A stretch of DNA of 64,000 nucleotides from Alphaproteobacteria bacterium (GTDB taxonomy: Bacteria; Pseudomonadota; Alphaproteobacteria; CAAHEQ01; UBA3637). Positions 1 to 64,000 of the stretch are shown piece after piece. A model generated the notes under the pieces. It made no database searches and was not told where the DNA came from. It saw only the letters and a program-made list of their open reading frames with translations. Numbering within the stretch: the first letter of the stretch is position 1; every line of letters begins with the position of its first letter. The stretch spans positions 28,290 through 92,289 of the forward strand of contig JAZLAQ010000030.1 in assembly GCA_045613285.1 (NCBI GenBank). Direction: 5' to 3'. Made by a program: the position numbers and the translations under genes.

Positions 1-869
1 ACTAATGAACCGATAAAACCGAATTCCTCTGCCAAAACAGTTAAAATAAAATCTGTATGAGATTCCGGAATGAAATGAAGACGGCTCTGCGTTCCTTCCA
101 AAAAACCTTTTCCAAGTAACCCGCCAGATCCCAAAGTTATCTTTGACTGAGTAATATGGTAACCGGTTCCGGTTGGATCACTTTCAGGATTTAAAAATGT
201 TAAAACCCTTTGTTTTTGATAAGCATGTAAAAAAGACCAAATTAATGGAAATGACAATGCACCGCCAACAATTAAAACAAAAAACTTCCAAAGCTGAACA
301 CCAACAAAATAAAAAATGGCACCAGTTGCAAAAACCAACATTAATGCTGTCCCTAAATCCGGCTGTTTTAAAATAAGTCCAACAGGAACAACCATTAATA
401 AGATTGGTGGTATAATAAACTTGATAGATCGAATTTCATCCAAAGAAGCTCCATGGAAATAGCGTGCCAATGCTATGATTAAAGCAATCTTCATAATTTC
501 AGATGGTTGTAACATAATAACTCCTAAGTTTAACCATCTTTGCGCACCCATTCCCGTATGTCCAAAAACAGACACACCAATCAGTAACAATAAACCTATT
601 CCGTATATAACATATGCATATTTCATCCATAATCGTAAATTTGTCAGAGCAATCAGACATAAAACTCCAAGGCTGACTGAAAACCGAAAACTCTGTTTAA
701 ATGCCAAAGGGAAAAAACTCCCCTTATTGATAGAATACAAGACCCCGATTCCTATACAAACAACCGAACAAATAAAAAATAAATACAGATAGTTAAATCT
801 AAATATTTTTTCGGATAAAGGTAAATTATAATCTTTTAAATAGCAGTTTCTGTCCTTAAAGAAACTCAT
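1..869 (-). CDS. rodA: Rod shape-determining protein RodA (FtsW/RodA/SpoVE family). Only the N-terminal ~289 aa are in the window; the C-terminus and stop codon lie beyond position 1. The ORF track does not list it because the ORF is open at the window edge.
   Basis: My own minus-strand translation from the ATG at 869..867 reads [16 protein letters not shown]...[19 protein letters not shown]...PDLGTALML...[55 protein letters not shown]. These are classic RodA/FtsW motifs. The start overlaps the mrdA stop by 1 nt (TAATG), giving the canonical mreBCD-mrdA-rodA order. Confidence 0.85.
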
Positions 870-2698
870 TATTTAGTTCCTTTCTTATCTTCATGTTCCA
901 ACTCCAAAACCCGTTGCATAATATCCCGTAGTAAAGGAGCCGCTGTTTTTGAACCACCACCACCGTGTTCAACCAAAACAACGCCGGCATATTTAGGATT
1001 TTTGGTCGGTGCAAAACCGGCAAAAATAGCATGATCTCGATATTTTTCAGGTAAATCCTCTTGTGCAATAACACCTTTTTCACGTTCTTGCATACTGATT
1101 CGTCGTACCTGTGTAGTGGCTGTTTTACCGGCCATTTTTTGACCGCTATAATCTAAACGAGAACCATAAGCAGTTCCTTCTTTTTTATTAACAACATCAT
1201 ACATACCGGAACGAACCGCTTTTAGGAAGATAGGATTGAAATTTAATGTTTCTGGATCATCCTCAATATTTGATTTTAGTAAAGTCGGATGAATATTTTT
1301 TCCACCTGCTATTCTGGCAACAGCTGTTACAATTTGTAAAGGTGTTGCATTCAAGAAACCTTGACCAATACTTAAATTCAACGTATCCCCCATACGCCAA
1401 TCATCATTATGGTGTTCTTTTTTCCATTCTGCTGTCGGAACAAGACCTTTACTTTCCCCTGTCAATCCGATATTTACCGTTTCACCAAATCCCAATCGTT
1501 TTGCAACTTCAATAATTTTTTCATGACCGATTTTTTGAGCCATCTCATAAAAATATACATCACAAGAATGCATAATGGCTTCTTCTAGTGTCTCATTACC
1601 GTGTCCGTCTTTTTTCCAGCAATGGAAAATATGTTCACCTAACTTTGTTTTACCGGTGCAGTTTACTTTCGTTTTTAAAGTGATATCACCACTTTCTAAT
1701 CCAGCTAAACCAACAACCAATTTAAAAATGGACCCCGGTGAATATAGACCACTCAATACTTTATTTTGTAAAGGTCGATGCGGATCTTCCAACAATCTAT
1801 TCCAATTTTTATATGAAATCGGAACCGTAAATAAATTACCGTCATATGTCGGAGAAGATACAAGAGCTAAAATTTCCCCAGTCTGAACATTTACGATAAC
1901 TGCTGAAGCTGCATACTTTTTCAGAAGTCCACTGATATAATTTTGAAGTCTTGTATCTATTGTTAAAAGAATATCTTGTCCTGAAATGGCTGGTTCTTCA
2001 TTCAAAACACGGACCGTTCGACCAAAAGCATTTACTTCTGATTGCCGATGCCCTGGGATTCCCTTTAATTTTTCTTCCTGAGAACTTTCAATCCCGGTTC
2101 TACCTACGCGATACCCAGGCAAATCAAGCAAAGGATTTTTTTGATCTCCGTTAACATCTTTCTCTGTCAATAATGAAACATATCCTAAAACAGGGGTATT
2201 ACCAGAACCTGCAGAATATAAACGCATCATCCCTTCTTCTATCTGTATTCCTTGTAAATCAGGCATATTTAATTGAATTAAAGCTAATTCATTTAGACTT
2301 AAATTATCTTTCAGACGAACGGGCATAAAAGCTCTTTTATGTCGCAATTCATTTGTAATTCGCTCTTTTTCATCCTCATCAACAGATATTAATTTCAAGA
2401 AATTATTTAATGTTTTTTTATAATCAGAAGCATCTTCTTTAATAATAACGGCTTGAAATGTTTTTGTGTTTTCAGCTAATTGTACACCGTTTCTGTCAAA
2501 TATTTTTCCCCGAGTCGGCATTGTTAAACGAACGGATAAACGATTTTTTTCTGCCAATAACAGATAACTATCCCCCATAAATACCTGTAAATAAAGTAAT
2601 CTGGCAATAATAACAAATCCCAGTAAAAAAAAGATAATGCCAAGTCCTACCATCCGACGAGACATAACCAAAGTTTTTTCATATTTCCAAATACTCAT
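869..2698 (-). CDS. mrdA: Penicillin-binding protein 2, a class B PBP peptidoglycan D,D-transpeptidase (609 aa)
   Basis: N-terminal membrane anchor, dimerisation domain and transpeptidase domain with an SxxK active-site motif (SPGSIFK). Located between mreD and rodA. Confidence 0.9.
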
Positions 2699-3186
2699 GC
2701 TGTCTCCGCCATTTTATTTAGATAACTACAAAAATAAAAAAACAAAGGATAAATCAATATTAGAACAGTATATTGAAATAATAAAAAATTAACAGGGATA
2801 ACGGCACCACTGAAAACAGTAAATAAAAAGGATTGTAATAATAAAAGAATACCACTAGATACCGTAAATAAAATCCATAAGCTTTTAAAAGATAAATCTT
2901 TCAAAAATAATTGATTTAATCGGGCAATAAAAAATAATAATACAAATAAAAAAGAATGAATACCAAAAGGCAGTTCTGTCATCAGATCCGTAAAAAATCC
3001 CAACAAAAAAACCATATAAGCATTCAATAAAGTCGGATGAAAAATCGCAAAATAAAATATGGGAATAAAAACAAGTGGAATAAAAATACCTTTTATTTCA
3101 GGTATTAAGGAAATAAAGATCAAAATAAAACAAAACAGAAACGGAAATCCTAAACGAACATAAGAAAAAAAATTTTGAACAGACAT
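2695..3186 (-). CDS. mreD: Rod shape-determining protein MreD (163 aa, polytopic membrane protein)
   Basis: Small, highly hydrophobic multi-TM protein. Sits between mreC and mrdA with 1-nt and 4-nt overlaps. Confidence 0.75.
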   Translation of the reverse strand: MSVQNFFSYVRLGFPFLFCFILIFISLIPEIKGIFIPLVFIPIFYFAIFHPTLLNAYMVFLLGFFTDLMTELPFGIHSFLFVLLFFIARLNQLFLKDLSFKSLWILFTVSSGILLLLQSFLFTVFSGAVIPVNFLLFQYTVLILIYPLFFYFCSYLNKMAETA

Positions 3187-4049
3187 TATTCAGACTCCGG
3201 TACAGGACATTCATTTTGAATTAAAATGTTAGAAAGTCCAAAATTAACCAGACGGACAAAATCTGGGGTTTCATCTTCTTCAAATAAACGAACCCGAATA
3301 TCACCGTCAATAATACTTTCTACAATACCGATTCCCAAACCTGTTGGGAAAACACCAACCTGTCCAGATGTTAAAACAACATCTCCTTCAAAGACGGTTG
3401 TATTTTCCGGAAGGGATATGATTTTAGGAAGATTATCTCCATCCCCTGATAAAAAAGCGTGTATTTCTGTTTCCCCAACGATAACAGGTACCCTGGAAGC
3501 ATAATCTGTTAAAAGCATCAGTCGTGATATTGTTGAAGAAACTTCCACAATACGACCAAACACACCGGTAGACGTCATTGCAACATCACCTTTTTGAACT
3601 CCTTGTTCCGAACCGGCAGAAACAATCAATGATTTAGAAAAACGGGCCCCATCATCCATCAATACTTTTGCTGTAACAAATGTTACATTTTTAGGTGGAA
3701 CATAATTTAGTAATTTCTTTAATTCTTTTTGTTCACTATTAAGTTGTAGAGCTATATTCCGCCAATTTTTTAATTTTTCATTTTCCTGACGCAGTGCATT
3801 ATTTTGTCTGTATGTCATCATAAAATCAGACGATGAAGATACAAGGCCTTTTCCCCATTTAACAGGAATAGTCAAAACTTCTATGACAGGAGAAAAAAAT
3901 CCTTTGACTGTCATTTTAGCTTGACTTAAATAGGGATTTTCGAAGGTACTAAATACCAAAAAGCAAAACGATAAAAACAGCAAAAATAAAGGCAAAAAAA
4001 GCCGTATTTGTGATTTAATTTTTTTAATACGAAATTGACGGCTTTCCAT
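3186..4049 (-). CDS. mreC: Rod shape-determining protein MreC (287 aa)
   Basis: N-terminal TM, a coiled-coil region (LRQENEKLKNWRN...) and a C-terminal beta-rich domain. Lies directly downstream of mreB. Confidence 0.85.
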   Translation of the reverse strand: MESRQFRIKKIKSQIRLFLPLFLLFLSFCFLVFSTFENPYLSQAKMTVKGFFSPVIEVLTIPVKWGKGLVSSSSDFMMTYRQNNALRQENEKLKNWRNIALQLNSEQKELKKLLNYVPPKNVTFVTAKVLMDDGARFSKSLIVSAGSEQGVQKGDVAMTSTGVFGRIVEVSSTISRLMLLTDYASRVPVIVGETEIHAFLSGDGDNLPKIISLPENTTVFEGDVVLTSGQVGVFPTGLGIGIVESIIDGDIRVRLFEEDETPDFVRLVNFGLSNILIQNECPVPESE

Positions 4050-4059
4050 GCAAAAGACT

Positions 4060-5148
<1,089 letters not shown>

Positions 5149-5266
5149 CTAGTACTATTCATACAACACTTCCGCAAAGAAAACAACCTTTTTTTTCATT
5201 TTTTAGCAAAAAAAATCATAAACTTTTAGATAATTGATTTTTTGAGTCTTTGTTTTTAGATATTTT

Positions 5267-5581
5267 ATGTCAAAAAAGGAGGAAAAAATGACAAATTTTG
5301 CTACAATAGAAAATGTTTTCACACCGGATAAAAAATTAAGTAAAATTGAAATGCTTCGTGCTATTAAATTTGCAATTACTTCTGAATTTGAAGCTATCCA
5401 AATATACCAACAAATTATGGAAAGTTCCAATGATTCCCGTATTGTAAAGGTTCTGGCAGAAATTACAAATGATGAAAAAAATCATGTTGGTGGATTATAT
5501 AAACTTTTGGAATTTTTATCGCCAGAAGATTATAAAGAATATGAACATGGTTATGAAGAAACCATTGAAAATTACAAATGA
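5267..5581 (+). CDS. Small ferritin-like/rubrerythrin-like diiron-motif protein (104 aa); function unknown
   Basis: Two E...ExxH-like segments (SEFEAIQIY and EITNDEKNH) are typical of ferritin-like four-helix bundles. An SD-like AAAAGGAGG sits 6 nt upstream. Confidence 0.45.
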   Translation: MSKKEEKMTNFATIENVFTPDKKLSKIEMLRAIKFAITSEFEAIQIYQQIMESSNDSRIVKVLAEITNDEKNHVGGLYKLLEFLSPEDYKEYEHGYEETIENYK

Positions 5582-6495
5582 TGAATAAGATATATACCAT
5601 CCAATGAACCGCCGGCTTGTTGTTCCAAAGTTTTACCGTGTTCGACCTCGTATTTAGCAACACCGTAATCCAAACACCATACCGGCGCAATACCACTATT
5701 TAAGGCCCCCTGAATATCCGTTCGAAATGTATCTCCAATCATTGCAACTTTTGGGGATGGTGTTATATCTAACTTTTGAAAAGCATAGTCATAGATATTC
5801 TGATAAGGTTTTCCAAATTCTAAAACTTCACCACCGATTTGTCGGTAAGCTTGTGCTAAACTACCTTGTCGGATAACCCAATCAGCCCCTGCCCGATTAA
5901 AATGTTTTTCAAGAACAATTAAATCAGGATTAGTGCTGATAGCTGGCAATCCTATTTTTGATAGGTATTCCAATTCCTTCAAAAATGGTTCAACCGTTGC
6001 CGTATCAAACTTTTGAGACGTTTCATCTACCGCAAAAAATTGATTTTTAAGGTTTGGAAACTGTTCTGTTTGTTCTGCAGTCAATTGCGGAGATCCTATA
6101 AAAACGATATTGGCTTCTTCTGGGCTCCGAACTATTTTAAATGGTGTCCCATTTGAAATGGCAAAACGGGATAACCCAACAACATATACATTATGTCCTT
6201 TAAAAGGCAAGTTATCATGGCATAGATAATGGTAGCAAACATCACCTGATGTGATAATATCCGTATAATGAACGCCTTTTGTTAAACCTTTTTGAGCATA
6301 ATTTAAAATATTCGTATCCCCGATAAGAGTCGTATTTGAAAGGATACAAACTCTTTTTCCTTTTTTTACCTCTTTTTCCATAGTTTCTAAACTGTTGGGG
6401 ATAGTAGAGGAACCACCCCAAAAAACACCATAAGCATCCACTAAAAGAGTATCAAAATTATCAGCAATTTCATTAAAATTATTATAAATTTTCAT
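5572..6495 (-). CDS. HAD-superfamily hydrolase, subfamily IIA-like (307 aa)
   Basis: N-terminal DxYGV motif (LLVDAYGVFW), a central S/T (ILSNT) and a C-terminal GDxxxTD motif (IGDTFRTDIQGA) fit the HAD core. Its 3' end overlaps the convergent ferritin-like gene by 10 nt. Confidence 0.7.
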   Translation of the reverse strand: MKIYNNFNEIADNFDTLLVDAYGVFWGGSSTIPNSLETMEKEVKKGKRVCILSNTTLIGDTNILNYAQKGLTKGVHYTDIITSGDVCYHYLCHDNLPFKGHNVYVVGLSRFAISNGTPFKIVRSPEEANIVFIGSPQLTAEQTEQFPNLKNQFFAVDETSQKFDTATVEPFLKELEYLSKIGLPAISTNPDLIVLEKHFNRAGADWVIRQGSLAQAYRQIGGEVLEFGKPYQNIYDYAFQKLDITPSPKVAMIGDTFRTDIQGALNSGIAPVWCLDYGVAKYEVEHGKTLEQQAGGSLDGIYLIHHL

Positions 6496-6505
6496 TTACT
6501 AATCC

Positions 6506-7063
6506 TTAAATTTCTTCTAAAATAAAAAGTGTATTTTTACGAAAAGGAATTGAATTGTAAAAATTAATTTTTTCATTTTTATTCATATAACTAATACAAA
6601 TAATGAAAGTATTAGATGAATAAAAAGAATGGTATATTGTACCATCAATTTTTCCTAGTTTATAATCCGCTTCATACTGAGTAAAGCAACGGTAAAACGA
6701 AAGCGGAATATTATCTGATAAAGAAAAATTCATTCGTTTTGCAATTGCTAAAAAATCTCGTTTTTCGGACATATTTTCTATATCTATACCAATCGGATTA
6801 TCCGATACGGCCAAAAGCACACAGTTTTCACTATGTGTCAAACTAATATATGTATTTGGAATTATCGGTTTTCCATTTTCCTGTAATAGTGGTGATGTAT
6901 GAAATAAATCATATATTAACGCCCGACCAACCAAAAACTGTAATTGTCTATTTTTATCTTTTATATTTTTATAACGAAGTTTCTCTGTATCAGATAATAT
7001 ATCATAATACTGTTTTTTTAAATCATCTGAGATATCGGATATATCTGTCAAAAAAACTTTCAT
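6506..7063 (-). CDS. 4'-phosphopantetheinyl transferase, Sfp/EntD type (185 aa)
   Basis: Motifs FLVGRAL, ISLTHS, GIDIE and a C-terminal W/F..YEAxxK-like segment (FTQYEADYKLGK). Confidence 0.7.
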   Translation of the reverse strand: MKVFLTDISDISDDLKKQYYDILSDTEKLRYKNIKDKNRQLQFLVGRALIYDLFHTSPLLQENGKPIIPNTYISLTHSENCVLLAVSDNPIGIDIENMSEKRDFLAIAKRMNFSLSDNIPLSFYRCFTQYEADYKLGKIDGTIYHSFYSSNTFIICISYMNKNEKINFYNSIPFRKNTLFILEEI

Positions 7064-7980
7064 TTTAAATTTCTAATTTCTTTATCCAAAACTTTAAACA
7101 ACATCTTACTTGAATGTCCTTTATCCGGCACAATAACTAATTTTGAACTTGGTAAAGCACGATGCAAATCGTACGCCTGATATACAGGACAAATAAAATC
7201 CAAACGATTGTGAACTATCAAAGTAGGTATATTTTTAATCCTATCAATATGATCTAATAACTGATTTTCTTTTACAAAAAAGTGATTGATTTCGTAATCA
7301 AGATAAATCCGACCAGAACGAATATATCCGTCCGTTAAAGCTGGCGTTTTATCAAAGGAAGGATTAACCTCGCCCAACAATCGTTCATAAGACCCATAAT
7401 ACTTCTGAGCCTGTTGAATATCCAGATATTTATCAGAAAATAATTTTTTATAAAAATAAGGGACCAAATCTTTCTGACCGGCGATTTTTTTCATTTCATC
7501 CATTAAATCAGGATAAAAAATCCGACTGTCTTTGGATACCCATTCAGCATCTTTTTTACGCATCAAAAATATTGAATTTAATATCAGTTGAGAAACAAGT
7601 TTAGGATAAGTTTCGGCAAACAAAACAGCTAATCCCGAACCGAAAGAAGCCCCTGCTATAACAACTTTCCCTTTTATTTTTAAATATTTTAATAGCTTTT
7701 CAGCATCTTGAACTGTTGCCTGAGATGTATTGTTTTTAAAAGCATCTTCAAATTTAGAAAGGCCACACCCCCGTTGGTCAAACAAAATAATCCGCCATTT
7801 TTTCAAATCATAATGGGATACATGTTTTGCCTTACCACTTCCCCCCGGACCACCATGAAAAGACAAAACAACTTTTCCGTTCGGATTACCGTATTGATGA
7901 TAATAAATAGAATGTCCATCACCTACCGATAAAAAACCGGTATTAAAAGGAACTATCTTTTTTTTTAAAAATGGAAACAT
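7060..7980 (-). CDS. Alpha/beta-hydrolase, proline iminopeptidase-like (306 aa)
   Basis: HGGPGGSG oxyanion-hole region and a GxSxG nucleophile elbow (GASFGSG). The length and motif layout match the S33 prolyl aminopeptidase family. Confidence 0.6.
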   Translation of the reverse strand: MFPFLKKKIVPFNTGFLSVGDGHSIYYHQYGNPNGKVVLSFHGGPGGSGKAKHVSHYDLKKWRIILFDQRGCGLSKFEDAFKNNTSQATVQDAEKLLKYLKIKGKVVIAGASFGSGLAVLFAETYPKLVSQLILNSIFLMRKKDAEWVSKDSRIFYPDLMDEMKKIAGQKDLVPYFYKKLFSDKYLDIQQAQKYYGSYERLLGEVNPSFDKTPALTDGYIRSGRIYLDYEINHFFVKENQLLDHIDRIKNIPTLIVHNRLDFICPVYQAYDLHRALPSSKLVIVPDKGHSSKMLFKVLDKEIRNLK

Positions 7981-8032
7981 ATAGACCTCCTTGTTTAATG
8001 ACAGGTTATGATATTTTTTTTAAAATAGCAAG

Positions 8033-8079
8033 TAAAAAAAAACACCCTGTTAAAAACAAGGTGTTTTTTGTTTTTTTTA
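8033..8079. terminator. Bidirectional rho-independent terminator between pgk and the pip-like gene
   Basis: A-run, then stem ACACCCTGTT with loop AAA and stem AACAAGGTGT, then a long T-run. Confidence 0.6.
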
Positions 8080-8082
8080 ACC

Positions 8083-9270
8083 TTATTGTTCCAAAATAGC
8101 AACACCCGGTAATGTTTTACCTTCCATCCATTCCAAGAAAGCTCCACCAGCAGCCGATACATAAGTTAATGACGGAGCAACACCTGCTTTTTTTAAAGCA
8201 GAAACTGTATCACCACCACCGGCGACAGATGTTAAAACACCTTGTTTGGTTAATTCAGCAACCGCTAGAGCAATTTCATTTGTACTCTTATCAAAAGGTT
8301 TGATTTCAAAAGCGCCGACCGGACCATTCCAAATCAATGTCTTACACTTTTTAATCGTATCAATGAATTCTTGTGCGGATTTTGGACCGATATCCAATAA
8401 AACCTTTCCGGCAGGAACCTTATCGGCATCGGAAATATGAGCTTCCTGTCCTTCACCAAAAGCATCTGCCCATGTTAAATCAACAGGTAATACAATAGTA
8501 CAAGAACCGGCATTTGCCAAGATAGATTTTGCCGTATCAATCATAGCAGGTTCTACTAAAGAACCTTCACCCATCGGGATACCTTTAGCAGCTAAAAATG
8601 TATGAGCCATACCACCACCAATGCAAAGATAGTCAACTTTCTTTACAAGATTAGCTAACAAATCCAATTTAGTTGAAACTTTTGAACCACCAACCAAAGC
8701 AACAGCCGGACGAACCGGATTACCCAAGGCTTTATCCAAAGCTTCTAATTCTTCTTGCATTAATCGACCGGCACCACGGGGTAATAAATGCGCCATTCCT
8801 TCCGTAGAAGCATGTGCACGATGAGCTGTTGAGAAAGCATCATTGATATAGATGTCAATACCGCTGGCCAGTTGTTCAGAAAAAGAACGATCATTTTTTT
8901 CTTCACCAGCATAAAAACGTAAATTTTCCAAAAGAACAACTTCACCATCTTTCATATTACGGATAGCTTCATCACGATTTTCACCAATACAATCATCAAC
9001 AAAAGTAACTTTTAACCCGCTGGCTTTTTCAATTGCAGGAACCATGAATGCCATTGAAAATTCTGTTTTCTTTTCTCCTTTTGGGCGACCAAAGTGAGAA
9101 GCAATAACGGCCCGACCACCAGCATTAACTATTTCCTTTAATGTTGGAACAAAACGGTCAATTCGTGTCATATCCGTAATTTGTCCGTCTTTCGCAGGCA
9201 CATTTAAATCCGCCCGAATAAAAACTGTTTTTCCGTTAAAATCAAAATCTTGTAAAGTTTTAAATTTCAT
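8083..9270 (-). CDS. pgk: Phosphoglycerate kinase (395 aa)
   Basis: Full-length PGK with the conserved N-terminal substrate-binding basic patch and the C-terminal nucleotide-binding glycine-rich motifs (GGGASLE-like, GGGDT). Confidence 0.95.
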   Translation of the reverse strand: MKFKTLQDFDFNGKTVFIRADLNVPAKDGQITDMTRIDRFVPTLKEIVNAGGRAVIASHFGRPKGEKKTEFSMAFMVPAIEKASGLKVTFVDDCIGENRDEAIRNMKDGEVVLLENLRFYAGEEKNDRSFSEQLASGIDIYINDAFSTAHRAHASTEGMAHLLPRGAGRLMQEELEALDKALGNPVRPAVALVGGSKVSTKLDLLANLVKKVDYLCIGGGMAHTFLAAKGIPMGEGSLVEPAMIDTAKSILANAGSCTIVLPVDLTWADAFGEGQEAHISDADKVPAGKVLLDIGPKSAQEFIDTIKKCKTLIWNGPVGAFEIKPFDKSTNEIALAVAELTKQGVLTSVAGGGDTVSALKKAGVAPSLTYVSAAGGAFLEWMEGKTLPGVAILEQ

Positions 9271-9402
9271 TATTGTTTTCCTTTCAGTTTTAAAACTTCG
9301 ACTATTCCATCACATTTTTTCAAAAAAATCAAGATAAAAATTGACAATCATAAAAAATCGTGTTATGAAATCTAGCATCAACTATTTTTTTGGAGGTATA
9401 TA

Positions 9403-9978
9403 ATGAAAAAAGCAGAAAATATCAAAGAATTTGTTGAAAAAGTGGATGCATCTAAAAAATTAAATCCCAAGGATTTATCTTCCGATCAGGATTTAACTAT
9501 TGCAATTATGAATTTAATTTCCATTGAAGAACATCTAATGTTTTCTGGTGCTAAAACAGGAAAAGACAGTTTTTTTGATATGATACAAAATATCCGTGAA
9601 TTACGGAAGAATCTGATGTTAAAAGTTATTCCGGCTTATGAGGGTGAAGTTTGGTGTATTTCAAAGCACTTATTAGCCGCCAGTATGCGTTTGATGGAAG
9701 TCGGTACAAAACAACAAAGTATGAATAATAAGGATGAGGCAAATCAATTGTTTAATCAAGCCTATGATTTATACTGTTTGTTTTGGGGATTAAATATGAA
9801 TCTAATTGATACAAAAGATGTCAAATGGATTGAAGATAAATCAGAAACAGTTTCAAAAATTACGGAAAAATTAGCAATTAAAAAAGAAACAATTCCGGAA
9901 GAAAAATCAGAACCATTAACCGGTTTTGCAAAAATGAAAGCATTTATTCGTAATGCTGTCAACTGTTGTATAGAATAA
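9403..9978 (+). CDS. Hypothetical cytoplasmic protein (191 aa), no recognisable domain
   Basis: Clean ORF with an SD (GGAGG) 7 nt upstream. No TM segment or signal peptide. C-terminal CCIE. Confidence 0.5.
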   Translation: MKKAENIKEFVEKVDASKKLNPKDLSSDQDLTIAIMNLISIEEHLMFSGAKTGKDSFFDMIQNIRELRKNLMLKVIPAYEGEVWCISKHLLAASMRLMEVGTKQQSMNNKDEANQLFNQAYDLYCLFWGLNMNLIDTKDVKWIEDKSETVSKITEKLAIKKETIPEEKSEPLTGFAKMKAFIRNAVNCCIE

Positions 9979-9991
9979 AAAGGAGAGAAAA

Positions 9992-10369
9992 ATGAAAAAA
10001 GGTTTTATTGTTTTATTGGTTGTTTTAGCGGTCGTATTTCTTCTTGTTAAACATGGAGAAAATGTTGTCAATGAAAGTTTAAATAATGGAGAATTGATTA
10101 TTTTTTCACAAGAAGGTTGCGGGCATTGTCATAATGCACTAGCTTTTATTAACTCAACAATCAAAGAAAAATATCCAAATTTAGTCATAAATATAAAGGA
10201 TGTTCAAAAAGAAAAGAAAAATATGACAACTCTGATTTTTGTTGCAAAAAAACATGGTTTAGATTTAGCAAGACTAGGAACGCCGGTTATTCTGTTTAAT
10301 GAAAAAGTAATTGTCGGATGGTCTAGTAAAAAAGAAGATGAACTCTTGAAATTATTGGAAACAAAATAA
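9992..10369 (+). CDS. Exported thioredoxin-fold thiol:disulfide oxidoreductase-like protein with a CGHC active site (125 aa)
   Basis: N-terminal signal or anchor (KKGFIVLLVVLAVVFLLV), a CxxC motif (EGCGHCHNA) and a glutaredoxin/thioredoxin-like length. Lies 13 nt after the preceding gene. Confidence 0.55.
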   Translation: MKKGFIVLLVVLAVVFLLVKHGENVVNESLNNGELIIFSQEGCGHCHNALAFINSTIKEKYPNLVINIKDVQKEKKNMTTLIFVAKKHGLDLARLGTPVILFNEKVIVGWSSKKEDELLKLLETK

Positions 10370-10382
10370 GCAATTCACATAA

Positions 10383-10425
10383 AAAAGGCTTTGTGAACAT
10401 AATCTGTTCCAAAGCCTTTTTTGTA
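10383..10425. terminator. Bidirectional rho-independent terminator between the CGHC protein gene and mltG
   Basis: AAAAAAGGCTTTG, loop, CAAAGCCTTTTTTG. A perfect 9-bp stem flanked by an A-run and a T-run. Confidence 0.6.
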
Positions 10426-10431
10426 TAACAT

Positions 10432-11424
10432 TTATTTTAAAGTTTTCTTCTTACTTTTTTTTATTTGCCGCCATTTTTCAACATTTTTTTGATGTTCTTC
10501 ATAGGTCTTTGCAAAAACATGTCCACCTTTGCCATTAGCAACGAAATAAATATCATCCGTATCCATCGGATTTAAAACTGCTTCTAAAGCAGCTCGTCCA
10601 GGGTTACTGATGGGTCCTTCTGGTAAACCATAAATAACATAGGTATTATAAGGGCTATCATACTTTAAATCTTTATATGTTAAACTTCTATTTAAATCCA
10701 ATTTACCATCTGTAATTGCATAAATAACTGTCGGATCAGACTGTAAACGAATACGTTTTTTTAAACGATTATAAAAAACAGATGCGATATGGGAACGTTC
10801 ATCAGCTTTTCCTGTTTCTTTTTCAACAACAGAAGCTAAAATGACAGCCTCATTCATTGATTTTAGTGGTACATTTTTAGAGCGTTTTTCCCATAATTCC
10901 AGTATGGTTTTGGACATTGCCTCTTTCATACGTTTAACTAAAGATTCTTTTGTATCACCAAAAGAATAATTATATGTTTCAGGTAATAAAGAACCGTCTG
11001 GGGGGATATCTGTTACTTCCCCCGTCAAACCTTTATACTTATCCATCAAAGCGATGATTTGGGCTGATGTCATTCCCTCTGGAGCAATAAAACGACGGGC
11101 AACAGTTTGTCCTTCCGTTAAAATATTCATGACCAACTTTGGACTCGCATGACGGGGAAAACTGTATTCCCCCGCTTGAATTTTTTCAGCATTTCCATTC
11201 GCACGAACACCTAATTCAAAGATTGAAGTACTTTCTATAACATTTTCTTTTTTAAGTAAATTTGCTATTTGTTTTAATCCTTTCCCTTTGGGTATCAGAA
11301 CTTCTTTTGCCTCCACTAACGGACCATCTTCAACAAAACGGGAATAGGTCGTTAAAACACTTCCTCCGATTAAAGATACTCCGATAAAAAACAAAAAAAA
11401 GTAAATTAAAACACTTTGACGCAT
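10432..11424 (-). CDS. mltG: Endolytic murein transglycosylase MltG/YceG (330 aa)
   Basis: N-terminal TM anchor followed by a YceG-like domain. Sits directly downstream of fabF, the fabF-yceG arrangement being common in Proteobacteria. Confidence 0.85.
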   Translation of the reverse strand: MRQSVLIYFFLFFIGVSLIGGSVLTTYSRFVEDGPLVEAKEVLIPKGKGLKQIANLLKKENVIESTSIFELGVRANGNAEKIQAGEYSFPRHASPKLVMNILTEGQTVARRFIAPEGMTSAQIIALMDKYKGLTGEVTDIPPDGSLLPETYNYSFGDTKESLVKRMKEAMSKTILELWEKRSKNVPLKSMNEAVILASVVEKETGKADERSHIASVFYNRLKKRIRLQSDPTVIYAITDGKLDLNRSLTYKDLKYDSPYNTYVIYGLPEGPISNPGRAALEAVLNPMDTDDIYFVANGKGGHVFAKTYEEHQKNVEKWRQIKKSKKKTLK

Positions 11425-11428
11425 TTAC

Positions 11429-12679
11429 CTAAACTTTCCGGAAAATAACAGTTCCGTTTGTTCCTCCAAAACCAAAGGAATTGGACAAGGCTACCCGTAC
11501 CTGTTTTTCTTTTGCGACATTCGGTACCAAATCAAAACCAGCCGTTTCTTCTTCCGGATTTTCCAAATTGATTGTTGGTGGTAAAATATTATTCTGCATT
11601 GCTAATAAAGTATAAACAGCTTCCGCAGCACCAGCTGCCCCCAGTAAGTGTCCTGTACAAGATTTTGTAGAAGACATAGAAACATTTGTTTGACCAAAAA
11701 TTTCTTTAACTGCACGGAACTCAACCATATCACCTGCAGGTGTTGATGTTCCATGAGCATTAATATAATCTACTTCTTCCGGATTTATTTGTGCATTTTT
11801 CAAAGCCAATTTCATAGCCCGTAATCCACCATTGCCACCTGGTGCAGTAATGTGATAGGCATCACCAGTCATTGCAGCACCGATAACTTCACCATAAATT
11901 TTAGCACCGCGTGCTTTTGCATGTTCGTATTCTTCTAAAACCAAAGCTGCTGCCCCTTCCCCCATAACAAAACCATCACGGTTTTTATCCCAAGGACGAC
12001 TTGCTTTTTCCGGTGTGTCATTATAATGTGTTGACAAAGCACGAGCCTGCATAAAGCCACCAACACCACATGGACAAACAGCTGCTTCAGCACCACCAGC
12101 CAACATAACATCGGCTTCATTATTTTTAATTAAACGTACAGCATCACCAATAGCGTGTGTTCCCGTCGCACATGCAGTTACAACAGCATGATTAGGACCT
12201 TTAAAATTATACTTGATGGATACATGTCCTGAAATGAGATTGATCAAAGCAGACGGAATAAAAAATGGAGATAAGCGATGTGGTCCTTGTTTTTCGATTG
12301 TTAAAGAACCGTTTGCAATTGTTTGAACTCCACCGATACCAGACCCCATTAAAATACCGCTTCGTTCGGCTTCTTCTTCGGTATTCGGTTTATAACCAGA
12401 ATCCTCCATAGCTTCAGTTGCAGCGGCTATTCCGTATAAAATAAAAGGGTCAACATGCCGTTGTTCTTTTGGAGATAAGATTAAATCTGGTTGAAAAGCA
12501 CCTTCTTCTTCTCCCTTCGGAATCTGTCCAGCAATTTGAGCATTATAATCTGTCGGATCAAAATAATGAATACGGGAAATTCCCGACACACCGGCAATTA
12601 ACTTTTTCCAATTTGCTTTTACACCAAAACCCAATGGGGACAATATACCCATCCCGGTTACAACTACACGTCTTGTCAT
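11429..12679 (-). CDS. fabF: 3-oxoacyl-ACP synthase II (KAS II). The likely true start is Met17 of the track ORF, giving 416 aa.
   Basis: MTRRVVVTGMG N-terminus, active-site Cys region (ACATGTHAIG) and the His/His (HGTSTPAGD, GHLLGAAG) KAS motifs. An AGGAG SD lies 7 nt upstream of the ATG at 12679. The track ORF (to 12727) is over-extended. Confidence 0.9.
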   Translation of the reverse strand: MTRRVVVTGMGILSPLGFGVKANWKKLIAGVSGISRIHYFDPTDYNAQIAGQIPKGEEEGAFQPDLILSPKEQRHVDPFILYGIAAATEAMEDSGYKPNTEEEAERSGILMGSGIGGVQTIANGSLTIEKQGPHRLSPFFIPSALINLISGHVSIKYNFKGPNHAVVTACATGTHAIGDAVRLIKNNEADVMLAGGAEAAVCPCGVGGFMQARALSTHYNDTPEKASRPWDKNRDGFVMGEGAAALVLEEYEHAKARGAKIYGEVIGAAMTGDAYHITAPGGNGGLRAMKLALKNAQINPEEVDYINAHGTSTPAGDMVEFRAVKEIFGQTNVSMSSTKSCTGHLLGAAGAAEAVYTLLAMQNNILPPTINLENPEEETAGFDLVPNVAKEKQVRVALSNSFGFGGTNGTVIFRKV

Positions 12680-12780
12680 TCTGAAACTCCTAAAATTAAG
12701 AAAATAAATAAAATTTAAGGAACGCAACCTTTTGAGACAAAAGATACAATTGCGTTCCTCAGATAAACTCTAACAGCTGA

Positions 12781-13014
12781 TTAAGCTTGCTTTTCAATAA
12801 AGTCTATTGCATCTTTCACTGTACGAATTTTTTCGGCAGCATCATCCGGAATAGAACATCCGAATTCTTCTTCAAATGCCATAACCAATTCAACTGTATC
12901 CAAACTGTCCGCACCTAAATCATCAATAAAACTTGCATTATCTTGAACTTTGGCTTCATCAACACCCAAATGTTCAACAACAATTTTTTTGACGCGTTCA
13001 GCAATATTACTCAT
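12781..13014 (-). CDS. acpP: Acyl carrier protein (77 aa)
   Basis: [19 protein letters not shown] phosphopantetheine-attachment motif. Confidence 0.9.
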
Positions 13015-13184
13015 TTTTATATTTCCTTTCTTAATAATTATATTTTGTCATTTCTGACGAAATCGGACAAGTTTTAACATATTTTTTTAATCCTGTCCAG
13101 TATTTTTTTACTTTTTTCGTAAAAAAAGAAAAGATTTTATTAAATTTCAAATACTTATCTTTTCATTTTTTTACTTTAAAGTAA

Positions 13185-13922
13185 TTAAATCATAGCCATT
13201 CCACCGTTTACGTTGAGGGTTTGGCCAGTGATATAAGAGGCTTCATCACTTGCCAAAAAGACCACTGCATTTGCGATATCTTCCGGCAATCCTAATCTTC
13301 CCATCGGAATTTTTTGAGACAAAGCCTGCTTAGCCGATTCAGGCAAAACATCTGTCATCGGCGTTTTAATAAAGCCAGGGGCAACACAGTTAATTGTAAT
13401 ACCGCGACCGGCTAATTCTTGAGCCATACATTTAGACATAGCGATCAAACCTCCTTTGGATGCGCCATAATTCGCCTGACCAGCATTTCCCATCACACCC
13501 ACAACAGAAGCCATATTGATAATCCGTCCATAACGGCGTTTCATCATACCGGCTACAACGGCTCGAGATAACCGAAAAGCAGCCGTCAAATTAATATCCA
13601 AAACTTTCTGCCACTGTTCGTCTGTCATTCTCATAGAAAGACCATCCTTTGTTATACCGGCATTATTCACCAGAATATCAATTTTACCCATGTCTGTTTC
13701 TGCTTGTTTAACCAATTCTTTTAAGTCTTCATCATCTGTAATATTTGCCGAATAGACAAATACATTTTCACCAAGCTCCGCCTGAAAAGCTTTCAACACC
13801 TCGATATTCATATCCGTTAAAGCTAATGTTGCCCCCAAAGCGTGTAATCTTTTGGCAATTTCACGACCAATACCACCGGTTGCACCTGTTAAAAGAACGG
13901 TTTTGCCTTTAAAATCAAACAT
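13185..13922 (-). CDS. fabG: 3-oxoacyl-ACP reductase (245 aa, SDR family)
   Basis: TGATGGIG Rossmann motif, NNAG and a YxxxK catalytic pair (YGASKGG). Sits upstream of acpP-fabF. Confidence 0.9.
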   Translation of the reverse strand: MFDFKGKTVLLTGATGGIGREIAKRLHALGATLALTDMNIEVLKAFQAELGENVFVYSANITDDEDLKELVKQAETDMGKIDILVNNAGITKDGLSMRMTDEQWQKVLDINLTAAFRLSRAVVAGMMKRRYGRIINMASVVGVMGNAGQANYGASKGGLIAMSKCMAQELAGRGITINCVAPGFIKTPMTDVLPESAKQALSQKIPMGRLGLPEDIANAVVFLASDEASYITGQTLNVNGGMAMI

Positions 13923-13992
13923 TTAATTCTCCTTTTCGTTTTTTTTACATTTATTTTTATAGCACTTTTATTTAAAAATTGCAAGATATATC

Positions 13993-14964
13993 CTAAAACC
14001 AATGCCATTTTTTAAATAAATACCAAATAAAAAATCCAATAAGACAAATACTTAAAGTAATAAATAAAAATCCTGTTTTATGTTCTGATAAGGGGATACC
14101 CCCTAAATTCATTCCAAAAATTCCCGTTAAAAAAGTAAGTGGTAAAAAAATCCCGGCGATAACAGATAGGATATACGTATTACGTTGATTTTTTCTGTCT
14201 TCCTGATGAATTAGAACATCTTGATTAATACGAATCCTTTTTTCAAGCATATCAATATCATCAACGATTCGGCATATACGCAAATAATTATCGCGAAAAG
14301 ATTGTGCTGTTTCAGGTTTAAACCACAGCACACCATGTCTGTTCAAATTATCCAACACATTTCTTTCAGGGAAAATAAAACGGCGAATATTTAAAACCTG
14401 TCGTAATAATTCAGACAATGTTTCATAAGCATTTATTTGAAAATCCTCTTTTATCAGAGAATCTTCTATTTTATCTACTTTTTCTTCTATTCTTAAAATT
14501 GTATCTACAACATTATCCAGAGTCTGTTCCAAGATGACAGATATAAAATCACCAATATATTTAGGTGGTTCATCTTCGGACAAAAGATGATTTATTTCAT
14601 TTAAATTCAATACTTTTTTAAACTCTGTCGTCAATAATAAATTTTCACTTGCATAAACTTTCAGGAAAAACAGCGAATCCATATCTTCCAGCTGATCAGA
14701 AAAAGAGCGTAGAATTATAAAAAAATCTTTTAAAGGACGATAAAAACGAACATCAATTAGATTAATATCAGATAATTTTGATTTTATGAAAACAGATAAA
14801 GTTTTTTGTTGCTGTAGCCATTTATACGACTTTTTATCCAACAAATTCAAATGAACCCATATCTGTTTATAATTTTTTTTTAATTCACTTAAACCGGCTA
14901 TCGGAACTTGCCGAAAGCCTTTTTGTCCGTCATTTACATAAACAATAATAGATGATGACTTCAT
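13993..14964 (-). CDS. CorA-family divalent cation (Mg2+/Co2+/Zn2+) channel. The likely start is at 14964, giving ~323 aa.
   Basis: Two C-terminal TM helices with the signature GMN motif (IFGMNLGG). A GAGGGAG SD sits upstream of the ATG at 14964. The track start at 15009 adds an unlikely hydrophobic leader. Confidence 0.75.
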   Translation of the reverse strand: MKSSSIIVYVNDGQKGFRQVPIAGLSELKKNYKQIWVHLNLLDKKSYKWLQQQKTLSVFIKSKLSDINLIDVRFYRPLKDFFIILRSFSDQLEDMDSLFFLKVYASENLLLTTEFKKVLNLNEINHLLSEDEPPKYIGDFISVILEQTLDNVVDTILRIEEKVDKIEDSLIKEDFQINAYETLSELLRQVLNIRRFIFPERNVLDNLNRHGVLWFKPETAQSFRDNYLRICRIVDDIDMLEKRIRINQDVLIHQEDRKNQRNTYILSVIAGIFLPLTFLTGIFGMNLGGIPLSEHKTGFLFITLSICLIGFFIWYLFKKWHWF

Positions 14965-15067
14965 TATTCTCCCTCTATATTGATTTAGAACAAAAAAGAA
15001 AAAACACAAGCAAATTCCTTGATTTTTTTAAAAAAATAGTAGATACTATCAAAAAAAGGAGAATAAA

Positions 15068-15925
15068 ATGCCATTTGATTTTAAAATAACAATACCCCAA
15101 ACCGCCCTTCCCGTTTTCGAAGATTCATTATCAGAAGTTGCCGGTGCTGTTTTAACACGTTTACTTGAAAAAGGTCCAAAAGCTGGTCTTTGGGAACTGC
15201 AAGCCATTTTTGAAGAAAAACCAGACACAAAAAACATTAAACAGATTTTATCTTATGCTGCACAACAAACGCAGATCAAAACACCTTGTTGTCATATCAA
15301 ACAGATGCCGGACATCAACTGGTTAGAAGCAAGTTATCAAGGATTTCCACCTATTTCTGTCGGAAATTATTTTATTTATGGTTCCCATATTACAGAAACT
15401 TTACCAACGGATAAAATTACCTTAAAAATAGATGCGGCGACAGCCTTCGGAACAGGAGAACACCAAACCACACATGGTTGTTTACAGGCCTTAAATGATT
15501 TAGAGAAAATACCTGAAACCGTTTTGGATGTCGGGTGTGGTTCGGGTATTTTAGGTATGGCTTTTGCCAAAACTTATCAGAAAAAAGTTGATGCTGTTGA
15601 CATTGATCCTGAATCGGTACGTGTTACCATTGATAATGCTAAAAACAACGGATTAGATGATTTACTAACCGTTTGGCAAAGCGATGGTTATAAAAAAGTC
15701 GAAAACAAATATGATCTTATTTTCTGTAATATATTGGCACAACCTTTGATTGATATGGCAAATGATTTGAGCAATCACTTAAAGAAAGGTGGGATTGCTA
15801 TTTTATCTGGTTTTTTAAACAATCAGGAAAATTGGGTTAAAAAAGCTCATTTAGAAGTTGGTTTAACTTTTGTGAAACATTATCGTATCAACGGATGGTC
15901 TACATTGGTCATGATAAAGGATTAA
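15068..15925 (+). CDS. prmA: Ribosomal protein L11 methyltransferase (285 aa)
   Basis: SAM-binding motif LDVGCGSGILGMA, PrmA-like length and C-terminal layout. Confidence 0.85.
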   Translation: MPFDFKITIPQTALPVFEDSLSEVAGAVLTRLLEKGPKAGLWELQAIFEEKPDTKNIKQILSYAAQQTQIKTPCCHIKQMPDINWLEASYQGFPPISVGNYFIYGSHITETLPTDKITLKIDAATAFGTGEHQTTHGCLQALNDLEKIPETVLDVGCGSGILGMAFAKTYQKKVDAVDIDPESVRVTIDNAKNNGLDDLLTVWQSDGYKKVENKYDLIFCNILAQPLIDMANDLSNHLKKGGIAILSGFLNNQENWVKKAHLEVGLTFVKHYRINGWSTLVMIKD

Positions 15926-15926
15926 A

Positions 15927-17558
15927 ATGCAGAAACAAATCAGAAATTTTTTGAAAGAACAAAATCTGGATGCTTTACTGATAACTCGTACCGATTCGTT
16001 TTTAGGTGAATATTATCCTCCTGAAAAAAAGCAGTTGGAAAAAGCAACAGGTTTCACCGGTTCTGCAGGTTTAGCTTTATTTACAAAAGATAAATCTGTT
16101 TTATTTGTTGATTCTCGCTATACGGAACAGGCAAAAATAGAAACAGATATGTCTGTATACGAAATTCCAACTCAAACAACTGTATCAGCTTGGATACAAA
16201 AAAATCTACCAAAAGCCCATATCGGATATAATCCATGGCAAAGATCGGTTAGTTGGGTTGAGTTTATGAATACCAAAGATATCAATTTAGCTCCTGTTGA
16301 AGAAAAAAAATGGGAAACCTTGTTTCCATCAGATGCTGATAAATCAGACCATATATTTGATTATAATGAGTTTTGCGGGGAAACAACCGTTTCAAAAATT
16401 CAGAAAGTTATTCAGTTTATAAAACAAGAAGATTTGGATGCCTATATTTTCACATCACCTGATAGTGTGTCCTGGTTATTAAATAAAAGAAATAAGGCTA
16501 TACCGGAGTATCCCGTTATTTTTACCCGTTTAGTTGTTTGGAAGGATGGTACATATCAAGAGTTAACATCTGATTTTCAATTCAATAATATAAAAATCGG
16601 TATAGATATAAACGAAACCCCTATGGCGTTGTTTTCCTTTTTGCAACAGAATGCAACTATCAAGCATATTCCGGATATTGTCCAAGAATTAAAAGCCGTT
16701 AAAAATGCAACTGAATGTCAAAATATCCGCCAGACTTGTTTCTATGAAAGTCAGGTTATTTGCCGTTTTTTGGCGTGGATCGAGCAAAATAAAGAGACTA
16801 TTGACGAGTTAGCCTGCGATAAAAAATTAAAGGAATTAAGGACGGAAAATACGTTCTATATCGGGGACAGTTTTGATACGATTGCTGCTGTGGGAGAACA
16901 TGCTGCTCGGGCCCATTATCAAGCAACAAAAGAAACAAATGTACCGATAACATCCGCATCAATACTTTTAGTTGATACAGGTGGTAATTACCTGACTGGT
17001 ACAACGGATATGACGCGAACTATTTATATAGCAGAACCTACTCCTATTATTAAAAAAAGATACACACAAGTATTAAAGGGTCATATTGCATTGGCAACAA
17101 CTTCTGTAAAAGAAGGAGATACGCCGGTACAGTTAGATAAAAATGCCCGTCAATTTTTACGAAATGATGGTGTTGATTACGGTCATTCAACTGGTCACGG
17201 TATCGGTATGCTTTTAAGTGTTCACGAAGCGCCTCCATATATATACGAAAAATCGGAAACACCTCTAAAAGCAGGTATGTTGTTTTCAAATGAGCCCGCT
17301 TTCTATGATGCAAAGGAAGGATACGGAATTCGATTGGAAAATATGATTTTAACGGATAAAGGGCCAGATGATACCTTGATCTTGGAAAACTTGCTTTGGA
17401 TACCTTTTGATGGAAGATTGGTTGATTTTGACTTACTGACGACCGAAGAAAAAAAATGGTTAAAATCATATCATAATGCGATTCGTGTTCGTATATTACC
17501 TAATCTGTCACGACAAGAGCAAGAAACCTTAATTCCTTTACTTGACTTTTTTGACTAA
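15927..17558 (+). CDS. pepP: Xaa-Pro aminopeptidase (M24B family, long form with N-terminal creatinase-like domains; 543 aa)
   Basis: M24 metal-ligand motifs DTGGNY...D, HSTGHGIG, ...E...E (NEPAFY, RLENM). Starts 2 nt after the prmA stop. Confidence 0.8.
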   Translation: MQKQIRNFLKEQNLDALLITRTDSFLGEYYPPEKKQLEKATGFTGSAGLALFTKDKSVLFVDSRYTEQAKIETDMSVYEIPTQTTVSAWIQKNLPKAHIGYNPWQRSVSWVEFMNTKDINLAPVEEKKWETLFPSDADKSDHIFDYNEFCGETTVSKIQKVIQFIKQEDLDAYIFTSPDSVSWLLNKRNKAIPEYPVIFTRLVVWKDGTYQELTSDFQFNNIKIGIDINETPMALFSFLQQNATIKHIPDIVQELKAVKNATECQNIRQTCFYESQVICRFLAWIEQNKETIDELACDKKLKELRTENTFYIGDSFDTIAAVGEHAARAHYQATKETNVPITSASILLVDTGGNYLTGTTDMTRTIYIAEPTPIIKKRYTQVLKGHIALATTSVKEGDTPVQLDKNARQFLRNDGVDYGHSTGHGIGMLLSVHEAPPYIYEKSETPLKAGMLFSNEPAFYDAKEGYGIRLENMILTDKGPDDTLILENLLWIPFDGRLVDFDLLTTEEKKWLKSYHNAIRVRILPNLSRQEQETLIPLLDFFD

Positions 17559-17576
17559 ATATAATAAAATGGGCGT

Positions 17577-18062
17577 ATGACAAAAATATTGATAACAACT
17601 GGACCGGTCGCAACAAATCGTAAAGCTCACTTTAACTATACGATTTTGGAAACTTTTGTTGCCGGTATTGTTTTAACCGGTGGAGAAGTAAAATCCCTGC
17701 GGGCGGGACATGCAACTATCAATGAAAGTTATGCTTCCTTTGAACAAGACGGTTTTTGCCTTATCAATATGCATATTATGGATTACGGGGCAGCAAAAGG
17801 CGGTTTTATCAAGCAGGTTGCCAGTCGCCCAAAACAATTACTTCTTCGCAAAAAAGAGTTAAAACAAATACAAGATGCCTTAAATAAAAAAGGACTGACA
17901 GTTGTTCCTCTGGAATTATTTTTTAATGATAGAGGTCTTGCTAAAGTTAAAATCGGAATTGCCAAAGGTAAAAATCTGGTTGACAAGCGTGAAACCGTTA
18001 AAAAAAGGGATTGGAACAAAGAAAAAAGAAGGATTTTAGCACATTATAACAGTGGTAAATAA
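17577..18062 (+). CDS. smpB: SsrA-binding protein SmpB (161 aa)
   Basis: Conserved SmpB core (NRKAHFNY, LTGGEVKSLR) and a basic C-terminal tail. Confidence 0.9.
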   Translation: MTKILITTGPVATNRKAHFNYTILETFVAGIVLTGGEVKSLRAGHATINESYASFEQDGFCLINMHIMDYGAAKGGFIKQVASRPKQLLLRKKELKQIQDALNKKGLTVVPLELFFNDRGLAKVKIGIAKGKNLVDKRETVKKRDWNKEKRRILAHYNSGK

Positions 18063-18101
18063 TTGAAAATATTGTGTTTTATTTTTTTATCGAAAAAATA
18101 T

Positions 18102-18130
18102 TTGACTTTTGTCAACTTTTGTTGTAAAAT
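18102..18130 (+). promoter_or_regulatory. Sigma70-type promoter (TTGACT, 17-nt spacer, TAAAAT) for the His-rich exported-protein cassette
   Basis: Read directly: TTGACT at 18102-18107, a 17-nt spacer, TAAAAT at 18125-18130, then AAGGAGG at 18151-18157 and the ATG at 18166. Confidence 0.5.
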
Positions 18131-18165
18131 AAAGAAACAACTGAAACTAAAAGGAGGAAAAAGAA

Positions 18166-18390
18166 ATGATAAAAAAAATAATGATTATTGGTGGTCTGTT
18201 TGGTTTAACCGGCTGTGCTGGTTATCAGGAATATTACGGACACAATGAACCCACGACCATTATCCCAACACAACCCGTTTCACAAACAATTGTTCAACCG
18301 GCTGCGGTCCTAGCCCCTGCCCCTATGATTATTGTGCCAACTCGTAACTATTGGTTCAGACACCGTCATCATCATCATCACTGCAGATAA
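18166..18390 (+). CDS. Small lipoprotein with a C-terminal histidine cluster (74 aa)
   Basis: Lipobox LTGC after a hydrophobic leader. C-terminus WFRHRHHHHHCR, encoded by (CAT)4CAC. Confidence 0.5.
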   Translation: MIKKIMIIGGLFGLTGCAGYQEYYGHNEPTTIIPTQPVSQTIVQPAAVLAPAPMIIVPTRNYWFRHRHHHHHCR

Positions 18391-18426
18391 TTTTAACAAC
18401 ATCTTAATTTTAAAAGGAGAATAATT

Positions 18427-18924
18427 ATGAATACATTTAAAAAAACAATTTTAACCTTATGTGCCATTGCTGCCATTGCTTTAACACCGACACAATCAGA
18501 GGCACGCCGTCATCATTATCATGGTGGTTTCCGTGGTCATCATCATTACTCTCACCACCACCATCATAGTTTTTGGGGACGTGGTGGTCGCCATTTCTGG
18601 CCTGGTTTCGTAGGTGGTATTGTTGGCGGTACTTTGTTAAGAGGATATACAACGCCTATTTACACAGCACCTGTTGTCTATTCAACGCCTGTTGTAACAA
18701 CTCCAACAGTTCAATATGTACAACAACAACCAGTTTATACAACAAGTCGACAACCTCAAGTAATTTATGTCAATTCTACAACAGAACAGGCGAAACAAGT
18801 AACAACGGAACAACCAAGACAGCAAGAAACAATCGTTTTGGAAGGTCCTGTTACCATTCAAAAGAATAATAGCGGGGATATTATTTTAAGACAAGCCCAA
18901 CAACAAAATGTTCAAACACGATAA
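18427..18924 (+). CDS. Secreted His/Gly-rich protein with a Y/T/P/V/Q-rich low-complexity region (165 aa)
   Basis: Signal peptide (MNTFKKTILTLCAIAAIALTPTQSEA), then RRHHYHGGFRGHHHYSHHHHHSFWGRGGRHFW, then repeats of TP(V/I)(V)Y(S/T)T. AAGGAG SD upstream. Confidence 0.55.
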   Translation: MNTFKKTILTLCAIAAIALTPTQSEARRHHYHGGFRGHHHYSHHHHHSFWGRGGRHFWPGFVGGIVGGTLLRGYTTPIYTAPVVYSTPVVTTPTVQYVQQQPVYTTSRQPQVIYVNSTTEQAKQVTTEQPRQQETIVLEGPVTIQKNNSGDIILRQAQQQNVQTR

Positions 18925-18935
18925 GGAATAACAAA

Positions 18936-19781
18936 ATGAAGACATTAAAATACGTCGCCAGTTTGGCAATAATGGGTACTTTGGTCGGTTGTCAGACGAT
19001 GCCACGGGGTGATATGGAGATGGCCGATAAAGCCAATAAAAGTTTAGCTACAGAAATTGATGCTTTAAAAAATCATCCAAATGCTAAATATAACTATGTT
19101 CGTAAAACAACCGCAGAAGGTGAACAAATCCAAGGACATATTGAATATACAGACAAAAATCTGGGAACAGTTAAAAAAACATTTTCCACCGATGAAAAAG
19201 GTGTCTTTTCTATGACAGAAACCGTTCAAAAAGGATACAATACTCCCTTTGAACAAAATGGTCCTTTGGCAAAAAAAACAGTTGGAATTAAAGTTGAAAA
19301 ATCCGCTTTAACGGATGGTATTTATGCTGGCACTTTAATTCGTGACACTGAAAATACCCGTAAAATTATTGCATCCAATGTCAAAGCAGTGGAAGTCATT
19401 CCTTTTGCTATGGGATATGATTTAAATAAATTTGTTGGTAAAAATGCATATACTTCTAACACTGTTTATGCTGTTGCTGATGATTACAATTTAACTGCTA
19501 TCAAACCGGTGGAAGGTCCTGTCTACGCTAATTTGGCACGAAAAGAACCGACATTTTTTGTCTTATCAGGAAAAGATTTGGTTTCAGTTCCTTATTCTTT
19601 AGGTTCTGTTACTGGTTCTAACGAAGCAAAAGCTTTTGCAAAAGACGGTTCTCTCTTCATTACACCGGCTTTACAAAATAAGCTGATTACAAAAAGTTTT
19701 GTTGATCGTAAAGTTATTTATAAAGAACAAAGAAAGAAAAGAATTCGGAATGTAAGAAAACTTTCCCGAGAAAGAAATTAG
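18936..19781 (+). CDS. Lipoprotein of unknown function (281 aa) with a basic C-terminal tail
   Basis: Lipobox LVGC. Lies 11 nt after the previous gene. C-terminal KEQRKKRIRNVRKLSRERN. Confidence 0.55.
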   Translation: MKTLKYVASLAIMGTLVGCQTMPRGDMEMADKANKSLATEIDALKNHPNAKYNYVRKTTAEGEQIQGHIEYTDKNLGTVKKTFSTDEKGVFSMTETVQKGYNTPFEQNGPLAKKTVGIKVEKSALTDGIYAGTLIRDTENTRKIIASNVKAVEVIPFAMGYDLNKFVGKNAYTSNTVYAVADDYNLTAIKPVEGPVYANLARKEPTFFVLSGKDLVSVPYSLGSVTGSNEAKAFAKDGSLFITPALQNKLITKSFVDRKVIYKEQRKKRIRNVRKLSRERN

Positions 19782-19783
19782 AT

Positions 19784-19820
19784 AAAAAAACACCCTGTCA
19801 ATTGGCAGGGTGTTTTTTTG
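19784..19820 (+). terminator. Rho-independent terminator closing the three-gene exported-protein cassette
   Basis: AAAAAAACACCCTG, loop tcaattgg, CAGGGTGTTTTTTTG. A 7-bp GC-rich stem plus a T7 run. Confidence 0.7.
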
Positions 19821-19995
19821 TACAAAATGATTTTTTATATTTAAATACTTCTTTGATTCAAAAAATATATTGATTTATATTTAATATTGTTTATTATTCA
19901 TAATAATATAAAGCATTCTTAAAGTAATAAATTAAGGCTTCCTAATATCAAATCAGGAAACCTTAATTAAGTATTTATCTGTAAAAAAGTTTATA

Positions 19996-21762
19996 TTACC
20001 TTAATTTAACATGAACTTCACGCAGCTGCTTTTCCGTTACCGGTGATGGTGCATTCATCAACAAATCCCTTGCTTGTTGGTTGAATGGGAAAGCAATAAC
20101 TTCACGGATATAGGTTTCATCCGTTACCAGCATAACAAGTCTGTCAAAACCAAAGGCAGCTCCACCGTGTGGCGGGGCACCGTATTGGAAGGCATTTAAC
20201 ATACCGGCAAACTTTTCTTTCACTGTTTCCGGACCATAACCGGCAATTTCAAAAGCTTTAAACATGATATCCGGTCTATGATTCCGAATCGCACCAGATA
20301 AAATTTCATATCCGTTACAAACCATATCAAACTGATAAGCCTTAATGGTCAAAGGGTCCTGATTTAACAGAGCATCCATTTCGCCCTGTGGCATTGAAAA
20401 TGGATTATGCGAGAATTCAGGGGCCCCTGTTTCTTCATTGGCTTCATAAAATGGAAAATCCGTAATCCAACAGAAACGGAAAGCATTCTTTTCAATCAAA
20501 TTTAATTCTTGGCCTAATAAAGTCCGAACAGAGCCTGCAAATTTTGCAGTTTTTTCTCCTTTACCACAAACAAAGAAAATACTATCACCTATTTGCGCAG
20601 CAGTCAAGTCAATCAACTGTTGTATTCTATCGGCATCCAAATTCTTGGCAATAGGACCTTTCATCCCTTCTTCAGCCAAAGTCATATAGCCCAAACCACC
20701 CATACCTTGTTCAACAGCAAAAGCATTCATCTTGTCAAACCAACTGCGTGGTTTTACGGCAGTATTCGGTGTCCGAATAGCACGAACGAAACCACCATTT
20801 GCTACCATATTGGCAAACAGTCCAAAAGAAGAACCTGCAAAAATTTCAGATACATCCTTGATTACCAACGGATTTCGTAAATCTGGTTTATCCGTTCCGT
20901 AAGTCAACATTGATTCAGCAAATGGAATCTGAACAAACGGAGCCTGTGAAATCAACGCATTTGGTGCAAATTCAGCAAATAAATCAGAAATTAAAGTTTC
21001 ACCAACTTTAAAAATTTCTTCCTGTGTTACAAAAGACATTTCAAAGTCTATCTGATAAAATTCCCCTGGGGAACGGTCCGCACGACTATCTTCATCACGA
21101 AAACAGGGAGCCAACTGAAAATAACGGTCAAATCCGGCAACCATCAACAATTGCTTAAATTGTTGCGGTGATTGTGGTAAAGCATAAAATTCCCCTTTAT
21201 GAACACGACTGGGGACCAAATAATCCCGTGCACCTTCCGGACTGGAAGATGTTAAAATCGGTGTTTGAAATTCCGTAAATCCTAATTCCCACATTTTATC
21301 ACGGACAAATTTGGTCATCCGGTTGCGAATATGGATATTCGCATGTGGTTTTTCCCGACGCAAGTCCAAGAAACGATAAGTCAAGCGTTGTTCTTCGGAC
21401 AAATCTTCTTCATCGGCAACTACCTGTATCGGTAATACAGCAGCTTCTGATTGAACCTGCACATTCAAAACACTAATTTCAATTTCCCCTGTCGGCATTT
21501 TGGGATTAACGGTGTTAGCCTCACGCAACAGGACTTTACCTTCTATTGTAATAACTGATTCAGGACGAATTTTTTCTAAAACCTGGAAAACAGGGCTTGC
21601 AGTATCCAAAACACACTGAGTAATTCCAAAATTATCCCGCAAATCAATAAATAATAAATTACCGTGGTCACGCTTCCGATGAACCCAACCGGATAATTTT
21701 ACAACTTTTTCAGCATCTGATGCTCTTAAAGCACCACAGGTATGTGAACGATATTGATTCAT
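19996..21762 (-). CDS. aspS: Aspartyl-tRNA synthetase, bacterial type (588 aa)
   Basis: Class II aaRS motifs (FRDED, GGGIDR-like [16 protein letters not shown]), an N-terminal OB anticodon-binding domain and the bacterial insertion domain. Confidence 0.95.
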
Positions 21763-21780
21763 AATAACATCTCCTTATAC

Positions 21781-23121
21781 TTATTTATTCTTTAAAAAAT
21801 CTGTCAACCAATGAATATTATACTGACCATCTATAAAGTCAGGTTCCGCAATAATTCTTTGATGAAGGGGTATCGTTGTCGGAATTCCTTCAATGACAAA
21901 CTCCTCCAAAGAACGCCGCATCCGCATTAAAACACCGTTTCTAGTCCGACCATGAACAATCAACTTGGCCACCATACTGTCATAATTGGGTGGGACAACA
22001 TAACCCGCATACATTCCTGAATCAACACGAACGTCTAAGCCACCTGGGGTATGCCACTGCCCGATTTGACCGGCACGAGGGATAAAGGTATCAGGATCTT
22101 CCGCATTGATACGACATTCCATTGCATATCCATTAAAACGAATATCATCCTGTGTATACCCCAAAGCGGCACCGCCCGACACACGTATCTGATCACGCAC
22201 AATGTCTACGCCAGTTACAGCTTCAGTAATCGGGTGTTCCACCTGAACACGCGTATTCATTTCCAAGAAATAAAACTGTCCTTTTTCATACAGGAATTCT
22301 ATTGTTCCGACATTTGTATAACCTAACTTTTTCATAGCAGAAACAACTATATTGCCAAGCTGACGCCGTTGTTCTGTATTCAAGGCCGGTGAAGGTGTTT
22401 CCTCTAAAATCTTTTGGTTATTTCGTTGCAACGAACAATCACGTTCACCTAAGTGGACAACATTACCATAATTATCAGCCAAAACCTGAACTTCTATGTG
22501 TCGGGGATTTTTTAAATATTTTTCTAAATAGACAGAATCATTCGCAAAACCGCTTTTTGCCTCTTGCTTGGCCAGTGTAAAAGCATCTGCCATTTCGGTG
22601 GGATTTTCAACGATTTTCATCCCTTTTCCACCACCGCCGGCGGTTGCTTTTATAATAACCGGATATCCGATTTTTTCTGCAATCAGTAAAGCTTCTTGTG
22701 GTGTTTTTACTTCACCGTCCGATCCTGGGATAACCGGTAAACCGGCATCGATAGCAGCCTGCTTAGCGCTGATTTTATCCCCCATCAGACGTATCATCTT
22801 TGGTGTTGGTCCAATAAAAGCTATTCCATGAGCCTGAACCATTTCAGCAAATTCAGCATTTTCTGATAAGAATCCATACCCCGGATGAATGGCATCTGCC
22901 CCTGTCATAATGGCAGCCGAAATAATAGCTGCTCGATTGAGATATGAATCCTTGGCTGGAGCCGGTCCAATACAGATTGCTTCGTCAGCCAATTTAACAT
23001 GCATTGCATTAGAATCAACCGTTGAGTGAACAGCAACGGTTTTAATTCCCATCTCCCGACAAGAACGATGAATTCGCAAAGCGATTTCACCACGATTGGC
23101 TATTAAAACTTTTTCAAACAT
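21781..23121 (-). CDS. accC: Acetyl-CoA carboxylase, biotin carboxylase subunit (446 aa)
   Basis: ATP-grasp biotin carboxylase motifs (MFEKVLIANRGEIA, GGGGKGM, EMNTRVQVEHP). Sits directly downstream of accB. Confidence 0.95.
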   Translation of the reverse strand: MFEKVLIANRGEIALRIHRSCREMGIKTVAVHSTVDSNAMHVKLADEAICIGPAPAKDSYLNRAAIISAAIMTGADAIHPGYGFLSENAEFAEMVQAHGIAFIGPTPKMIRLMGDKISAKQAAIDAGLPVIPGSDGEVKTPQEALLIAEKIGYPVIIKATAGGGGKGMKIVENPTEMADAFTLAKQEAKSGFANDSVYLEKYLKNPRHIEVQVLADNYGNVVHLGERDCSLQRNNQKILEETPSPALNTEQRRQLGNIVVSAMKKLGYTNVGTIEFLYEKGQFYFLEMNTRVQVEHPITEAVTGVDIVRDQIRVSGGAALGYTQDDIRFNGYAMECRINAEDPDTFIPRAGQIGQWHTPGGLDVRVDSGMYAGYVVPPNYDSMVAKLIVHGRTRNGVLMRMRRSLEEFVIEGIPTTIPLHQRIIAEPDFIDGQYNIHWLTDFLKNK

Positions 23122-23123
23122 TT

Positions 23124-23555
23124 TTATTCCACACTGAATAACGGTTGATTGTATTCTACTGGACTACCGGCTTCTACTAAAATTTCAGTAATACGACCGG
23201 CTTTATCTGATTTAATCGGATTAAAGGTTTTCATCGCTTCAACCAAACAAACCGTTTGTCCGACCGACACACGATCACCTACTTTAACAAACGGTAAAGA
23301 TTTTTCATCTTTTGTCAAATATACCACACCAACCATAGGGGATAAAATATAATTTCCCTTTGTTTTTTCAGGTGCCGTTATTTGAGCAGATTGGACAGGT
23401 TGTTGTTGTACACTAACCTGAGGCGATACAGTAGCATTCGATGCTCCATTAATACGCAAGTACATACCGTTTGATTCATATTCAATTTCAGATAAGTTAT
23501 TTTCTTTTAACAGTTTAATTAACTCCTGAATATCATTTTTTTGTTCTTTTTCCAT
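23124..23555 (-). CDS. accB: Biotin carboxyl carrier protein (143 aa)
   Basis: C-terminal biotinyl domain with the EAMK biotin-attachment motif (CLVEAMKTFNPI). Lies upstream of accC with a 2-nt gap. Confidence 0.85.
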   Translation of the reverse strand: MEKEQKNDIQELIKLLKENNLSEIEYESNGMYLRINGASNATVSPQVSVQQQPVQSAQITAPEKTKGNYILSPMVGVVYLTKDEKSLPFVKVGDRVSVGQTVCLVEAMKTFNPIKSDKAGRITEILVEAGSPVEYNQPLFSVE

Positions 23556-23696
23556 AGGAAATCCTTTTTGTTAAAATAAAACTTTTCTGTTTTACACTAT
23601 TTTATAAAAAAAAGCAAGTATAAAAAAATTCTTTTATCTCTTGAAATTTATTTTTAAGTGTGATAATCTTACAAAGATTTATTGATGGAGAAAAAA

Positions 23697-24944
23697 ATGA
23701 ATACTTTTTTTGATTATTTAAAAGAACGTGGTTATGTCTATCAAATGACACATGAAGAGGAGATTAAACAAGCTTTAAATGGGGATAAAAAAATCACTTT
23801 TTATCTGGGAATTGATCCGACAGCAGACAGTCTTCATATCGGACATTTCTTTTCCTTAATGATGTTCAGACATTTACAAAGACAGGGACATCATGGTATT
23901 TTAGTTATCGGAGGGGCAACTGCCTTAGTTGGTGATCCAACAGGAAAATCCGATATGCGTAAAATGATGACCCATGAAACTGTGGCTCATAATGTACAGG
24001 AAGTTAAAAATCTAGCTGCTCGTTTCATTAAAACTGATGGAGATAATCCGGCTTTGATTTTAGATAACTCGGAATGGATAAATAAATTCAATTACGTTGA
24101 TTTTATGCGGTTGGTTGGAACCCACTTCAATGTAAATAAAATGTTAGCATCAGAAGCTTACTCTTCTCGTTTAGCAAATGGCGGTTTGACATTCTTGGAA
24201 ATGGGATATATGTTGATGCAAGCTTACGATTTTGTTTACCTGAACAGAACATATAATTGTGTTTTGGAAATCGGTGGCAGCGATCAATGGGGCAATATTG
24301 TAGCCGGTACAGAACTCAGTCGCAAAATGAACTTCCATGCCGATGGAAAAGCTACGGCAGATTGTCCGGATACATTTGGGTTAACCTGCCCTCTTTTAAT
24401 GACAAAAGAAGGTAAGAAAATGGGTAAAACCGAAAACGGAACACTGTGGGTTGCCCGTGATAAAACAACGACATATGCTTTCTATCAATACTTTTATAAT
24501 ACACCCGATTCAGATACAGAAATGCTGTTGAAACTGTTTACAGATATTCCGACAGATGAAATACAACAAATGTGCCAGAGCAATATTATAGAAGCAAAAA
24601 AACGGATGGCCTATGAAATTACAAAACTTGTTCATGGCGAAGAAGAAGCAAATAAAGCTGTAGAAACGGCCCAATCCTTATTTAAAGGGAATGCTGATTC
24701 CGAAAACGTACCCTCAGCAAGATATGCTGTCGAAAAATTGAAAGAAGGTATTTTAATTGTTGATTTAGCTGTTGAAGTTGGATTATTACCTTCGAAAGGG
24801 GAAGCCCGTCGTTTAATTCAACAAAACGGCTTATCTTTAGATGGAGAAAAAGTTACTGACGCTATGGCGAAAGTTCCAACTGATAAAACGAGTATTATTC
24901 TACAAAAAGGAAAAAAGAACTTTTTAAAAGTTATCTTTGAGTGA
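23697..24944 (+). CDS. tyrS: Tyrosyl-tRNA synthetase. The likely start is the ATG at 23697 (415 aa).
   Basis: Class I HIGH motif (SLHIGH), KMSKS-like KKMGKT and a C-terminal S4-like domain. GGAG lies 8 nt upstream of the ATG at 23697. The track start at 23682 is a TTG 15 nt upstream. Confidence 0.9.
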   Translation: MNTFFDYLKERGYVYQMTHEEEIKQALNGDKKITFYLGIDPTADSLHIGHFFSLMMFRHLQRQGHHGILVIGGATALVGDPTGKSDMRKMMTHETVAHNVQEVKNLAARFIKTDGDNPALILDNSEWINKFNYVDFMRLVGTHFNVNKMLASEAYSSRLANGGLTFLEMGYMLMQAYDFVYLNRTYNCVLEIGGSDQWGNIVAGTELSRKMNFHADGKATADCPDTFGLTCPLLMTKEGKKMGKTENGTLWVARDKTTTYAFYQYFYNTPDSDTEMLLKLFTDIPTDEIQQMCQSNIIEAKKRMAYEITKLVHGEEEANKAVETAQSLFKGNADSENVPSARYAVEKLKEGILIVDLAVEVGLLPSKGEARRLIQQNGLSLDGEKVTDAMAKVPTDKTSIILQKGKKNFLKVIFE

Positions 24945-24977
24945 TTTTTCTTTTGAGGGGGTATAATTAAGAAATGA

Positions 24978-26375
<1,398 letters not shown>

Positions 26376-26786
26376 ATGGAAATGAAACTCCGTATTTTTT
26401 CACCTATAGGCGTTATTTTGGAAACACCGGTTCAACAAATTGATTTTGAATCCATTAGTGGTTTTTTCACTTTACTTCCTAAGCATACGGATATCGTTTC
26501 TGCATTAAAAATCGGTATTTTAACCTATAAAACAAACGATACGATTGCCTATGTTGCTTGTAATAAGGGTGTTTTGGTTAAAAAAAATGATACGGTCTTT
26601 GTTTCAACTAAAATGGCAATTTTAGGAACTGATTTAAAGGAACTGGAAACAAAAATAACTACTGATTTCAAAATGATAGAAGAAGAACGTAAAGAAATAA
26701 ATACAGCTATGGCAAAATTGGAAATCGGTCTGGCAAAAGGTATTATGTCATTAAAAAATATAGGAGAAAACAATGTCGGAATTTGA
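26376..26786 (+). CDS. atpC: ATP synthase epsilon subunit (136 aa)
   Basis: Size, beta-sandwich plus C-terminal helical layout, and its position 0 nt after the atpD stop. Confidence 0.8.
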   Translation: MEMKLRIFSPIGVILETPVQQIDFESISGFFTLLPKHTDIVSALKIGILTYKTNDTIAYVACNKGVLVKKNDTVFVSTKMAILGTDLKELETKITTDFKMIEEERKEINTAMAKLEIGLAKGIMSLKNIGENNVGI

Positions 26787-27087
26787 AAAAGAAAATAAAA
26801 AAACGGCAACTGTTTTAGTCCACAAAGCTAAAGTTATGCAAAAAAGAGAAAATCGCACATTCTTTTTTAATGCTGGTGTTTTGAGTGTTTACGGTTGGCA
26901 GTTATCCATTCCGGTTATATTAGGTGTTATTCTCGGTCGTTTTTTGGATAAAGCTTTTCCTGATACAATTTTTTCATGGACTTTCAATCTTATTTTAATC
27001 GGATTTGCAATAGGCGTTTTTAACGCTAATTATTGGATACATAAAGAAGGCATTATCCCACAACAAAAAAAGAAAGGCAAGAAATGA
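26773..27087 (+). CDS. atpQ: Small two-TM membrane protein at the AtpQ position of N-ATPase operons (104 aa)
   Basis: Two predicted TM helices and a basic C-terminus. Overlaps atpC by 14 nt. Sits between epsilon and the AtpR-like gene exactly as in N-ATPase operons. Confidence 0.6.
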   Translation: MSEFEKENKKTATVLVHKAKVMQKRENRTFFFNAGVLSVYGWQLSIPVILGVILGRFLDKAFPDTIFSWTFNLILIGFAIGVFNANYWIHKEGIIPQQKKKGKK

Positions 27088-27416
27088 ATATAAATCTAGC
27101 TGAATTTATTAAATTTTTTCTTATTGGTATTACCTGTGGATTGGTCTATTTATATTTACTATGGCAAACGGTTAAAGTATTACCAAATGTTAAAAAGAAA
27201 GGTGTTTTCTTATTTACTTCTATGTTTTTAAGAATATTCTTAATGCTTTCTCTGATAGTCGTTTTTGCCAACAATGATTTGAATAAATTTTTAATTATGT
27301 GTTTAGGCTTTATCTTAATCCGTTTCTTCGTTTTAAGATTTACTCGTTTTGGTGGATGCTACGCAACAAGTGATAAACAATTAAAAAAATCTTTTCAAGG
27401 TCAGAGAAAAAAATGA
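27084..27416 (+). CDS. atpR: AtpR/AtpI-like small membrane protein with intramembrane arginines (110 aa)
   Basis: Three hydrophobic segments containing Arg (FLRIFLM, ILIRFFVLRF). 4-nt overlaps on both sides. Positioned immediately before the a subunit. Confidence 0.6.
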   Translation: MNINLAEFIKFFLIGITCGLVYLYLLWQTVKVLPNVKKKGVFLFTSMFLRIFLMLSLIVVFANNDLNKFLIMCLGFILIRFFVLRFTRFGGCYATSDKQLKKSFQGQRKK

Positions 27417-28306
27417 ATACTGTAATAACGCAAATTTCAGGCTACGATACAACAATATCGGTTTTACTTTCAATACTGTGTACCGTCGGATTATGCATCG
27501 GTTGTTGTTATTGGTTAAAAAGTAAAATGGGCCGCGGATTTGGTATTTTGTTGATTATTGCTTCATGGTGGGGAGCTTTCAGTTTAGATAATACGGCGAC
27601 AACAAACAATATTGATTTTGGAAATATGGATGCGATACCTATTTTTAGAATAGGAGATGTAACAATTGGATCAACATTATTTTTCTCGTGGGTTGTTATG
27701 GCAATTTTAGTGATTTGTTCTTGGTTTGTTACACGAAAGTTGAAAACAACTTTGCAGGTTTCTCATACACAGACTGCTCTTGAAATGATTGTTATGACAA
27801 TTCGCACTCAAATTAAAGATATCAGTGGTGATAACCCTGCCCGCTATATGCCAATTATGGGAACTTTCTTTTTATTTATCGGATTATCAAACCTTTTAAC
27901 AATTATTCCAGGTTTCCAAGCTCCAACAGCATCTTTATCCACGACTATGGCTTTCTCATTATGTGTCTTTTTCGCAATGCCTATATACGGTATTAAAAAT
28001 GCTGGTGTTTTAGGATACCTGAAAAAATATGTTGATCCGACACCGATTATGTTGCCTTTAAATATTTTAAGTGATTTTTCATCAACTTTTTCATTAGCCT
28101 TTCGGTTATATGGAAACATGTTGAGTGGTGTTATCATTGCAACGGTCTTGGTAATGTTAGCACCTTTATTGGTTCCACTGCCTTTACAAATTTTGGGACT
28201 AATAACCGGTATGATACAAGCATACATCTTTGCCTTACTGGCAATTGTTTATGTAACTTCTGTCGGACCGAAAAAACAATTCATAGACCATTTAAACTAT
28301 AATTAA
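27413..28306 (+). CDS. atpB: ATP synthase Fo subunit a (297 aa)
   Basis: Polytopic membrane protein with the conserved stator Arg motif (AFRLYGNMLSG) in the penultimate helix. Confidence 0.85.
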   Translation: MNTVITQISGYDTTISVLLSILCTVGLCIGCCYWLKSKMGRGFGILLIIASWWGAFSLDNTATTNNIDFGNMDAIPIFRIGDVTIGSTLFFSWVVMAILVICSWFVTRKLKTTLQVSHTQTALEMIVMTIRTQIKDISGDNPARYMPIMGTFFLFIGLSNLLTIIPGFQAPTASLSTTMAFSLCVFFAMPIYGIKNAGVLGYLKKYVDPTPIMLPLNILSDFSSTFSLAFRLYGNMLSGVIIATVLVMLAPLLVPLPLQILGLITGMIQAYIFALLAIVYVTSVGPKKQFIDHLNYN

Positions 28307-28322
28307 GAAAGGAAAAAAGATT

Positions 28323-28622
28323 ATGGATCCAATTACTTTTATCGGCGGAATGTCTGTTTTATCAGCTGGATTATGTATTGCTATCGGCGGTATCGGACCT
28401 GGATTAGGAGAAGGAAATGCTGCAGCAAATGCGTTACGTGCGATTGCACAACAACCGGATGAAGCTGGAAATATCACCAAAACCTTGTTTATGTCTATGG
28501 CAATGGTTGAATCAACAGCTATTTATGCTTTTATTGTTACAATGATGATTATGTTCTTTAATCCGTTTTGGACAAAAGCTGTTGAAATGGCTGGTCCTGC
28601 CGTACAGATGGTTACCCAATAA
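28323..28622 (+). CDS. atpE: ATP synthase Fo subunit c (99 aa). Hairpin with Glu in helix 1 (GLGEGN) and an ESTxxY motif in helix 2.
   Basis: GIGPGLGEG in helix 1, QQPDEAGN loop, MVESTAIYAFIV in helix 2. The alignment to Na+-binding c subunits (Q32/E65/S66/T67/Y70 spacing) is made from the sequence itself. Confidence 0.85.
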   Translation: MDPITFIGGMSVLSAGLCIAIGGIGPGLGEGNAAANALRAIAQQPDEAGNITKTLFMSMAMVESTAIYAFIVTMMIMFFNPFWTKAVEMAGPAVQMVTQ

Positions 28623-28636
28623 AAAGGAGTTCCCAA

Positions 28637-29410
28637 ATGGGATTTAGTTGGAGTACTTTTTTTGCTCAAATTATCAACCTGTTTATACTGGTCTGGTTGA
28701 TGAAGAAATTTCTATATCATCCGATAATTAATGTTATTACAAAAAGACAGGCTTACATCGAAAATAAGGTTAAAAAAGCCGATGAAGCCGTCAGTAATGC
28801 TAAAAAACAAGAAAAAAAACTGGTTGAACAGGCAAAAAAATGGGATAAAGAAAAACAAAAACGTTTAGACTCATTATCCGATGAAATTGCCAATCTGAAA
28901 AAAGAACAGGAAAATTTTGTTTATGAAGAAATTAATTCTTTACGTCAAAAAATGCAGAATGATTTAAATCGTGAAACGTCTTCTTTACAGTTGGAAATTC
29001 GCGATTTAATGATTAAGAATTTTTTGGAATTATCTCAAAAAGCCATCACTGACTTGTCAGAATTGGCCCCTATGGAACAAGCCTTCAGATTATTCCAAAG
29101 AAAATTTGATTCATTAAAAAAAGAAGGTATTTCATCTATTAAAAAATCCATTAAAAAACAAGAAATAATCAAAATATATTCATCTTCTTCTTTAAGAAAA
29201 AAAGAACAAGAAGATCTAATTGCTTTCATAGGGCAAAAACTAAAATTGAATTCAGAAATCAAGTTTCATTTTGAAGTAAATCCCGATTTGATTTTAGGGC
29301 TGGAAATGATTGTTGGTGAAATCGTTTTAGAATGGAATTTAAAAACTTATTTGGATAATTTTGAGGGAAATCTCAACACGGCCTTATCTAATTTAATTGT
29401 GGCCGATTAG
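28637..29410 (+). CDS. atpF: ATP synthase Fo subunit b, elongated form (257 aa)
   Basis: N-terminal single TM (FFAQIINLFILVWLM), a long charged coiled coil, and an extra ~100-aa C-terminal region. It is followed directly by alpha, 12 nt later, with no delta gene. Confidence 0.8.
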   Translation: MGFSWSTFFAQIINLFILVWLMKKFLYHPIINVITKRQAYIENKVKKADEAVSNAKKQEKKLVEQAKKWDKEKQKRLDSLSDEIANLKKEQENFVYEEINSLRQKMQNDLNRETSSLQLEIRDLMIKNFLELSQKAITDLSELAPMEQAFRLFQRKFDSLKKEGISSIKKSIKKQEIIKIYSSSSLRKKEQEDLIAFIGQKLKLNSEIKFHFEVNPDLILGLEMIVGEIVLEWNLKTYLDNFEGNLNTALSNLIVAD

Positions 29411-29422
29411 AAAGGAAAATAC

Positions 29423-30943
29423 ATGTTAAAAGGTGCATCAAAAGAAGCAACAAAAGTCATCAAGGAAGCTATATCCAAAACAAAAAATGATTTAAAGGTA
29501 TCTGAAGTTAGTACCATCCGTTCTATTTCCGCTGGCACGGCAGAGATATCTGGTCTTTCAAAAGTAAAAATGAACGAATTACTGACATTTCGTGGTGATA
29601 CTGTTGGTATGGTTCAAACTCTTTCTGTTGATAGTGTTGGTGTTGTTTTTCTTACAAATGCAGATCACCTAAAAGCCGGCGATCGTGCAAAACGCACACA
29701 TCAGGTTTTAAGCATTCCTGTTGGAGAAACCCTATTAGGTCGTGTTATCAATCCGTTAGGTCAACCTCTGGATAATAAGGGCATTATACCTACAACGGAA
29801 ACATTACCGGTAGAACAAGACTCGCCTCCGATTATGCATCGGGCACCTGTGGATACCCCCTTACAAACCGGATTAAAAGCTATAGATTCTTTTACCCCTA
29901 TCGGTCGGGGACAACGAGAGTTAATTTTAGGTGACAGACAAACTGGGAAAACAGCGATTGCCTTGGACACAATTATCAATCAAAAGGATACTGGTGTTAT
30001 CTGTATTTATTGTGCTATCGGACAAAGGGCTTCCGGTACGGCACGCGTTATTACGGATTTAGAAAAACATGGTGTTATGGATAATACCATCGTTGTTGTA
30101 GCTTCAGGTGATGACGAAGCCGGCTTACAATATATAGCCCCTTATGCTGCTACATCCATCGGGGAATGGTTTATGGCAAAAGGGAAAGATGTCTTAATTA
30201 TCTATGATGATTTAACTGCTCATGCACGGGCTTATCGTCAGATGTCTTTGTTATTACGGACACCACCTGGACGAGAAGCCTTCCCAGGAGATATTTTTTA
30301 CATACACTCTCGTTTATTGGAACGTTCTACACATTTGCGACCGGAATATGGTGGTGGTTCTTTAACTTCATTACCAATTGTTTCCACAGAAGCCGGTAAT
30401 ATATCTGCCTATATTCCGACAAATATTATTTCCATTACGGACGGACAGATTTACCTATCCACTTCCCTGTTCCAAAAAGGAATTATGCCGGCCATCGATA
30501 CGGGACGCTCTGTTTCCCGTGTCGGGGGTGATGCTCAATTACCGGCTTATCGTAATTTAGTTGGACCATTGAAATTGTTTTTCTCACAATTTGAGGAATT
30601 AGAATCTTTTGCAAAATTCGGAACTCAAATGGATGGAGAAACAGCCAAGCGGTTAAAACGGGGACGTGCTATACGTTCTGTTTTACAACAGATACAATAT
30701 GTCCCTATGCCGGTAGCTGAACAAATTTCCATCTTTTTAGCAACAAATGCCGGCTTATTAGATGATGTTAAGGAAAGTTTGATACCAAAAGCTCAAGAAA
30801 TTATTATTAAAACACTACATCAATCTTTTTCAGCTGAGATTAAAGCTATTTTAAAGAAAGAAAAATTATCACAAGAAGCAAAAGATAAGATGTTAGATGC
30901 CTTTCAAAAAGCACTTAATAACGAAAAAGGACTATATGTATAA
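29423..30943 (+). CDS. atpA: N-type ATPase alpha subunit (506 aa)
   Basis: Walker A GDRQTGKT and alpha-type nucleotide-binding domain motifs. Confidence 0.9.
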
Positions 30944-31833
30944 TGAGTTTAGAAGCCTTAAATAAACGGATAAAAACGACAACCGATTTACGGGATATTG
31001 TTAGTACAATGAAGATGTTATCGTCTGTCAGTATAGGTCCTTATGAAAAGGCTTTAATATCCTTAAACGAATACGGTAAAACAGTTAAGACAGCCTTTAT
31101 CGGTTTAATGAAAGATGATCGGTTTTATTATACACCCCAGCGATTAAAATCAAATTCCCCCAAAACAATCGCTATTGTTATCGGAACGGATAATGGTCTG
31201 GTCGGTCGCTTTAACCGAGATGTCATAACCTACGCCCGTAAAGATTTATCAGAAAATAGTCTAGATAAAGAAGTAACCTTTATTTGTATCGGGAAAAGAT
31301 TAGGACTGTTGGCTGATTCGGCAAAGGTAAAAGTAGCAGCAACTTACCCGATTATGAATTCTCTAAAAGAAATCACAACCATATCATCTATGGTTCTAAT
31401 GAAAATCAATGAACTGATACATGCAGAAAGGGCAGAACAGGTTTTTATTTACTATACAATAAAAAAAACCGGTGAATCACAACGGGTAGAAAAAGTACAA
31501 TTAATGCCCCTTCCCCAACAAGATATGATTTCCTTTAAAAAAGAAAAATGGACAGGACGTACTTTACCTCTTATTGCTGATGATAAAGGAAGTTTGTTTA
31601 CTGCTCTGATACATGAATATCTGACCGTTGTTTTAAGCGGTTCTTTGACATCTTCTCTGGCGGCTGAGCATTATACACGTATGGTCAACATGCAACAGGC
31701 AGAGAAAAATATAGATGAGTCCTTAGAAGCCATGAATATGGATTACCAACAAATTCGTCAAACCAGTATTACGGATGAACTGATTGATATCGTATCCGGT
31801 GCCGAAAGTCTGAAAAAGAAAAAATCAACTTAA
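30943..31833 (+). CDS. atpG: ATP synthase gamma subunit (296 aa)
   Basis: Typical gamma length. The N-terminal helix ([29 protein letters not shown]) and C-terminal helix are conserved. The start overlaps the atpA stop by 1 nt. Confidence 0.85.
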   Translation: MSLEALNKRIKTTTDLRDIVSTMKMLSSVSIGPYEKALISLNEYGKTVKTAFIGLMKDDRFYYTPQRLKSNSPKTIAIVIGTDNGLVGRFNRDVITYARKDLSENSLDKEVTFICIGKRLGLLADSAKVKVAATYPIMNSLKEITTISSMVLMKINELIHAERAEQVFIYYTIKKTGESQRVEKVQLMPLPQQDMISFKKEKWTGRTLPLIADDKGSLFTALIHEYLTVVLSGSLTSSLAAEHYTRMVNMQQAEKNIDESLEAMNMDYQQIRQTSITDELIDIVSGAESLKKKKST

Positions 31834-31908
31834 ATCATTATAACACTTGACATTAGATAAAAAAAAGGATAAAAATAAAAGGGTTCATTTTAATAAGGAG
31901 ATTTTTAA

Positions 31909-32199
31909 ATGATTAAATCTGAATTAGTTGCAGAAGTTGCAAAAAATAATAAACTGACATTTGTCAATGCCGATCGGGTTGTAACAACCGTATTTGATAC
32001 AATTATAAAAAACCTGAAAGCCGGAAAACGTGTTGAATTACGTGGTTTCGGTGTTTTTTCTGTTCGTGTACGTAAACCACGTGTAGGACGTAACCCAAAA
32101 ACAGGTAAAATTGTTCGAGTCGATGAAAAACGTATGCCGTTTTTCCGTGCCGGTCATCGTGTTAAAGTAGCCTTAAATAAAAAAGGTAGCGAAGGCTAA
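31909..32199 (+). CDS. HU/IHF-family nucleoid-associated DNA-binding protein, IHF-like (96 aa)
   Basis: GFGVFSVRVRKPRVGRNPKTG...RMPFFRAG arm motif. The GRNPKTG and F(R/K)(A/P)G signatures resemble IHF subunits more than HU. Confidence 0.85.
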   Translation: MIKSELVAEVAKNNKLTFVNADRVVTTVFDTIIKNLKAGKRVELRGFGVFSVRVRKPRVGRNPKTGKIVRVDEKRMPFFRAGHRVKVALNKKGSEG

Positions 32200-33044
32200 T
32201 GAACTGGATTACCAGACTAACCCGTCCAACGGTTAAGAAAACACATATTCAAAAAGATGTTCCAAACGATTTTTGGGACAGATGTCCTTCTTGCGGTTCT
32301 ATGTTGTTTCATGAAGAAATAGCCAAGTCTGACTATATCTGTCCCAGATGCTCTTATCATTTTCGTCTGCCGACTACACGACGATTGGAAATGATTTTTG
32401 ATAATGAAAAGTATACTTTGGTACAACTACCTAAAATGAAAGAAGATCCACTTCATTTCGTGGATTTGAAGAAGTATACCGATCGCCTAAAAGATGCCCG
32501 TAAAAAAACGCATACAGAGGATGCTATTTTAGTGGCCCATGGTAAAATCGGCGGAAAATCGGCTGTGGTCGGTGTTTTTGACTTTAACTTTATGGGCGGT
32601 TCTATGGGAACAGCCGTCGGGGAAGCCATTGTAACGGCGGCTCAATTAGCCTTACTACAAGAAGCCGCTTTAATTTTAATACCGGCTTCCGGCGGGGCCC
32701 GTATGCAGGAAGGTATTTTATCCTTAATGCAGATGGCTAGAACAACAATAGCCGTTAAAAGATTGAAAAAGAAAAAATTACCCTATGTTGTTATTTTAAC
32801 AAATCCAACAACAGGTGGTGTAACTGCATCCTTTGCTATGTTAGGGGATGTTACTTTGGCAGAACCGGAAGCCATCATCGGTTTTGCCGGTGCACGTGTC
32901 ATTGAACAAACGATACATCAAAAACTGCCACCTGATTTTCAAAAGTCAGAATACCTGCTGGCTCATGGTATGGTGGATCAGGTTGTTCACCGAAAGGAAA
33001 TTCGACCGAGACTGGTACAGTTGCTCAATCTTTTAATGAATTAG
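32199..33044 (+). CDS. accD: Acetyl-CoA carboxylase carboxyltransferase beta subunit (281 aa)
   Basis: N-terminal C4 zinc ribbon (CPSCGSMLFHEEIAKSDYICPRCSYHF) and a carboxyltransferase domain (GGSMG). Confidence 0.9.
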   Translation: MNWITRLTRPTVKKTHIQKDVPNDFWDRCPSCGSMLFHEEIAKSDYICPRCSYHFRLPTTRRLEMIFDNEKYTLVQLPKMKEDPLHFVDLKKYTDRLKDARKKTHTEDAILVAHGKIGGKSAVVGVFDFNFMGGSMGTAVGEAIVTAAQLALLQEAALILIPASGGARMQEGILSLMQMARTTIAVKRLKKKKLPYVVILTNPTTGGVTASFAMLGDVTLAEPEAIIGFAGARVIEQTIHQKLPPDFQKSEYLLAHGMVDQVVHRKEIRPRLVQLLNLLMN

Positions 33045-33046
33045 AT

Positions 33047-33085
33047 GAAACTCCACCGCTTCACGCCAGTGGAGTTTCATTTTGA
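33047..33085 (+). terminator. Rho-independent terminator after accD
   Basis: AAACTCCAC, 12-nt loop, GTGGAGTTT, then CATTTTG. Confidence 0.5.
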
Positions 33086-33094
33086 AGGAGAAAA

Positions 33095-33484
33095 ATGAAA
33101 AAATTTTTATTATTGTTTTTATTACCGTATATGATACCCGAGGTTATGGCCGGTTGTCTGTATAATGGAACAAAGGACTGTAAAGTAGAAAATCCATGCG
33201 GACCGAATGAATTAATGACAATAAAATGGCTTTATGAAGATGGTCAAGTTAAATATGTTTTTGACGGCTGTTTCCCTTGTGATACAGAACAAGCCATAGA
33301 GGTCAGTTGTATCGGGGCTGAAGAAGCACAACGAATCTGTCCCAACAGATATATATTTTGGGATTGCACCCCCTATTCAGTCCTTAATTGTAAAAATAAG
33401 AAATATTTACCAATAACTTCTATGGATAATATCTCTGTTAACAAGAAAGATAAAACATGTTGGGATAACAGTGTCATTCGCTAA
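33095..33484 (+). CDS. Small secreted cysteine-rich protein (129 aa; ~10 Cys in the mature part)
   Basis: Signal peptide (MKKFLLLFLLPYMIPEVMA), then regularly spaced Cys: C..DC, NPC, GC.PC, SC, IC, DC, NC, TC. A GGAG SD lies upstream. Confidence 0.5.
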   Translation: MKKFLLLFLLPYMIPEVMAGCLYNGTKDCKVENPCGPNELMTIKWLYEDGQVKYVFDGCFPCDTEQAIEVSCIGAEEAQRICPNRYIFWDCTPYSVLNCKNKKYLPITSMDNISVNKKDKTCWDNSVIR

Positions 33485-33503
33485 TTTTTCACTTTAAGAT
33501 AAG

Positions 33504-33538
33504 AAACACCATCGATTCTACTGATGGTGTTTTTTTTA
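33504..33538. terminator. Bidirectional terminator shared by the convergent Cys-rich and lipase-like genes
   Basis: CACCATC, 10-nt loop (gattctactg), GATGGTG, then T8. Confidence 0.55.
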
Positions 33539-34876
33539 TTGTTTTTGTCTTCTGTTTTGTTTTTTACGCAATGTTGTTTCGGCTACCTTGGACTTATGTT
33601 TTAACAGCGTCGGTTTTCTGTATAAAAACAATAATTTTTTCGGTGGATGTTCCAAATCCTTCGGTAAAGGAATAAAATGTCCGGACGCTTCATTTTCAAC
33701 AGAATTATTCATTGCATTGAATAGAATATACTTTCCCCAACGCAAAGCAATCTTTTGGGCCTGATTAGCCTGACTACAATAAGTGGAAATATGATGTGGC
33801 CCTTCTTTGGTATTATTTTCAAGTGTATTTATCAGTAAAACAGTCTGATTTTTTTGTTCAACGAAATGTGTTTTTAAAAGTCCCCTGTCATCCAAAGGCA
33901 CATCTGCCAATATCGGTCTTAAATATCCCATCATAAAATCATCTTTCGTATTAACCAAATGATAGGAACGGAAATTATTTTTATAATGTTCTTTATCTAA
34001 ATTCGGTGCAATATGTAAGGCCAAAACCTGATTCTGAATACGCTTGACTGTCTGTTTAGAAAAGCCTTTACGAAGCATATCTTTTGTCAGTAATTCAGCG
34101 ATAGCCTGAATAACACTTGATCCATAACTATAACCGATTAAATTCAACCGCCGAAAATTTTTCATCGCCTGCATAACCGGTATTTTTTTACCTTTTGCAT
34201 CTGAATAAAGCGGTCTTAAAAATCTTTCCACAAAATGTTTAATATAAAAAACAGGATGATCAATCGTACTATCTACCTTAAATCTATGAGAAGAAACATA
34301 GTCATTGTACAAATCCCTTTGATTTCCAGGATACCGAACCGATACGGTCTTAATTCCATATAAAGGAACATTATACATATCCATAGTTTTTCTGATTTTT
34401 CGAGCAAAGCCATTAATTAAAGACAATTCAAAATTACCTCGACCAGAAAAAAATAATACAATAGGCTTTTTCAATAGACTATCAGATTCTTTTTCAGGAA
34501 TAACCCTATAATCCAATTTAGTATCTTTATCCTCAGCCATTTGTTCAATAAAAGACATATATGCTGTTTTACCTAATTTTTCCCGGACATCCGATTCTTT
34601 CATACACGCATATAACAAACGTCTTAACGGACGATTGGAAATGCGTCCTTCAACCTGATACCCATCTAATAACTGACAAGGTAATTGTCCATACTTATCA
34701 GGAATACTTGCCAACTCTGGATGATGACTTAATAATATACGGGCATATCTAATCGGAATAGAAAAATTATTTTCTTCGTTTTTTATTAAACTTTGCAATA
34801 AATTATCGCCCTGTTTATCTTTAAATAAAAAATCGCCCTGTTCAATTTTTTTTATGATTTTAGAATATTCTAGCAT
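33536..34876 (-). CDS. Signal-less alpha/beta-hydrolase (lipase/esterase)-like protein, candidate secreted effector (446 aa)
   Basis: GxSxG nucleophile elbow LIGYSYGSSV preceded by an oxyanion-region-like PIVLFFSGRG. A ~140-aa non-catalytic N-terminal region and a basic C-terminal tail (RKKQNRRQKQ). No signal peptide. Confidence 0.5.
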   Translation of the reverse strand: MLEYSKIIKKIEQGDFLFKDKQGDNLLQSLIKNEENNFSIPIRYARILLSHHPELASIPDKYGQLPCQLLDGYQVEGRISNRPLRRLLYACMKESDVREKLGKTAYMSFIEQMAEDKDTKLDYRVIPEKESDSLLKKPIVLFFSGRGNFELSLINGFARKIRKTMDMYNVPLYGIKTVSVRYPGNQRDLYNDYVSSHRFKVDSTIDHPVFYIKHFVERFLRPLYSDAKGKKIPVMQAMKNFRRLNLIGYSYGSSVIQAIAELLTKDMLRKGFSKQTVKRIQNQVLALHIAPNLDKEHYKNNFRSYHLVNTKDDFMMGYLRPILADVPLDDRGLLKTHFVEQKNQTVLLINTLENNTKEGPHHISTYCSQANQAQKIALRWGKYILFNAMNNSVENEASGHFIPLPKDLEHPPKKLLFLYRKPTLLKHKSKVAETTLRKKQNRRQKQ

Positions 34877-34949
34877 TATATCACTTCTTTTTTAATAAAG
34901 TGAGTATAACACAAAACCATAAAAATGTCAATTCATTGTTTTTATATAT

Positions 34950-34982
34950 AAAAAAACGCCGGAACAACCGACGTTTTTTAAA
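34950..34982 (-). terminator. Probable terminator downstream of the AsmA-family gene
   Basis: AAAAAACGCCGG, loop aacaa, CCGACGTTTTTT. An 8-bp stem with one mismatch, flanked by an A-run and a T-run. Confidence 0.45.
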
Positions 34983-34993
34983 TTTATCAAATT

Positions 34994-37900
34994 TTAATTG
35001 ACCCGTTTAAAGGAACCACGGATACCATTACTTCCTGTTTCTACATTAACAGATTTTAATCCCTGTAAAATCGTTTTATCCTCATCGGTTGTAACGGTAT
35101 CTTCATCACCCGCCAAATCAAACCGAGCTGCATGCTGATAAGCCTTTTCGATCTTTGATAACGCATCAGAAGTTACCTGAAGCAAATACGCCATTTGCTG
35201 CTGACTTAAATCCGTAGAAAAACGAGAAGCCGCATCTTCTATCACGACTAAATTTTGGGCTGTATTTTCAGCTAAACGAGATAGAACAACAATATCAGGA
35301 TTATTGACAGCCCAATTGTTCATTTTACTATTCATCAAACGGGCTTTTTTCAAATCACCGTCTAATTTATTTTTGATATTAAACAATGAATCCTGTTCCA
35401 TAGCCTGTTTAAATTCATCAGCCTTTAATAAAACTGTTCGAGCATATTCTATTTGTTGTATCAACTGAGCATCTGTCGGTTCTTCACGAACAGCCAATTG
35501 ATTTACCATAACCAAAGCATCTTTGGCAGCCTCTAACAACCGCAAGCCTTTTTCAAAAGAATACTTCTGCAATTGTTCTTCCATCGTGCGAACAGCATTA
35601 CGTGCCTGCTGAGTCAACTTTTGCGTTTCAACCAACCGTTCATTCCGCTTTTGCATCATTTCCTGTTGGGCTATTTCCTGTTGCTGTTGCAGATTCTTTG
35701 CCAGAGTATCTTTGGCCTGTCCACTTAAAACAGAGATTAAATCACCGTAATTAACATCAAAAATACCTTTACCCGAACCGACGGAAACACTCAACATAAA
35801 TGGAGGTAGCTTATTCATCGGATTCAATAAAACCGGTACAGATACATCCAACATTCGATTAGATATATCCCATACAATCTGGGTAGGATTACCGACTGCA
35901 TTAGCAGTTTTTAAAGTTCCATCCATTATACGGAAAACTCCATTTGAAACAACAAATTCCCCACCAAAAGATTTTAAAATTGTCTTACCACTATGTAAAA
36001 CACGTTTAAATTCTGGTTCTATTGCATCTGCTGTTTCATTACGTTGTACAGCACGTGTAATAATCGGAATCATTTGTTCAATATCTGTCCCAATAAGTTG
36101 TCCTCCCTGCAGAGTCAAATTACCCTGACCGTTTAGGGACTGTGCCATCAATATAGGGGATGAACCACGAGCCTTTAAATCGCCTTGAATGGTTACCAAA
36201 CCACCACCCAATACTAAATCGGATAAAACCATAAAATCTGGACGTAATGTCATATTTTCAAGAGAAAATGACATATTCAAGGATGGTTCTGTATTCCAAT
36301 CAAATTTACCACTTATCATAATCGGCGATTTATCTGTCGTTCCATTTTGCCCTTTTAAATGCAACAAATTCAATTCCTTATTTTGTAAGGACAGCTTTAC
36401 ATCAGCCTGACGAATATTCATATCCCGATATAATAATTGTTTGGCATTTAACTGTATATCACAATTCCAATTGTTGAATTTTTCCAAATTCCAATCCTTT
36501 GATGATAACCCTGTAACGGGAGAATATATCCCATCCAAACCGGTTATAAATCTATCCAACACAAAAGAAGGCGAAGAAATATCTGCTATTACCGTTTTAA
36601 TAACACCATTATCAACCGAAACAGTACCTGATAACTGTTGCAAACCTATGCCAACAACCGCATCAGCCAAACTAAACTTATTTTTGTTACCCGAGAAAAC
36701 TCCCTTTGCTTTAAACACACCATCTAAATTCGGAAATAATTGATATGATGGATCAAACAAACCCATAAAAGTCTTAAAATTCGGATGAGCAATATCAAAC
36801 TTCATATCACGCAACGAAGGTGTTTCATCAACAACAGAGATAAAACCGTCTAATTTCATATGCGCATCAGACAGGGCAATACTGCTTTCAAGAGCGTAAT
36901 ATCCGTCTTGATTATCACTCATTATTAAATCAAACTGAACCGAGTTAGATGTTTGAATTAAAGGTAATTTTGCCCCTAAATTCAATTGTTTTAACAAAGT
37001 CGGTAATTTTTTAGACTTTAAAGATAATTTTAAAGATGACATATTTGATTGACGACGACCGACACCATTCACAACAGTAGATAATATCATATCTGTGCCA
37101 TCAATATTTTGAACACTCAATTTATCCAATGCCAATACATTATTTGACAACTGTCCTTCGATTAATAACTGACTTAAAGGTATACCCAAAACAACGCCAT
37201 CATTAATTTTAATTTTTCCGGAGACACTTAAATCATTTGCCCATTCTGATTTTTCCAAAAGTTGAGCAACAGTCAGCGGTAAATCCGATAAAGCAATTGT
37301 TTCAGAAGCTGTTTTCCAACCCAAATATGTATCCAAATCCAAATTTGTAAAAACTAAATCTGTTTGATATGTTTTTTTATTTTCAATTGTATTTTGTTGT
37401 ATAGTACCAGACACAACTGTGTTATTCAGCTTTGCTTCCTTAATCTGAACAGCTATCTGATCTGGTTTTACAACTGCTTGACCTTGTGCATTTAAAGTTT
37501 CTTTTTCTGAGAAAGATAAATATTTTAATGCGTTCGGATATAATTGCTTCATAACTGGTTGAATATCTTCCGATGAAACATTAAAATCCATTACCAATGA
37601 AGGTTTGTTTTCTACTAGAACACTTTTTCCCGTAAATTGACAACTTGTACCATTCAATTTTAAATTTACATCTTTTAGGGTTAAAACACCTTTCTCATAT
37701 TCCCCTTGAATAGAAACATCTTTCAATACCTTTTCATCCCAAGGGATTGTACTAAAAAATGTTTTAAAAGCAATATGATTTTTTTCTGTATTGTTTCCTA
37801 ATAAGTTCCAGTTTAATTTCTTAATATAAGCAGATAGCAAATCGGTATCAATTGTATTAAATTTTGTTTCTATATTATATTCTGCCTGTCCGCCAATATA

Positions 37901-38854
37901 TTGCCGTTCCAATGTTCCAGAAAAAGCCATTGAATCTACATTTTTATCAAAGATAACCGTTAAATCTTTTAAGGTATCTGTCGACGGAGACACTATCCAA
38001 GTCAGACTTCCTTCCACAACCTTATCATCTTTTAATTCCGGCCAATTTAAAATTTTCAGGAAATTATTAACCTTTCCAATAGAAAAAGTTCCCATCCCTT
38101 CAAACCATTTATCGGATTTTGCCGGTGTAAAATCCCCATCTATTTTCAAATAAAAATCCGTCTTTTTTTCACTTAAAACAAAACTTGTCTTTATAGGAGA
38201 TATAACTTGAAATACACCGATATCACCTTTTAAAGTATATCTTTCATTACCTAAGTTTCCCTCTCCATTAAAAGAATAAGGTCCATAGGTAGAATCAACC
38301 ATAAGCTTACCATCAATATCCGTTATAACATAAGAAATACCCGATACAACATTGTTATAATTAACTGATCCACCACGAACAACTATCGAATTAATTTTAA
38401 CGCCCTTATCATTAACATCACCAATCAAATCATATTTTTGAGACTGAAAATTTGGATCCATTAAAAACGGAAAGGAAAAATTAGTTAAATTACTTTCGAA
38501 ACGTTCTAAAAACAAGGTCGGACGAGTCAATTCAACTTTTTCTATTACAAAAGGAGTTTTAAATAAGGAGGACCAAGACAATGTAATCCGGACATTATCT
38601 ACTTTTATCATATCAGGTGTTGAAGATTTATTTACATTAAGCATTTTTACATCTTTCAACACAATTGTCGGAACTGGTCGCCACTGAACGGATGTTTCAC
38701 CACCAATAACAACATCACGGCCTGTTAAATCTTTTAACGAAGTTATGAATTGTTTTTCATATGTTTCAGGATTAAAAGACATCATAATTAATCCGATAAC
38801 ACCGCCAATTAACAAGACAGCAACAAGCAAACAAATAAATAAAAACTTTTTCAT
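34994..38854 (-). CDS. AsmA-family giant envelope protein (1286 aa; AsmA/TamB-like, predicted inter-membrane lipid transfer)
   Basis: N-terminal anchor (MKKFLFICLLVAVLLIGGVIGLIMM) and an AsmA-like N-domain. A long beta-rich body and a Q-rich coiled-coil C-terminal region follow. Confidence 0.7.
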   Translation of the reverse strand: MKKFLFICLLVAVLLIGGVIGLIMMSFNPETYEKQFITSLKDLTGRDVVIGGETSVQWRPVPTIVLKDVKMLNVNKSSTPDMIKVDNVRITLSWSSLFKTPFVIEKVELTRPTLFLERFESNLTNFSFPFLMDPNFQSQKYDLIGDVNDKGVKINSIVVRGGSVNYNNVVSGISYVITDIDGKLMVDSTYGPYSFNGEGNLGNERYTLKGDIGVFQVISPIKTSFVLSEKKTDFYLKIDGDFTPAKSDKWFEGMGTFSIGKVNNFLKILNWPELKDDKVVEGSLTWIVSPSTDTLKDLTVIFDKNVDSMAFSGTLERQYIGGQAEYNIETKFNTIDTDLLSAYIKKLNWNLLGNNTEKNHIAFKTFFSTIPWDEKVLKDVSIQGEYEKGVLTLKDVNLKLNGTSCQFTGKSVLVENKPSLVMDFNVSSEDIQPVMKQLYPNALKYLSFSEKETLNAQGQAVVKPDQIAVQIKEAKLNNTVVSGTIQQNTIENKKTYQTDLVFTNLDLDTYLGWKTASETIALSDLPLTVAQLLEKSEWANDLSVSGKIKINDGVVLGIPLSQLLIEGQLSNNVLALDKLSVQNIDGTDMILSTVVNGVGRRQSNMSSLKLSLKSKKLPTLLKQLNLGAKLPLIQTSNSVQFDLIMSDNQDGYYALESSIALSDAHMKLDGFISVVDETPSLRDMKFDIAHPNFKTFMGLFDPSYQLFPNLDGVFKAKGVFSGNKNKFSLADAVVGIGLQQLSGTVSVDNGVIKTVIADISSPSFVLDRFITGLDGIYSPVTGLSSKDWNLEKFNNWNCDIQLNAKQLLYRDMNIRQADVKLSLQNKELNLLHLKGQNGTTDKSPIMISGKFDWNTEPSLNMSFSLENMTLRPDFMVLSDLVLGGGLVTIQGDLKARGSSPILMAQSLNGQGNLTLQGGQLIGTDIEQMIPIITRAVQRNETADAIEPEFKRVLHSGKTILKSFGGEFVVSNGVFRIMDGTLKTANAVGNPTQIVWDISNRMLDVSVPVLLNPMNKLPPFMLSVSVGSGKGIFDVNYGDLISVLSGQAKDTLAKNLQQQQEIAQQEMMQKRNERLVETQKLTQQARNAVRTMEEQLQKYSFEKGLRLLEAAKDALVMVNQLAVREEPTDAQLIQQIEYARTVLLKADEFKQAMEQDSLFNIKNKLDGDLKKARLMNSKMNNWAVNNPDIVVLSRLAENTAQNLVVIEDAASRFSTDLSQQQMAYLLQVTSDALSKIEKAYQHAARFDLAGDEDTVTTDEDKTILQGLKSVNVETGSNGIRGSFKRVN

Positions 38855-38920
38855 ATTACACCCCTTTTAAAAATATATATATTTCTTTTATATCATACAT
38901 ACAAAAAAATCAAGTACTTT

Positions 38921-39148
38921 TTAATCTTCCAACCAAATTCTTACTTTTTTTGCTATTTCATCTATATTATCCAACATTTTTTCTTGTTCTTCTAAACGGG
39001 ATAAAGCCTTTTCAATTTCACGTAATGTTGCATTTTCAAATTCTTTCCGTAACTCTTTGATTATTTTTTCTTTATCATATTTTGATTCATCTGATAATCT
39101 ATCTTTTTTGTTTCTAATAAATTGTTCTGCATCATCAAAAAAGTTCAT
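38921..39148 (-). CDS. Small charged coiled-coil protein (~75 aa) translationally coupled to trkH
   Basis: The ATG at 39148..39146 overlaps the trkH TGA stop (ATGA). The track's 105-aa version (to 39238) would overlap trkH by 94 nt and adds an unlikely hydrophobic leader. Confidence 0.4.
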   Translation of the reverse strand: MNFFDDAEQFIRNKKDRLSDESKYDKEKIIKELRKEFENATLREIEKALSRLEEQEKMLDNIDEIAKKVRIWLED

Positions 39149-40608
39149 GCATTCCTCCGCCATAAAAATGGAAAAAACAAGACAAAAACAGCAATAAATT
39201 CTAATCTGCCAATCAACATAGCAAAACTTAAAATCCATTTAGCCATATCCGGCAAAGTGGCAAACGTAGAACTGGGATTAATAATACTTCCCAAACCAGG
39301 TCCAACATTGGATAATGCAGTTAATGCCGCTGAAAATGAGGTAACAAAATCTAATCCGCAGGCAGATACAGCCAATGTTACAAAAATACTTGTTCCAAAA
39401 TACAAACCAAAAAACACCAACACACTAATTAAAACATCGTCTGTAATAACATGACTGCCATAGCGGGGTACAAAAACACCATGCGGTTGAACCAAACCTT
39501 TTAATCTAATTCCGATTGCTCGAAACAAAACAGTAAAACGGAACATTTTAATACCGCCACTGGTAGACCCTGTACATCCCCCCATCAATAACAAAAACAT
39601 AAAGAAAGCTAATGCAAAATCTCCCCAATTTTGATAATTACTAGTCATAAATCCAGTTGTCGTAACAACTGAGATAACGGCAAAAACAGATTCTCGAACG
39701 TATGTGTTTAATTCCGTTGGAGAAAATCTGTCATTTAACCACCTTAAAACAGTTAAAAGTAAAATAGAAAAAAATAAAAATTTTAAATAAAAGAATATTT
39801 GACTATCTTCTTTAATAGCTTTCCATTTTCTAGCCAATAAATATAGCCCTAACACCAGCGGAAAACTGGACACCAACATAAAGAAAGATATAATCCATTC
39901 AATTGTTGAATTATGATAATATCCTACTGATAAATCATGGGGGGCAAAACCACCGGTAGAAATAGTTGTCAAAGAATAATTAACAGCATCAAAAACAGAC
40001 ATACCACATAAAAATAATAATAAAGTACAAACCACCGTTAATCCAATATAGTAAAGTAATAATGCTCTCATATTTTGAATGACTGTCGGTAAATCACGAT
40101 CTGACTTGGAAGATGATTCGGTTGTAAAAAACTGCATACCACCAATACGTAAAATAGGCAATACCAGAATGGCTACAACAAGAATACCAGCTCCCCCAAC
40201 CCATTGTAAAATAGAACGCCACAACAAAATACCAGGGGTCATTGTATCCAAACCGGTCATAATGGTTGCCCCAGTCGTTGTCAGACCGGACACAGCCTCA
40301 AAGATAGAATCTGTCCATGAAAAATTATATTTTGAAACAAAAAAAGGTAATGCCGATAAAACAGAATAAGATATCCAAATCAGTGTTGTTGTTAAAAACA
40401 TTTCTTTATTTCGTAATGGTTCATTACTGCGTCCTGATAATAAATAAATCAAAAAACCCAAAGCAACCCCCATAGCCGAAGATATAGCGAATCGGTTTCC
40501 GGCATCCGTAAAACCATATAAATAATCTGTAAAAGCTGGTATCATCATGCTGATACCACATATAATTTCCATAAATCCGACAATTGAAAAAATCAGTTTT
40601 AATCTCAT
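39145..40608 (-). CDS. trkH: TrkH/KtrB-family K+ uptake permease (487 aa)
   Basis: Polytopic protein with repeated selectivity-filter-like glycine motifs (TTTGATI, TGGFAP, TTTGFMT, STSGG). Confidence 0.85.
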   Translation of the reverse strand: MRLKLIFSIVGFMEIICGISMMIPAFTDYLYGFTDAGNRFAISSAMGVALGFLIYLLSGRSNEPLRNKEMFLTTTLIWISYSVLSALPFFVSKYNFSWTDSIFEAVSGLTTTGATIMTGLDTMTPGILLWRSILQWVGGAGILVVAILVLPILRIGGMQFFTTESSSKSDRDLPTVIQNMRALLLYYIGLTVVCTLLLFLCGMSVFDAVNYSLTTISTGGFAPHDLSVGYYHNSTIEWIISFFMLVSSFPLVLGLYLLARKWKAIKEDSQIFFYLKFLFFSILLLTVLRWLNDRFSPTELNTYVRESVFAVISVVTTTGFMTSNYQNWGDFALAFFMFLLLMGGCTGSTSGGIKMFRFTVLFRAIGIRLKGLVQPHGVFVPRYGSHVITDDVLISVLVFFGLYFGTSIFVTLAVSACGLDFVTSFSAALTALSNVGPGLGSIINPSSTFATLPDMAKWILSFAMLIGRLEFIAVFVLFFPFLWRRNA

Positions 40609-40696
40609 TTAAGCCTCTTTTTTTTCATATTTTATTTTTATTTCTTTCAAAAATCAATAAAAAAGTGTATAATAAGAAAAACAAAAGGACTTTTTT

Positions 40697-41356
40697 ATGT
40701 TTTATCACGATGCACACTGTCACCTAATGGAAGATACCGTTTTTTTAAAAGCTGCCGAAAACGGAATAAAATCATTTATTGTTAATACAACAAATCCTAA
40801 TGAGTGGGAACAAGTTGCTGACCTAAATAAGCGTATCTTAGGAATTAATTTTTGTGCTGGCATTCATCCCTGGTTTATCAATAACCTGCCCGAAGATTGG
40901 GAAAAACGATTAGAATTATTTTTACAAAAATACCCGCAAGCTATGATAGGTGAAATCGGTCTTGATTCGAATCGTCCTTTTTTAGAAAAACAAATTGTTA
41001 TTTTCAAAAAATGCCTAACCCTTGCCGAAAAATATGATAGGAAGGTTCATATTCATTGTATCGGTGCCTGGGATGAGATGCTATCTTGTATGACACAATA
41101 TCGAGCAATAAAACCTTTATTCCACAGATTTAACGGAAATGAAGTTATTATCCAAAAATTACGAATGTTTAATGCATATTTTTCCGTTTTGAACGGTCGC
41201 TTTATACATATGATACCTTATAACAGATTATTAGTAGAAAGCGATTCGCCGGACGGATTAAAAAACCCTATAGCAATACCGGAATTAGTTCAAAAACTTA
41301 ATTTAAATTTAGATCAAATAAACGAAAATTTTACAAGGTTTATCTATGAATCGTAA
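40697..41356 (+). CDS. TatD-family metal-dependent hydrolase/DNase (219 aa, short form)
   Basis: N-terminal DAHCHL metal-binding motif and a TIM-barrel hydrolase layout (HIHCI, ESDSPD). Confidence 0.75.
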   Translation: MFYHDAHCHLMEDTVFLKAAENGIKSFIVNTTNPNEWEQVADLNKRILGINFCAGIHPWFINNLPEDWEKRLELFLQKYPQAMIGEIGLDSNRPFLEKQIVIFKKCLTLAEKYDRKVHIHCIGAWDEMLSCMTQYRAIKPLFHRFNGNEVIIQKLRMFNAYFSVLNGRFIHMIPYNRLLVESDSPDGLKNPIAIPELVQKLNLNLDQINENFTRFIYES

Positions 41357-42044
41357 ACAATTTCACAGAACTTTCTTATTATTTGGCGAAAATGCTTTTC
41401 TGAAACTCCAACAATCCCATATTGCCGTCATCGGATGTGGCGCTGTCGGCAGTTTTGCCTGTGAAGCACTGGCTCGTGTCGGTATCGGACACATAACGTT
41501 AGTTGACGGTGATGATGTTCAGGAAACTAATATCAATAGACAGATTTGTGCTACACATCATACTATTGGTCAGAAAAAAACAACCGTTTTATGCGAACGG
41601 ATTCATGACATTTGTCCGGAAACGAAAGTATCCGTTTATAATTATTTTGCAAATAATTCCAACTTTAATACTATATTTCGGGACAAGCCTGATTTTGTTA
41701 TTGATGCTATTGACGTTTTACAAGATAAAACAGACCTGATTGTTTATTTACAGGAACAAAAAATCCCCTTTATTTCATCCATGGGAGCAGCTCTGAAAAC
41801 AAATCCCACTCAGATACGAATCGCACCACTAAATCAAACCGCTGTTTGTCCTTTGGCAGCCAGATTACGCAGGCTGTTAAAAGACAAACAGACTGATTTA
41901 TCTTTTCCTTGTATTTTTTCTGTAGAAAAACCGACCGGACAACAGGAAAAAGGACGACAAATGGGTAGTTTAGTCACAATTACAGGTATTTTCGGACTGA
42001 TATCCGCCAACGAAGCCATCCAATTTATTGTTAAAAATAAATAA
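41346..42044 (+). CDS. tcdA: ThiF/MoeB-family E1-like protein, TcdA (tRNA ct6A dehydratase)-like (232 aa)
   Basis: Rossmann motif IGCGAVGSFACEALAR...VDGDDV..NINRQ. Its length and its lack of the C-terminal rhodanese/CxxC region of MoeB/ThiF fit TcdA/CsdL. Confidence 0.7.
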   Translation: MNRKQFHRTFLLFGENAFLKLQQSHIAVIGCGAVGSFACEALARVGIGHITLVDGDDVQETNINRQICATHHTIGQKKTTVLCERIHDICPETKVSVYNYFANNSNFNTIFRDKPDFVIDAIDVLQDKTDLIVYLQEQKIPFISSMGAALKTNPTQIRIAPLNQTAVCPLAARLRRLLKDKQTDLSFPCIFSVEKPTGQQEKGRQMGSLVTITGIFGLISANEAIQFIVKNK

Positions 42045-42128
42045 TATTGATTGACAAAATCATATAAATCCGTCATATTCAGCGAATATTGTTTTAAAAC
42101 TTATCATACAAGAAAGTATTTATTCGTT

Positions 42129-44369
42129 ATGTCAGATTTTTTTGAATTAGAAGATATAGAAATTCCCTCTCATAAATTACCAAATTTTCCTTTTTTAAAC
42201 GGACTAAATCAAGAACAGCACCAAGCTGTTACACATACGGACGGACCTTTGTTGGTTCTGTCCGGTGCCGGAACTGGGAAAACACGCGTTCTAACAACCA
42301 GAATTGCCTATCTCTTAGCAATGGAAAAAGCAACTCCTTGGCAAGTATTAGCAGTTACATTTACCAACAAAGCCAGTCGGGAAATGAAAGAACGTCTGGA
42401 ACAAATGATAGGTCCCCCTGCCCGATCCGTTTGGTTAGGAACTTTTCACTCCATCGGTTTAAAGATTTTAACCCGTTTTTCTGCAGAAGCAAATTTAAAA
42501 CCTAATTTTATCATTTTAAATAGTGATGATCAAGAAAGGCTGCTAAAACAAATTATGACTGATAACGGTATTGATATTAAACGATATACACCTGCTGTTA
42601 TGTCAGATATTATCCAACGCTGGAAAGATCGCGGTCTATCCCCCATAAATATAACACCGGCAGAAGATTCTAATTTTTGTGATGGACGGGCTAAAGGTAT
42701 CTATCAATTATATCAAAATCGTTTAAAAGAGTTAAACGCTGTTGATTTTGGTGACTTATTACTCTTACCGTTAGAGTTATTTAAAAATCATCCGGATATT
42801 CTAATTCAATATCAAAATAAATTTAAATACCTTTTGGTTGACGAATATCAGGACACAAATGTCGCTCAGTATATGTTTTTGAGACTATTGGCTCAAAAAA
42901 GTCAAAATATCTGTTGCGTTGGGGATGACGATCAGTCTATCTATTCCTGGCGAGGAGCAGAGGTTGAAAATATTCTAAACTTTCAATCTGTCTACCCAAA
43001 TGCGACGGTTATCAGATTAGAACAAAATTATCGTTCAACCGAACATATTTTAGGGGCTGCGTCGGCTTTAATATCCAACAATACCGACAGGCTGGGCAAA
43101 ACTTTAAAAGTGGCCGAAACCAGAAACGGTAGCGGCGATCGTGTTCATGTAAAAGGCTATTGGAACGGGATTCAGGAAGCCGAAGGTGTTATTGAACAAA
43201 TAGAGAATGAACAAAGAAACGGAAAAAGTTTATCTAAAATGGCTATCTTGGTCAGAACTTCAGCCCAAACACGCCCTTTTGAAGAAACTTTAATCAAACA
43301 AGGTATTCCCTATAAAATCATCGGTGGTTTCAAATTCTATGAACGGGAAGAAATTCGAGATGCCGTTGCCTATTTAAGACTGGTACTGAACACATCAGAC
43401 GACTTAGCCTTTGCTCGTATCGTCAATAAACCCAGACGTGGTATCGGTGATAGTGCCATACAATCTTTAACACAAACCGCAAAAGAACATAAAATAAGCC
43501 TGTTTGACGCTGTCTCATGGGCAGAGTTAAGACCTTCTGTTCGCCGTTCTTTGGATACATTTGTCGGTTTAATAAATATGATGCGTGAACAACTAAATAC
43601 CCTTGATCCAAAACCGTTAGCAAAACAATTACTGGAAAATTCCGGTTATTTGAATATGTGGCGACAAGATAAATCCTTGGAAGCCGAAGGACGTTTGGAA
43701 AACATTGAAGAACTTTACAATGTTTTAGCAGACTTCGAAAGTATCAACGAATTTATTGAATATGCCACGTTAATCACTGATGCTGATGAGAATTCCAGTG
43801 AAGACCAACTGATTGTTATGACATTACATGCTTCTAAGGGCCTGGAATTTGATTGCGTCTTTCTGGCAGGTTGGGAAGAAGGTTTATTCCCACATCAAAA
43901 AGCATTGGATGAATCTGGGGAAACAGGCCTTTCTGAGGAACGCCGTCTGGCTTATGTCGGTATAACACGAGCAAGACAAAAGGCTTTTATCTCATATGCC
44001 ACAAACCGTAAAATATACGGACACTATGAAAACAGCGTATCCAGTCGTTTTATTGATGAATTACCTGAAGAACATATCCAGAACGATACAGTTGACAAAA
44101 TGGGATACGGCTATAAAAATGACTTTGTTTTTAATCACTATGATTACACTGAATCGCCTTTTTCATCGGTAACCAGAGAAAATAATTACTGGAATAAGAC
44201 AAAAGTACAACTCCCTTCCCAACAAAAATCTAGTCGTATCGGAAAGCGGGTCTACCACGATTCGTTTGGTTACGGAACCGTTATTCGTGAAAATGGAGAT
44301 CGTCTAGAAGTTCACTTTGATAATTACGGTCTAAAAAAAGTTTTATCCCGTTTTTTAAGTGAAAATTGA
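42129..44369 (+). CDS. uvrD: UvrD/Rep/PcrA-family superfamily-1 DNA helicase (track start 42051 gives 772 aa; the ATG at 42129 gives 746 aa)
   Basis: Motifs I (LSGAGTGKTRVL), Ia, II (DEYQDTN), III, V, VI (VGITRAR). The C-terminal ~80 aa end in a Tudor/UvrD_C-2-like segment (YHDSFGYGTV). Confidence 0.85.
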   Translation: MSDFFELEDIEIPSHKLPNFPFLNGLNQEQHQAVTHTDGPLLVLSGAGTGKTRVLTTRIAYLLAMEKATPWQVLAVTFTNKASREMKERLEQMIGPPARSVWLGTFHSIGLKILTRFSAEANLKPNFIILNSDDQERLLKQIMTDNGIDIKRYTPAVMSDIIQRWKDRGLSPINITPAEDSNFCDGRAKGIYQLYQNRLKELNAVDFGDLLLLPLELFKNHPDILIQYQNKFKYLLVDEYQDTNVAQYMFLRLLAQKSQNICCVGDDDQSIYSWRGAEVENILNFQSVYPNATVIRLEQNYRSTEHILGAASALISNNTDRLGKTLKVAETRNGSGDRVHVKGYWNGIQEAEGVIEQIENEQRNGKSLSKMAILVRTSAQTRPFEETLIKQGIPYKIIGGFKFYEREEIRDAVAYLRLVLNTSDDLAFARIVNKPRRGIGDSAIQSLTQTAKEHKISLFDAVSWAELRPSVRRSLDTFVGLINMMREQLNTLDPKPLAKQLLENSGYLNMWRQDKSLEAEGRLENIEELYNVLADFESINEFIEYATLITDADENSSEDQLIVMTLHASKGLEFDCVFLAGWEEGLFPHQKALDESGETGLSEERRLAYVGITRARQKAFISYATNRKIYGHYENSVSSRFIDELPEEHIQNDTVDKMGYGYKNDFVFNHYDYTESPFSSVTRENNYWNKTKVQLPSQQKSSRIGKRVYHDSFGYGTVIRENGDRLEVHFDNYGLKKVLSRFLSEN

Positions 44370-44430
44370 TTTTTAATTCTTGTTATTTAAAAAATTATAT
44401 GTTATATTCACATTAGTTACAGGAGGAAAT

Positions 44431-45153
44431 ATGAAATACGAAGATCCAAAAATAATTGCTGAACAAGATAAAACAACATCTGCATCAGATAGTTTGGTAT
44501 TAACAACTAAAAAAAGACAAATTCGCCCTAGAACTGCAACTCAAGGGGAATTTATTCAAGCCATGAATACACATGACATGGTTTTTGGTTTAGGACCTGC
44601 CGGTACCGGAAAAACATTTTTAGCTGTTGCTAAGGCTGTATCGGAAATGTTAGCCGGAAATGTTGATCGGATTATTCTGACACGTCCTGCTGTTGAAGCC
44701 GGTGAGAATTTAGGTTTCCTGCCTGGTGATTTAAAGGATAAAATTGATCCGTATTTACGACCACTATATGACGCTTTGTATGACATGTTACCTGCCGATG
44801 TCGTGGATAAGAAATTGGATTCCGGAGAAATTGAAATTGCTCCTTTAGCTTATATGAGGGGACGTACCCTTTCGCATGCTGTTGTTATTCTGGATGAAGC
44901 ACAAAATACAACTGGTATGCAAATGAAAATGTTCCTGACACGTTTGGGTGAAGGTTCCCGTATGATTATCAATGGTGATTTAACACAAACAGACTTGCCA
45001 CGTGGCATCATATCAGGTTTAGTAGAAGCATCCCGTATTTTAAAAAACATACCGGAAGTTGCCTTTGTTCAATTTTCAGAAAAGGACGTTGTCCGACACG
45101 GTTTAGTTTCTAAAATCGTCAAGGCCTATGAACAGGACAAGAAAGATGCCTGA
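44431..45153 (+). CDS. ybeZ: PhoH-like ATPase (YbeZ). The likely start is the ATG at 44431 (240 aa).
   Basis: Walker A GPAGTGKT and Walker B ILDEAQN. An AGGAGG SD lies immediately upstream of 44431. The track start at 44380 is over-extended. Confidence 0.85.
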
Positions 45154-45610
45154 TATTGACATACAGGTTCGGACAAAACGATTTTATCTAAAAAAATTAA
45201 AGATAAAAGACTTTTGTCGATATGTTATTGATCAAGCATGGCAAGGATACGAACCAGCTGAGGTATCATTGGTTTTAGCCGATGATCGTTTTGTACATGT
45301 GCTCAATCGAGATTATCGGGGAAAAGATTGTCCGACTAATGTATTGTCTTTTGAAAATGCAGAAAAACCACCCAAGGGTCAACCCTGGATGGCGGGTGAT
45401 ATTATTATAGCCTATCAAACTGTTCAAAAAGAAGCGAAAGCCCAACAAAAACCATTTTTGGCCCATTTAGCCCACTTATTGGTTCATGGTACTTTACACC
45501 TGCAAGGGTATGATCATTTAACCGCAAAACAAGCAAAACCAATGGAAAGCTTGGAGATCAAAATCATGAAAAAAATGGGATATCCTAATCCTTATCGAAA
45601 TGTGGAGTAA
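45128..45610 (+). CDS. ybeY: Endoribonuclease YbeY (rRNA maturation factor)
   Basis: Zinc motif [11 protein letters not shown]. ybeZ-ybeY-ybeX order. The start may be the Met at 45146. Confidence 0.85.
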
Positions 45611-46487
45611 AAAAATGAAACTGATACAAAAAGTTAAAGGATACTTTGAAAAACATCCAGAAGAAGATAAAGTTATTGAAACAATAGAAGAAATTATGGA
45701 TGAACGTGAAGAACGCGGGGATGATGTTCTGGTTGATCCGGATGAATTACTCTTGTTGAAAAATCTGTTTAAATTACGGGATATTCGAGCGGGACAAATT
45801 ATGATACCTCATATTGATATCATAGGTATTCCAACAACGGCAAATTTATCCGATGTGCGTGATATTGTTATACGGGATAAATTTACACGTCTGCCTGTCT
45901 ATGAAAAAACTCTAGACAACGTTGTCGGCATCGTCCATGTCAAAGATTTACTGTTAAAATTGTTTGAGATGGGAAAAGAGGTTACCGTTCAGGAAGTCAT
46001 GAGTAAATCTGTATTATTTGTACCGGAATCCATTCGGGTTTTAGATCTATTACATGATATGCAAACTAAAAGAACTCAAATGGCTATTGTTATCGATGAA
46101 TACGGTGGAACAGCCGGACTTATTACTTTGGAAGATTTATTGGAAGAAATCGTCGGTGAAATTGAAGATGAACATGATGCCTTGGACAGCCCCCCTATTT
46201 TACGGGAAATAAAGAAAAACCAATGGGATGCCGATGCCCGTATATCCTTAGAAGATTTAGAAAAGACAATCGGACAATTCCTGACACCCAACGAAAGAAC
46301 TTCTGATATTGATACTATTGGTGGTTTGGTATTCCAATTAGCTGGTCGTCTACCTAAACAAAATGAAGTTATTAAGCATTCTTCCGGATTAAAATTCAGA
46401 ATTACACAAGTTGATTCTAGATGTATTCGACAGGTTAAAATAACAAAAACATATACACCAAAGAAAACAAAGACCAAGAAAAATTAA
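45600..46487 (+). CDS. corC: CorC/YbeX-type CBS-pair plus CorC_HlyC domain protein (295 aa)
   Basis: Tandem CBS domains followed by a transporter-associated C-terminal domain. No DUF21 membrane domain. Lies downstream of ybeY. Confidence 0.8.
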   Translation: MWSKKMKLIQKVKGYFEKHPEEDKVIETIEEIMDEREERGDDVLVDPDELLLLKNLFKLRDIRAGQIMIPHIDIIGIPTTANLSDVRDIVIRDKFTRLPVYEKTLDNVVGIVHVKDLLLKLFEMGKEVTVQEVMSKSVLFVPESIRVLDLLHDMQTKRTQMAIVIDEYGGTAGLITLEDLLEEIVGEIEDEHDALDSPPILREIKKNQWDADARISLEDLEKTIGQFLTPNERTSDIDTIGGLVFQLAGRLPKQNEVIKHSSGLKFRITQVDSRCIRQVKITKTYTPKKTKTKKN

Positions 46488-47695
46488 AAGCCAAAACGCT
46501 TTTTGTCTGTTTTGTTATTCTTGTTCAAAGCTAATTTATCCAGAACATGTCCATACAATCTGATATAAAGAAGTTCGTTGGTATTTTCTATTTTTGGTTC
46601 AAATAAAACAGGATTATTTGCAACCGCTGCATTTAAATCTGTTTCTTCCTTTAATTCACATATTCTATCTGAACAGGAAGTATACATGACACTTAACTTC
46701 TGTCCTTCAGAGGAAACAGTATAATTAAATAAAAATGGTCGTTCTTTTGAAATATTAGAAACTGTTACAGAACCAGCTGTTAAAGAACAATTACCATCCA
46801 TACAATTAAACCGGATTGTCTGAGAATTGTTTAATTTCAAAAGAGAAACAGTCGGATTTGGGACAGAACTTTCTACATATTTAAAACCACCTGAAATAGT
46901 ATACGTTGTCGGACAAGAGGCATCACATAAAATATATTCTGAACCAATTAACGGTTCGCCAAAGTTGTCTATATGCCCGTTTCCTTTATTATTACTAACG
47001 GAATCCCAATGGTAAATAGGCGTATTAGCATACGGATAAGAATAGGGTGTCATACAGATTAAAACATTTCTGCTTGTGTCTGAATACCAGTTATCCAATT
47101 TTTCTGAAACAGACGGATAAATTATTCGCTTGCCGGTATCAAAATGTTTTGTAAATCCTGTATATTTTTGTCCGTTATTGATGGCATACGCCTGACCTGC
47201 ACCTGGGATAACATCTTCTAGAATACCACAGACAGTAGAACCATAAGAACGTTTTTGCATTGATCTGAGCCATGCACGTGAAGTATCTGGCCACCAATCT
47301 GGTTGATATCCTGTTGTTAATACATATTGATTATCAGTAGGACAAGAAGATATATTTTCACTTTCATCCAAACAAACCAGCGAGCTGATAAAACCATCAT
47401 CCGGTGTTGAGTTATCCGTTGAAATATCATGGAATCCCCCCTCTTCATTTCCTTTTAAATGAGGGGGTAGCATTTTCCACAGATTATCCGCATTAAAAGT
47501 GTGAAAATCTGCCCCTGACACATTCCAAGTTATCATCTGTTTCATATAATCTTTGGCAGCCTGATGTTGATTCAACAGTGTAACAATGTTTGTTTCCTCT
47601 CGATACATATCAATCTGATAAGAATCACTCCGAGGAAAAAACATATATGTCATAATACTTGCTATAAAAACCAATATACTTGCTAAATAAATCAT
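46484..47695 (-). CDS. Membrane-anchored, Cys-rich periplasmic protein of unknown function (403 aa)
   Basis: A single N-terminal TM (MIYLASILVFIASIMTYMFF), then a Ser/Thr/Asn/Cys-rich domain with several Cys pairs. Monocistronic, convergent with corC and divergent from chrA. Confidence 0.45.
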   Translation of the reverse strand: MIYLASILVFIASIMTYMFFPRSDSYQIDMYREETNIVTLLNQHQAAKDYMKQMITWNVSGADFHTFNADNLWKMLPPHLKGNEEGGFHDISTDNSTPDDGFISSLVCLDESENISSCPTDNQYVLTTGYQPDWWPDTSRAWLRSMQKRSYGSTVCGILEDVIPGAGQAYAINNGQKYTGFTKHFDTGKRIIYPSVSEKLDNWYSDTSRNVLICMTPYSYPYANTPIYHWDSVSNNKGNGHIDNFGEPLIGSEYILCDASCPTTYTISGGFKYVESSVPNPTVSLLKLNNSQTIRFNCMDGNCSLTAGSVTVSNISKERPFLFNYTVSSEGQKLSVMYTSCSDRICELKEETDLNAAVANNPVLFEPKIENTNELLYIRLYGHVLDKLALNKNNKTDKKRFGF

Positions 47696-47780
47696 ATAAA
47701 ACTCCTTTTTTCCTATTTTAAGTTGATTTTATTCCAAAAATCAAGTAAAAAATACTATGAATTTAATTTTAAGGAAAAAA

Positions 47781-48317
47781 ATGTTATTACGTCTCTTTTT
47801 ATCTTTTTTCAAAATTGGTCTATTTGCCTTTGGTGGTGGCTATGTTATAGTCGGTCTGGCAGAAAGAGAATTGGTTCAGAAAAATAAATGGCTGACAAAA
47901 CAGGAGCTGTTTGATTTTTTAACACTCAGTCAAACCTTACCTGGTCTGATATCCGTCAACTTAGCACTTTTTTTAGGAAATAAAATAAGGGGATTTTGGG
48001 GCGGTATTTGCGCTGTTTTCGGTATGGTTTTTCCTGCCTTTGTTGCTATTATTTTGTTGGCTTCTTTTATTAATAAAGCCGAACAATTTCCAGTGATAAG
48101 CCACGCAATGACGGGTATAAAAATCGCCGTATGTGTTTTAATTTTAAATGTTGCCTGCGGACAAATAAAACAATCCGTTAAAAGCAAAAAAACAGCGTGT
48201 ATCGGTATTATTACCTGTTTATGGATTTTATTTCAATTACCAACAGCCTTTCCTTTAATTTCTGGTTGTATATTTGGTTGGATATATTATAAAAAGGAAA
48301 AGGAGGTTTTAAAATGA
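47781..48317 (+). CDS. chrA: Chromate transporter ChrA, short-chain N-terminal-half homolog. The likely start is at 47781.
   Basis: FGGGY signature (LFAFGGGYV). An AAGGA SD lies 5 nt upstream of the ATG at 47781. About 5 TM helices. Confidence 0.75.
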   Translation: MLLRLFLSFFKIGLFAFGGGYVIVGLAERELVQKNKWLTKQELFDFLTLSQTLPGLISVNLALFLGNKIRGFWGGICAVFGMVFPAFVAIILLASFINKAEQFPVISHAMTGIKIAVCVLILNVACGQIKQSVKSKKTACIGIITCLWILFQLPTAFPLISGCIFGWIYYKKEKEVLK

Positions 48318-48853
48318 ATTTATTACAGTTATTCGGGCAATTTATTTATATCGGTGTTTTGGCCTTTGGCGGTGGAATGGCAGTTATTCCTTTTTTACAC
48401 GAATTAGTCAATCGTTCCCCAATCATCACACAACAAGACTTAAGTAATGTTATCGCTTTATCCCAAATGACCCCTGGGGCTATTGGAGTCAATATGGCAA
48501 CTTATACCGGTTATATATTGGGTGGTTTTACCGGTAGCTTTCTTGCCACTTTTGCTTTGATATTACCATCTATTGTTATCATCAGTCTTGTCAGCCATTA
48601 TTGGCAGAATAAAAAAGAAAATCCGATTTTTAACTCTATTTTTAACGGAGCAAAAGCCAGCGTTGCCGGCTTGTTAATAAGTACTTTTTTCTTCTTGTTT
48701 TATGCTTTATTTCAAGCAGAAAAAAACATAACAACTAACTTTAAAATTATCGGATTATTTTTAGTTCTATCACTGATTGTATTCAAATACAAACCCAGTC
48801 CCATGCTTTATATTCTGGGGATGGGCTTTATCGGAATTTTATTTCAGTTATAA
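48314..48853 (+). CDS. chrA: Chromate transporter ChrA, short-chain C-terminal-half homolog (179 aa)
   Basis: Second FGGG signature (LAFGGGMAV). 4-nt ATGA overlap with the preceding half. A paired short-chain CHR arrangement. Confidence 0.75.
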   Translation: MNLLQLFGQFIYIGVLAFGGGMAVIPFLHELVNRSPIITQQDLSNVIALSQMTPGAIGVNMATYTGYILGGFTGSFLATFALILPSIVIISLVSHYWQNKKENPIFNSIFNGAKASVAGLLISTFFFLFYALFQAEKNITTNFKIIGLFLVLSLIVFKYKPSPMLYILGMGFIGILFQL

Positions 48854-49312
48854 TTATCGTTCTTTACTCCATTTTTTTAAATATTTATAGAAACATGCTC
48901 TATCTTTGGCATGGGCCAACTTTCTATCAATAAAGCCATTATAATCCCGTCGTAAAGCAATGGGACCAAAATCTGGAATTTCAATATCCACACTTTCACC
49001 GACCTTAATATTCCGAAGTGCTGGATCAAAACATTTTTTATTGATGAATTTATGTAAAGAACGTTCTATCAAACAAAAATTGGATAACCTATTTTTCCCA
49101 CCGCCGGACAAAGGAACAATATGATGCACATCAAAACCATGTGGAACCCTTCCTTTGGATGCACGGGTCAAATTAAAAATATCGGCATACTTATCCAAGT
49201 ATCCTTTCCGGTATAGCCAACGAACAAAAACCTGATTCAGTTTTTTTCGAGTAAATTCCTTTCTTAATGCCTTAGTTACTTCCGGTGGTTGTAGTGTAAA
49301 ATGAACGACCAT
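48854..49312 (-). CDS. HNH/EndoVII-superfamily small nuclease (152 aa)
   Basis: HH...N...H motif (FDVHHIVPLSGGGKNRLSNFCLIERSLHKF). The start is 2 nt downstream of the recG stop. Confidence 0.55.
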   Translation of the reverse strand: MVVHFTLQPPEVTKALRKEFTRKKLNQVFVRWLYRKGYLDKYADIFNLTRASKGRVPHGFDVHHIVPLSGGGKNRLSNFCLIERSLHKFINKKCFDPALRNIKVGESVDIEIPDFGPIALRRDYNGFIDRKLAHAKDRACFYKYLKKWSKER

Positions 49313-49313
49313 G

Positions 49314-51398
49314 TTATCCTGCTTTCAATGTTTGTAGTTCTCTGTCTTTTTGAAATAAATAAAGTAAAATACGAAGTGCCTGTCCCCGAGGACTTGTTAA
49401 TTGTGGATCTAAAGATAAAATTGTCTGTGCATCTTTTGTTGCTGTCCAAAGCAAGTCCCCTTGAACAGACATATCTGCCATTTTAAATTCCAGTGTTCCA
49501 CTTTGGCGGGCACCAAGCATTTCCCCTGCTCCACGTAACTTCAAATCTTCTTCGGCAATGATAAATCCATCATCTGTTTCCCGCATAACAGCCAATCTTT
49601 TTTTGGCTGTTTCTGTCAATTTTTCACCATGTAGCAACAGACATTGTGATTTTTGATTACCACGACCAACACGCCCACGTAACTGATGTAATCCTGCCAA
49701 GCCGAATCGTTCTGCCTGTTCAATAATCATAATAGATGCCGATTTAACATCTACCCCAACCTCGATAACAGTTGTTGCAACTAAAATATCCAACTGTCCT
49801 TGGGCAAATCTGTCCATAACCAAATCTTTTTCGGGACCTTTCATCTTACCATGAACTAAACCGACACGTTCCCCAAAAAGCTTTTGTAATGCCGTATAGC
49901 GTTCTTTAACCGCCGTCAAATCTGTTTTTTCAGATTCTTCTACCAAAGGACAAATCCAATAAGCCTGTATTCTTTCATGACTTGTCTGTATTTTTTGTTT
50001 CAGTCTATCCACCAAGTCAGGTATTTTGGATACTGGTATTACACTTGTTTCAATCGGCTGACGTCCTAAAGGTTTTTCGTCCAGTCTGGAAATATCCATA
50101 TCACCATAAACAGTTAATGCTAAACTTCTGGGGATAGGCGTTGCCGTCATAACTAATAGATTGACTCCTTTTTCTTTTTTTACCAATGCCAGACGCTGAT
50201 GAACTCCGAATTTATGTTGTTCATCTATAATGACAAGTCCTAACTTTTTAAAAGAAACATCTTCGGTCAGCAACGCATGTGTCCCGATTAAAATATTTAT
50301 TTTTCCATCAGATAAGTCAGACAAAATCTGTTGTCGGATTTTCCCTTTTTCCCGTCCTGTCAACAAACCTACCTGAATATTTAAGGGTTCACATAACTTT
50401 TGTATTTTTGAAAAATGCTGACGGGCTAAGATATCGGTCGGTGCCATCAAAGCCGACTGAATTCCAGCTTCTATAGCGGTTATCATGGACAAGAGAGCAA
50501 CAATAGTTTTACCACTGCCAACATCACCTTGTAGCAATCGTGTCATTCGGGTTTCATTTTCCATATCCCGTTGTATTTCTATCAATACCCGTTGTTGAGC
50601 CCCTGTTAACTCAAAAGGTAGTTGTTCTTTTATCTTTTGAATAAGAATTCCCGTTCCCTGAACTACACATCCGTTCTGTTTCTTATTTTGCTGACGAACC
50701 AACAATAGAGCCAGCTGATTAGCCAAAATTTCATCATATGCCAACCGTAAACGGGCCGGATGTGTCGGTAATAAATCTAAATTTGTTTTAGGATGATGAA
50801 CCTGTTCTAACGCATTTTTCCAAAACGGCATTTGATGCTTGGCTTGAAAAGAACTATCCAACCATTCAGGTAACTCAGATAATTTCGGAACAACCTGTCC
50901 AACTATCCGTCGCAACAATTTACTACTTACCCCTTTTGACTGAGGATAAATAACTTCATATTCAGGAATTTGTTCCTTTGTTTCGGATATATAATCCGGA
51001 TGCAATATTTTATATCCCGATCCCTGTTTCTCCAGACGACCGGAAACCCAAATTTTCTTTCCTTCCGGATATTTTTGCTGTAAATAACTTTTATGGTAAT
51101 TAAAAAAGACCAACTCAATTGTACCTAGGACCATTTCACCAATAATGCGATAAGGCTTACTTTTATTCGGCGGAATCTGATGAAATAGGACAGTCATTTG
51201 AAATGTTCCAAAATCCCTTAAGCAAACTTCTGACTGTGTTTCCAAAACAGGTCTGTGATTTACACCTGAAGGAAAATGCCATAACACATCGGAAACATAA
51301 TGTCCACACAATCCTGTAACTAATTTGCCCAGTTTGGAACCGACTCCAGCCATACTGGTTATTTCTGTAAATAAAGGATTGAGTATCGTTGGACGCAT
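49314..51398 (-). CDS. recG: ATP-dependent DNA helicase RecG (694 aa)
   Basis: N-terminal wedge domain and SF2 helicase motifs (GDVGSGKT, DEQHKFG, QLRGRVGRG). Confidence 0.9.
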   Translation of the reverse strand: MRPTILNPLFTEITSMAGVGSKLGKLVTGLCGHYVSDVLWHFPSGVNHRPVLETQSEVCLRDFGTFQMTVLFHQIPPNKSKPYRIIGEMVLGTIELVFFNYHKSYLQQKYPEGKKIWVSGRLEKQGSGYKILHPDYISETKEQIPEYEVIYPQSKGVSSKLLRRIVGQVVPKLSELPEWLDSSFQAKHQMPFWKNALEQVHHPKTNLDLLPTHPARLRLAYDEILANQLALLLVRQQNKKQNGCVVQGTGILIQKIKEQLPFELTGAQQRVLIEIQRDMENETRMTRLLQGDVGSGKTIVALLSMITAIEAGIQSALMAPTDILARQHFSKIQKLCEPLNIQVGLLTGREKGKIRQQILSDLSDGKINILIGTHALLTEDVSFKKLGLVIIDEQHKFGVHQRLALVKKEKGVNLLVMTATPIPRSLALTVYGDMDISRLDEKPLGRQPIETSVIPVSKIPDLVDRLKQKIQTSHERIQAYWICPLVEESEKTDLTAVKERYTALQKLFGERVGLVHGKMKGPEKDLVMDRFAQGQLDILVATTVIEVGVDVKSASIMIIEQAERFGLAGLHQLRGRVGRGNQKSQCLLLHGEKLTETAKKRLAVMRETDDGFIIAEEDLKLRGAGEMLGARQSGTLEFKMADMSVQGDLLWTATKDAQTILSLDPQLTSPRGQALRILLYLFQKDRELQTLKAG

Positions 51399-51401
51399 TT
51401 T

Positions 51402-51854
51402 TTATTTTTTCTTTTTAATCTGATTAAACTTCCCTTTTTGAACATTTTGCTGAACAACTGGGCGTTTTGGTTTTAAATAACTGCCGTCATACATTTTTAC
51501 AGAACCATCCGCATAAACAACAGATTTAAAAACAGGCAAATTCCTGAACGATTCTAAAACCGTTCCACAACCTAACTGAGGATTATTCTTTTGTTCATTA
51601 TATGCATTAAACTTAGATGTTGCATATTGACGATAACCTTCTTCCTCTTCTTCTTTTGTTAAAGCCTTGTTGGCAATAATCCGACTGGCAATCAATTCAA
51701 AATCATCCAGTTGAGCCCCGGCATTACAGGCCAATGCCGTTCCGCCGGTAATTCCCAGCTGTTCCGCCTCTGTCAAACCGTTTGCCGTACGAGATGCTGC
51801 CTGAACACCACAGACCAACATCATTAAACTACAAAAAAATATTACTTGTTTCAT
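51402..51854 (-). CDS. Secreted protein of unknown function (150 aa)
   Basis: Signal peptide (MKQVIFFCSLMMLVCGVQA), an acidic EEEEE stretch and a basic C-terminus. Ends 4 nt before the recG start. Confidence 0.45.
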   Translation of the reverse strand: MKQVIFFCSLMMLVCGVQAASRTANGLTEAEQLGITGGTALACNAGAQLDDFELIASRIIANKALTKEEEEEGYRQYATSKFNAYNEQKNNPQLGCGTVLESFRNLPVFKSVVYADGSVKMYDGSYLKPKRPVVQQNVQKGKFNQIKKKK

Positions 51855-51926
51855 TGACTTTCTCCTCTAAAATACTTTATAATCCATTATAAGCACACTT
51901 TATTACGAATTTCAAGGAGAATTTTT

Positions 51927-52580
51927 ATGCTGACAGGTCCGATGATTATTCCTGATACGGTAGAAAATATTGTTATTTTATGTCATGGATATGGTTCCAA
52001 CGGTAATGATATGATAGGCATTGCCCAACAACTGACTGACGACTTTCGCAAAACTGCCTTTATCGCACCAAACGCACCAAACAACATCGGCTGGGGCGGT
52101 TATGAATGGTTTTCATTGAATGATTTTGATCTATCAATTACAGATAAAAATTATTTGGCGAGGTTAACGATTCGTTCAAAATCAGCTGTCAAACAATTAA
52201 GTGAATTGGTAAATTATGTACAAATGAAATACAATGTAACTTCCGATAAAATTATTCTAGGAGGTTTTTCACAGGGTGGTTTAGTTGCTATGCTGACTGC
52301 TTTAGAATTAGAATCAAATCCCGCCGGTGTTATTGCTATGTCTGCCGTTCCCGTTTATTTTACTGATAAAAGAGTTGATAGCAAAAAATCATTTCCGATC
52401 TTACTGACGCACGGTTCTGCAGATTCTGTTGTTCCAATTCAGGCAATGCAGGTCGGTTTAGAACAACTCACCTCTATGAATTTCAAACCTGAAACCTGCA
52501 TTTCCAATGGGTTAGGACATGGTGTAGATCTCAACTGTCTAAATCATATCCGTTCCTTTTTAATTAAGATTATTCACTAA
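51927..52580 (+). CDS. Phospholipase/carboxylesterase-family alpha/beta hydrolase (217 aa)
   Basis: GFSQGG nucleophile motif, a C-terminal HG..D.VVP acid/His region, and the Abhydrolase_2-like size. Confidence 0.65.
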   Translation: MLTGPMIIPDTVENIVILCHGYGSNGNDMIGIAQQLTDDFRKTAFIAPNAPNNIGWGGYEWFSLNDFDLSITDKNYLARLTIRSKSAVKQLSELVNYVQMKYNVTSDKIILGGFSQGGLVAMLTALELESNPAGVIAMSAVPVYFTDKRVDSKKSFPILLTHGSADSVVPIQAMQVGLEQLTSMNFKPETCISNGLGHGVDLNCLNHIRSFLIKIIH

Positions 52581-53091
52581 TTCGCACATCGTTAAAATAA
52601 CGGTTTAATTCAAACGCACCATATAAAATTAAATAGGTCCCCATAAAAAAGGTAATCATAACCATCCCAAATAACGGATATAGAAACATCAGTATCCCAA
52701 AAACAATACCAAGAAATCCCATCCCTAACAACAAGAGACCAATATCATTTGCTACGGTTCTAATCTGTAATCCTTCGGCAAATTGAATAATACCGACAAA
52801 CAAACACCAAAGTCCAAAAACAAAAGGAATACTGATGGCTGTTGCTAATAAATTACTTAAAAGAAAAATTCCAATCAAAATATCTAAAATACCCAACGCT
52901 GTACAACTCCATTTATGACACTTCCGATAATCAAATAGATAAGCGCATCCCATAAAAATAAACGAAATTCCCAATATCAAAGCAGATGTTAACAAAGCCG
53001 TTGCCGGATTAAATAGGACATAAATACCACCGGATATCAACAACAAACTAATTAATAATAACCAAATACTTTTTATCTTTTTTTCTTGCAT
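52570..53091 (-). CDS. HdeD/DUF308-like small multi-TM membrane protein (173 aa)
   Basis: Four to six TM helices with paired-helix repeats (LLLLGMGFLGIVFGILMF). Confidence 0.5.
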   Translation of the reverse strand: MQEKKIKSIWLLLISLLLISGGIYVLFNPATALLTSALILGISFIFMGCAYLFDYRKCHKWSCTALGILDILIGIFLLSNLLATAISIPFVFGLWCLFVGIIQFAEGLQIRTVANDIGLLLLGMGFLGIVFGILMFLYPLFGMVMITFFMGTYLILYGAFELNRYFNDVRISE

Positions 53092-53179
53092 TTTAATTTC
53101 CTCCTAGACCTTTAAAATAGGTTATGTTTGTAAAAAAACAAGAAACATTCATTTTATTACAAAATTATTTTAATTTACA

Positions 53180-53208
53180 CTTGACATTTTAAACATAATT
53201 TTCTATAA
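53180..53208 (+). promoter_or_regulatory. Consensus sigma70 promoter (TTGACA, 17 nt, TATAAT) upstream of the ADP-forming acyl-CoA synthetase gene
   Basis: TTGACA at 53180-53185, a 17-nt spacer, TATAAT at 53203-53208. AAAGGAAAAAA SD before the ATG at 53248. Confidence 0.6.
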
Positions 53209-53247
53209 TTCGCCCCACCTAAACTATTTAACAAGAAAGGAAAAAAT

Positions 53248-55329
53248 ATGGCTTTAGAAACTTTTTTTAATCCGCGTTCTGTTGCCGTCGTCGGCGTTTC
53301 TGCCGATGAAAGTAAATTAGGCGCAATTGTTTTCAATAATTTAATAGATGCCGGATTTACCGGTAATTTATACGGTGTCAATCCTAAATTGGCCGGTCAG
53401 GAATTAAAAGGCAAAAAATGTTTTGCTTCAGTTCGCGATATTCCGGAAGCTGTTGATTTGGTTATTTTATTGGTTCCTGCTAAATTCTGTGAAGCAGCCG
53501 TTGACGATGCCATTGCAAACAGTACAAAAAATATCAGTATTATTACAGCTGGTTTCGGTGAGGTCGGTAATAAAGAATTGGAAAACCGTATTGCTTCAAA
53601 ATGTATGCAAGCCGGCATCAATATTTTAGGACCGAATTGTTTAGGACACATTTCCACATTCACAAATTTGAATGCCAGTTTTGCTCCTGGTTTTCCAATG
53701 CGTGGTAATGTTGCTTTTATTTCTCAATCTGGTGCTTATTGCAGTGCTATTTTGGATTGGGCACAAGATGAAGGCATTGGTTTCTCACACTTTATTTCCA
53801 TTGGTAACAAAGCCGATTTGGCCGAAGATTCTTTATTGAAAGCCATCCAAAACGACCCGAATACATCAGCTTTTGTTTTCTATTTGGAAGGTTTAAAAAA
53901 CGGTACAGAATTTTTGCGTGTTTTAAAAGAAGTTTCAAAAACAAAACCATGCGTTATTATGGAACCTGGTAAATCCAGCAAAGCACAAGCTGCTAGTTTA
54001 TCTCATACCGGTTCATTGGCACCAAACTATCGTGTTTTGGAAATCGCCTTACAACGCAGTGGTGCCATTCAAGTTTACACAACCCGTGAATTATTCGGTT
54101 GCTTAAAATTATTGCAACATGTCAATCATATGGAATTTGACGGGGCTTTGGGTGTTGTAACAAATGCCGGCGGAGTCGGTGTTTTAACATCAGATTTATG
54201 CGAAGCTGCTAAATTAGATTTAGCCCGTCCGTCTGAAAAGACAATTGAAGCATTGAAGGCCGTATTACCGGCAGAATCTGCTTTTGGTAATCCGATTGAC
54301 GTTATCGGTGATGCCAAAGCGGATCGCTATGAAAATGCTTTACGGGTTATGTGCGAATCTGGCGAATACAAAAATATTTTAGTTTTATTGACACCACAGA
54401 TGTCAACCGACGCCAACGGTACAGCTGAAGCTGTTATCAAATTGGCTCAACAATATAAAAATGTCAATATCTTCTGTTCTTTCATTGGTGGTAGCAGTGT
54501 TAAATCTGCTCGCGAAATGTTAGAAAAAAATCATATTTTAAACTATGACTATCCGACAGATATTGTTCGTTTATTGGGTTTAATGAAGGCTCAAATGGCT
54601 TTCCGTGGTTTACCGGATGTTCAAATTGCCAAGAATGAAGTACCAGCCGAAATCCGTTCAGCTATTGCTGAAGCACAAGCAGAAAACTTAGCTTCATTAC
54701 CTCAAAAAACAGTCAATATGATTATGGATCATTATGGCATTGACTATCCAAAGTCAGGTAACTTTACGAATAAAGCCGAAGCGTTAGCTTTCTGCCAAAA
54801 GATTTTCCCAGCACCTGTCGTATTGAAATTATCTGCTCCGGATGCTTTACATAAAACAGAAATGAAAGGTATTTACCTGAATATTGATAATGAAGCTAAA
54901 TTCAATGAAGCCTTCGATGGTTTAACTGCTACAATCGCTAAATTTGAATTGAAAGGTGCCAGCGTTTTAATTCAGGAAATGATTACCAAAGCAACCGAAA
55001 CCATTATCGGTGTTAATACAGATAAGAACTTTGGACGTGTTATGGTCTTTGGTACAGGTGGTATTTACACAGAAGTTATGCGTGATACAACAATGCGTAT
55101 CTTACCGGCAAATGACTTTGACACAATGATTAAAGAAACAAAAGTCGGAACCATCTTGAACGGTGTTCGTGGTGAAGAACCAAAAGCAGTCGGACCTTTG
55201 GCTGAAACATTAGCAAAAGTTCAACAATTGGTTTTAGAAATTCCGGAAATCAAAGCAATTGACGCAAATCCGGCCTTAATTACAAAAGATCGGGCAGTTG
55301 TTGTTGATTTTAAAATGTTATTAAAATAA
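53248..55329 (+). CDS. Acyl-CoA synthetase (NDP-forming), fused alpha/beta type, i.e. ADP-forming acetyl-CoA synthetase-like (693 aa)
   Basis: N-terminal CoA-binding Rossmann domain (SVAVVGVSADESKLG), succinyl-CoA-synthetase-like ligase domains with a phospho-His loop region (SLSHTGSLA), and a C-terminal ATP-grasp domain. No GNAT domain, so it is not a Pat-type acetyltransferase. Confidence 0.75.
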   Translation: MALETFFNPRSVAVVGVSADESKLGAIVFNNLIDAGFTGNLYGVNPKLAGQELKGKKCFASVRDIPEAVDLVILLVPAKFCEAAVDDAIANSTKNISIITAGFGEVGNKELENRIASKCMQAGINILGPNCLGHISTFTNLNASFAPGFPMRGNVAFISQSGAYCSAILDWAQDEGIGFSHFISIGNKADLAEDSLLKAIQNDPNTSAFVFYLEGLKNGTEFLRVLKEVSKTKPCVIMEPGKSSKAQAASLSHTGSLAPNYRVLEIALQRSGAIQVYTTRELFGCLKLLQHVNHMEFDGALGVVTNAGGVGVLTSDLCEAAKLDLARPSEKTIEALKAVLPAESAFGNPIDVIGDAKADRYENALRVMCESGEYKNILVLLTPQMSTDANGTAEAVIKLAQQYKNVNIFCSFIGGSSVKSAREMLEKNHILNYDYPTDIVRLLGLMKAQMAFRGLPDVQIAKNEVPAEIRSAIAEAQAENLASLPQKTVNMIMDHYGIDYPKSGNFTNKAEALAFCQKIFPAPVVLKLSAPDALHKTEMKGIYLNIDNEAKFNEAFDGLTATIAKFELKGASVLIQEMITKATETIIGVNTDKNFGRVMVFGTGGIYTEVMRDTTMRILPANDFDTMIKETKVGTILNGVRGEEPKAVGPLAETLAKVQQLVLEIPEIKAIDANPALITKDRAVVVDFKMLLK

Positions 55330-55345
55330 CAAATAACTATTCATT

Positions 55346-55390
55346 GAAAATCGCCTTGTTCTACCAAGGCGATTTTTTTCTTTCTTTTTT
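55346..55390 (+). terminator. Strong rho-independent terminator after the acyl-CoA synthetase gene
   Basis: AAAATCGCCTTG, loop ttctac, CAAGGCGATTTTTTTC. A 12-bp stem followed by a T-run. Confidence 0.7.
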
Positions 55391-55428
55391 GCGATAATTA
55401 TGCCATACTAAACATAAAGGAGAAAATT

Positions 55429-57645
55429 ATGGGTAAAAAAAGAAATGTAAACGAACTGCCATCCATGGATGAGATTATGGATTTTTTAAATGCACAATCC
55501 AAACCGATTTCAAAAAGAGAACTTAATCGAGCTTTTGGGACTCATGGTGACACACGAACCTATATGAAAAATGCCGTAAAAGAGTTAAAGAAAAAAGGAC
55601 TTATCCATACTGAACGCGGAGGAAAAACTATTTCTTTACCCAATGCTTTGCCTGAAAGACTGATTGTTGAAGTAACTGGTCTGGATTCTATGGGGGATCT
55701 AATTGCACGCCCATTTGAATGGTTAGCCGACATACCGGTACCACAAATTATTATTACAAAAGATAAATTATCTACACCGGCCGGTATTGGTGATATTGTC
55801 CAGGTATCAGTTAGATCTGTTGGAAATAATTTATACCATGCAACCGCTCTCAGACGGATAACTGCTGGTGAAAATCATATGGTTGGTGTTTATGAAAATG
55901 GTCTTATTTATTCGGTAGATAAACGATTAAAACAAAGTTTTACTTTAACTGACACTCCCCGTACGATAAAGCTTAATAATCGTGATTTGGTTATCGTTGA
56001 TATCCCTATGATCAGAGAAAGAAATCCGCGAGCCAAATTCATCAGGAAAATAGGCACTGCCGACAAACCTTTTTCATCAACATTGATTTCAATATATTTA
56101 CACAATTTACCAATTGCATTTACGGAAAATGCAGAAAAGCAAGCACAAAAATCAACAGTTCCACAACCGGACAAAAAAAGAAAAGACCTGTGTAATGTCC
56201 CCTTCGTTACAATTGACGGTGCCGATGCACGGGATTTTGACGATGCCGTTTGGGCTGAACCTGATACAAATAAAGACAATATTGGCGGATGGCATTTAAT
56301 GGTGGCTATTGCCGATGTAGCGTGGTATGTACGAACAGGGACAGCCTTGGATATGGATGCACGCCTGCGAGGTAATTCCGTCTATTTTCCGGACAGAGTC
56401 ATTCCCATGTTACCTCCAGCTTTATCAAATGGGGTTTGTTCATTAAATCCAAACGAACCACGAGCTGTCTTAGTCTGTGAAATTTGGATAAATGCAAACG
56501 GACATAAAATAAGACATACATTCCATCGGGGACTGATACAATCTGTCCGACGGTTAACTTATGATGAAGTTCAATCTGTTATAGACAATCAAAATAAAAT
56601 TGATGGTATAGAAAATGAAATTAATCACTTAATCGGGGCTTATCAATCTTTAAAAAAAGCTCGAGAAAAACGCGGGGTTTTAGAAATTGATTCCCCTGAA
56701 AAACAAGTTATATTGAACAAAAAAGGACAAGTAATAGATATCCGCCAACGTATCCAAACAACCAGTATGAAATTAATAGAAGAAATGATGATACTGGCGA
56801 ATGTTTCAGCGGCTGAAACACTGGAAGAAAAAGGATCTATGACTATGTACCGTGTTCATGACAGACCATCAGAAGAAAAAATAGATAACCTATCATCCTT
56901 TTTAACTTCTATTGGTCAGCAAACAAAAATCAGTTATTCACCCTTTCCTGATGATTTTAATCAAATTTTAGATCAAGTTAAAGGAACTGTTCGGGAAAGA
57001 GCTATCAATGAATTGGTCTTGAGGACACAATCACAAGCCGTTTATTCACCGGAAAATATCGGACACTTTGGCCTGGCCTTGGAACGATACGCTCACTTTA
57101 CTTCACCTATTCGCAGATACGCTGACATTATGGTTCATCGTGCCTTGATAAAAGCCTTAAAACTGGGCGAAGGTGGTCTTACATCAGAGGAAGAAAAAAC
57201 ATTTGATGAAATTGCCCGACATATTTCATCCACAGAAAGGCAAGCTGCTGCCGCAGAAATGGATGCCATAGATCGGTATACTGCCTGTTTTTTACAAGAT
57301 AAAGTCGGTGAAGCATTTGATGCTGTTATATCTTCCGTTACCCCCTTCGGTCTTTTTTTAACACTGGAGCCTTATGGAGCAGATGGATTTACCCCCTTCC
57401 GCGATTTAAGTGGCGATTTCTACGAATATGATTCGGAAGCACAAAAACTTGTCGGTCGATCAACAGGAAAAACATATACAATAGGTGATTCTGTTCGTAT
57501 TATTTTACGAGAATGCGTTCCTGTTACAGGTGGTTTATTATGTCGAATTATTCAAGGAGGGTCTGATTTCAGCCCTAAGAAAAATAAATCTGCAAATAAA
57601 ATAATCCGTAAACGAAAAGTATACAAAAAGAAAAAAAGAAGATAA
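55429..57645 (+). CDS. rnr: Ribonuclease R (738 aa)
   Basis: N-terminal winged-helix/cold-shock domains, an RNB catalytic domain (DGADARDFDDAV), an S1 domain and a lysine-rich C-terminal tail. Confidence 0.9.
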   Translation: MGKKRNVNELPSMDEIMDFLNAQSKPISKRELNRAFGTHGDTRTYMKNAVKELKKKGLIHTERGGKTISLPNALPERLIVEVTGLDSMGDLIARPFEWLADIPVPQIIITKDKLSTPAGIGDIVQVSVRSVGNNLYHATALRRITAGENHMVGVYENGLIYSVDKRLKQSFTLTDTPRTIKLNNRDLVIVDIPMIRERNPRAKFIRKIGTADKPFSSTLISIYLHNLPIAFTENAEKQAQKSTVPQPDKKRKDLCNVPFVTIDGADARDFDDAVWAEPDTNKDNIGGWHLMVAIADVAWYVRTGTALDMDARLRGNSVYFPDRVIPMLPPALSNGVCSLNPNEPRAVLVCEIWINANGHKIRHTFHRGLIQSVRRLTYDEVQSVIDNQNKIDGIENEINHLIGAYQSLKKAREKRGVLEIDSPEKQVILNKKGQVIDIRQRIQTTSMKLIEEMMILANVSAAETLEEKGSMTMYRVHDRPSEEKIDNLSSFLTSIGQQTKISYSPFPDDFNQILDQVKGTVRERAINELVLRTQSQAVYSPENIGHFGLALERYAHFTSPIRRYADIMVHRALIKALKLGEGGLTSEEEKTFDEIARHISSTERQAAAAEMDAIDRYTACFLQDKVGEAFDAVISSVTPFGLFLTLEPYGADGFTPFRDLSGDFYEYDSEAQKLVGRSTGKTYTIGDSVRIILRECVPVTGGLLCRIIQGGSDFSPKKNKSANKIIRKRKVYKKKKRR

Positions 57646-57667
57646 TATTTTTTAAACTTCACATATA

Positions 57668-57706
57668 AAATAGCCCGCCAAAAACAATTCTCGGCGGGCT
57701 ATATTT
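57668..57706. terminator. Bidirectional terminator between rnr and the parvulin gene
   Basis: TAGCCCGCC, 13-nt loop, GGCGGGCTA. A perfect 9-bp GC-rich stem. Confidence 0.6.
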
Positions 57707-57726
57707 ACTTACTTTATTAAATATCC

Positions 57727-58689
57727 TTATAAAGCCGTCTTTTTAATTTGGACTTTCATTTTTGACCGTTCTTCTGTCAAAACATTTTCCAAATTCCGTT
57801 CCATAACAACTTGTCTTAAATCATTTTTAACTTCTTCAAAGGATAACGGTTTAGACATACGGACATCATCTACCTGAACAATATGCCATCCGAAAGGTGT
57901 CTTAATCGGTTCGGAAATCTGTCCTTTTTTCATTTTAAATACGACCTTCCCAAATTCCGGAACCATCATATCTTCGGTAAAGTATCCCAAATCACCGTCC
58001 ATTGCAGATTTATCCAAAGAATATTTGCCAGCCAGCATTTCAAAAGAATCACCTGCTTTTAATTTTGTTACCACATCACGGGCTTCTTTTTCAGTTTTAA
58101 CTAAGATATGTTTAGCACGAACCTCTGGAACAGGCTTGTAATTTGCAACCTCAGCATCATACATTTCCTGTAATTCATCTTCAGATACACTATCTTTTAA
58201 TTGTCTATCTAAATAACTCTGTGCCATAATCTGTTCCTGTGCAAAACGGATTGCATTTTGGACACTTTGTAATCTACCCATATTTGCTTTATCAGCAGCC
58301 ATTCTTAACATACGAACATTAATAAAAGCATCTAACACCTGCGGATAGACCATTTCAAAGGGAACTTCCGATAGACTGGGAATTGTATCAACATACTGTT
58401 TAACTTCCTCTAAATAAATTGGAGTTCCATCAATTACTGCTACTATTTCGCTTTTATTCTCATCGGAGGGAGTATATCTGATATAGCAGAAGTTTTCATT
58501 AACTGCTAATGTCATAAACATTCGACCGACAATAAACCAAATAAGTAAAGCAACCACAAACAAAATAAACGATATAACCGGATAATTTTCCGGTACACGT
58601 ATATTCTTTTCTGGAGAAGGCTTCTCTTGTTTTAGGGTTGAAATTTCTTTTTTATTTGTCTTTTTTACAATTTTCTTTTTAACTGTCAT
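57727..58689 (-). CDS. Membrane-anchored parvulin-type peptidyl-prolyl isomerase (PpiD/SurA-like, 320 aa)
   Basis: N-terminal TM (YPVISFILFVVALLIWFIV), a chaperone-like region and a C-terminal PpiC domain (FGWHIVQV). Confidence 0.7.
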   Translation of the reverse strand: MTVKKKIVKKTNKKEISTLKQEKPSPEKNIRVPENYPVISFILFVVALLIWFIVGRMFMTLAVNENFCYIRYTPSDENKSEIVAVIDGTPIYLEEVKQYVDTIPSLSEVPFEMVYPQVLDAFINVRMLRMAADKANMGRLQSVQNAIRFAQEQIMAQSYLDRQLKDSVSEDELQEMYDAEVANYKPVPEVRAKHILVKTEKEARDVVTKLKAGDSFEMLAGKYSLDKSAMDGDLGYFTEDMMVPEFGKVVFKMKKGQISEPIKTPFGWHIVQVDDVRMSKPLSFEEVKNDLRQVVMERNLENVLTEERSKMKVQIKKTAL

Positions 58690-58752
58690 TTTGATTTTCT
58701 CCTTTTCATGAGCTCAATATAAAATATAAAAAAGCAAAATGCAAATATTTTT

Positions 58753-59175
58753 TTATATTTTTTTAATTTGTTCCAATCTCAAGCGTTTTGATAACTCACC
58801 AATAAACCCAAATGCCAAAGTGGGATGTAATGCCATCATGCGGTATAACTGTTCCCCACTAACACGTAAAAATGTTGTTTGCGTCTGTGCCATTATCTGA
58901 TACGGTAATATAGCCGGACTCATTACCGTTGTATCTCCAAAAACCTGACGTGCCCCATATTCGGCAATCAATTCATTATTACTATCCAAGATATGAACAT
59001 TTCCAGACAATATCATATAAAGATATCTGTTTTCTTTTCCCAGTTCAGAAATAACCTCACCAGCTTTTACCGTTTGTTCTTCACAAACCGATATTAAATC
59101 CGATAAAGCCAGTTCAGAAGCATCCGAAAAAAAAGGAATATTTTTTAGAACCAATACTTTTTCAAAAGTAATCAT
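58753..59175 (-). CDS. Stand-alone cyclic-nucleotide-binding domain protein (140 aa, no DNA-binding domain)
   Basis: cNMP-binding beta-roll motifs (GEVISELGKEN, FGDTTV, RxA-like RQVFGD). Starts 9 nt after the upstream 920-aa gene. Confidence 0.65.
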   Translation of the reverse strand: MITFEKVLVLKNIPFFSDASELALSDLISVCEEQTVKAGEVISELGKENRYLYMILSGNVHILDSNNELIAEYGARQVFGDTTVMSPAILPYQIMAQTQTTFLRVSGEQLYRMMALHPTLAFGFIGELSKRLRLEQIKKI

Positions 59176-59184
59176 TTTTTCCTC

Positions 59185-61947
59185 CTAACTATCTAAAATT
59201 TTATCTAATGAAATACGGGATAACTGCGTCGTAGGTATTGTCAAAAGTTTTTGATGTAAAACTTCCTTATCAGGTTGCAAACGAACCAATGTCCAAATAG
59301 CAGCCTCTAAAACATCAGGATTTTTATCAGATAAAGCAACTTCTGCAATCGGTACTCCTTGATTCATACCTAATCTTCGTAAAACATATAAGGCCGTAGA
59401 ACGAATCCAATGATTAACAGCATGTTTGGGATTGACAATTATTTCAGAAATCCCTTTAACTGCATCATCTGCCGTCAGCCCGATATATTTTTCACAAGGT
59501 TTAGGTGCTAACGGTAACAGTAAAACCGGCCGTATCCGACGATACAAATGGAACGGTAAAATATCCTGTATCATTCCCAAAGCTGGTGAATATAGATCAT
59601 ATTCATCCGTTAACAAAATATGAACAGCACGAACAAACATCTTTTGATTGCTCATCAAAAGTAAACGATAAAGTATCAATTTTCGAGTATCATCAATATC
59701 TTCTTGTAAAGCCTGTCGCAAAAAATAAAAAGCTTCTTCCGATTCATGGGTTGGGGCATGACGAAACTTATCTTGCAACTCTAACAACCAATAAATTCTC
59801 TCAACATCCTCTTTCAGATAAGTCAATAAAGAAGAATATCTATCCCGATGGGTCCATATAATTCCTGTTTCAATAATTGTTTGAATGATTGTTTTTTTCA
59901 ACTTTTGATTCTCAACCGATAATGCCCGTAATAAAATCAGATGCCCCTCCCCTTTGGACTGACTTCCCAAGAAAAGGGCTATCTGTTTCCGACGCAGTGT
60001 ATCTATGTCTGGTCTGGTCAACATTTTTTCTAATGCCGGAAATGCTACTTTACCATAATCGGATAAAGCCTTTAAAGCACTTTCCTGTAAAGACACATCA
60101 TCCAACGATAAAAAGACAGCATTCAATAATTCAGGAGCCCGTAACCGACCCGCCGTAATCAATGCACTTTGAACAACTTTTACATCCGAATGTTTTAATA
60201 AAGTAGATACAAAAGGAATAAACGCCACATCAGGACATTCTTTTATAATAGAAAGTGCGTTTATGTTATCTTGTATTTTTTTAGATTCCACCAAACTTCG
60301 TAAAGGTTCTACAACAGATAAAATATAATCTCCTTTTAATTTTAAATACCCAGCAATTGCTCCGGCTGATAGATCACTATCTTTCAAGTATGATAAGTAT
60401 TTTTGAGGATTATCGGTTGTCAAAATCATATTTTGTAAAATTTCAATTTTAACTGCTGTTTCTTTTTCTTTTTTTATTAATTTTTGAAAAAATAAATGAT
60501 ATGTCCTAAAGCGGTAACTATCACGAATTTTTTGACAAGAAAAGACCCTAACCTCTGTCAAAGGATGTTTCATACACTGTAATAAACTTTCTTCATAAAA
60601 CGGATGATTTGCTGTTTCTAATATTCTTAAAGCGTAAATAACATCATCTTTATTTTCTTTTTTTAACAATCTCTTAATATACGATAATAAACGGGGATAT
60701 GAAATTATTATCGGCCCTCTTCTAAAAATACGCATTTCAAACATACGTAATAAAATCTGGGCATACAAATTAGCGGTATAGATTGTCTCTATGATTAAAA
60801 GAATTCCTATCCCAATTAAAATATACGGAAAGAAAAACGGTTTCAGATTCATACATAATATACTCACAAGTACAAAACCAAGTGGTATAGAAACTGAATT
60901 TATTTTTTTCTGAATAGGACTACAACTAACATCACAAGATAAAACACGCGGTAAAATATTTAAGTAGCCACTTAAATAAAAATGAGACAATAAAAAAAAC
61001 ATCAAAGCACCTGTTGCTATTGGTCCGCTGTGTGCACCAAACGCATTAAAACCAGTAGCAATAACACTTAGCCCCAGCAATATCATACCGGCCAACGTCG
61101 TATATATATATCTTGTATGATAAAGAACAGATACCATAACTAATCCCAAAACTCCAAGCAATCCCCAAATAAGTCCCAAAACAACAATAGGAGAAATACC
61201 AGTTTCACTAAACTTTAAATACAAAGTTGCTTCAATTAAAAGTTTTGAAATTATACCTAAAAATGAAAGGAACAAAATATTCAATATCAACGGTCGTTCA
61301 TATGTATCACAATATCCGGCAGTTATTTTTGCAAATACTTTTTTTGTTATCGGTGATATTATCGTTAATATTTTAAATACTAAGGTCATTCCTCCGATTA
61401 TAAACGAGGAAATATTCAAATATGTAACGGATTCAAAATCAACAAAAACAGAAATAAAACCCGCTATCATAAAACCAACCAGATCTAAACAAAATAAAGT
61501 CAAAAACTTCAATGATGAAAAGTTCATCTTTACAAAGCGACTGGCAATAGACCAAAAAACAGTTGTCAAAACAAAATAGAATAAATATTTTAATATAAAA
61601 ATTATATCTAATATAAACTTATTTTTAGACTGATCCCATACAAATAAAGACAAAACAGACAACAAAAAACAACCGGCAAGTATCCAAGGACTCCCATACC
61701 CCTTATTACGTTGGATTTTCCATAAAAATAGACCGCTAAAAAACAATAGAATAGCCGTAGATAAAAAATCAAAACCAATATGAAATAGTCTATTATTTTC
61801 AATCAAAAGAGCAACTGAACCTATATCCCAAAAAACGATGGCGCATGATTTAAAAATAACGCCAAAAGCCAAAAGGATTAAAATTCGAATTTTAAACCCT
61901 GACAACTCTGACAACTTGTCCCAAAAAGAATGCCATTTTTTTATCAT
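59185..61947 (-). CDS. Fusion protein (920 aa): an N-terminal ~430-aa polytopic (~11-12 TM) transporter-like domain plus a C-terminal ~480-aa HEAT/ARM-like alpha-helical repeat domain. Possibly related to TLC-type nucleotide-transporter fusions.
   Basis: Hydrophobicity pattern of residues 1-430. The C-terminal half is rich in ~40-aa helical repeats (VRVFSCQ..., DVKVVQSALITAGRL, NPDVLEAAIWTLVRL). 4-nt overlap with ftsY. Confidence 0.5.
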   Translation of the reverse strand: MIKKWHSFWDKLSELSGFKIRILILLAFGVIFKSCAIVFWDIGSVALLIENNRLFHIGFDFLSTAILLFFSGLFLWKIQRNKGYGSPWILAGCFLLSVLSLFVWDQSKNKFILDIIFILKYLFYFVLTTVFWSIASRFVKMNFSSLKFLTLFCLDLVGFMIAGFISVFVDFESVTYLNISSFIIGGMTLVFKILTIISPITKKVFAKITAGYCDTYERPLILNILFLSFLGIISKLLIEATLYLKFSETGISPIVVLGLIWGLLGVLGLVMVSVLYHTRYIYTTLAGMILLGLSVIATGFNAFGAHSGPIATGALMFFLLSHFYLSGYLNILPRVLSCDVSCSPIQKKINSVSIPLGFVLVSILCMNLKPFFFPYILIGIGILLIIETIYTANLYAQILLRMFEMRIFRRGPIIISYPRLLSYIKRLLKKENKDDVIYALRILETANHPFYEESLLQCMKHPLTEVRVFSCQKIRDSYRFRTYHLFFQKLIKKEKETAVKIEILQNMILTTDNPQKYLSYLKDSDLSAGAIAGYLKLKGDYILSVVEPLRSLVESKKIQDNINALSIIKECPDVAFIPFVSTLLKHSDVKVVQSALITAGRLRAPELLNAVFLSLDDVSLQESALKALSDYGKVAFPALEKMLTRPDIDTLRRKQIALFLGSQSKGEGHLILLRALSVENQKLKKTIIQTIIETGIIWTHRDRYSSLLTYLKEDVERIYWLLELQDKFRHAPTHESEEAFYFLRQALQEDIDDTRKLILYRLLLMSNQKMFVRAVHILLTDEYDLYSPALGMIQDILPFHLYRRIRPVLLLPLAPKPCEKYIGLTADDAVKGISEIIVNPKHAVNHWIRSTALYVLRRLGMNQGVPIAEVALSDKNPDVLEAAIWTLVRLQPDKEVLHQKLLTIPTTQLSRISLDKILDS

Positions 61948-62828
61948 TCTGACACCCCTAATAAAGAATGTACATAGTCTTCTGCAGAAAAAGATCTTAA
62001 ATCATCAACATTTTCACCGATTCCTAAAGCATAAACAGGTAACTTAAATTGCTGGGCCAATGCAATTAAAATTCCACCTTTAGCCGTACCATCTAATTTT
62101 GTCATAATCAACCCCGATATACCGACAATTTCTTGAAAAGTTTTAACCTGCATTAAAGCGTTTTGCCCAACAGTTGCATCCAAAACCAAAATTGTTTCGT
62201 GTGGTGCATCAGGCATTTGTTTTTTTATAACTTTGTTTATTTTTTTCAATTCATCCATTAAATCAGAACGGTTTTGTAAGCGTCCGGCCGTATCAATAAA
62301 AATTATATCATCTCCGGCTTGCTGACTTTGTTTTAACGCATCAAAAATAAGACCGGCAGAATCAGTCCCTGACTGACCGGCATATAATTTACAGCCTAAT
62401 TTATTTGCCCAACGTTCAAGTTGTTCTTTCGCACCAGCACGAAATGTATCACCTGCGACAAATGAAATTTGATACCCTTGTTCCTGATAAAACTGTCCCA
62501 ATTTCCCAATTGTTGTTGTTTTACCTGCACCATTTACTCCTATCATCAATACAACGAACGGTTTTTGATTTGTGTCAATTTTTAACTTTTGTGCCACCGG
62601 TGCTACCTTATCAACCAAAATATCAGCCAATTTCTGACATAATTCTTCCCCGCTTTTTAGTTTACATCGACGTAGCGTGTCCATAATTTCAGAGGTTGTA
62701 GTATATCCCACATCCGAGCATAAAAGTGCTTCTTCCATTTGTTCCAAGCCGACTTCATCAACACGACTAAATGAAAATAAAGAAGCTGTCTTAGATAACC
62801 CTTTTTTCAGTTTAGATAACCAACTCAT
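61944..62828 (-). CDS. ftsY: Signal recognition particle receptor FtsY, short NG-domain-only form (294 aa)
   Basis: GTPase motifs GVNGAGKTTT, DTAGR and TKLD, and an N-domain helical bundle. Confidence 0.9.
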   Translation of the reverse strand: MSWLSKLKKGLSKTASLFSFSRVDEVGLEQMEEALLCSDVGYTTTSEIMDTLRRCKLKSGEELCQKLADILVDKVAPVAQKLKIDTNQKPFVVLMIGVNGAGKTTTIGKLGQFYQEQGYQISFVAGDTFRAGAKEQLERWANKLGCKLYAGQSGTDSAGLIFDALKQSQQAGDDIIFIDTAGRLQNRSDLMDELKKINKVIKKQMPDAPHETILVLDATVGQNALMQVKTFQEIVGISGLIMTKLDGTAKGGILIALAQQFKLPVYALGIGENVDDLRSFSAEDYVHSLLGVSE

Positions 62829-64000
62829 CTTTTACCTTTCCTTTTATAATTGCCTGAATAAACGTATTTGAGGGTACTTTTTTATCAACACGAACCGGCA
62901 GATAATTCTCTGTAAAACCCATACCATTTTGTTCTACTAAAATAGATACTCTTTCTCCGATCATTTTGTCAAGCCATTTATTTTTTATTTTTTGTCCTAA
63001 CAATCTTGCTCTGGCTGCTCGTTCTGTTCTGTCAGACTTAAGAACCATCGGCATTTTTGCTGCCGGTGTACCTTCTCGTGCAGAATACGGAAAAACATGC
63101 GTATGTGTAATATTAGCGCTTTCAATCAAATCCAAAGTTCTTTGAAATTGTTCCTCTGTTTCGGTTGGAAAACCAGCTATTAAATCCGCACCCAATGTTG
63201 ATAACGGATTTACCTGACGTAATTTTTCAGAGAAAGAAACAACATCTTCAAAAGTATGACGACGTGCCATCCGTTTTAAAATCAAATTATCACCAGCCTG
63301 AACCGATAAATGAACAGACGGCATCAACACCGGATATTTTGCAAGTAATTCTAGAAATGAATCACCAATACCGGCTGGATCCAACGACCCAAAACGCAAC
63401 CGTTTCAAACCATCCACTTCCGTCAATAAACGTTCTGTCAGTTCCCATAATCCAAACGGATACGATGCTACATCAACCCCTGTTAAAACGATTTCTTGGA
63501 ATCCGTTCATAATAAAGGTACGCGCCTGCTCTATCACTTTATCTGGAGGCAAACCAATATTTTTTCCCCTTAATGTACGGACAATACAAAAAGTACAGGC
63601 ATTATCACATCCCTGTTGTATCTGTAAAAACGCCCTATCCCGTTGTTCAAAATCCGTAATTAAAGGAATATCAAAAAAAGGTTCCGATAAATCACCTACA
63701 GATACCCTATCCTTACCCAACAAGATCTCCTTCGTAATTTTTTCCTTATTACCCAAAACGCGATAAACTTCCGGCATACTGGCAAAAACTTCAGGATGCA
63801 TTTGCGCAGCACAACCGGCTACTATAATTTTTTTATCCGGATTTTCACGTGCTGTTTGACGAACTGCCTGTCTGCATTGGCGTTCAGCTTCACCCGTTAC
63901 AGCACAGGTATGTATTAAAATAATATCATTCAAATCATCACCAGCCAACTGCTTCATGACAGCGGTTTCAAAAGTATTTAGACGACAGCCAAAAGTAATA
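62812..64000 (-). CDS. mtaB: MiaB-family radical-SAM methylthiotransferase, MtaB-like. The N-terminus lies beyond the window end, and the ORF track under-calls the start at 63957.
   Basis: My translation of 63958-63999 gives ITFGCRLNTFETAV in frame with MKQLAGDD... This is the conserved MTTase N-domain start (T.GC..N..ES). Radical-SAM motif GCDNACTFCIV and a C-terminal TRAM-like domain. Confidence 0.8.
   Translation of the reverse strand, partial: ITFGCRLNTFETAVMKQLAGDDLNDIILIHTCAVTGEAERQCRQAVRQTARENPDKKIIVAGCAAQMHPEVFASMPEVYRVLGNKEKITKEILLGKDRVSVGDLSEPFFDIPLITDFEQRDRAFLQIQQGCDNACTFCIVRTLRGKNIGLPPDKVIEQARTFIMNGFQEIVLTGVDVASYPFGLWELTERLLTEVDGLKRLRFGSLDPAGIGDSFLELLAKYPVLMPSVHLSVQAGDNLILKRMARRHTFEDVVSFSEKLRQVNPLSTLGADLIAGFPTETEEQFQRTLDLIESANITHTHVFPYSAREGTPAAKMPMVLKSDRTERAARARLLGQKIKNKWLDKMIGERVSILVEQNGMGFTENYLPVRVDKKVPSNTFIQAIIKGKVKDELVI

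Follow-up and report, generated by a model that had tools for sequence, protein, structure and literature searches.

A cross-phylum family of histidine-rich glycine-zipper proteins and a three-gene cassette beside smpB

A three-gene cassette of predicted exported proteins, located in a 64-kb stretch of DNA (the window) from an uncultured gut alphaproteobacterium, carries as its core gene a member of a large, cross-phylum, unnamed and undescribed protein family. Members of this family, here called the g2 family, share a signal peptide, a disordered head rich in His, Gly, Pro, Arg and Phe, a motif with a glycine-zipper helix, a V/T/P linker and a short C-terminal module. The anatomy and conservation of the cassette are well supported, and we hold both with confidence. 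As to function, we tentatively propose an operon of envelope proteins whose His-rich peptides bind metals, a statement that, taken whole and with its mechanism included, we regard as possible.

Organization and conservation of the cassette

The genes g1, g2 and g3 lie on one strand between positions 18102 and 19819, each with its own Shine-Dalgarno sequence, and are bracketed by a promoter and a terminator. The gaps are short (36 nt between g1 and g2, 11 nt between g2 and g3). A sequence-only reading of this DNA had described the promoter, genes, ribosome-binding sites, gaps and terminator, and all are present as described. The features, read from the sequence, are as follows.

18102..18130, + strand: sigma-70-like promoter; -35 TTGACT at 18102-18107, 17-nt spacer, -10 TAAAAT at 18125-18130; 10 of 12 matches
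18102..18115, no strand: exact palindrome TTGACTTTTGTCAA, overlapping the -35; candidate operator, by inspection
18153..18157, + strand: Shine-Dalgarno GGAGG of g1
18166..18390, + strand: g1, predicted 74-aa lipoprotein; lipobox LTGC (Cys17), P/V/T/I-rich linker, His-cluster tail
18414..18419, + strand: Shine-Dalgarno AAGGAG of g2
18427..18924, + strand: g2, core gene, predicted secreted protein of 165 aa; member of the undescribed His-rich glycine-zipper family
18923..18927, + strand: Shine-Dalgarno AAGGA of g3, overlapping the g2 stop codon
18936..19781, + strand: g3, predicted 281-aa lipoprotein; Lys-rich, lipobox LVGC (Cys19), predicted helix then beta-strands, basic C-terminal tail
19782..19819, no strand: intrinsic terminator; stem CACCCTGTC / GGCAGGGTG at 19791-19812, T7 at 19813-19819, A-tract upstream

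Promoter-like matches are frequent in the AT-rich window (20 observed, 9.2 expected). The promoter block of the cassette is kept in the relatives L090, L087 and L137, near-identically in L090, and TTGACTTTTGTC is invariant in four lineages despite saturated synonymous sites in smpB. Across the 64-kb window the palindrome (TTGAC-N4-GTCAA) shows no enrichment, with 5 matches at up to one mismatch against 2.6 expected; we take it to resemble CRP/FNR half-sites and not a Fur, Zur or NikR box. At the other end, the terminator folds at -25.6 kcal/mol (z = -8.0), a value equaled by none of 200 shuffles, and because it is bordered by A7 and T7 it may act in both directions. No terminator was detected between smpB and the promoter, so the cassette may also be read through from smpB. 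One promoter, short gaps, no internal terminator and an end terminator are likewise found in L090; judging from these features, the locus is probably a genuine operon with a single transcript. A scan of the window against Rfam returned no match, and a riboswitch in the 5' UTR was ruled out because the UTR, at ~30 nt, is too short.

The proposal that the three genes form a compact unit of exported proteins is borne out by the diverged relative L090, where the full g1-g2-g3 cassette recurs after pepP-smpB. L091 carries a g1-g2 pair followed by a terminator, and L087/L088 and L137 carry g2 alone after smpB. The synteny with smpB upstream is thus kept in L090, L087/L088 and L137. Synteny with aspS downstream is not conserved: 80 aspS loci of relatives contained neither the cassette nor a conserved aspS context. 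In the window, the annotated flanking genes (13185-26786) are all housekeeping genes.

Comparison of g3 with an 84% orthologue gave dN 0.091 and dS 0.75 (dN/dS ~0.12), and the g2 C-terminus gave dN 0.18 and dS 0.43 (dN/dS ~0.42), values that point to purifying selection on the cassette genes. Orthologues also keep gene order, start sites, Shine-Dalgarno sites and lipoboxes. The reading frames could be suspected of being artefacts, that is, low-complexity frames encoding no protein, as g1 and much of g2 are of low complexity and AF2 confidence is low. This reading is refuted by the conservation data, which include a 19-residue motif that stays invariant over 86 or more sequences of widely differing GC background, and we give it practically no credence.

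Anatomy and spread of the encoded proteins

Searches of Pfam, NCBIfam, PHROGs and PDB sequences with g1, g2 and g3 returned no significant match, and neither did scans of 33 family members against Pfam, NCBIfam and PHROGs; PDB sequence profiles of g2 and g3 found only His-tags or noise. The initial impression that none of the three belongs to a known family therefore held up in HMM and PDB sequence searches. The g2 family itself comprises no fewer than 86 distinct sequences (40 proteins in one search, 55 metagenome loci, 86 distinct cores). Its members come from gut and rumen contigs with a GC content of 34-69%, and jumbo-phage contigs carry it as well. Cluster members have no source name or are labelled "hypothetical protein", and our literature search found no papers on the motif or on histidine-rich glycine-zipper periplasmic proteins. 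Outside this alphaproteobacterial group, the family occurs without g1 or g3. The cassette had been suggested to be possibly specific to its lineage, which applies to g3 (three clusters) and g1 (three lineages) but not to g2, whose family is broad, crosses phyla and is also found on phages.

The g2 protein divides as follows.

18427..18504, + strand: signal peptide, residues 1-26 (...TQSEA/RR); KK in the N-region, 14-residue hydrophobic core, S-E-A at -3 to -1
18505..18573, + strand: disordered His/Gly/Arg/aromatic head, residues 27-49, with 11 His; pLDDT <50, no secondary structure
18574..18630, + strand: family-defining motif WGRGGRHFWPGFVGGIVGG, W50-G68, with GxxxGxxxG zipper G60/G64/G68; assigned from conserved columns
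18631..18921, + strand: T/V/P/Y/Q-rich linker and short C-terminal module (ETIVLEGPVTIQKNNSGDIILRQAQQQNVQTR); assigned from the sequence and the family linker composition

Sec signal peptides combine a positive N-region, a hydrophobic core of 7-15 residues, and small residues at -3 and -1. All three are found in g2 (MNTFKK, then ILTLCAIAAIALTP, then S-E-A), and by this rule cleavage is placed after SEA, from where the sequence continues as RRHHYHGGFRGHHHYSHHHHHSFWGRGGRHFW. The layout is equivalent family-wide, with AFA/GP and AEA/HH among the cleavage sites. Arg-Arg at +1/+2 disfavours Sec export, and the atypical RR at these positions of the predicted mature g2 makes either the cleavage site or the topology uncertain. 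In the AF2 model, g2 is disordered except for two helices, one in the signal peptide (residues 3-19) and one in the zipper (57-68), and the C-terminal part has no predicted structure beyond a small beta-hairpin near residues 145-152. We therefore predict an almost wholly disordered protein whose export relies on a cleavable Sec signal peptide.

The 19-residue family motif, WG[RH]GGRxFWPGFxGGxxGG, carries a 15-residue glycine-zipper helix. Ten of its columns are invariant (W50, G51, G53, G54, R55, F57, W58, G60, G63 and G64); G67 is near-invariant (at least 90%) and G68 is not among the conserved columns. As a structural motif, a glycine zipper is GxxxGxxxG in a helical hydrophobic segment, and g2 contains one in G60, G64 and G68, with G63 and G67 in addition. 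The uncharged zipper stretch is exactly 15 residues long in 50 of 85 members (median 15). A canonical TM helix has about 19 or more consecutive hydrophobic residues and a Kyte-Doolittle 19-residue mean above ~1.6; here the family averages 1.22 and the window g2 reaches 0.74. A GxxxGxxxG helix of 15 residues cannot reach across a bilayer.

Ahead of the motif, 11 of the 12 His among the 165 residues of g2 fall within 25 residues, and the family mean over the same span is 7.3. Family heads contain 25% His, 22% Gly, 16% Pro, 10% Arg and 6% Phe, and HHH, HGG and PHGG are enriched ~2-4-fold relative to shuffles. More than 90% of members, and every g1 homologue, retain His clusters. The size of these clusters varies: the His count runs from 1 to 15 per member, a 7-residue indel separates close relatives, and His is swapped for Tyr in L122, L102 and L136. 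Linkers are 31% Val, 21% Thr and 14% Pro. The Tyr/Gln-rich tract that had seemed unusual is present in g2 and proves to be a local version of this family V/T/P-rich linker. At the C-terminus, 69 of ~85 members end in W-x-x-G-x-Y ... W-x-P-G-H-Y, a module that the window g2 lacks. One member, L092, is a lipoprotein version of the family, which places its His head outside the cytoplasm.

Such heads are similar in composition to His/Gly-rich and Trp/Arg-rich antimicrobial peptides, and g2 is small and carries a signal peptide. We thus considered whether g2, and perhaps g1, might be the precursor of a secreted cationic His/Gly/Trp/Arg-rich antimicrobial peptide or bacteriocin, with g3 as its immunity or export lipoprotein. 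Against this, the annotated flanks contain no ABC exporter, processing protease or recognizable immunity gene, in several lineages g2 stably occupies a housekeeping position behind smpB, and most family loci lack g3. The long V/T/P linker and the C-terminal module, both conserved, are also unlike a short peptide, and we consider a peptide precursor very unlikely.

Copies on jumbo-phage contigs sit among structural genes, and a cultured-phage database contained no family copy. Clustering of the genes neighboring family loci found no universal partner. One recurrent neighbor, of 196 aa, had been guessed to be an ECF sigma factor; with no Pfam match, that guess is unsupported.

The g1 protein ends in WFRHRHHHHHCR, with NYWFRHRHHHHHCR as its His-cluster tail. 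Its signal peptide and its lipobox, of the form L-[ASTV]-[GA]-C, are those of a lipoprotein. In L090 and L091, homologues of 85 and 78 aa, respectively, precede g2-like genes, so that g1 is known from three lineages; the lipobox Cys, an APAP..VP core and the H5 cluster are invariant among them. A resemblance of the g1 tail to the g2 head had been pointed out from the window and is seen in all three g1-bearing lineages. Searching every frame of the 64-kb window gave no further copy of the two H5 runs or of the WGRGGRHFW/GGIVGG motifs. With its lipobox, P/V-rich linker and C-terminal His cluster, g1 reads as a predicted lipid-anchored miniature of g2.

The lipobox of g3 (LVGC) likewise predicts a lipoprotein, and its Cys is invariant in homologues. 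Only three g3 clusters were found among 5.8 billion proteins. When g3 was run exhaustively with HMMER against 1.84 billion representatives, one true homologue emerged, P0043; a profile search added no relatives, and scans of GTDB genomes and JGI metagenomes found nothing. The basic C-terminal tail noted earlier is present in the window g3 (KEQRKKRIRNVRKLSRERN) and missing from the 37% homologue. AF2 modeling from a 3-sequence alignment reached a pLDDT of 39.7, and a Foldseek search of PDB with this low-confidence model returned nothing below E 0.18, with TM-scores <0.2. We regard g3 as a lineage-restricted lipoprotein that is predicted to be folded.

Metal binding and membrane activity as candidate functions

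In the proposed metal-binding mechanism, g1 would be tethered to the membrane by its lipid anchor, and g2 would be kept there because its glycine zipper either self-associates or inserts into one leaflet. Both would present flexible, His-rich cationic peptides in the periplasm that could bind divalent transition metals (Zn, Ni or Cu) reversibly, so that the system would buffer or hand on metals in the gut environment, with g3 as an accessory partner. The composition of the peptides hints at such a mechanism, which we put forward as plausible and somewhat doubtful. In its favor are the His clusters in nearly all members and in all three g1 homologues, and heads that are one-quarter His. Against it, invariance is confined to W, G, R, F and P and does not extend to His, and the conserved promoter palindrome does not look like the box of a metal regulator such as Fur, Zur or NikR. 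The sequence-only reading had named absent or highly variable His tracts as evidence against a metal role, and this applies in part: the tracts are near-universal, yet they hold 1-15 His and some have Tyr instead. Among 27 members, the metal-related families PF13801 (E 0.57) and ZrgA PF10986 (E 0.021) each matched only one, NCBIfam matched none, and no metal transporter or regulator recurs beside family genes. Phage-borne copies are not obviously accounted for by metal buffering.

Because His is near-universal but variable and the invariant residues are not His, a membrane-active or self-assembling role unrelated to metals is about equally likely. The motif and zipper may drive oligomerization in or on a leaflet, so as to form a pore, a patch, a tether or a stress protein; the disordered head, which is cationic and aromatic, may bind anionic lipid, LPS or peptidoglycan; and in phages the module may alter the envelope of the host, with superinfection exclusion and lysis timing as examples. 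Each of these we treat as possible. Pore formers and small envelope lipoproteins typically contain glycine zippers, and the fixed length of the GxxxGxxxG helix (in 50 of 85 members), the conservation of W, G, R, F and P but not of His, and the replacement of His by Tyr in some members are consistent with such a role, as are the copies among jumbo-phage structural genes and the solitary, variously placed family genes of other phyla. The retention of His clusters in >90% of members argues instead for selection on His itself. The glycine-zipper Pfam match is also insignificant, and no holin, endolysin or immunity genes lie near the cassette in the window.

If these readings are correct, many uncultured bacteria of the gut and rumen have an unannotated and sharply defined protein family in their envelope, and jumbo phages carry it as well. 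Its invariant 19-residue motif makes it easily detected, and hundreds of "hypothetical proteins" could be brought under one named family, with g1 and g3 as lineage-specific additions. The His-rich head offers a direct metal-binding hypothesis, relevant as hosts withhold metals from gut bacteria, and the family would be a compact model of a 15-residue glycine zipper on a disordered tail at a bacterial membrane.

Comparison with known systems

Among exported or cytoplasmic His-rich metal-binding proteins, the ZraP/CpxP/Spy-type proteins (Metal_resist, PF13801), ZrgA (PF10986), ZinT with its His-rich N-terminus, Hpn and RcnB likewise carry His clusters in flexible ends. ZraP, ZinT, ZrgA and RcnB are periplasmic, and the length of the His tract varies among species, as in the g2 family. 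However, these proteins have no homology to g2 and possess folded helical or beta domains, whereas g2 is almost wholly disordered, and no metal-homeostasis genes lie near the cassette. PXPV / YXWGXW repeat proteins (PF12778, PF12779) share a signal peptide and P/V-rich tracts, and YXWGXW resembles the C-terminal module of most family members. Membership was rejected, as PF12779 gave no match and PF12778 a best E of 0.03 in 4 of 27 members.

Phage spanins and phage envelope lipoproteins also combine a small Pro-rich lipoprotein with an adjoining membrane-associated protein. The cassette could be the remnant of a phage lysis or spanin-like module made up of a small Pro-rich outer-membrane lipoprotein and a partner at the membrane. 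Family members on phage contigs are in keeping with this, as are a weak PHROG match of g1 to the Rz-like spanin phrog_812 (E 0.074, residues 1-38 only) and of one family member to LysC (Rz1-like, PF23793; E 0.37). These matches are insignificant and confined to signal peptide and lipobox; no holin or endolysin accompanies the cassette, no phage genes occur within 5 kb on either side, and its GC content is 37.1% against 35.6% for the window. With purifying selection and synteny kept across lineages, and a chromosomal copy in a stable housekeeping position, we judge a spanin remnant to be highly improbable.

Vertebrate PrP is a eukaryotic, GPI-anchored protein with a folded C-terminal domain. 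By analogy only, its N-terminal half has the same order of elements as the g2 family: a signal peptide, His/Gly/aromatic repeats, and a hydrophobic GxxxG zipper. The sequences are unrelated, and no Prion Pfam family matched any of 33 members up to E 10. The PrP octarepeats (His/Gly/Trp) bind Cu and Zn, self-associate, and precede the GxxxG glycine zipper (PMC13251052). On this analogy, g2 proteins might form a new class of bacterial and phage proteins of the periplasm, whose disordered His/Gly/aromatic head senses Cu, Zn, Ni or pH and switches assembly of the zipper helix, with its invariant Trp/Arg flank, into oligomers, pores or condensates. They might serve envelope homeostasis in gut bacteria and host-envelope remodeling in jumbo phages, with g1 and g3 as lineage-specific tuning partners. 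We consider both parts of this idea unlikely; the likeness is a lead from architecture, not evidence of function.

There is also a resemblance in overall design to the glycine-zipper envelope proteins, namely PF05433 'Glycine zipper 2TM' (Rickettsia 17-kDa antigen, SlyB/PCP), the OsmB-type proteins and Gly-zipper_Omp, which like the g2 family are small exported proteins with GxxxGxxxG. They share the lipoprotein state seen in L092 and g1, and are likely, as is the g2 family, to be leaflet-associated, not spanning. HMM searches did not place the family among them: the best match, to PF05433, reached E 0.045 for a single one of 27 members and fell short of the curated cut-off, and the window g2 gave none. 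Unlike these families, the g2 family sets a single 15-residue zipper behind an invariant WGRGGRxFWPGF motif and adds to it a His-rich disordered head and a V/T/P linker.

Cassette anatomy and transcription signals

The promoter, three exported open reading frames, SD sites, gaps, and terminator described in the sequence-only reading match the sequence as we read it:

18102-18130, + strand: promoter TTGACT-17-TAAAAT, scoring 10/12
18166-18390, + strand: g1, 74 aa, lipobox LTGC, ending in WFRHRHHHHHCR
18427-18924, + strand: g2, 165 aa, signal peptide ending in SEA, mature start RRHHYHGGFRGHHHYSHHHHHSFWGRGGRHFW
18936-19781, + strand: g3, 281 aa, lipobox LVGC, basic tail
19782-19819: terminator, folding -25.6 kcal/mol, z = -8.0

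The three proteins are predicted to be exported, one as a Sec-type and two as lipoprotein-type products. An SD site precedes each gene, the intergenic gaps are 36 and 11 nt, and a 2.6-kb scan ranks the promoter among the three best promoter-like sites on the plus strand. Within the 64-kb window, His runs and the WGRGGRHFW/GGIVGG motifs occur at the cassette only. Because an A-tract lies upstream of the terminator and a T-tract downstream, it may also be used from the convergent aspS side; a second hairpin for aspS is found at 19930-19968. No terminator was found between smpB and the cassette promoter, so the cassette is likely, though not certainly, self-contained, as proposed. A second TTGACT-17-TAAAAT site, with both hexamers identical to those of the cassette promoter, is located at 17542-17570, within the 3' end of pepP and just upstream of smpB.

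The promoter block TTGACTTTTGTC(A/T)A...TA(A/T)A(A/C)T is nearly identical across four lineages, although synonymous sites of smpB are saturated (dS, window versus the relative's contig L090), indicating that neutral sites have diverged. The TTGACTTTTGTC(A/T)A segment over the -35 (window 18102-18115; L090 ~3375-3390; contigs L137 and L087 of further relatives) is invariant in the four lineages. This -35-overlapping block forms a palindrome, TTGAC-N4-GTCAA, which may be an operator and which we take to be similar to CRP/FNR-type half-sites. Elsewhere in the window the palindrome shows no enrichment; a copy with one mismatch, CTGACATTTGTCAA, occupies an intergenic gap at 31954-31967.

Housekeeping genes surround the cassette both upstream (fabG, corA, prmA, pepP (M24), and smpB) and downstream (aspS, accC, accB, tyrS, atpD, and atpC). 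AspS shares 89% identity with its counterpart in MAGs of uncultured gut Alphaproteobacteria recovered from human, rabbit, and ruminant samples. The GC content of the cassette (37.1%) is near that of the window (35.6%) and therefore gives no sign of recent transfer. In an Rfam search of the 64-kb window no family reached its gathering score, so that no tRNA, tmRNA, or riboswitch was detected, despite the presence of smpB.

The cassette in relatives

Among 5.8 billion proteins, g3 falls into three clusters: g3 itself, P0002 (an 84% orthologue), and P0043 (a 37% homologue). The end of a g2 orthologue lies directly upstream of P0002 on its contig, L001. The P0043 contig, L090 (44% GC), carries prmA, pepP, smpB, an 85-aa lipoprotein ending in GPWHHHGPWHHHGPRGRW, a 181-aa g2 homologue, P0043, and a terminator, in that order, matching the window in all three genes and in their location. 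Locus L091 lacks g3: a 78-aa g1 homologue ending in RSWYHGPRFWGHGHHHHHGRHR is followed there by a 172-aa g2 homologue and a terminator. L087/L088 and L137 contain pepP, smpB, and a g2 homologue only. Because g2 occurs without g3, or without both g1 and g3, the conserved core is smpB-g2, to which g1 and g3 have been added in some lineages.

The expected synteny with smpB upstream is retained in L090, L087/L088, and L137. The aspS side did not hold: its context differs across 80 loci of relatives, and the cassette is present in 0/80.

Comparison of the window with L001 indicates strong purifying selection on g3 (dN 0.091, dS 0.75) and weaker purifying selection on the g2 C-terminus (dN 0.18, dS 0.43). 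The genes are genuine and form a compact set whose conservation is confined to a narrow group; that the reading frames are artefacts is unlikely. The suggested lineage specificity stands for g1 and g3, orphans restricted to a narrow group of Alphaproteobacteria, and fails for g2, which belongs to a large cross-phylum family.

A lipobox Cys, an APAP..VP core, and an H5 cluster are found in every g1 homologue. In three pairs, the tail of the g1 protein looks like the head of the g2 protein encoded next to it: FWGHGHHHHH and WGRGGRHFW (L091), HGPRGRW and HGPRGGFW (L090), and WFRHRHHHHH and FRGHHH..HHHHHSFW (window). The suggested shared origin, or co-evolution, would be compatible with this likeness, which is anecdotal because the three pairs are all low-complexity.

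The g3 model (helix 27-45, then beta-strands) is unreliable (pLDDT 39.7) and gave no Foldseek match. P0043 is without the basic C-terminal tail of g3. Residues 29-81 of g3 share a short motif, IEYTDxxxGTVK, with P0045, a protein of seven tandem copies of a ~55-residue unit (E 3e-7, repeat-driven); the likeness could reflect a small beta-module common to both, or chance.

The g2 family and its genomic contexts

A search with g2 matched 40 proteins, and a JGI metagenome scan added 55 loci on contigs of 34-69% GC, giving 86 distinct cores once duplicates were removed. Members consist of a signal peptide, a disordered head (mean ~34 residues; H 25%, G 22%, P 16%, R 10%, F 6%), the invariant motif W-G-[RH]-G-G-R-x-F-W-P-G-F-x-G-G-x-x-G-G, a linker (V 31%, T 21%, P 14%), and a short C-terminal module. 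This module is VWVEGRYVDQVQANGTVVRVWQPGHYEQR-like in 69/~85 members; the window's g2 and its relatives in the Alphaproteobacteria instead have a Gln-rich end finishing N-Q-x-R-like.

In the AF2 model of g2 (27-sequence alignment), only the signal peptide and residues 57-68 (FWPGFVGGIVGG) are helical, and everything else is disordered. The protein combines this disorder with an invariant Trp/Arg/Gly motif and a glycine-zipper helix. In 50/85 members the uncharged segment of the zipper spans exactly 15 residues (mean hydropathy 1.22). It falls short of a canonical transmembrane helix in both length and hydrophobicity and would be compatible with a self-associating or single-leaflet-embedded helix. 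The member in L092, a phage contig, is a lipoprotein whose His head begins right after the lipid-modified Cys, placing the head outside the cytoplasm.

No member has a significant match in Pfam, NCBIfam, PHROG, or PDB sequences, which bears out the view that g2 belongs to no recognised family. No source names the family and our literature search found no paper containing the motif; the family is undescribed yet easily defined. One chimeric member, P0015 (149 aa, ENA contig), has the usual His head and glycine zipper but a C-terminus resembling the oxaloacetate decarboxylase gamma chain (PF04277, E 0.0039).

In high-GC gut bacteria, the family gene occurs by itself in a range of housekeeping settings, for example just upstream of ruvC, following rplL, a metallophosphatase gene, and two unannotated genes; adjoining a TPR-LysM protein and a radical-SAM gene; or beside dnaX or parC-like genes. 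A ~196-aa unannotated cytoplasmic protein (MTD.EWYE.VK.G.DAGWKLVWE...) without a Pfam match directly precedes it in five high-GC loci (L086 5336-5926; L141 3164-3760; also L133, L139, and L142). On a pig-gut contig (L083 1-2148), cas1, cas2, and a Card1-type CARF nuclease lie ~4 kb upstream of a g2-family gene, a proximity that is probably coincidental.

Unexpectedly, several copies are on phage contigs, including IMG/VR contigs of 100-414 kb (L147-L151):

L092, 2975-3511: between a phrog_3004 virion structural gene (E 6.6e-66) and an HNH endonuclease
L147, 6004-6507: flanked by virion structural genes
L148/L149, 5926-6402: flanked by virion structural genes in L148
L150, ~4872-5330: jumbo-phage-like contig
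L151, ~4845-5273: jumbo-phage-like contig

Cultured jumbo phages encode portal or virion proteins that match an 865-aa neighbor in L148; none of 50,697 cultured-phage records contains a family copy. We consider it unlikely that the cassette is a spanin remnant, or that it encodes a bacteriocin.

Possible metal binding and comparison with known systems

In the mechanism we propose, a lipid anchor would tether g1 and association of the zipper would tether g2, so that the His-rich cationic peptides of both would be displayed in the periplasm and could bind divalent metals. His clusters occur in all g1 homologues and are nearly universal in the g2 family (the 25 residues preceding the motif contain 7.3 His on average), with HHH, HGG, and PHGG enriched in the heads relative to shuffles. 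By analogy, the architecture appears to parallel the octarepeat and glycine-zipper region of PrP, which binds Cu and Zn (PMC13251052). However, His is not among the invariant residues, members have between 1 and 15 His, close relatives differ by a 7-residue indel, and Tyr replaces His in a few members. Neither a recurrent metal transporter or metal regulator beside family genes nor linked metal genes or metal-regulator boxes were found, and metal binding leaves phage carriage unexplained. Because of these points, a role unrelated to metals, in membrane activity or self-assembly, is about equally likely.

The g2 family is notable for its invariant motif, its distribution across phyla in the gut, and its carriage by jumbo phages, but no cassette finding overturns current understanding. 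None of the family-membership tests run on the cassette proteins was positive. We rate the cassette as one of a known kind, small exported His-rich or glycine-zipper envelope proteins, and in its working it comes closest to a combination of small glycine-zipper envelope lipoproteins and periplasmic His-rich metal binders.

Follow-up and report, generated by a model that had tools for sequence, protein, structure and literature searches.

A two-glutamate c subunit with the Na+ ligands of the F. nucleatum ring, encoded in an N-ATPase operon of a gut or rumen alphaproteobacterium

The open reading frame at 28323-28622 of the window (the whole stretch of 64 kb of DNA that was analysed here) encodes the rotor-ring c subunit of an N-type ("alternate F1Fo") rotary ATPase. 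Since its ligand set and its helix-1 GxGxGxGxG motif equal those of the Na+-coupled F. nucleatum ring, we predict Na+ as the coupling ion of this N-ATPase, with a probability of roughly 0.7. The gene and the parts of its product considered below are as follows.

28323..28622, + strand: atpE, c subunit, 99 aa; NF009998 at 117.7 bits (cut-off 116), TIGR03322 alt_F1F0_F0_C at E = 5.7e-35
28389..28415, + strand: helix-1 packing and ion-site motif G23-x-G25-x-G27-x-G29-E30-G31, aligned to F. nucleatum G25xG27xG29xG31-E32-G33
28410-28412, + strand: codon of E30, the second carboxylate; Glu at this column in 116/120 homologs
28503..28526, + strand: helix-2 ion site M61 (backbone O), V62, E63, S64, T65, A66, I67, Y68, aligned to V63, A64, E65, S66, T67, G68, I69, Y70 of 3zk1
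28560..28619, + strand: C-terminal tail N80-Q99 after the NP break, with residues 84-92 as the family tail, from tail lengths and MAFFT
28599-28619, + strand: lineage-specific end of the tail, the last ~7 residues, from comparison of tail lengths with 120 homologs

The gene starts with ATG, has the purine-rich ribosome-binding region GAAAGGAAAAAAGATT 5' of it, and runs for 99 codons and a stop, giving the translation MDPITFIGGMSVLSAGLCIAIGGIGPGLGEGNAAANALRAIAQQPDEAGNITKTLFMSMAMVESTAIYAFIVTMMIMFFNPFWTKAVEMAGPAVQMVTQ. An earlier note on this DNA had recognised a c subunit here and had quoted three strings from it, all of which are present as quoted: GIGPGLGEGN at residues 23-32, MVESTAIYA at 61-69 and NPFWTKAVEMAGPAVQMVTQ at 80-99. 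The assignment is borne out by the NF009998 and TIGR03322 matches and by the c-rings matched in the PDB, namely those of A. woodii (4bem), S. platensis (2wie), F. nucleatum (3zk1) and I. tartaricus (1yce). An AlphaFold model made with 60 homologs as input is a helical hairpin (pLDDT 90, helices 3-43 and 45-78), and the closest solved folds to it are the c-ring chains 1yce, 6fkf, 4bem, 6tqj and 3zk1. Two strain-level contigs, 88-91% identical in DNA, carry atpE with 24-25 nucleotide differences, every one of them synonymous. The gene is intact, real and under purifying selection. A pseudogene or a decaying operon was ruled out, because the nine ORFs of the operon are all intact and the divergence of atpE is synonymous only. 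An antisense ORF of 62 aa (28292-28480, - strand) was taken for a mechanical ORF, since it lies within a conserved coding gene.

atpE is the sixth of nine contiguous genes in the order atpD-C-Q-R-B-E-F-A-G (24987-31833, + strand), which are translationally coupled, several of them overlapping by their stop and start codons. The other eight are listed here.

24987..26375, + strand: atpD, N-type beta, 462 aa, first gene; TIGR03305 is the best NCBIfam model (E = 2e-224, 745 bits, exception cut-off 752)
26376..26786, + strand: atpC, epsilon, 136 aa; TIGR03166 alt_F1F0_F1_eps at 106.4 bits (cut-off 100.1)
26773..27087, + strand: atpQ, N-ATPase accessory membrane protein, 104 aa; TIGR02230 ATPase_gene1 at 64.4 bits (cut-off 46.7)
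27084..27416, + strand: atpR, N-ATPase-specific membrane protein, 110 aa; weak match to TIGR03165 F1F0_chp_2 (E = 6.3e-12, 45.8 bits, cut-off 55.5)
27413..28306, + strand: atpB, a subunit, 297 aa; TIGR03306 altF1_A and NF004481 over residues 74-283 only, Pfam ATP-synt_A over 90-281
28637..29410, + strand: atpF, long b with a delta-like C-terminus (b-delta fusion), 257 aa; TIGR03321 alt_F1F0_F0_B at E = 1e-40, TIGR01145 ATP_synt_delta over residues 168-244
29423..30943, + strand: atpA, N-type alpha, 506 aa; TIGR03324 alt_F1F0_F1_al at E = 1.4e-216, 720 bits (cut-off 750.5)
30943..31833, + strand: atpG, gamma, 296 aa, last gene; TIGR03323 alt_F1F0_F1_gam at E = 9.6e-63

This cluster is a complete N-ATPase operon in the sense of Dibrova, Galperin and Mulkidjanian. 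The alt_F1F0 model is the top NCBIfam model for beta, alpha, gamma, c and b and a close second for epsilon and a, with scores that mostly lie slightly under the strict "exception" cut-offs (745 against 752 for beta, for example). The operon has AtpQ (PF09527/TIGR02230) rather than AtpI, and its AtpR carries Arg50 and Arg80 inside hydrophobic segments; an AtpR (urf2) with two membrane Arg residues is the tell-tale of an N-ATPase operon (Dibrova 2010, PMC2881411). The c subunit has a Glu in the middle of both helices (E30 and E63), as N-ATPase c subunits do, and the a subunit has its stator Arg231 within LAFRLYGNM. No separate delta gene (atpH) was found among the operon ORFs, and the identical atpF gene of loci L001/L002 gave a weak match to PF00213 OSCP. 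Nearly all of the 80 related loci among the matches listed share the order atpDCQRBEFAG. Promoters and terminators predicted around the operon were no more numerous than in shuffled sequence. At its N-terminus the a subunit is also extended by ~73 aa that contain two hydrophobic segments and are specific to the lineage; a homologous extension occurs in locus L006 (66% identity across the whole length), and most other N-ATPase loci lack it.

The register of the ion site was read from a HMMER alignment of the c subunit to the F. nucleatum protein (3zk1), which has an E-value of 5.6e-18 and no gap over residues 22-85. In this alignment E30 falls on Glu32, M61 on Val63, E63 on Glu65, S64 on Ser66, T65 on Thr67 and Y68 on Tyr70, and the two glutamates are 33 residues apart in each protein. 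The ion-site columns of a MAFFT alignment of 123 sequences (120 homologs and three reference rings) agree with it. The earlier note had placed the helix-1 Glu at the Gln32 position and the ESTxxY residues in register, and since neither a misplaced Glu nor an offset by a helical turn was found, that observation is confirmed. The window c subunit has, in register, the full Na+-ligand set of Meier 2009 and Mulkidjanian 2008, that is, Gln/Glu32, Glu65, Ser/Thr66, Thr67 and Tyr70 in I. tartaricus numbering.

How common this site is was counted in the 120 closest database homologs, aligned with MAFFT, and not in the HMMER list of 50% representatives, where the N-type c family collapsed to about one entry (P0069) and multi-hairpin c subunits dominated. 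The helix-1 position is Glu in 116 of the 120 and Gln in the other 4; in helix 2 the transport Glu and the Tyr are present in all 120, the Ser in 119 and the Thr in 116. Glu together with EST was also found in 78 c subunits from the 80 genome loci among the matches listed and the five strain contigs. The two-glutamate and ESTxxY site had been described for N-ATPase c subunits by Dibrova, Galperin and Mulkidjanian in 2010 (PMC2881411), and about 1% of all PF00137 sequences, namely the N-type ones, have a helix-1 Glu with ESTxxY (PMC2881411). The combination that the earlier note had singled out as noteworthy is therefore the norm of N-ATPase c subunits, a published family signature that the note had rediscovered, so the finding is real but ordinary. 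Less usual is the all-Gly GxGxGxGxG of helix 1, in which the third Gly is replaced by Ala in 80 of the 120 relatives.

It had also been held that the ion specificity cannot be read from the sequence. This is too pessimistic, since a ring with the same ligands has been crystallised with Na+: in F. nucleatum crystals obtained at two pH values, Na+ is bound by Glu32, the Val63 carbonyl oxygen, Glu65, Ser66 and a water that Thr67 keeps in place, and free-energy calculations together with transport assays showed that Glu32 stays protonated and that Na+ alone is translocated (PMC3692424). N-type c subunits with Glu and ESTxxY have been predicted to be Na+-specific, and the usual rule is that the loss of any ligand abolishes this specificity (PMC2881411). 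The N-ATPase of Aphanothece halophytica, the only one assayed as a whole enzyme, was Na+-coupled according to the account given of it in PMC5376962, and the cyanobacterial N-type c subunits in loci L022, L026, L041 and L084 have the same GEG...(V)ESTAIY site. In the ProAD collection, sorting by motif assigned 914 of 1807 N-ATPases to Na+ and predicted H+ for 893 (PMC11738941).

That last figure, about half of the N-ATPases, is one argument for the alternative that the window ring is effectively H+-coupled, like that of B. pseudomallei, with E30 as merely a protonated hydrogen-bond donor and the enzyme as an ATP-driven H+ pump that would serve pH homeostasis where fermentation makes the gut niche acidic. 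Among N-type c-rings, that of B. pseudomallei alone has been studied biochemically; it proved H+-selective although it has two carboxylates, and Na+ coupling had been predicted for it from sequence before H+ selectivity was measured (PMC5376962). The earlier note was right that this Burkholderia ring is large and H+-selective (c17, PMC5376962), but the ring is not of the same kind: it reads E61-T62-M63-x-x-Y66 and AxGxAxAxG where the window protein has ESTxxY and GxGxGxGxG. Overall, the interpretation given in that note is partly supported, its alignment being right, its novelty overstated and its Burkholderia analogy imprecise. Whereas Burkholderia lacks two of the Na+ ligands (T62, M63), the window protein retains every one of them (E30, E63, S64, T65 and Y68), the identical set binds and translocates Na+ alone in F. 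nucleatum, and the conservation of S64 (119/120) and T65 (116/120) is hard to explain unless these residues are needed to coordinate Na+ and water. Among gut Alphaproteobacteria, at least one relative, Acetobacter sp. CAG:977 (locus L032), no longer has the Ser and Thr ligands (ETGxxY), which shows that a ring in the gut habitat need not bind Na+. The neighbours of the ligands also differ from those of F. nucleatum, with M61 for V63, V62 for A64 and A66 for G68, and these substitutions could shift the ion selectivity. Because prediction from sequence has failed once and because V62, A66 and M61 differ, we consider H+ coupling unlikely but keep it in play, with Na+ as the better prediction. To our knowledge every c-ring has some intrinsic selectivity for H+, and which ion is effectively coupled would therefore be set by the local pH and Na+ concentration.

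With Na+ as the coupling ion, the enzyme would operate as follows. Each hairpin would contribute a two-carboxylate Na+ site of the F. nucleatum type, with one Na+ site per subunit interface. E63 would be the carboxylate of the transported ion, locked by Y68, and E30 the second carboxylate, presumably protonated constitutively, which would both ligate Na+ and donate a hydrogen bond to E63. The direct shell would be finished by S64 O-gamma and by the M61 backbone carbonyl of the neighbouring subunit, and T65 would hold the fifth ligand, a water. Subunit a would give the half-channels and the stator Arg231. ATP hydrolysis in alpha3beta3 would turn the gamma-epsilon-c rotor, expelling one Na+ per c subunit, and the enzyme would provide sodium-motive force and Na+ homeostasis in a Na+-rich gut (~0.1 M Na+). 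We infer this direction because N-ATPases are described in the literature as "always second" to a true ATP synthase; most likely, the enzyme works as an ATP-driven Na+ export pump.

The ring may have about eleven subunits, because GxGxGxGxG is the motif of both c11 Na+ rings that have been solved (I. tartaricus and F. nucleatum) and not of the Ala-rich c17 ring, a motif from which stoichiometry is predicted only weakly. Elsewhere in the window lies an ADP-forming acetyl-CoA synthetase-type gene, which, with the gut-derived relatives, is compatible with a fermenter that uses the enzyme as a pump and supports it weakly. No respiratory genes were seen among the window ORFs scanned, and no partners of a Na+ cycle (Rnf, Nqr, Na+ decarboxylases, antiporters) within the 64-kb window.

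The c subunit ends in a tail that, by standard c-subunit topology, would lie on the periplasmic side. The earlier note had called it a C-terminal extension of ~20 residues. It does make the protein longer than typical c subunits, by ~11 residues beyond those of I. tartaricus and F. nucleatum, but 93 of the 120 homologs also have 9 residues after NP(F/I)W (typically NYAVEMAAK) against 16 in the window protein, so most of the "extension" is a family trait and only 7 residues, relative to the N-type norm (99 against a modal 92 aa), are specific to the lineage. In the AlphaFold model the tail forms a short third helix (81-98) after the NP break, and the confidence decreases towards its end, to a pLDDT of 64 for the last 10 residues.

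That low confidence, and the fact that most homologs stop 7 residues sooner, would be expected if the extra residues were an artefact of annotation or assembly, for instance through a frameshift or the loss of a stop codon. Against this, the identical 99-aa protein is found on five independent metagenomic contigs from different samples, and on the contigs that are 88-91% identical in DNA the changes are synonymous only, those in tail codons 92, 93 and 98 included, which leaves an artefact extremely improbable. We also rejected an origin of the tail by stop-codon loss and read-through into the spacer: atpE and the start of atpF are 14 nt apart, with an AAAGGAG ribosome-binding site, and short-tail relatives show this same distance, so the tail does not come from reading into the spacer, and the divergence between strains is synonymous only. 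The ~7 lineage-specific residues are real and under purifying selection.

The host is an alphaproteobacterium of the gut or rumen whose DNA is AT-rich and which has not been cultured. The c subunits most similar to that of the window reach 84% identity and are either metagenomic proteins or belong to MAGs labelled "Alphaproteobacteria bacterium"; among the matches listed, the best locus in the species-representative genome set is 78% identical, and the best loci are from sheep rumen, roe-deer caecum, sheep rectum, buffalo caecum and human-gut-type MAGs. GC content is ~35% across the window.

At least seven gut or rumen Alphaproteobacteria MAG loci have the same neighbours around the operon, with accC-accB and/or tyrS upstream and hup-accD downstream; the syntenic relatives include RGIG7089, RGIG3823, RGIG6380, RGIG7351, SIG60, SGB_5241 and UBA3768.

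The identities of the atp genes and of the flanking genes fall off together across these syntenic loci, which argues for vertical inheritance within the clade. Elsewhere, N-ATPase operons are mostly reported to move by lateral transfer. The synteny raised the possibility that the N-ATPase is the main, possibly the only, rotary ATPase of the lineage, inherited vertically, and not an accessory pump. It would then either make ATP as a Na+-driven synthase or, in a fermenter, act as the primary source of the membrane potential, and would break the rule that these enzymes are "always second" and laterally transferred. Consistent with such a role are the housekeeping neighbourhood conserved in at least seven loci with jointly declining identities, and a GC content of the operon (0.36) that equals that of the surrounding DNA (~0.35). 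N-only genomes are known elsewhere, in the Chloroflexota genus T78 (PMC11738941), and some reduced gut Alphaproteobacteria have been reported to have an "F0F1" ATP synthase without a respiratory chain (PMC12306168). In surveys, however, N-ATPases stand second beside an F- or A-type enzyme in nearly all genomes (PMC2881411, PMC11738941), deletion of the N-ATPase of M. acetivorans left ATP synthesis unaffected, and the genomic view here spans 64 kb. No second atp operon was found in the 64-kb window or in the ±10-kb flanks of the related loci among the matches listed, and the names RF32, CAG-977 and Rs-D84 were not found in the ProAD supplementary text. We regard a main or sole ATPase as improbable, and equally doubtful is the wider proposal that in this gut and rumen clade the N-ATPase has become a fixed core operon (accBC/tyrS - hup/accD), maybe the sole rotary ATPase, with additions to the a and c subunits, serving as primary Na+ pump or Na+-driven ATP synthase. 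An ATP-driven export pump remains the preferred reading.

The window c subunit is one more member of the N-ATPases, and the solved structure of a ring with identical ligands allows its likely ion to be predicted. As an N-type ring with the exact F. nucleatum ligands and Gly motif, set against that of Burkholderia (H+, c17, degraded motif), it offers a natural test case for a question that bears on the ~1,800 ProAD enzymes: do N-ATPases truly split into Na+ and H+ classes along the motif? The conserved chromosomal position raises a second question, whether the N-ATPase is a core, possibly the sole, rotary ATPase of gut and rumen Alphaproteobacteria.

Among known systems, the N-ATPase AtpE family (TIGR03322/NF009998) shares with the window the operon order, AtpQ and AtpR, the b-delta fusion, Glu in both helices with ESTxxY, the loop AQQPDE, and NPFW followed by a short tail. 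The window differs in its 7 additional tail residues, its all-Gly helix 1 and its conserved housekeeping synteny, and its host is a gut or rumen alphaproteobacterium, whereas the hosts first emphasised for N-ATPases were marine or halotolerant.

The F. nucleatum c11 ring (3zk1/3zk2, Schulz et al. 2013) has the same side-chain ligands, spacing and GxGxGxGxG as the window protein, at 41% identity over the structural alignment. It belongs to an F-type ATP synthase, encoded by a standard atp operon and making ATP from a Na+ gradient, and lacks the extra C-terminal helix of the window protein, which also has M61, V62 and A66 in place of V63, A64 and G68. Since the window operon is N-type, the site would work like that of F. 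nucleatum in a protein outside that F-type lineage. The Na+ c11 ring of I. tartaricus and P. modestum (1yce) has ESTxxY, GxGxGxGxG and the hairpin fold in common with the window, but it has a single carboxylate, with Gln32 where the window has Glu30, an F-type operon and no extended C-terminal helix.

The N-type c17 ring of B. pseudomallei (Schulz et al. 2017, cryo-EM at 6.1 A) is like the window protein in its N-ATPase operon, its helix-1 Glu30 and the Tyr one turn after the transport Glu. Relative to the Na+ set, its site has Ser replaced by Thr and the water-holding Thr by Met; this ring (E61-T62-M63-x-x-Y66, AxGxAxAxG) was found to be H+-selective by NCD-4 (PMC5376962), in contrast to the ESTxxY and GxGxGxGxG of the window protein, and its two glutamates are 31 residues apart instead of 33, the window loop being two residues longer. 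The A. halophytica enzyme (Soontharapirakkul et al. 2011, as related in PMC5376962) is N-type like that of the window and was reported there to be Na+-coupled and to take part in Na+ extrusion; it comes from a cyanobacterium of hypersaline habitat, whereas the window host is an alphaproteobacterium of the gut or rumen.

Searching the 50%-identity representative library with the c subunit returned mostly multi-hairpin c subunits, in which the hairpin is repeated in tandem 2-13 times; for example, a database protein of 968 aa (P0150) aligned to the query in 13 matched stretches, and the single-hairpin N-type c family amounts to roughly one representative in this library. The N-type c subunit of another gut alphaproteobacterium, Acetobacter sp. 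CAG:977 (locus L032, scaffold HF994935.1, 10001-10279), carries ETGxxY in place of ESTxxY: the helix-1 Glu is retained and two Na+ ligands are lost. The N-ATPase operon of this locus lies outside the accBC/hup-accD synteny. Similar degradation of the ion site was seen in two proteins returned by the c-subunit searches, P0073 (ETG) and P0088 (ESG).

The a subunit begins with an extension:

27413-27631, plus strand: N-terminal extension of atpB (first ~73 codons, ~73 aa), with two hydrophobic segments before the conserved core

Among the matches listed, a homologous extension was found only in the related locus L006, from the sheep-rumen MAG RGIG7089 (66% identity, full length), and in the strain-level metagenomic contig L001, while in most other N-ATPase loci the conserved core lies within a few residues of the atpB start. 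RGIG7089, the closest named relative among the matches listed, also has a Cys-rich 143-aa ORF between atpQ and atpR (8241-8672 of L006, plus strand), a counterpart of which is absent from the window.

Two other genes of the window are:

53248-55329, plus strand: 693-aa protein with CoA-binding, succinyl-CoA-ligase-like and ATP-grasp_5 domains
5267-5581, plus strand: 104-aa EncFtn-like/rubrerythrin-like protein (weak Pfam matches near the cut-off)

The predicted domain architecture of the former is that of an ADP-forming acetyl-CoA synthetase, and hints at a fermentative lifestyle with substrate-level phosphorylation. Small proteins of the EncFtn-like/rubrerythrin-like type are typical of anaerobes. 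Two further ORFs lie on one strand, the larger directly 5' of the smaller, and six more gave no Pfam match:

59185-61947, minus strand: 920-aa predicted membrane protein (Pfam: C-terminal HEAT repeats only)
58753-59175, minus strand: 140-aa cyclic-nucleotide-binding-domain protein
33095-33484, plus strand: 129-aa protein, rich in Cys and resembling a secreted protein, encoded immediately after accD
33536-34876, minus strand: 446-aa protein
46484-47695, minus strand: 403-aa protein
18427-18924, plus strand: 165-aa protein, rich in His, whose N-terminus resembles a signal sequence
18936-19781, plus strand: ORF
9403-9978, plus strand: ORF

The N-ATPase operon itself is embedded among housekeeping genes:

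21781-33044: accC-accB, tyrS, atpDCQRBEFAG, hup, accD

The same arrangement, with accC-accB and/or tyrS on the upstream side and hup-accD on the downstream side, was found, among the matches listed, in seven loci from gut/rumen Alphaproteobacteria MAGs (L006, L007, L008, L011, L012, L014 and L024). Such conserved housekeeping synteny indicates that the operon has been vertically inherited in these Alphaproteobacteria, a pattern that contrasts with the usual description of the N-ATPase operon as accessory and laterally transferred.

Follow-up and report, generated by a model that had tools for sequence, protein, structure and literature searches.

An NTT-related permease-HEAT fusion and a stand-alone cyclic-nucleotide-binding-fold partner encoded in an alphaproteobacterial ftsY gene unit

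The window (the whole stretch of DNA that was analysed, 64,000 nt) encodes on its minus strand a 920-aa protein, in which a membrane domain is followed by HEAT-like repeats, and, directly downstream, a 140-aa protein with a cyclic-nucleotide-binding (CNB) fold. The comparisons described below established how this pair is built and folded, what it is related to, where its genes lie and which of its residues have changed. It was judged, with somewhat better than even confidence, that the pair represents a divergent NTT-HEAT/cNBD module, a complex in which both the substrate and the ligand have changed.

In the proposed explanation, the 920-aa protein would be an inner-membrane permease with the 12-helix MFS fold and of the NTT (TLC, ATP/ADP-translocase) lineage, the last transmembrane (TM) helix of which would run straight into a cytoplasmic HEAT-like solenoid of approximately 500 residues. 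The 140-aa protein is a bare CNB-fold domain and would be the partner of that solenoid. In other phyla the same small domain is fused to the solenoid at its far end, so that a complex of the two proteins is most likely; in it, the 140-aa protein would serve as a ligand-sensing or regulatory subunit and would, via the solenoid, shift the balance of the permease's alternating-access cycle. Since K33 (TM1) and K120 (TM4) are invariant membrane-embedded lysines and the acidic residue E239 (TM7) is retained, the substrate could conceivably be a charged, possibly anionic, small molecule.

The ftsY-linked gene unit

The mtaB, ftsY, 920-aa, 140-aa and peptidyl-prolyl isomerase (PPIase) genes form one closely packed unit on the minus strand, which is closed by a strong terminator-like hairpin (Table 1). 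An earlier note on this DNA had placed the first four genes at overlaps or gaps of 9 nt or less. This spacing was confirmed for the 9-nt gap between the 920-aa and 140-aa genes and for the ATGA sequence in which the stop of ftsY overlaps the start of the 920-aa ORF, as read from the junction, but mtaB and ftsY overlap by 17 nt according to the ORF-finder coordinates. The Shine-Dalgarno sequence of the 140-aa gene overlaps the TAG stop codon of the 920-aa gene, and the ATG follows 5 nt further on. The ATGA overlap and this Shine-Dalgarno junction suggest translational coupling. Given the gene junctions and the single terminator downstream, the 920-aa and 140-aa proteins are probably translated from a shared mRNA.

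Table 1. Features of the ftsY-linked gene unit (positions are those of the window; strand as indicated)
Feature	Position	Strand	Basis
mtaB-like radical-SAM methylthiotransferase gene, first gene of the block	62812-63957	-	Pfam Radical_SAM and UPF0004
ftsY (SRP receptor)	61944-62828	-	Pfam SRP54 (238 bits) and SRP54_N
920-aa ORF	59185-61947	-	ORF list
12-TM MFS-fold, NTT/TLC-related permease domain, residues 1-410, N-in/C-in	60718-61947	-	
Cytoplasmic alpha-solenoid, ~14 HEAT-like helix pairs, residues 418-920	59188-60696	-	Pfam, AlphaFold2
AGGAGG Shine-Dalgarno sequence of the 140-aa gene	59181-59186	-	Read directly from the sequence
140-aa stand-alone CNB-fold ORF	58753-59175	-	Pfam cNMP_binding (46 bits)
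Degenerate phosphate-binding cassette, residues 79-96 of the 140-aa protein, FGDTTVMSPAILPYQIMA	58888-58941	-	Alignments with E. coli CRP, fused cNBDs and Plasmodium PKG
320-aa membrane-anchored parvulin-type PPIase gene (PrsA/PpiD/SurA-like)	57727-58689	-	Pfam Rotamase_3, Rotamase_2 and Rotamase; NCBIfam PrsA-like
Intrinsic-terminator-like hairpin, 15-bp stem, 7 G-C pairs, T-rich tail	57670-57702	-	

Twelve related loci (L001-L012) were compared by tblastn, and in these mtaB was syntenic and 52-74% identical. The NTT-HEAT gene was always located directly after mtaB-ftsY, in the window and in 15 loci, down to approximately 20% identity. The cNBD gene lay directly downstream of it in the window, in the 14 subfamily loci with downstream sequence and in all three unfused outgroup loci (L016, L018 and L019). 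The proposal in the earlier note that a cNMP-binding-fold gene is coupled to the fusion was thus borne out, the two genes co-occurring in every locus examined. Wherever a record named its source, the ftsY-linked subfamily came from uncultured Alphaproteobacteria (in one record, Pseudomonadota). In the public records, the full-length homologues were named only as "HEAT repeat domain-containing protein" or "hypothetical protein".

This gene order raises the possibility, considered unlikely, that the 920-aa protein is a membrane scaffold or transceptor that does not transport, and that its solenoid and the CNB subunit act in membrane-protein or envelope biogenesis together with FtsY and the PPIase. 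The invariant position directly after ftsY in the subfamily and the ATGA overlap are in keeping with such a role, but the outgroup NTT-HEAT pairs had no ftsY neighbour and, if mtaB-ftsY is an ancestral alphaproteobacterial gene pair, which we assume to be possible, the linkage may reflect inherited gene order. Similarly, a PrsA/PpiD-like PPIase gene came next in all of the close relatives (10 of 10 loci), but none of the four distant subfamily loci (L002, L013, L015 and L017) had one. Also in keeping with this reading, the TM domain has diverged far more rapidly than the neighbouring genes, with 20.5% identity to that of L002 compared to 53% for FtsY, and has lost canonical substrate residues; against it, the domain retains, under strong conservation, charged residues within the membrane and loop motifs of the kind that is typical of active MFS carriers.

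The 920-aa fusion protein and its kinship to the NTT family

In the AlphaFold2 model (pLDDT 82.9), the 920-aa protein had 12 TM helices within residues 17-409, arranged as 6+6 about a central loop, followed by approximately 29 more helices in residues 418-919. The membrane domain had the MFS fold and every top structural match was an MFS carrier. The soluble part contained 15.8% leucine and was matched by the Pfam models HEAT_2 (47.7 bits, 1.9e-12) and HEAT (1.4e-6); its structural matches were karyopherin-beta2, CAND1 and alphaRep. These results agreed with the description in the earlier note of a transporter-sized TM domain joined to leucine-rich, HEAT-like repeats.

The fusion itself was found to be real. 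There were 17 homologues of 756-928 aa with 40-54% identity to the 920-aa protein (E down to 0), 16 of which covered at least 97% of the query and one, a truncated protein of 756 aa, 80%. At the junction between the TM and HEAT domains, residues R406, W408, G411 and P412 were invariant or nearly so in the 18 sequences. A missed stop codon around residue 430-450, which the earlier note had allowed for, or a frameshift joining two genes was ruled out, since the architecture and the conserved junction recurred in these 17 close and in dozens of distant homologues. The flippase alternative of the same note (MurJ/Wzx, of the 14-TM MOP superfamily) was also eliminated, by the 12 TM helices, the MFS structural matches and the lack of a Pfam match, and a sensor-kinase-like domain was rejected because the Pfam scan of the 920-aa protein found neither a kinase nor any other output domain. 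Taken together, the chance that the ORF is an artefact or that its TM domain is a flippase or a sensor was regarded as negligible; nothing spoke for it except the absence of a Pfam match for the TM domain.

That absence was consistent. The TM domain of the 920-aa protein was not matched by the Pfam TLC model (PF03219, TC 2.A.12; threshold 21 bits) at E≤1, by Pfam MFS_1 or by any NCBIfam model, and the TLC model matched none of 13 close-family TM domains (the 920-aa protein and 12 relatives) even at E≤10. In a search of PDB sequences, the close-family profile built from the TM domain only (A2) matched no solved NTT. The A2 profile search matched 132 proteins, of which the full-length ones, nearly all of approximately 750-1290 aa, were aligned over the whole TM domain, while the rest were short fragments. 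Among the matches were P0072, P0076, P0080, P0099 and P0121 (E 1.8e-10 to 1.6e-5), all of which score above the TLC threshold, and the TLC-positive distant matches also carried HEAT_2, with or without cNMP_binding. Comparison of A2 with the TLC-positive domains by hhalign gave 99.55% and E 2.4e-23 over 423 columns, and residues 349-891 (TM12 and the HEAT region) were collinear by BLASTP with a TLC+HEAT+cNBD protein (E 4e-21). A combined profile (A3) matched the solved AtNTT1 structure (9j3j, E 2.3e-10) and 9j3n (E 1.3e-6), so that the link to the solved plastid and chlamydial ATP/ADP carriers was made through A3 and not through A2 alone. These two canonical NTT structures are reportedly those of Lin et al. 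in Nature in 2025.

The profile comparisons support the 920-aa TM domain as a distant TLC/NTT homologue. Membership in the NTT family rests on transitive profile evidence, because the domain fails the Pfam and NCBIfam models directly, and the score gradients suggest a long branch joined to the NTT-HEAT group. Its identity to the TM domains of the NTT-HEAT outgroups was 13-17%. The guess in the earlier note that the domain belongs to the TLC family therefore held as far as distant homology, detected with A2 and hhalign, is concerned, but not in the HMM search, where the TLC and MFS_1 models were unmatched.

Mutagenesis by Trentmann et al. in 2000 reportedly identified K155, E245, E385 and K527 of AtNTT1 as charged residues needed for ATP/ADP transport. 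Three of these four positions were not conserved in the subfamily of the 920-aa protein, the mapping being made at 13-17% identity, with the numbering offset checked, and being uncertain near E245, the site of an insertion in canonical NTTs. K155 corresponded to F61 and K527 to L329/N330; the E245 region had no acidic residue, the invariant K120 being nearby; and E385 was kept as E239. The motif EAKRFY/RQGKRLFG of the TM4-5 loop was degraded to SSLKF. Not all of the charge losses are specific to the subfamily, since the NTT-HEAT clade as a whole already departs from canonical NTTs at several charged positions. Because most of the canonical charged residues are lost, the protein probably does not act as an ATP/ADP exchanger.

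These residue changes bear on the straightforward reading of NTT-HEAT-cNBD proteins as nucleotide transporters with cNMP gating (Major et al. 2017, PMC5381601). Applied to the window, it would make the 920-aa protein a working importer or exchanger of ATP/ADP, another NTP or NAD, with the 140-aa protein conferring control by cAMP or cGMP, which was thought improbable. Homology to the NTT lineage, E239 at the E385 position, the retained P-L / P-L-G skeleton and, in the TM8-9 loop, the retained R-Y motif all fit this reading, but the TLC model is unmatched even at E 10, the equivalents of K155, E245 and K527 are not conserved and the TM4-5 loop motif is degraded. The genome offers a further objection, in that the window alone encodes glycolysis, fatty-acid synthesis and ATPase genes (PGK, FabF/FabG and a complete ATPase operon, together with MreBC/PBP2 and an ADP-forming acetyl-CoA synthetase). 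This gene repertoire is a normal free-living one, and the ftsY-linked sources are mostly gut or rumen MAGs and not known intracellular parasites. With no TLC match, three of the four charged positions lost and such a repertoire in the window, the energy-scavenging nucleotide transporter envisaged in the earlier note was not upheld.

The 140-aa CNB-fold partner

The score of the 140-aa protein against Pfam cNMP_binding was well above the cutoff of 27.5 bits, and its AlphaFold2 model (pLDDT 93.3) had the CNB fold, with TM-scores of 0.82-0.84 (Foldseek E 5e-12) to the CNB domains of GlxR and M. tuberculosis CRP. Over its full length it could be aligned with the cNBD that ends the triple fusions, and it shared N- and C-terminal motifs with that domain, including the N-terminal T-x-EKV-x-[IV]LK. 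Its gene was the most conserved of the block, with products 75-79% identical among close relatives, and the pocket motif G-E-T-T-V-x-S-P-A was 84-100% conserved per position, a pattern that points to strong purifying selection on this cNBD.

A CRP-type transcription factor was ruled out for the 140-aa protein, which had no Pfam match to an HTH domain and ends at the C-helix (residues 118-139); it covered only the first 130-135 or so positions of the NCBIfam CRP (214) and FtrB (236) models. In public (NCBI) MAG records, its homologues are misnamed as "Crp/Fnr family transcriptional regulator".

In the phosphate-binding cassette, the 140-aa protein has Gly-Asp for Gly-Glu and Leu90-Pro-Tyr for Arg-[ST]-Ala. 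Among 116 close homologues, 83% have Leu at the arginine position, as does L001, and the more distant ftsY-linked loci L002, L013, L015 and L017 have Ala, Ala, Ser or Ile there. The arginine was present in the outgroup stand-alone cNBDs (L016, L018 and L019), and at least 20 of 25 fused cNBD domains retain it as well. Because this phosphate-binding arginine is lost, the 140-aa protein probably does not bind cAMP or cGMP as its ligand in the classical manner, although the loss lowers affinity and need not abolish cNMP binding. With regard to gating in a nucleotide exchanger, the cassette glutamate of Gly-Glu is kept in 84% of the close family and a HAMP-adenylate/guanylate cyclase gene lies approximately 670 nt downstream of the pair in outgroup locus L016, but the arginine that these outgroups possess is missing from the whole ftsY-linked subfamily. 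The cyclic-nucleotide sensor and ligand-gated regulation put forward in the earlier note were accordingly not supported: the CNB fold agreed with them, but the cassette arginine is absent.

The 140-aa protein resembles the CNB ligand sensors (CRP/GlxR, PKA/PKG regulatory domains and MlotiK1/SthK/HCN CNBDs) and the ligand-free CNBHDs of KCNH/EAG channels in its eight-stranded beta-roll and flanking helices, with TM-scores of 0.75-0.84 and profile E values of 2e-11 to 1e-25 to CNB-domain proteins. Unlike these proteins, it stops after the C-helix, without an HTH, kinase or channel domain, and unlike cNMP receptors it has Leu-Pro-Tyr in the cassette. We take the arginine-less protein to be closer to the non-cNMP members of the fold, such as the KCNH CNBHDs and the CRP/FNR sensors of heme or other ligands, than to true cNMP receptors.

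Relationship to known systems

Canonical NTTs (AtNTT1, Chlamydia Npt1/Npt2 and Rickettsia Tlc) share with the 920-aa protein the 12-TM MFS-type fold with all helices collinear, the FW motif in TM4, an acidic residue in TM7, R-[FY] in loop 8-9 and P-L...P-[LI]-G around TM10-11. Identity to them is in the low teens at most, judging from the 13-17% to the NTT-HEAT outgroups. Unlike them, the 920-aa protein lacks a direct HMM match and the conserved K155, E245 and K527 equivalents, and canonical NTTs themselves have neither a HEAT domain nor a cNBD partner. As far as the window shows, the host of the 920-aa protein is not an obligate intracellular parasite.

The exact architecture has already been published, which was unknown to the earlier note. 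Major et al. 2017 (Genome Biol Evol 9:480, PMC5381601) described NTT-HEAT proteins with a cNBD that belongs to the same chain or comes from a separate gene a few nt downstream. Proteins of the NTT-HEAT(-cNBD) type occur widely in cyanobacteria, Chlamydiaceae (Chlamydia trachomatis among them), many other bacteria and oomycetes. As in that module, the window has an N-terminal, NTT-type 12-TM domain and a C-terminal HEAT domain in one polypeptide and, immediately downstream, a gene for the counterpart of the fused cNBD; the homology is collinear over TM12 and HEAT and over the TM domain. In contrast to the published NTT-HEAT proteins, its TM domain falls below the Pfam TLC detection limit, the RQGKRLFG loop motif is degraded, the partner cNBD has no cassette arginine and the pair always follows mtaB-ftsY directly. 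The subfamily motifs TRYIYTT, LWRGG and WRGGP were not found in the sequence set of Major et al. 2017. The literature searches yielded no functional study on any NTT-HEAT protein. The pair is a modest extension of the published NTT-HEAT/cNBD architecture.

The subfamily can be regarded as a natural "experiment", in which the arginine was lost and RQGKRLFG degraded relative to the outgroups, yet the three-part architecture and the gene coupling remained under strong selection. Because the architecture and the tight gene coupling were kept despite these residue changes, the results suggest a conserved core function that lies in the coupling of permease, solenoid and CNB domain and not in cAMP-gated ATP/ADP exchange. 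There is also a small chance that the ftsY-linked pair has been neofunctionalised to the point that neither nucleotide transport nor cNMP sensing is left, and that the permease-solenoid-CNB complex now senses or moves another metabolite and contributes to membrane-protein or envelope homeostasis together with the SRP receptor, joined in close relatives by the PPIase. If true, such neofunctionalisation would provide the first functional handle on the NTT-HEAT family.

Composition and conservation of the gene block

The five genes of the block and the terminator that follows them are listed in the table. Direct reading of the junctions showed that the ftsY stop codon overlapped the start of the 920-aa gene in the sequence ATGA, and that an AGGAGG Shine-Dalgarno sequence, 5 nt upstream of the ATG of the 140-aa gene, enclosed the TAG stop codon of the 920-aa gene. 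The 140-aa gene was followed by a 63-nt gap and the PPIase gene, which had its own AAGGAG. An earlier note, made from the sequence alone, had described the first four genes as joined by overlaps or gaps of 9 nt or less; this description was accurate overall, the sole correction being the mtaB/ftsY overlap, which is 17 nt in the ORF list. The ORF list, Pfam matches, homologues and junction reads also confirmed that the 920-aa fusion and its cNMP-binding-fold neighbour in an ftsY unit were real.

Coordinates of features in the window and in the compared loci
Feature	Sequence	Position	Strand	Basis or remark
mtaB-like gene	window	62812-63957	-	ORF finder; Pfam Radical_SAM/UPF0004
ftsY	window	61944-62828	-	ORF finder; Pfam SRP54
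920-aa ORF	window	59185-61947	-	ORF finder; Pfam HEAT_2/HEAT
140-aa ORF	window	58753-59175	-	ORF finder; Pfam cNMP_binding
320-aa ORF (PPIase)	window	57727-58689	-	ORF finder; Pfam parvulin-type rotamase
Terminator, 15-bp stem	window	57670-57702	-	downstream of PPIase gene
N-ATPase-type operon, complete	window	24987-31833	+	
Split ChrA-type chromate-transporter pair	window	47757-48853	+	half-size genes, 186 and 179 aa, 4-nt overlap
ORF	window	33536-34876	-	no Pfam match (E<=0.01)
ORF	window	46484-47695	-	no Pfam match (E<=0.01)
ORF	window	48854-49312	-	no Pfam match (E<=1e-5)
ORF	window	51402-51854	-	no Pfam match (E<=1e-5)
Cyclase gene	L016	5459-7309		HAMP and class III adenylate/guanylate cyclase
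760-aa MFS-HEAT gene	L019	7524-9806		right after NTT-HEAT/cNBD pair
TLC-HEAT-cNBD triple fusion	L014	5001-8270		convergent with the next
TLC-HEAT-cNBD triple fusion	L014	10054-13270		convergent with the preceding
Break in NTT-HEAT homologue	L011 (JAFYHG010000008.1)	6169-6193		two tblastn pieces

Ten related loci from species-representative genomes all came from uncultured Alphaproteobacteria or Pseudomonadota MAGs, with human gut (Nepal, Hadza), roe-deer abomasum and sheep rumen as the named sources. The order mtaB-ftsY-NTT-HEAT-cNBD-PPIase was found at every close locus long enough to judge (10/10). Its first four genes also kept their order in four distant members of the ftsY-linked subfamily (L002, L013, L015 and L017), where identity fell to approximately 20% for the NTT-HEAT protein while FtsY and MtaB remained above 50%. 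There was no ftsY neighbour at the outgroup NTT-HEAT loci (L014, L016, L018 and L019). At L018 a STAS gene was located upstream of the NTT-HEAT pair. In other phyla NTT-HEAT genes also occurred as adjacent paralogues, namely at L019 and in an Anaerolineae MAG (L014), where the two triple fusions flanked a 587-aa gene without a Pfam match.

The earlier note had suggested that a nucleotide transporter would fit an energy-scavenging lifestyle, but nothing in the window pointed to an energy parasite. The remaining genes were the ordinary housekeeping genes of a free-living cell, with functions in cell shape and wall synthesis (PBP2, MreC, MreB), central and lipid metabolism (PGK, FabF, FabG, AccC, ADP-forming acetyl-CoA synthetase), translation (AspRS, TyrRS), DNA and RNA processing (UvrD, RecG, RNase R), and ion transport and energy (TrkH, CorA, a complete N-type ATPase operon). 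The genes of the N-ATPase operon followed the order typical of this type (beta, epsilon, AtpQ (ATPase_gene1), AtpR (PF12966), a, c, b/delta-like, alpha, gamma); an F-type atp operon of the standard kind was not seen within the 64-kb window. No Rfam family reached its gathering score in the 64 kb, and hence neither tRNAs nor riboswitches nor any other catalogued RNAs were present. The four ORFs without a Pfam match ranged from 150 to 446 aa.

The membrane domain of the 920-aa protein

Seventeen homologues (756-928 aa) were 40-54% identical to the 920-aa query, with query coverage of at least 97% for 16 of them and 80% for the truncated 756-aa protein. Residues R406, W408, G411 and P412, at the TM/HEAT junction, were invariant or nearly so in the 18-sequence alignment. 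Since the homologues are so numerous and the junction is conserved, the ORF is no chance product; a missed stop codon was excluded on the grounds that the homologues were full-length and shared this junction. The truncated homologue (P0017) is encoded in a sheep-rumen MAG, in which two tblastn pieces overlap at query residues 735-742; the break is a frameshift, pointing to an error of assembly or to a pseudogene.

An AlphaFold2 model built on the 18-sequence alignment (pLDDT 82.9) contained 12 long helices within residues 17-409, arranged 6+6 about a disordered central loop (198-214), and approximately 29 shorter helices forming a solenoid (418-919). Sixteen Lys and Arg residues fell in loops predicted to be cytoplasmic, compared to four in the remaining loops, a bias that places both termini and the solenoid on the predicted cytoplasmic side. 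The membrane domain resembled MFS carriers (Foldseek TM-score 0.6-0.7), and the solenoid matched karyopherin-beta2, CAND1 and designed alphaRep proteins. This anatomy and these structural matches excluded both a MOP-type flippase and a sensor domain as the TM part; that the ORF is an artefact or a flippase is refuted, with next to no probability left to it.

Comparison with TLC and MFS models, as proposed in the earlier note, yielded nothing: neither the TM domain nor 13 close TM domains matched Pfam TLC, MFS_1 or any other Pfam model, even at E 10. The TM domain did not match any NCBIfam model, and the close-family profile matched no solved structure. The first lead was a weak full-length match to a 1089-aa Anaerolineae protein with TLC, MFS_1, HEAT and C-terminal cNMP_binding domains; query residues 349-891 were collinear with its residues 378-923 (BLASTP, E 4e-21). 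A profile of residues 1-430 only (A2) was then searched against 1.84 billion representatives and gave 132 matches. Nearly all of the full-length ones were approximately 750-1290 aa, the rest being short fragments, and nearly all of these full-length matches covered the whole profile. The distant matches (E 1.8e-10 to 1.6e-5) scored above the Pfam TLC threshold and carried HEAT_2 with or without cNMP_binding. Alignment of A2 with 21 such TM domains, mostly TLC-positive, gave a probability of 99.55% (hhalign, E 2.4e-23, 423 columns), and A3, a combined alignment, matched the solved chloroplast ADP/ATP carrier 9j3j (E 2.3e-10) and 9j3n (E 1.3e-6). On the basis of these profile comparisons the TM domain appears to belong to the NTT lineage, as a highly divergent branch joined to the NTT-HEAT group, with membership that is transitive rather than direct. 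The proposal of a TLC relative was therefore right in kind, although no TLC model matched directly and the architecture had already been published.

Canonical NTT sequences from the supplement of Major et al. (PMC5381601), namely C. trachomatis NTT1 and NTT2 and Simkania NTT1, were aligned to A3 together with one cyanobacterial NTT-HEAT protein. All twelve helices were collinear. Four charged residues of AtNTT1 (K155, E245, E385 and K527; the numbering of Q39002 differs by one) were reportedly found to be important by Trentmann et al. in 2000. K155 corresponded to F61 in the window protein and to Tyr in NTT-HEAT proteins, and K527 to L329/N330 and Phe-Arg, respectively; E385 was kept as E239 and was Asp in NTT-HEAT proteins. 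At E245, where the alignment is ambiguous for the window and NTT-HEAT proteins alike, the window protein had no acidic residue, with the invariant K120 nearby. A loop motif degraded stepwise from EAKRFYxLFG (canonical) through RQGKRLFGL (NTT-HEAT) to SSLKFLTLF (window). Compared to canonical NTTs, the window protein kept FW in TM4, R-Y in loop 8-9, the P-L...P-L-G skeleton and the amphipathic helix before TM7. Within the family the intramembrane residues K33 and K120 were invariant, and D41, D60 and E239 were conserved.

Such charge conservation would be expected of a functional carrier; it says nothing about substrate identity. It also argues against a scaffold or transceptor without transport activity, coupled to FtsY and the PPIase in membrane biogenesis, a reading favoured by the invariant ftsY linkage and the fast evolution of the TM domain. 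The linkage can, however, be read as inherited gene order, and we regard this alternative as unlikely.

The 140-aa partner and its binding cassette

The 140-aa protein had a CNB fold (AF2 pLDDT 93.3), with TM-scores of 0.82-0.84 to the CNB domains of GlxR and M. tuberculosis CRP, and its profile matched PKG, PKA-R, CRP/FNR, SthK and MlotiK1. Its last element is the C-helix, and it lacks a DNA-binding domain; the name "Crp/Fnr family transcriptional regulator", used by NCBI for homologues, is therefore a misnomer. Public MAG records apply this name to CNB-only proteins of 133-140 aa (P0175, P0202, P0227, P0234), and the 920-aa partners appear there only as "HEAT repeat domain-containing protein" or "hypothetical protein". 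The cNBD was the best-conserved gene of the block, with 75-79% identity between the window and close relatives, compared to approximately 72% for MtaB, 64% for FtsY and 50% each for PPIase and NTT-HEAT. Over its entire length it could be aligned with the cNBD at the C-terminus of triple fusions, and the N-terminal T-x-EKV-x-[IV]LK motif was shared; by Rosetta-stone reasoning it would bind the solenoid.

The cassette of the fused cNBDs was FGE[LM]A-LD-EPR-[STLI]-A, and that of the window protein was FGDTTVMSPAILPYQ, a non-canonical phosphate-binding cassette. The position of the cassette arginine (CRP R82) was occupied by Leu in the window protein and, among 116 close homologues, in 83%; in three ftsY-linked members at greater distance it was Ala, Ala or Ser, with Asp as the next residue, and L017 had Ile. 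HMMER alignment to Plasmodium PKG gave the same mapping. Three outgroup loci (L016, L018, L019) retained the arginine in their stand-alone cNBDs, as did at least 20 of 25 fused domains. The replacement motif G-E-T-T-V-x-S-P-A was 84-100% conserved position by position, which argues that the pocket region is still under selection, although not for classical cyclic-phosphate binding.

The loss of signatures speaks against the pair being a cNMP-gated nucleotide transporter after all, a reading that draws on the NTT homology and on a cyclase gene at L016, the outgroup locus of P0062. The cyclase gene lies approximately 670 nt downstream of an NTT-HEAT gene and a 140-aa cNBD with the cassette arginine, and may represent a genuine cNMP link in the outgroup, unlike the arginine-less ftsY-linked subfamily. 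For the window pair we consider such gating improbable.

Relation to the published NTT-HEAT family

NTT-HEAT fusions form a single clade that is broadly distributed in bacteria; some of the genes have a cNBD gene next to them "at a distance of several nucleotides", triple NTT-HEAT-cNBD fusions exist, and HEAT/cNBD fusions and fissions were repeated events (Major et al. 2017, PMC5381601). The same study described all members, including that of Chlamydia trachomatis, as uncharacterised, and the literature searches yielded no later functional study. The 920-aa/140-aa pair has the same architecture, an NTT-HEAT gene with a downstream cNBD, and represents a variant of an arrangement already known but uncharacterised. 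The new element is a divergent subfamily linked to ftsY, with Alphaproteobacteria as hosts wherever these are named, whose two partners have both lost their hallmark residues. None of its motifs TRYIYTT, LWRGG and WRGGP occurred in the sequence file of Major et al. 2017 (PMC5381601), which suggests that this branch was probably left unsampled there.

We somewhat favour a module in which an inner-membrane permease of the MFS/NTT lineage would dock a stoichiometric CNB-fold subunit on its cytoplasmic solenoid, and this subunit would modulate the transport cycle; complex formation and regulation are inferred because of the fusion and fission events and the gene coupling. In the ftsY-linked subfamily the ligand would have moved off cAMP/cGMP and the substrate off ATP/ADP. 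The chief value of the subfamily is comparative: it offers a way of approaching the function of the NTT-HEAT-cNBD module.
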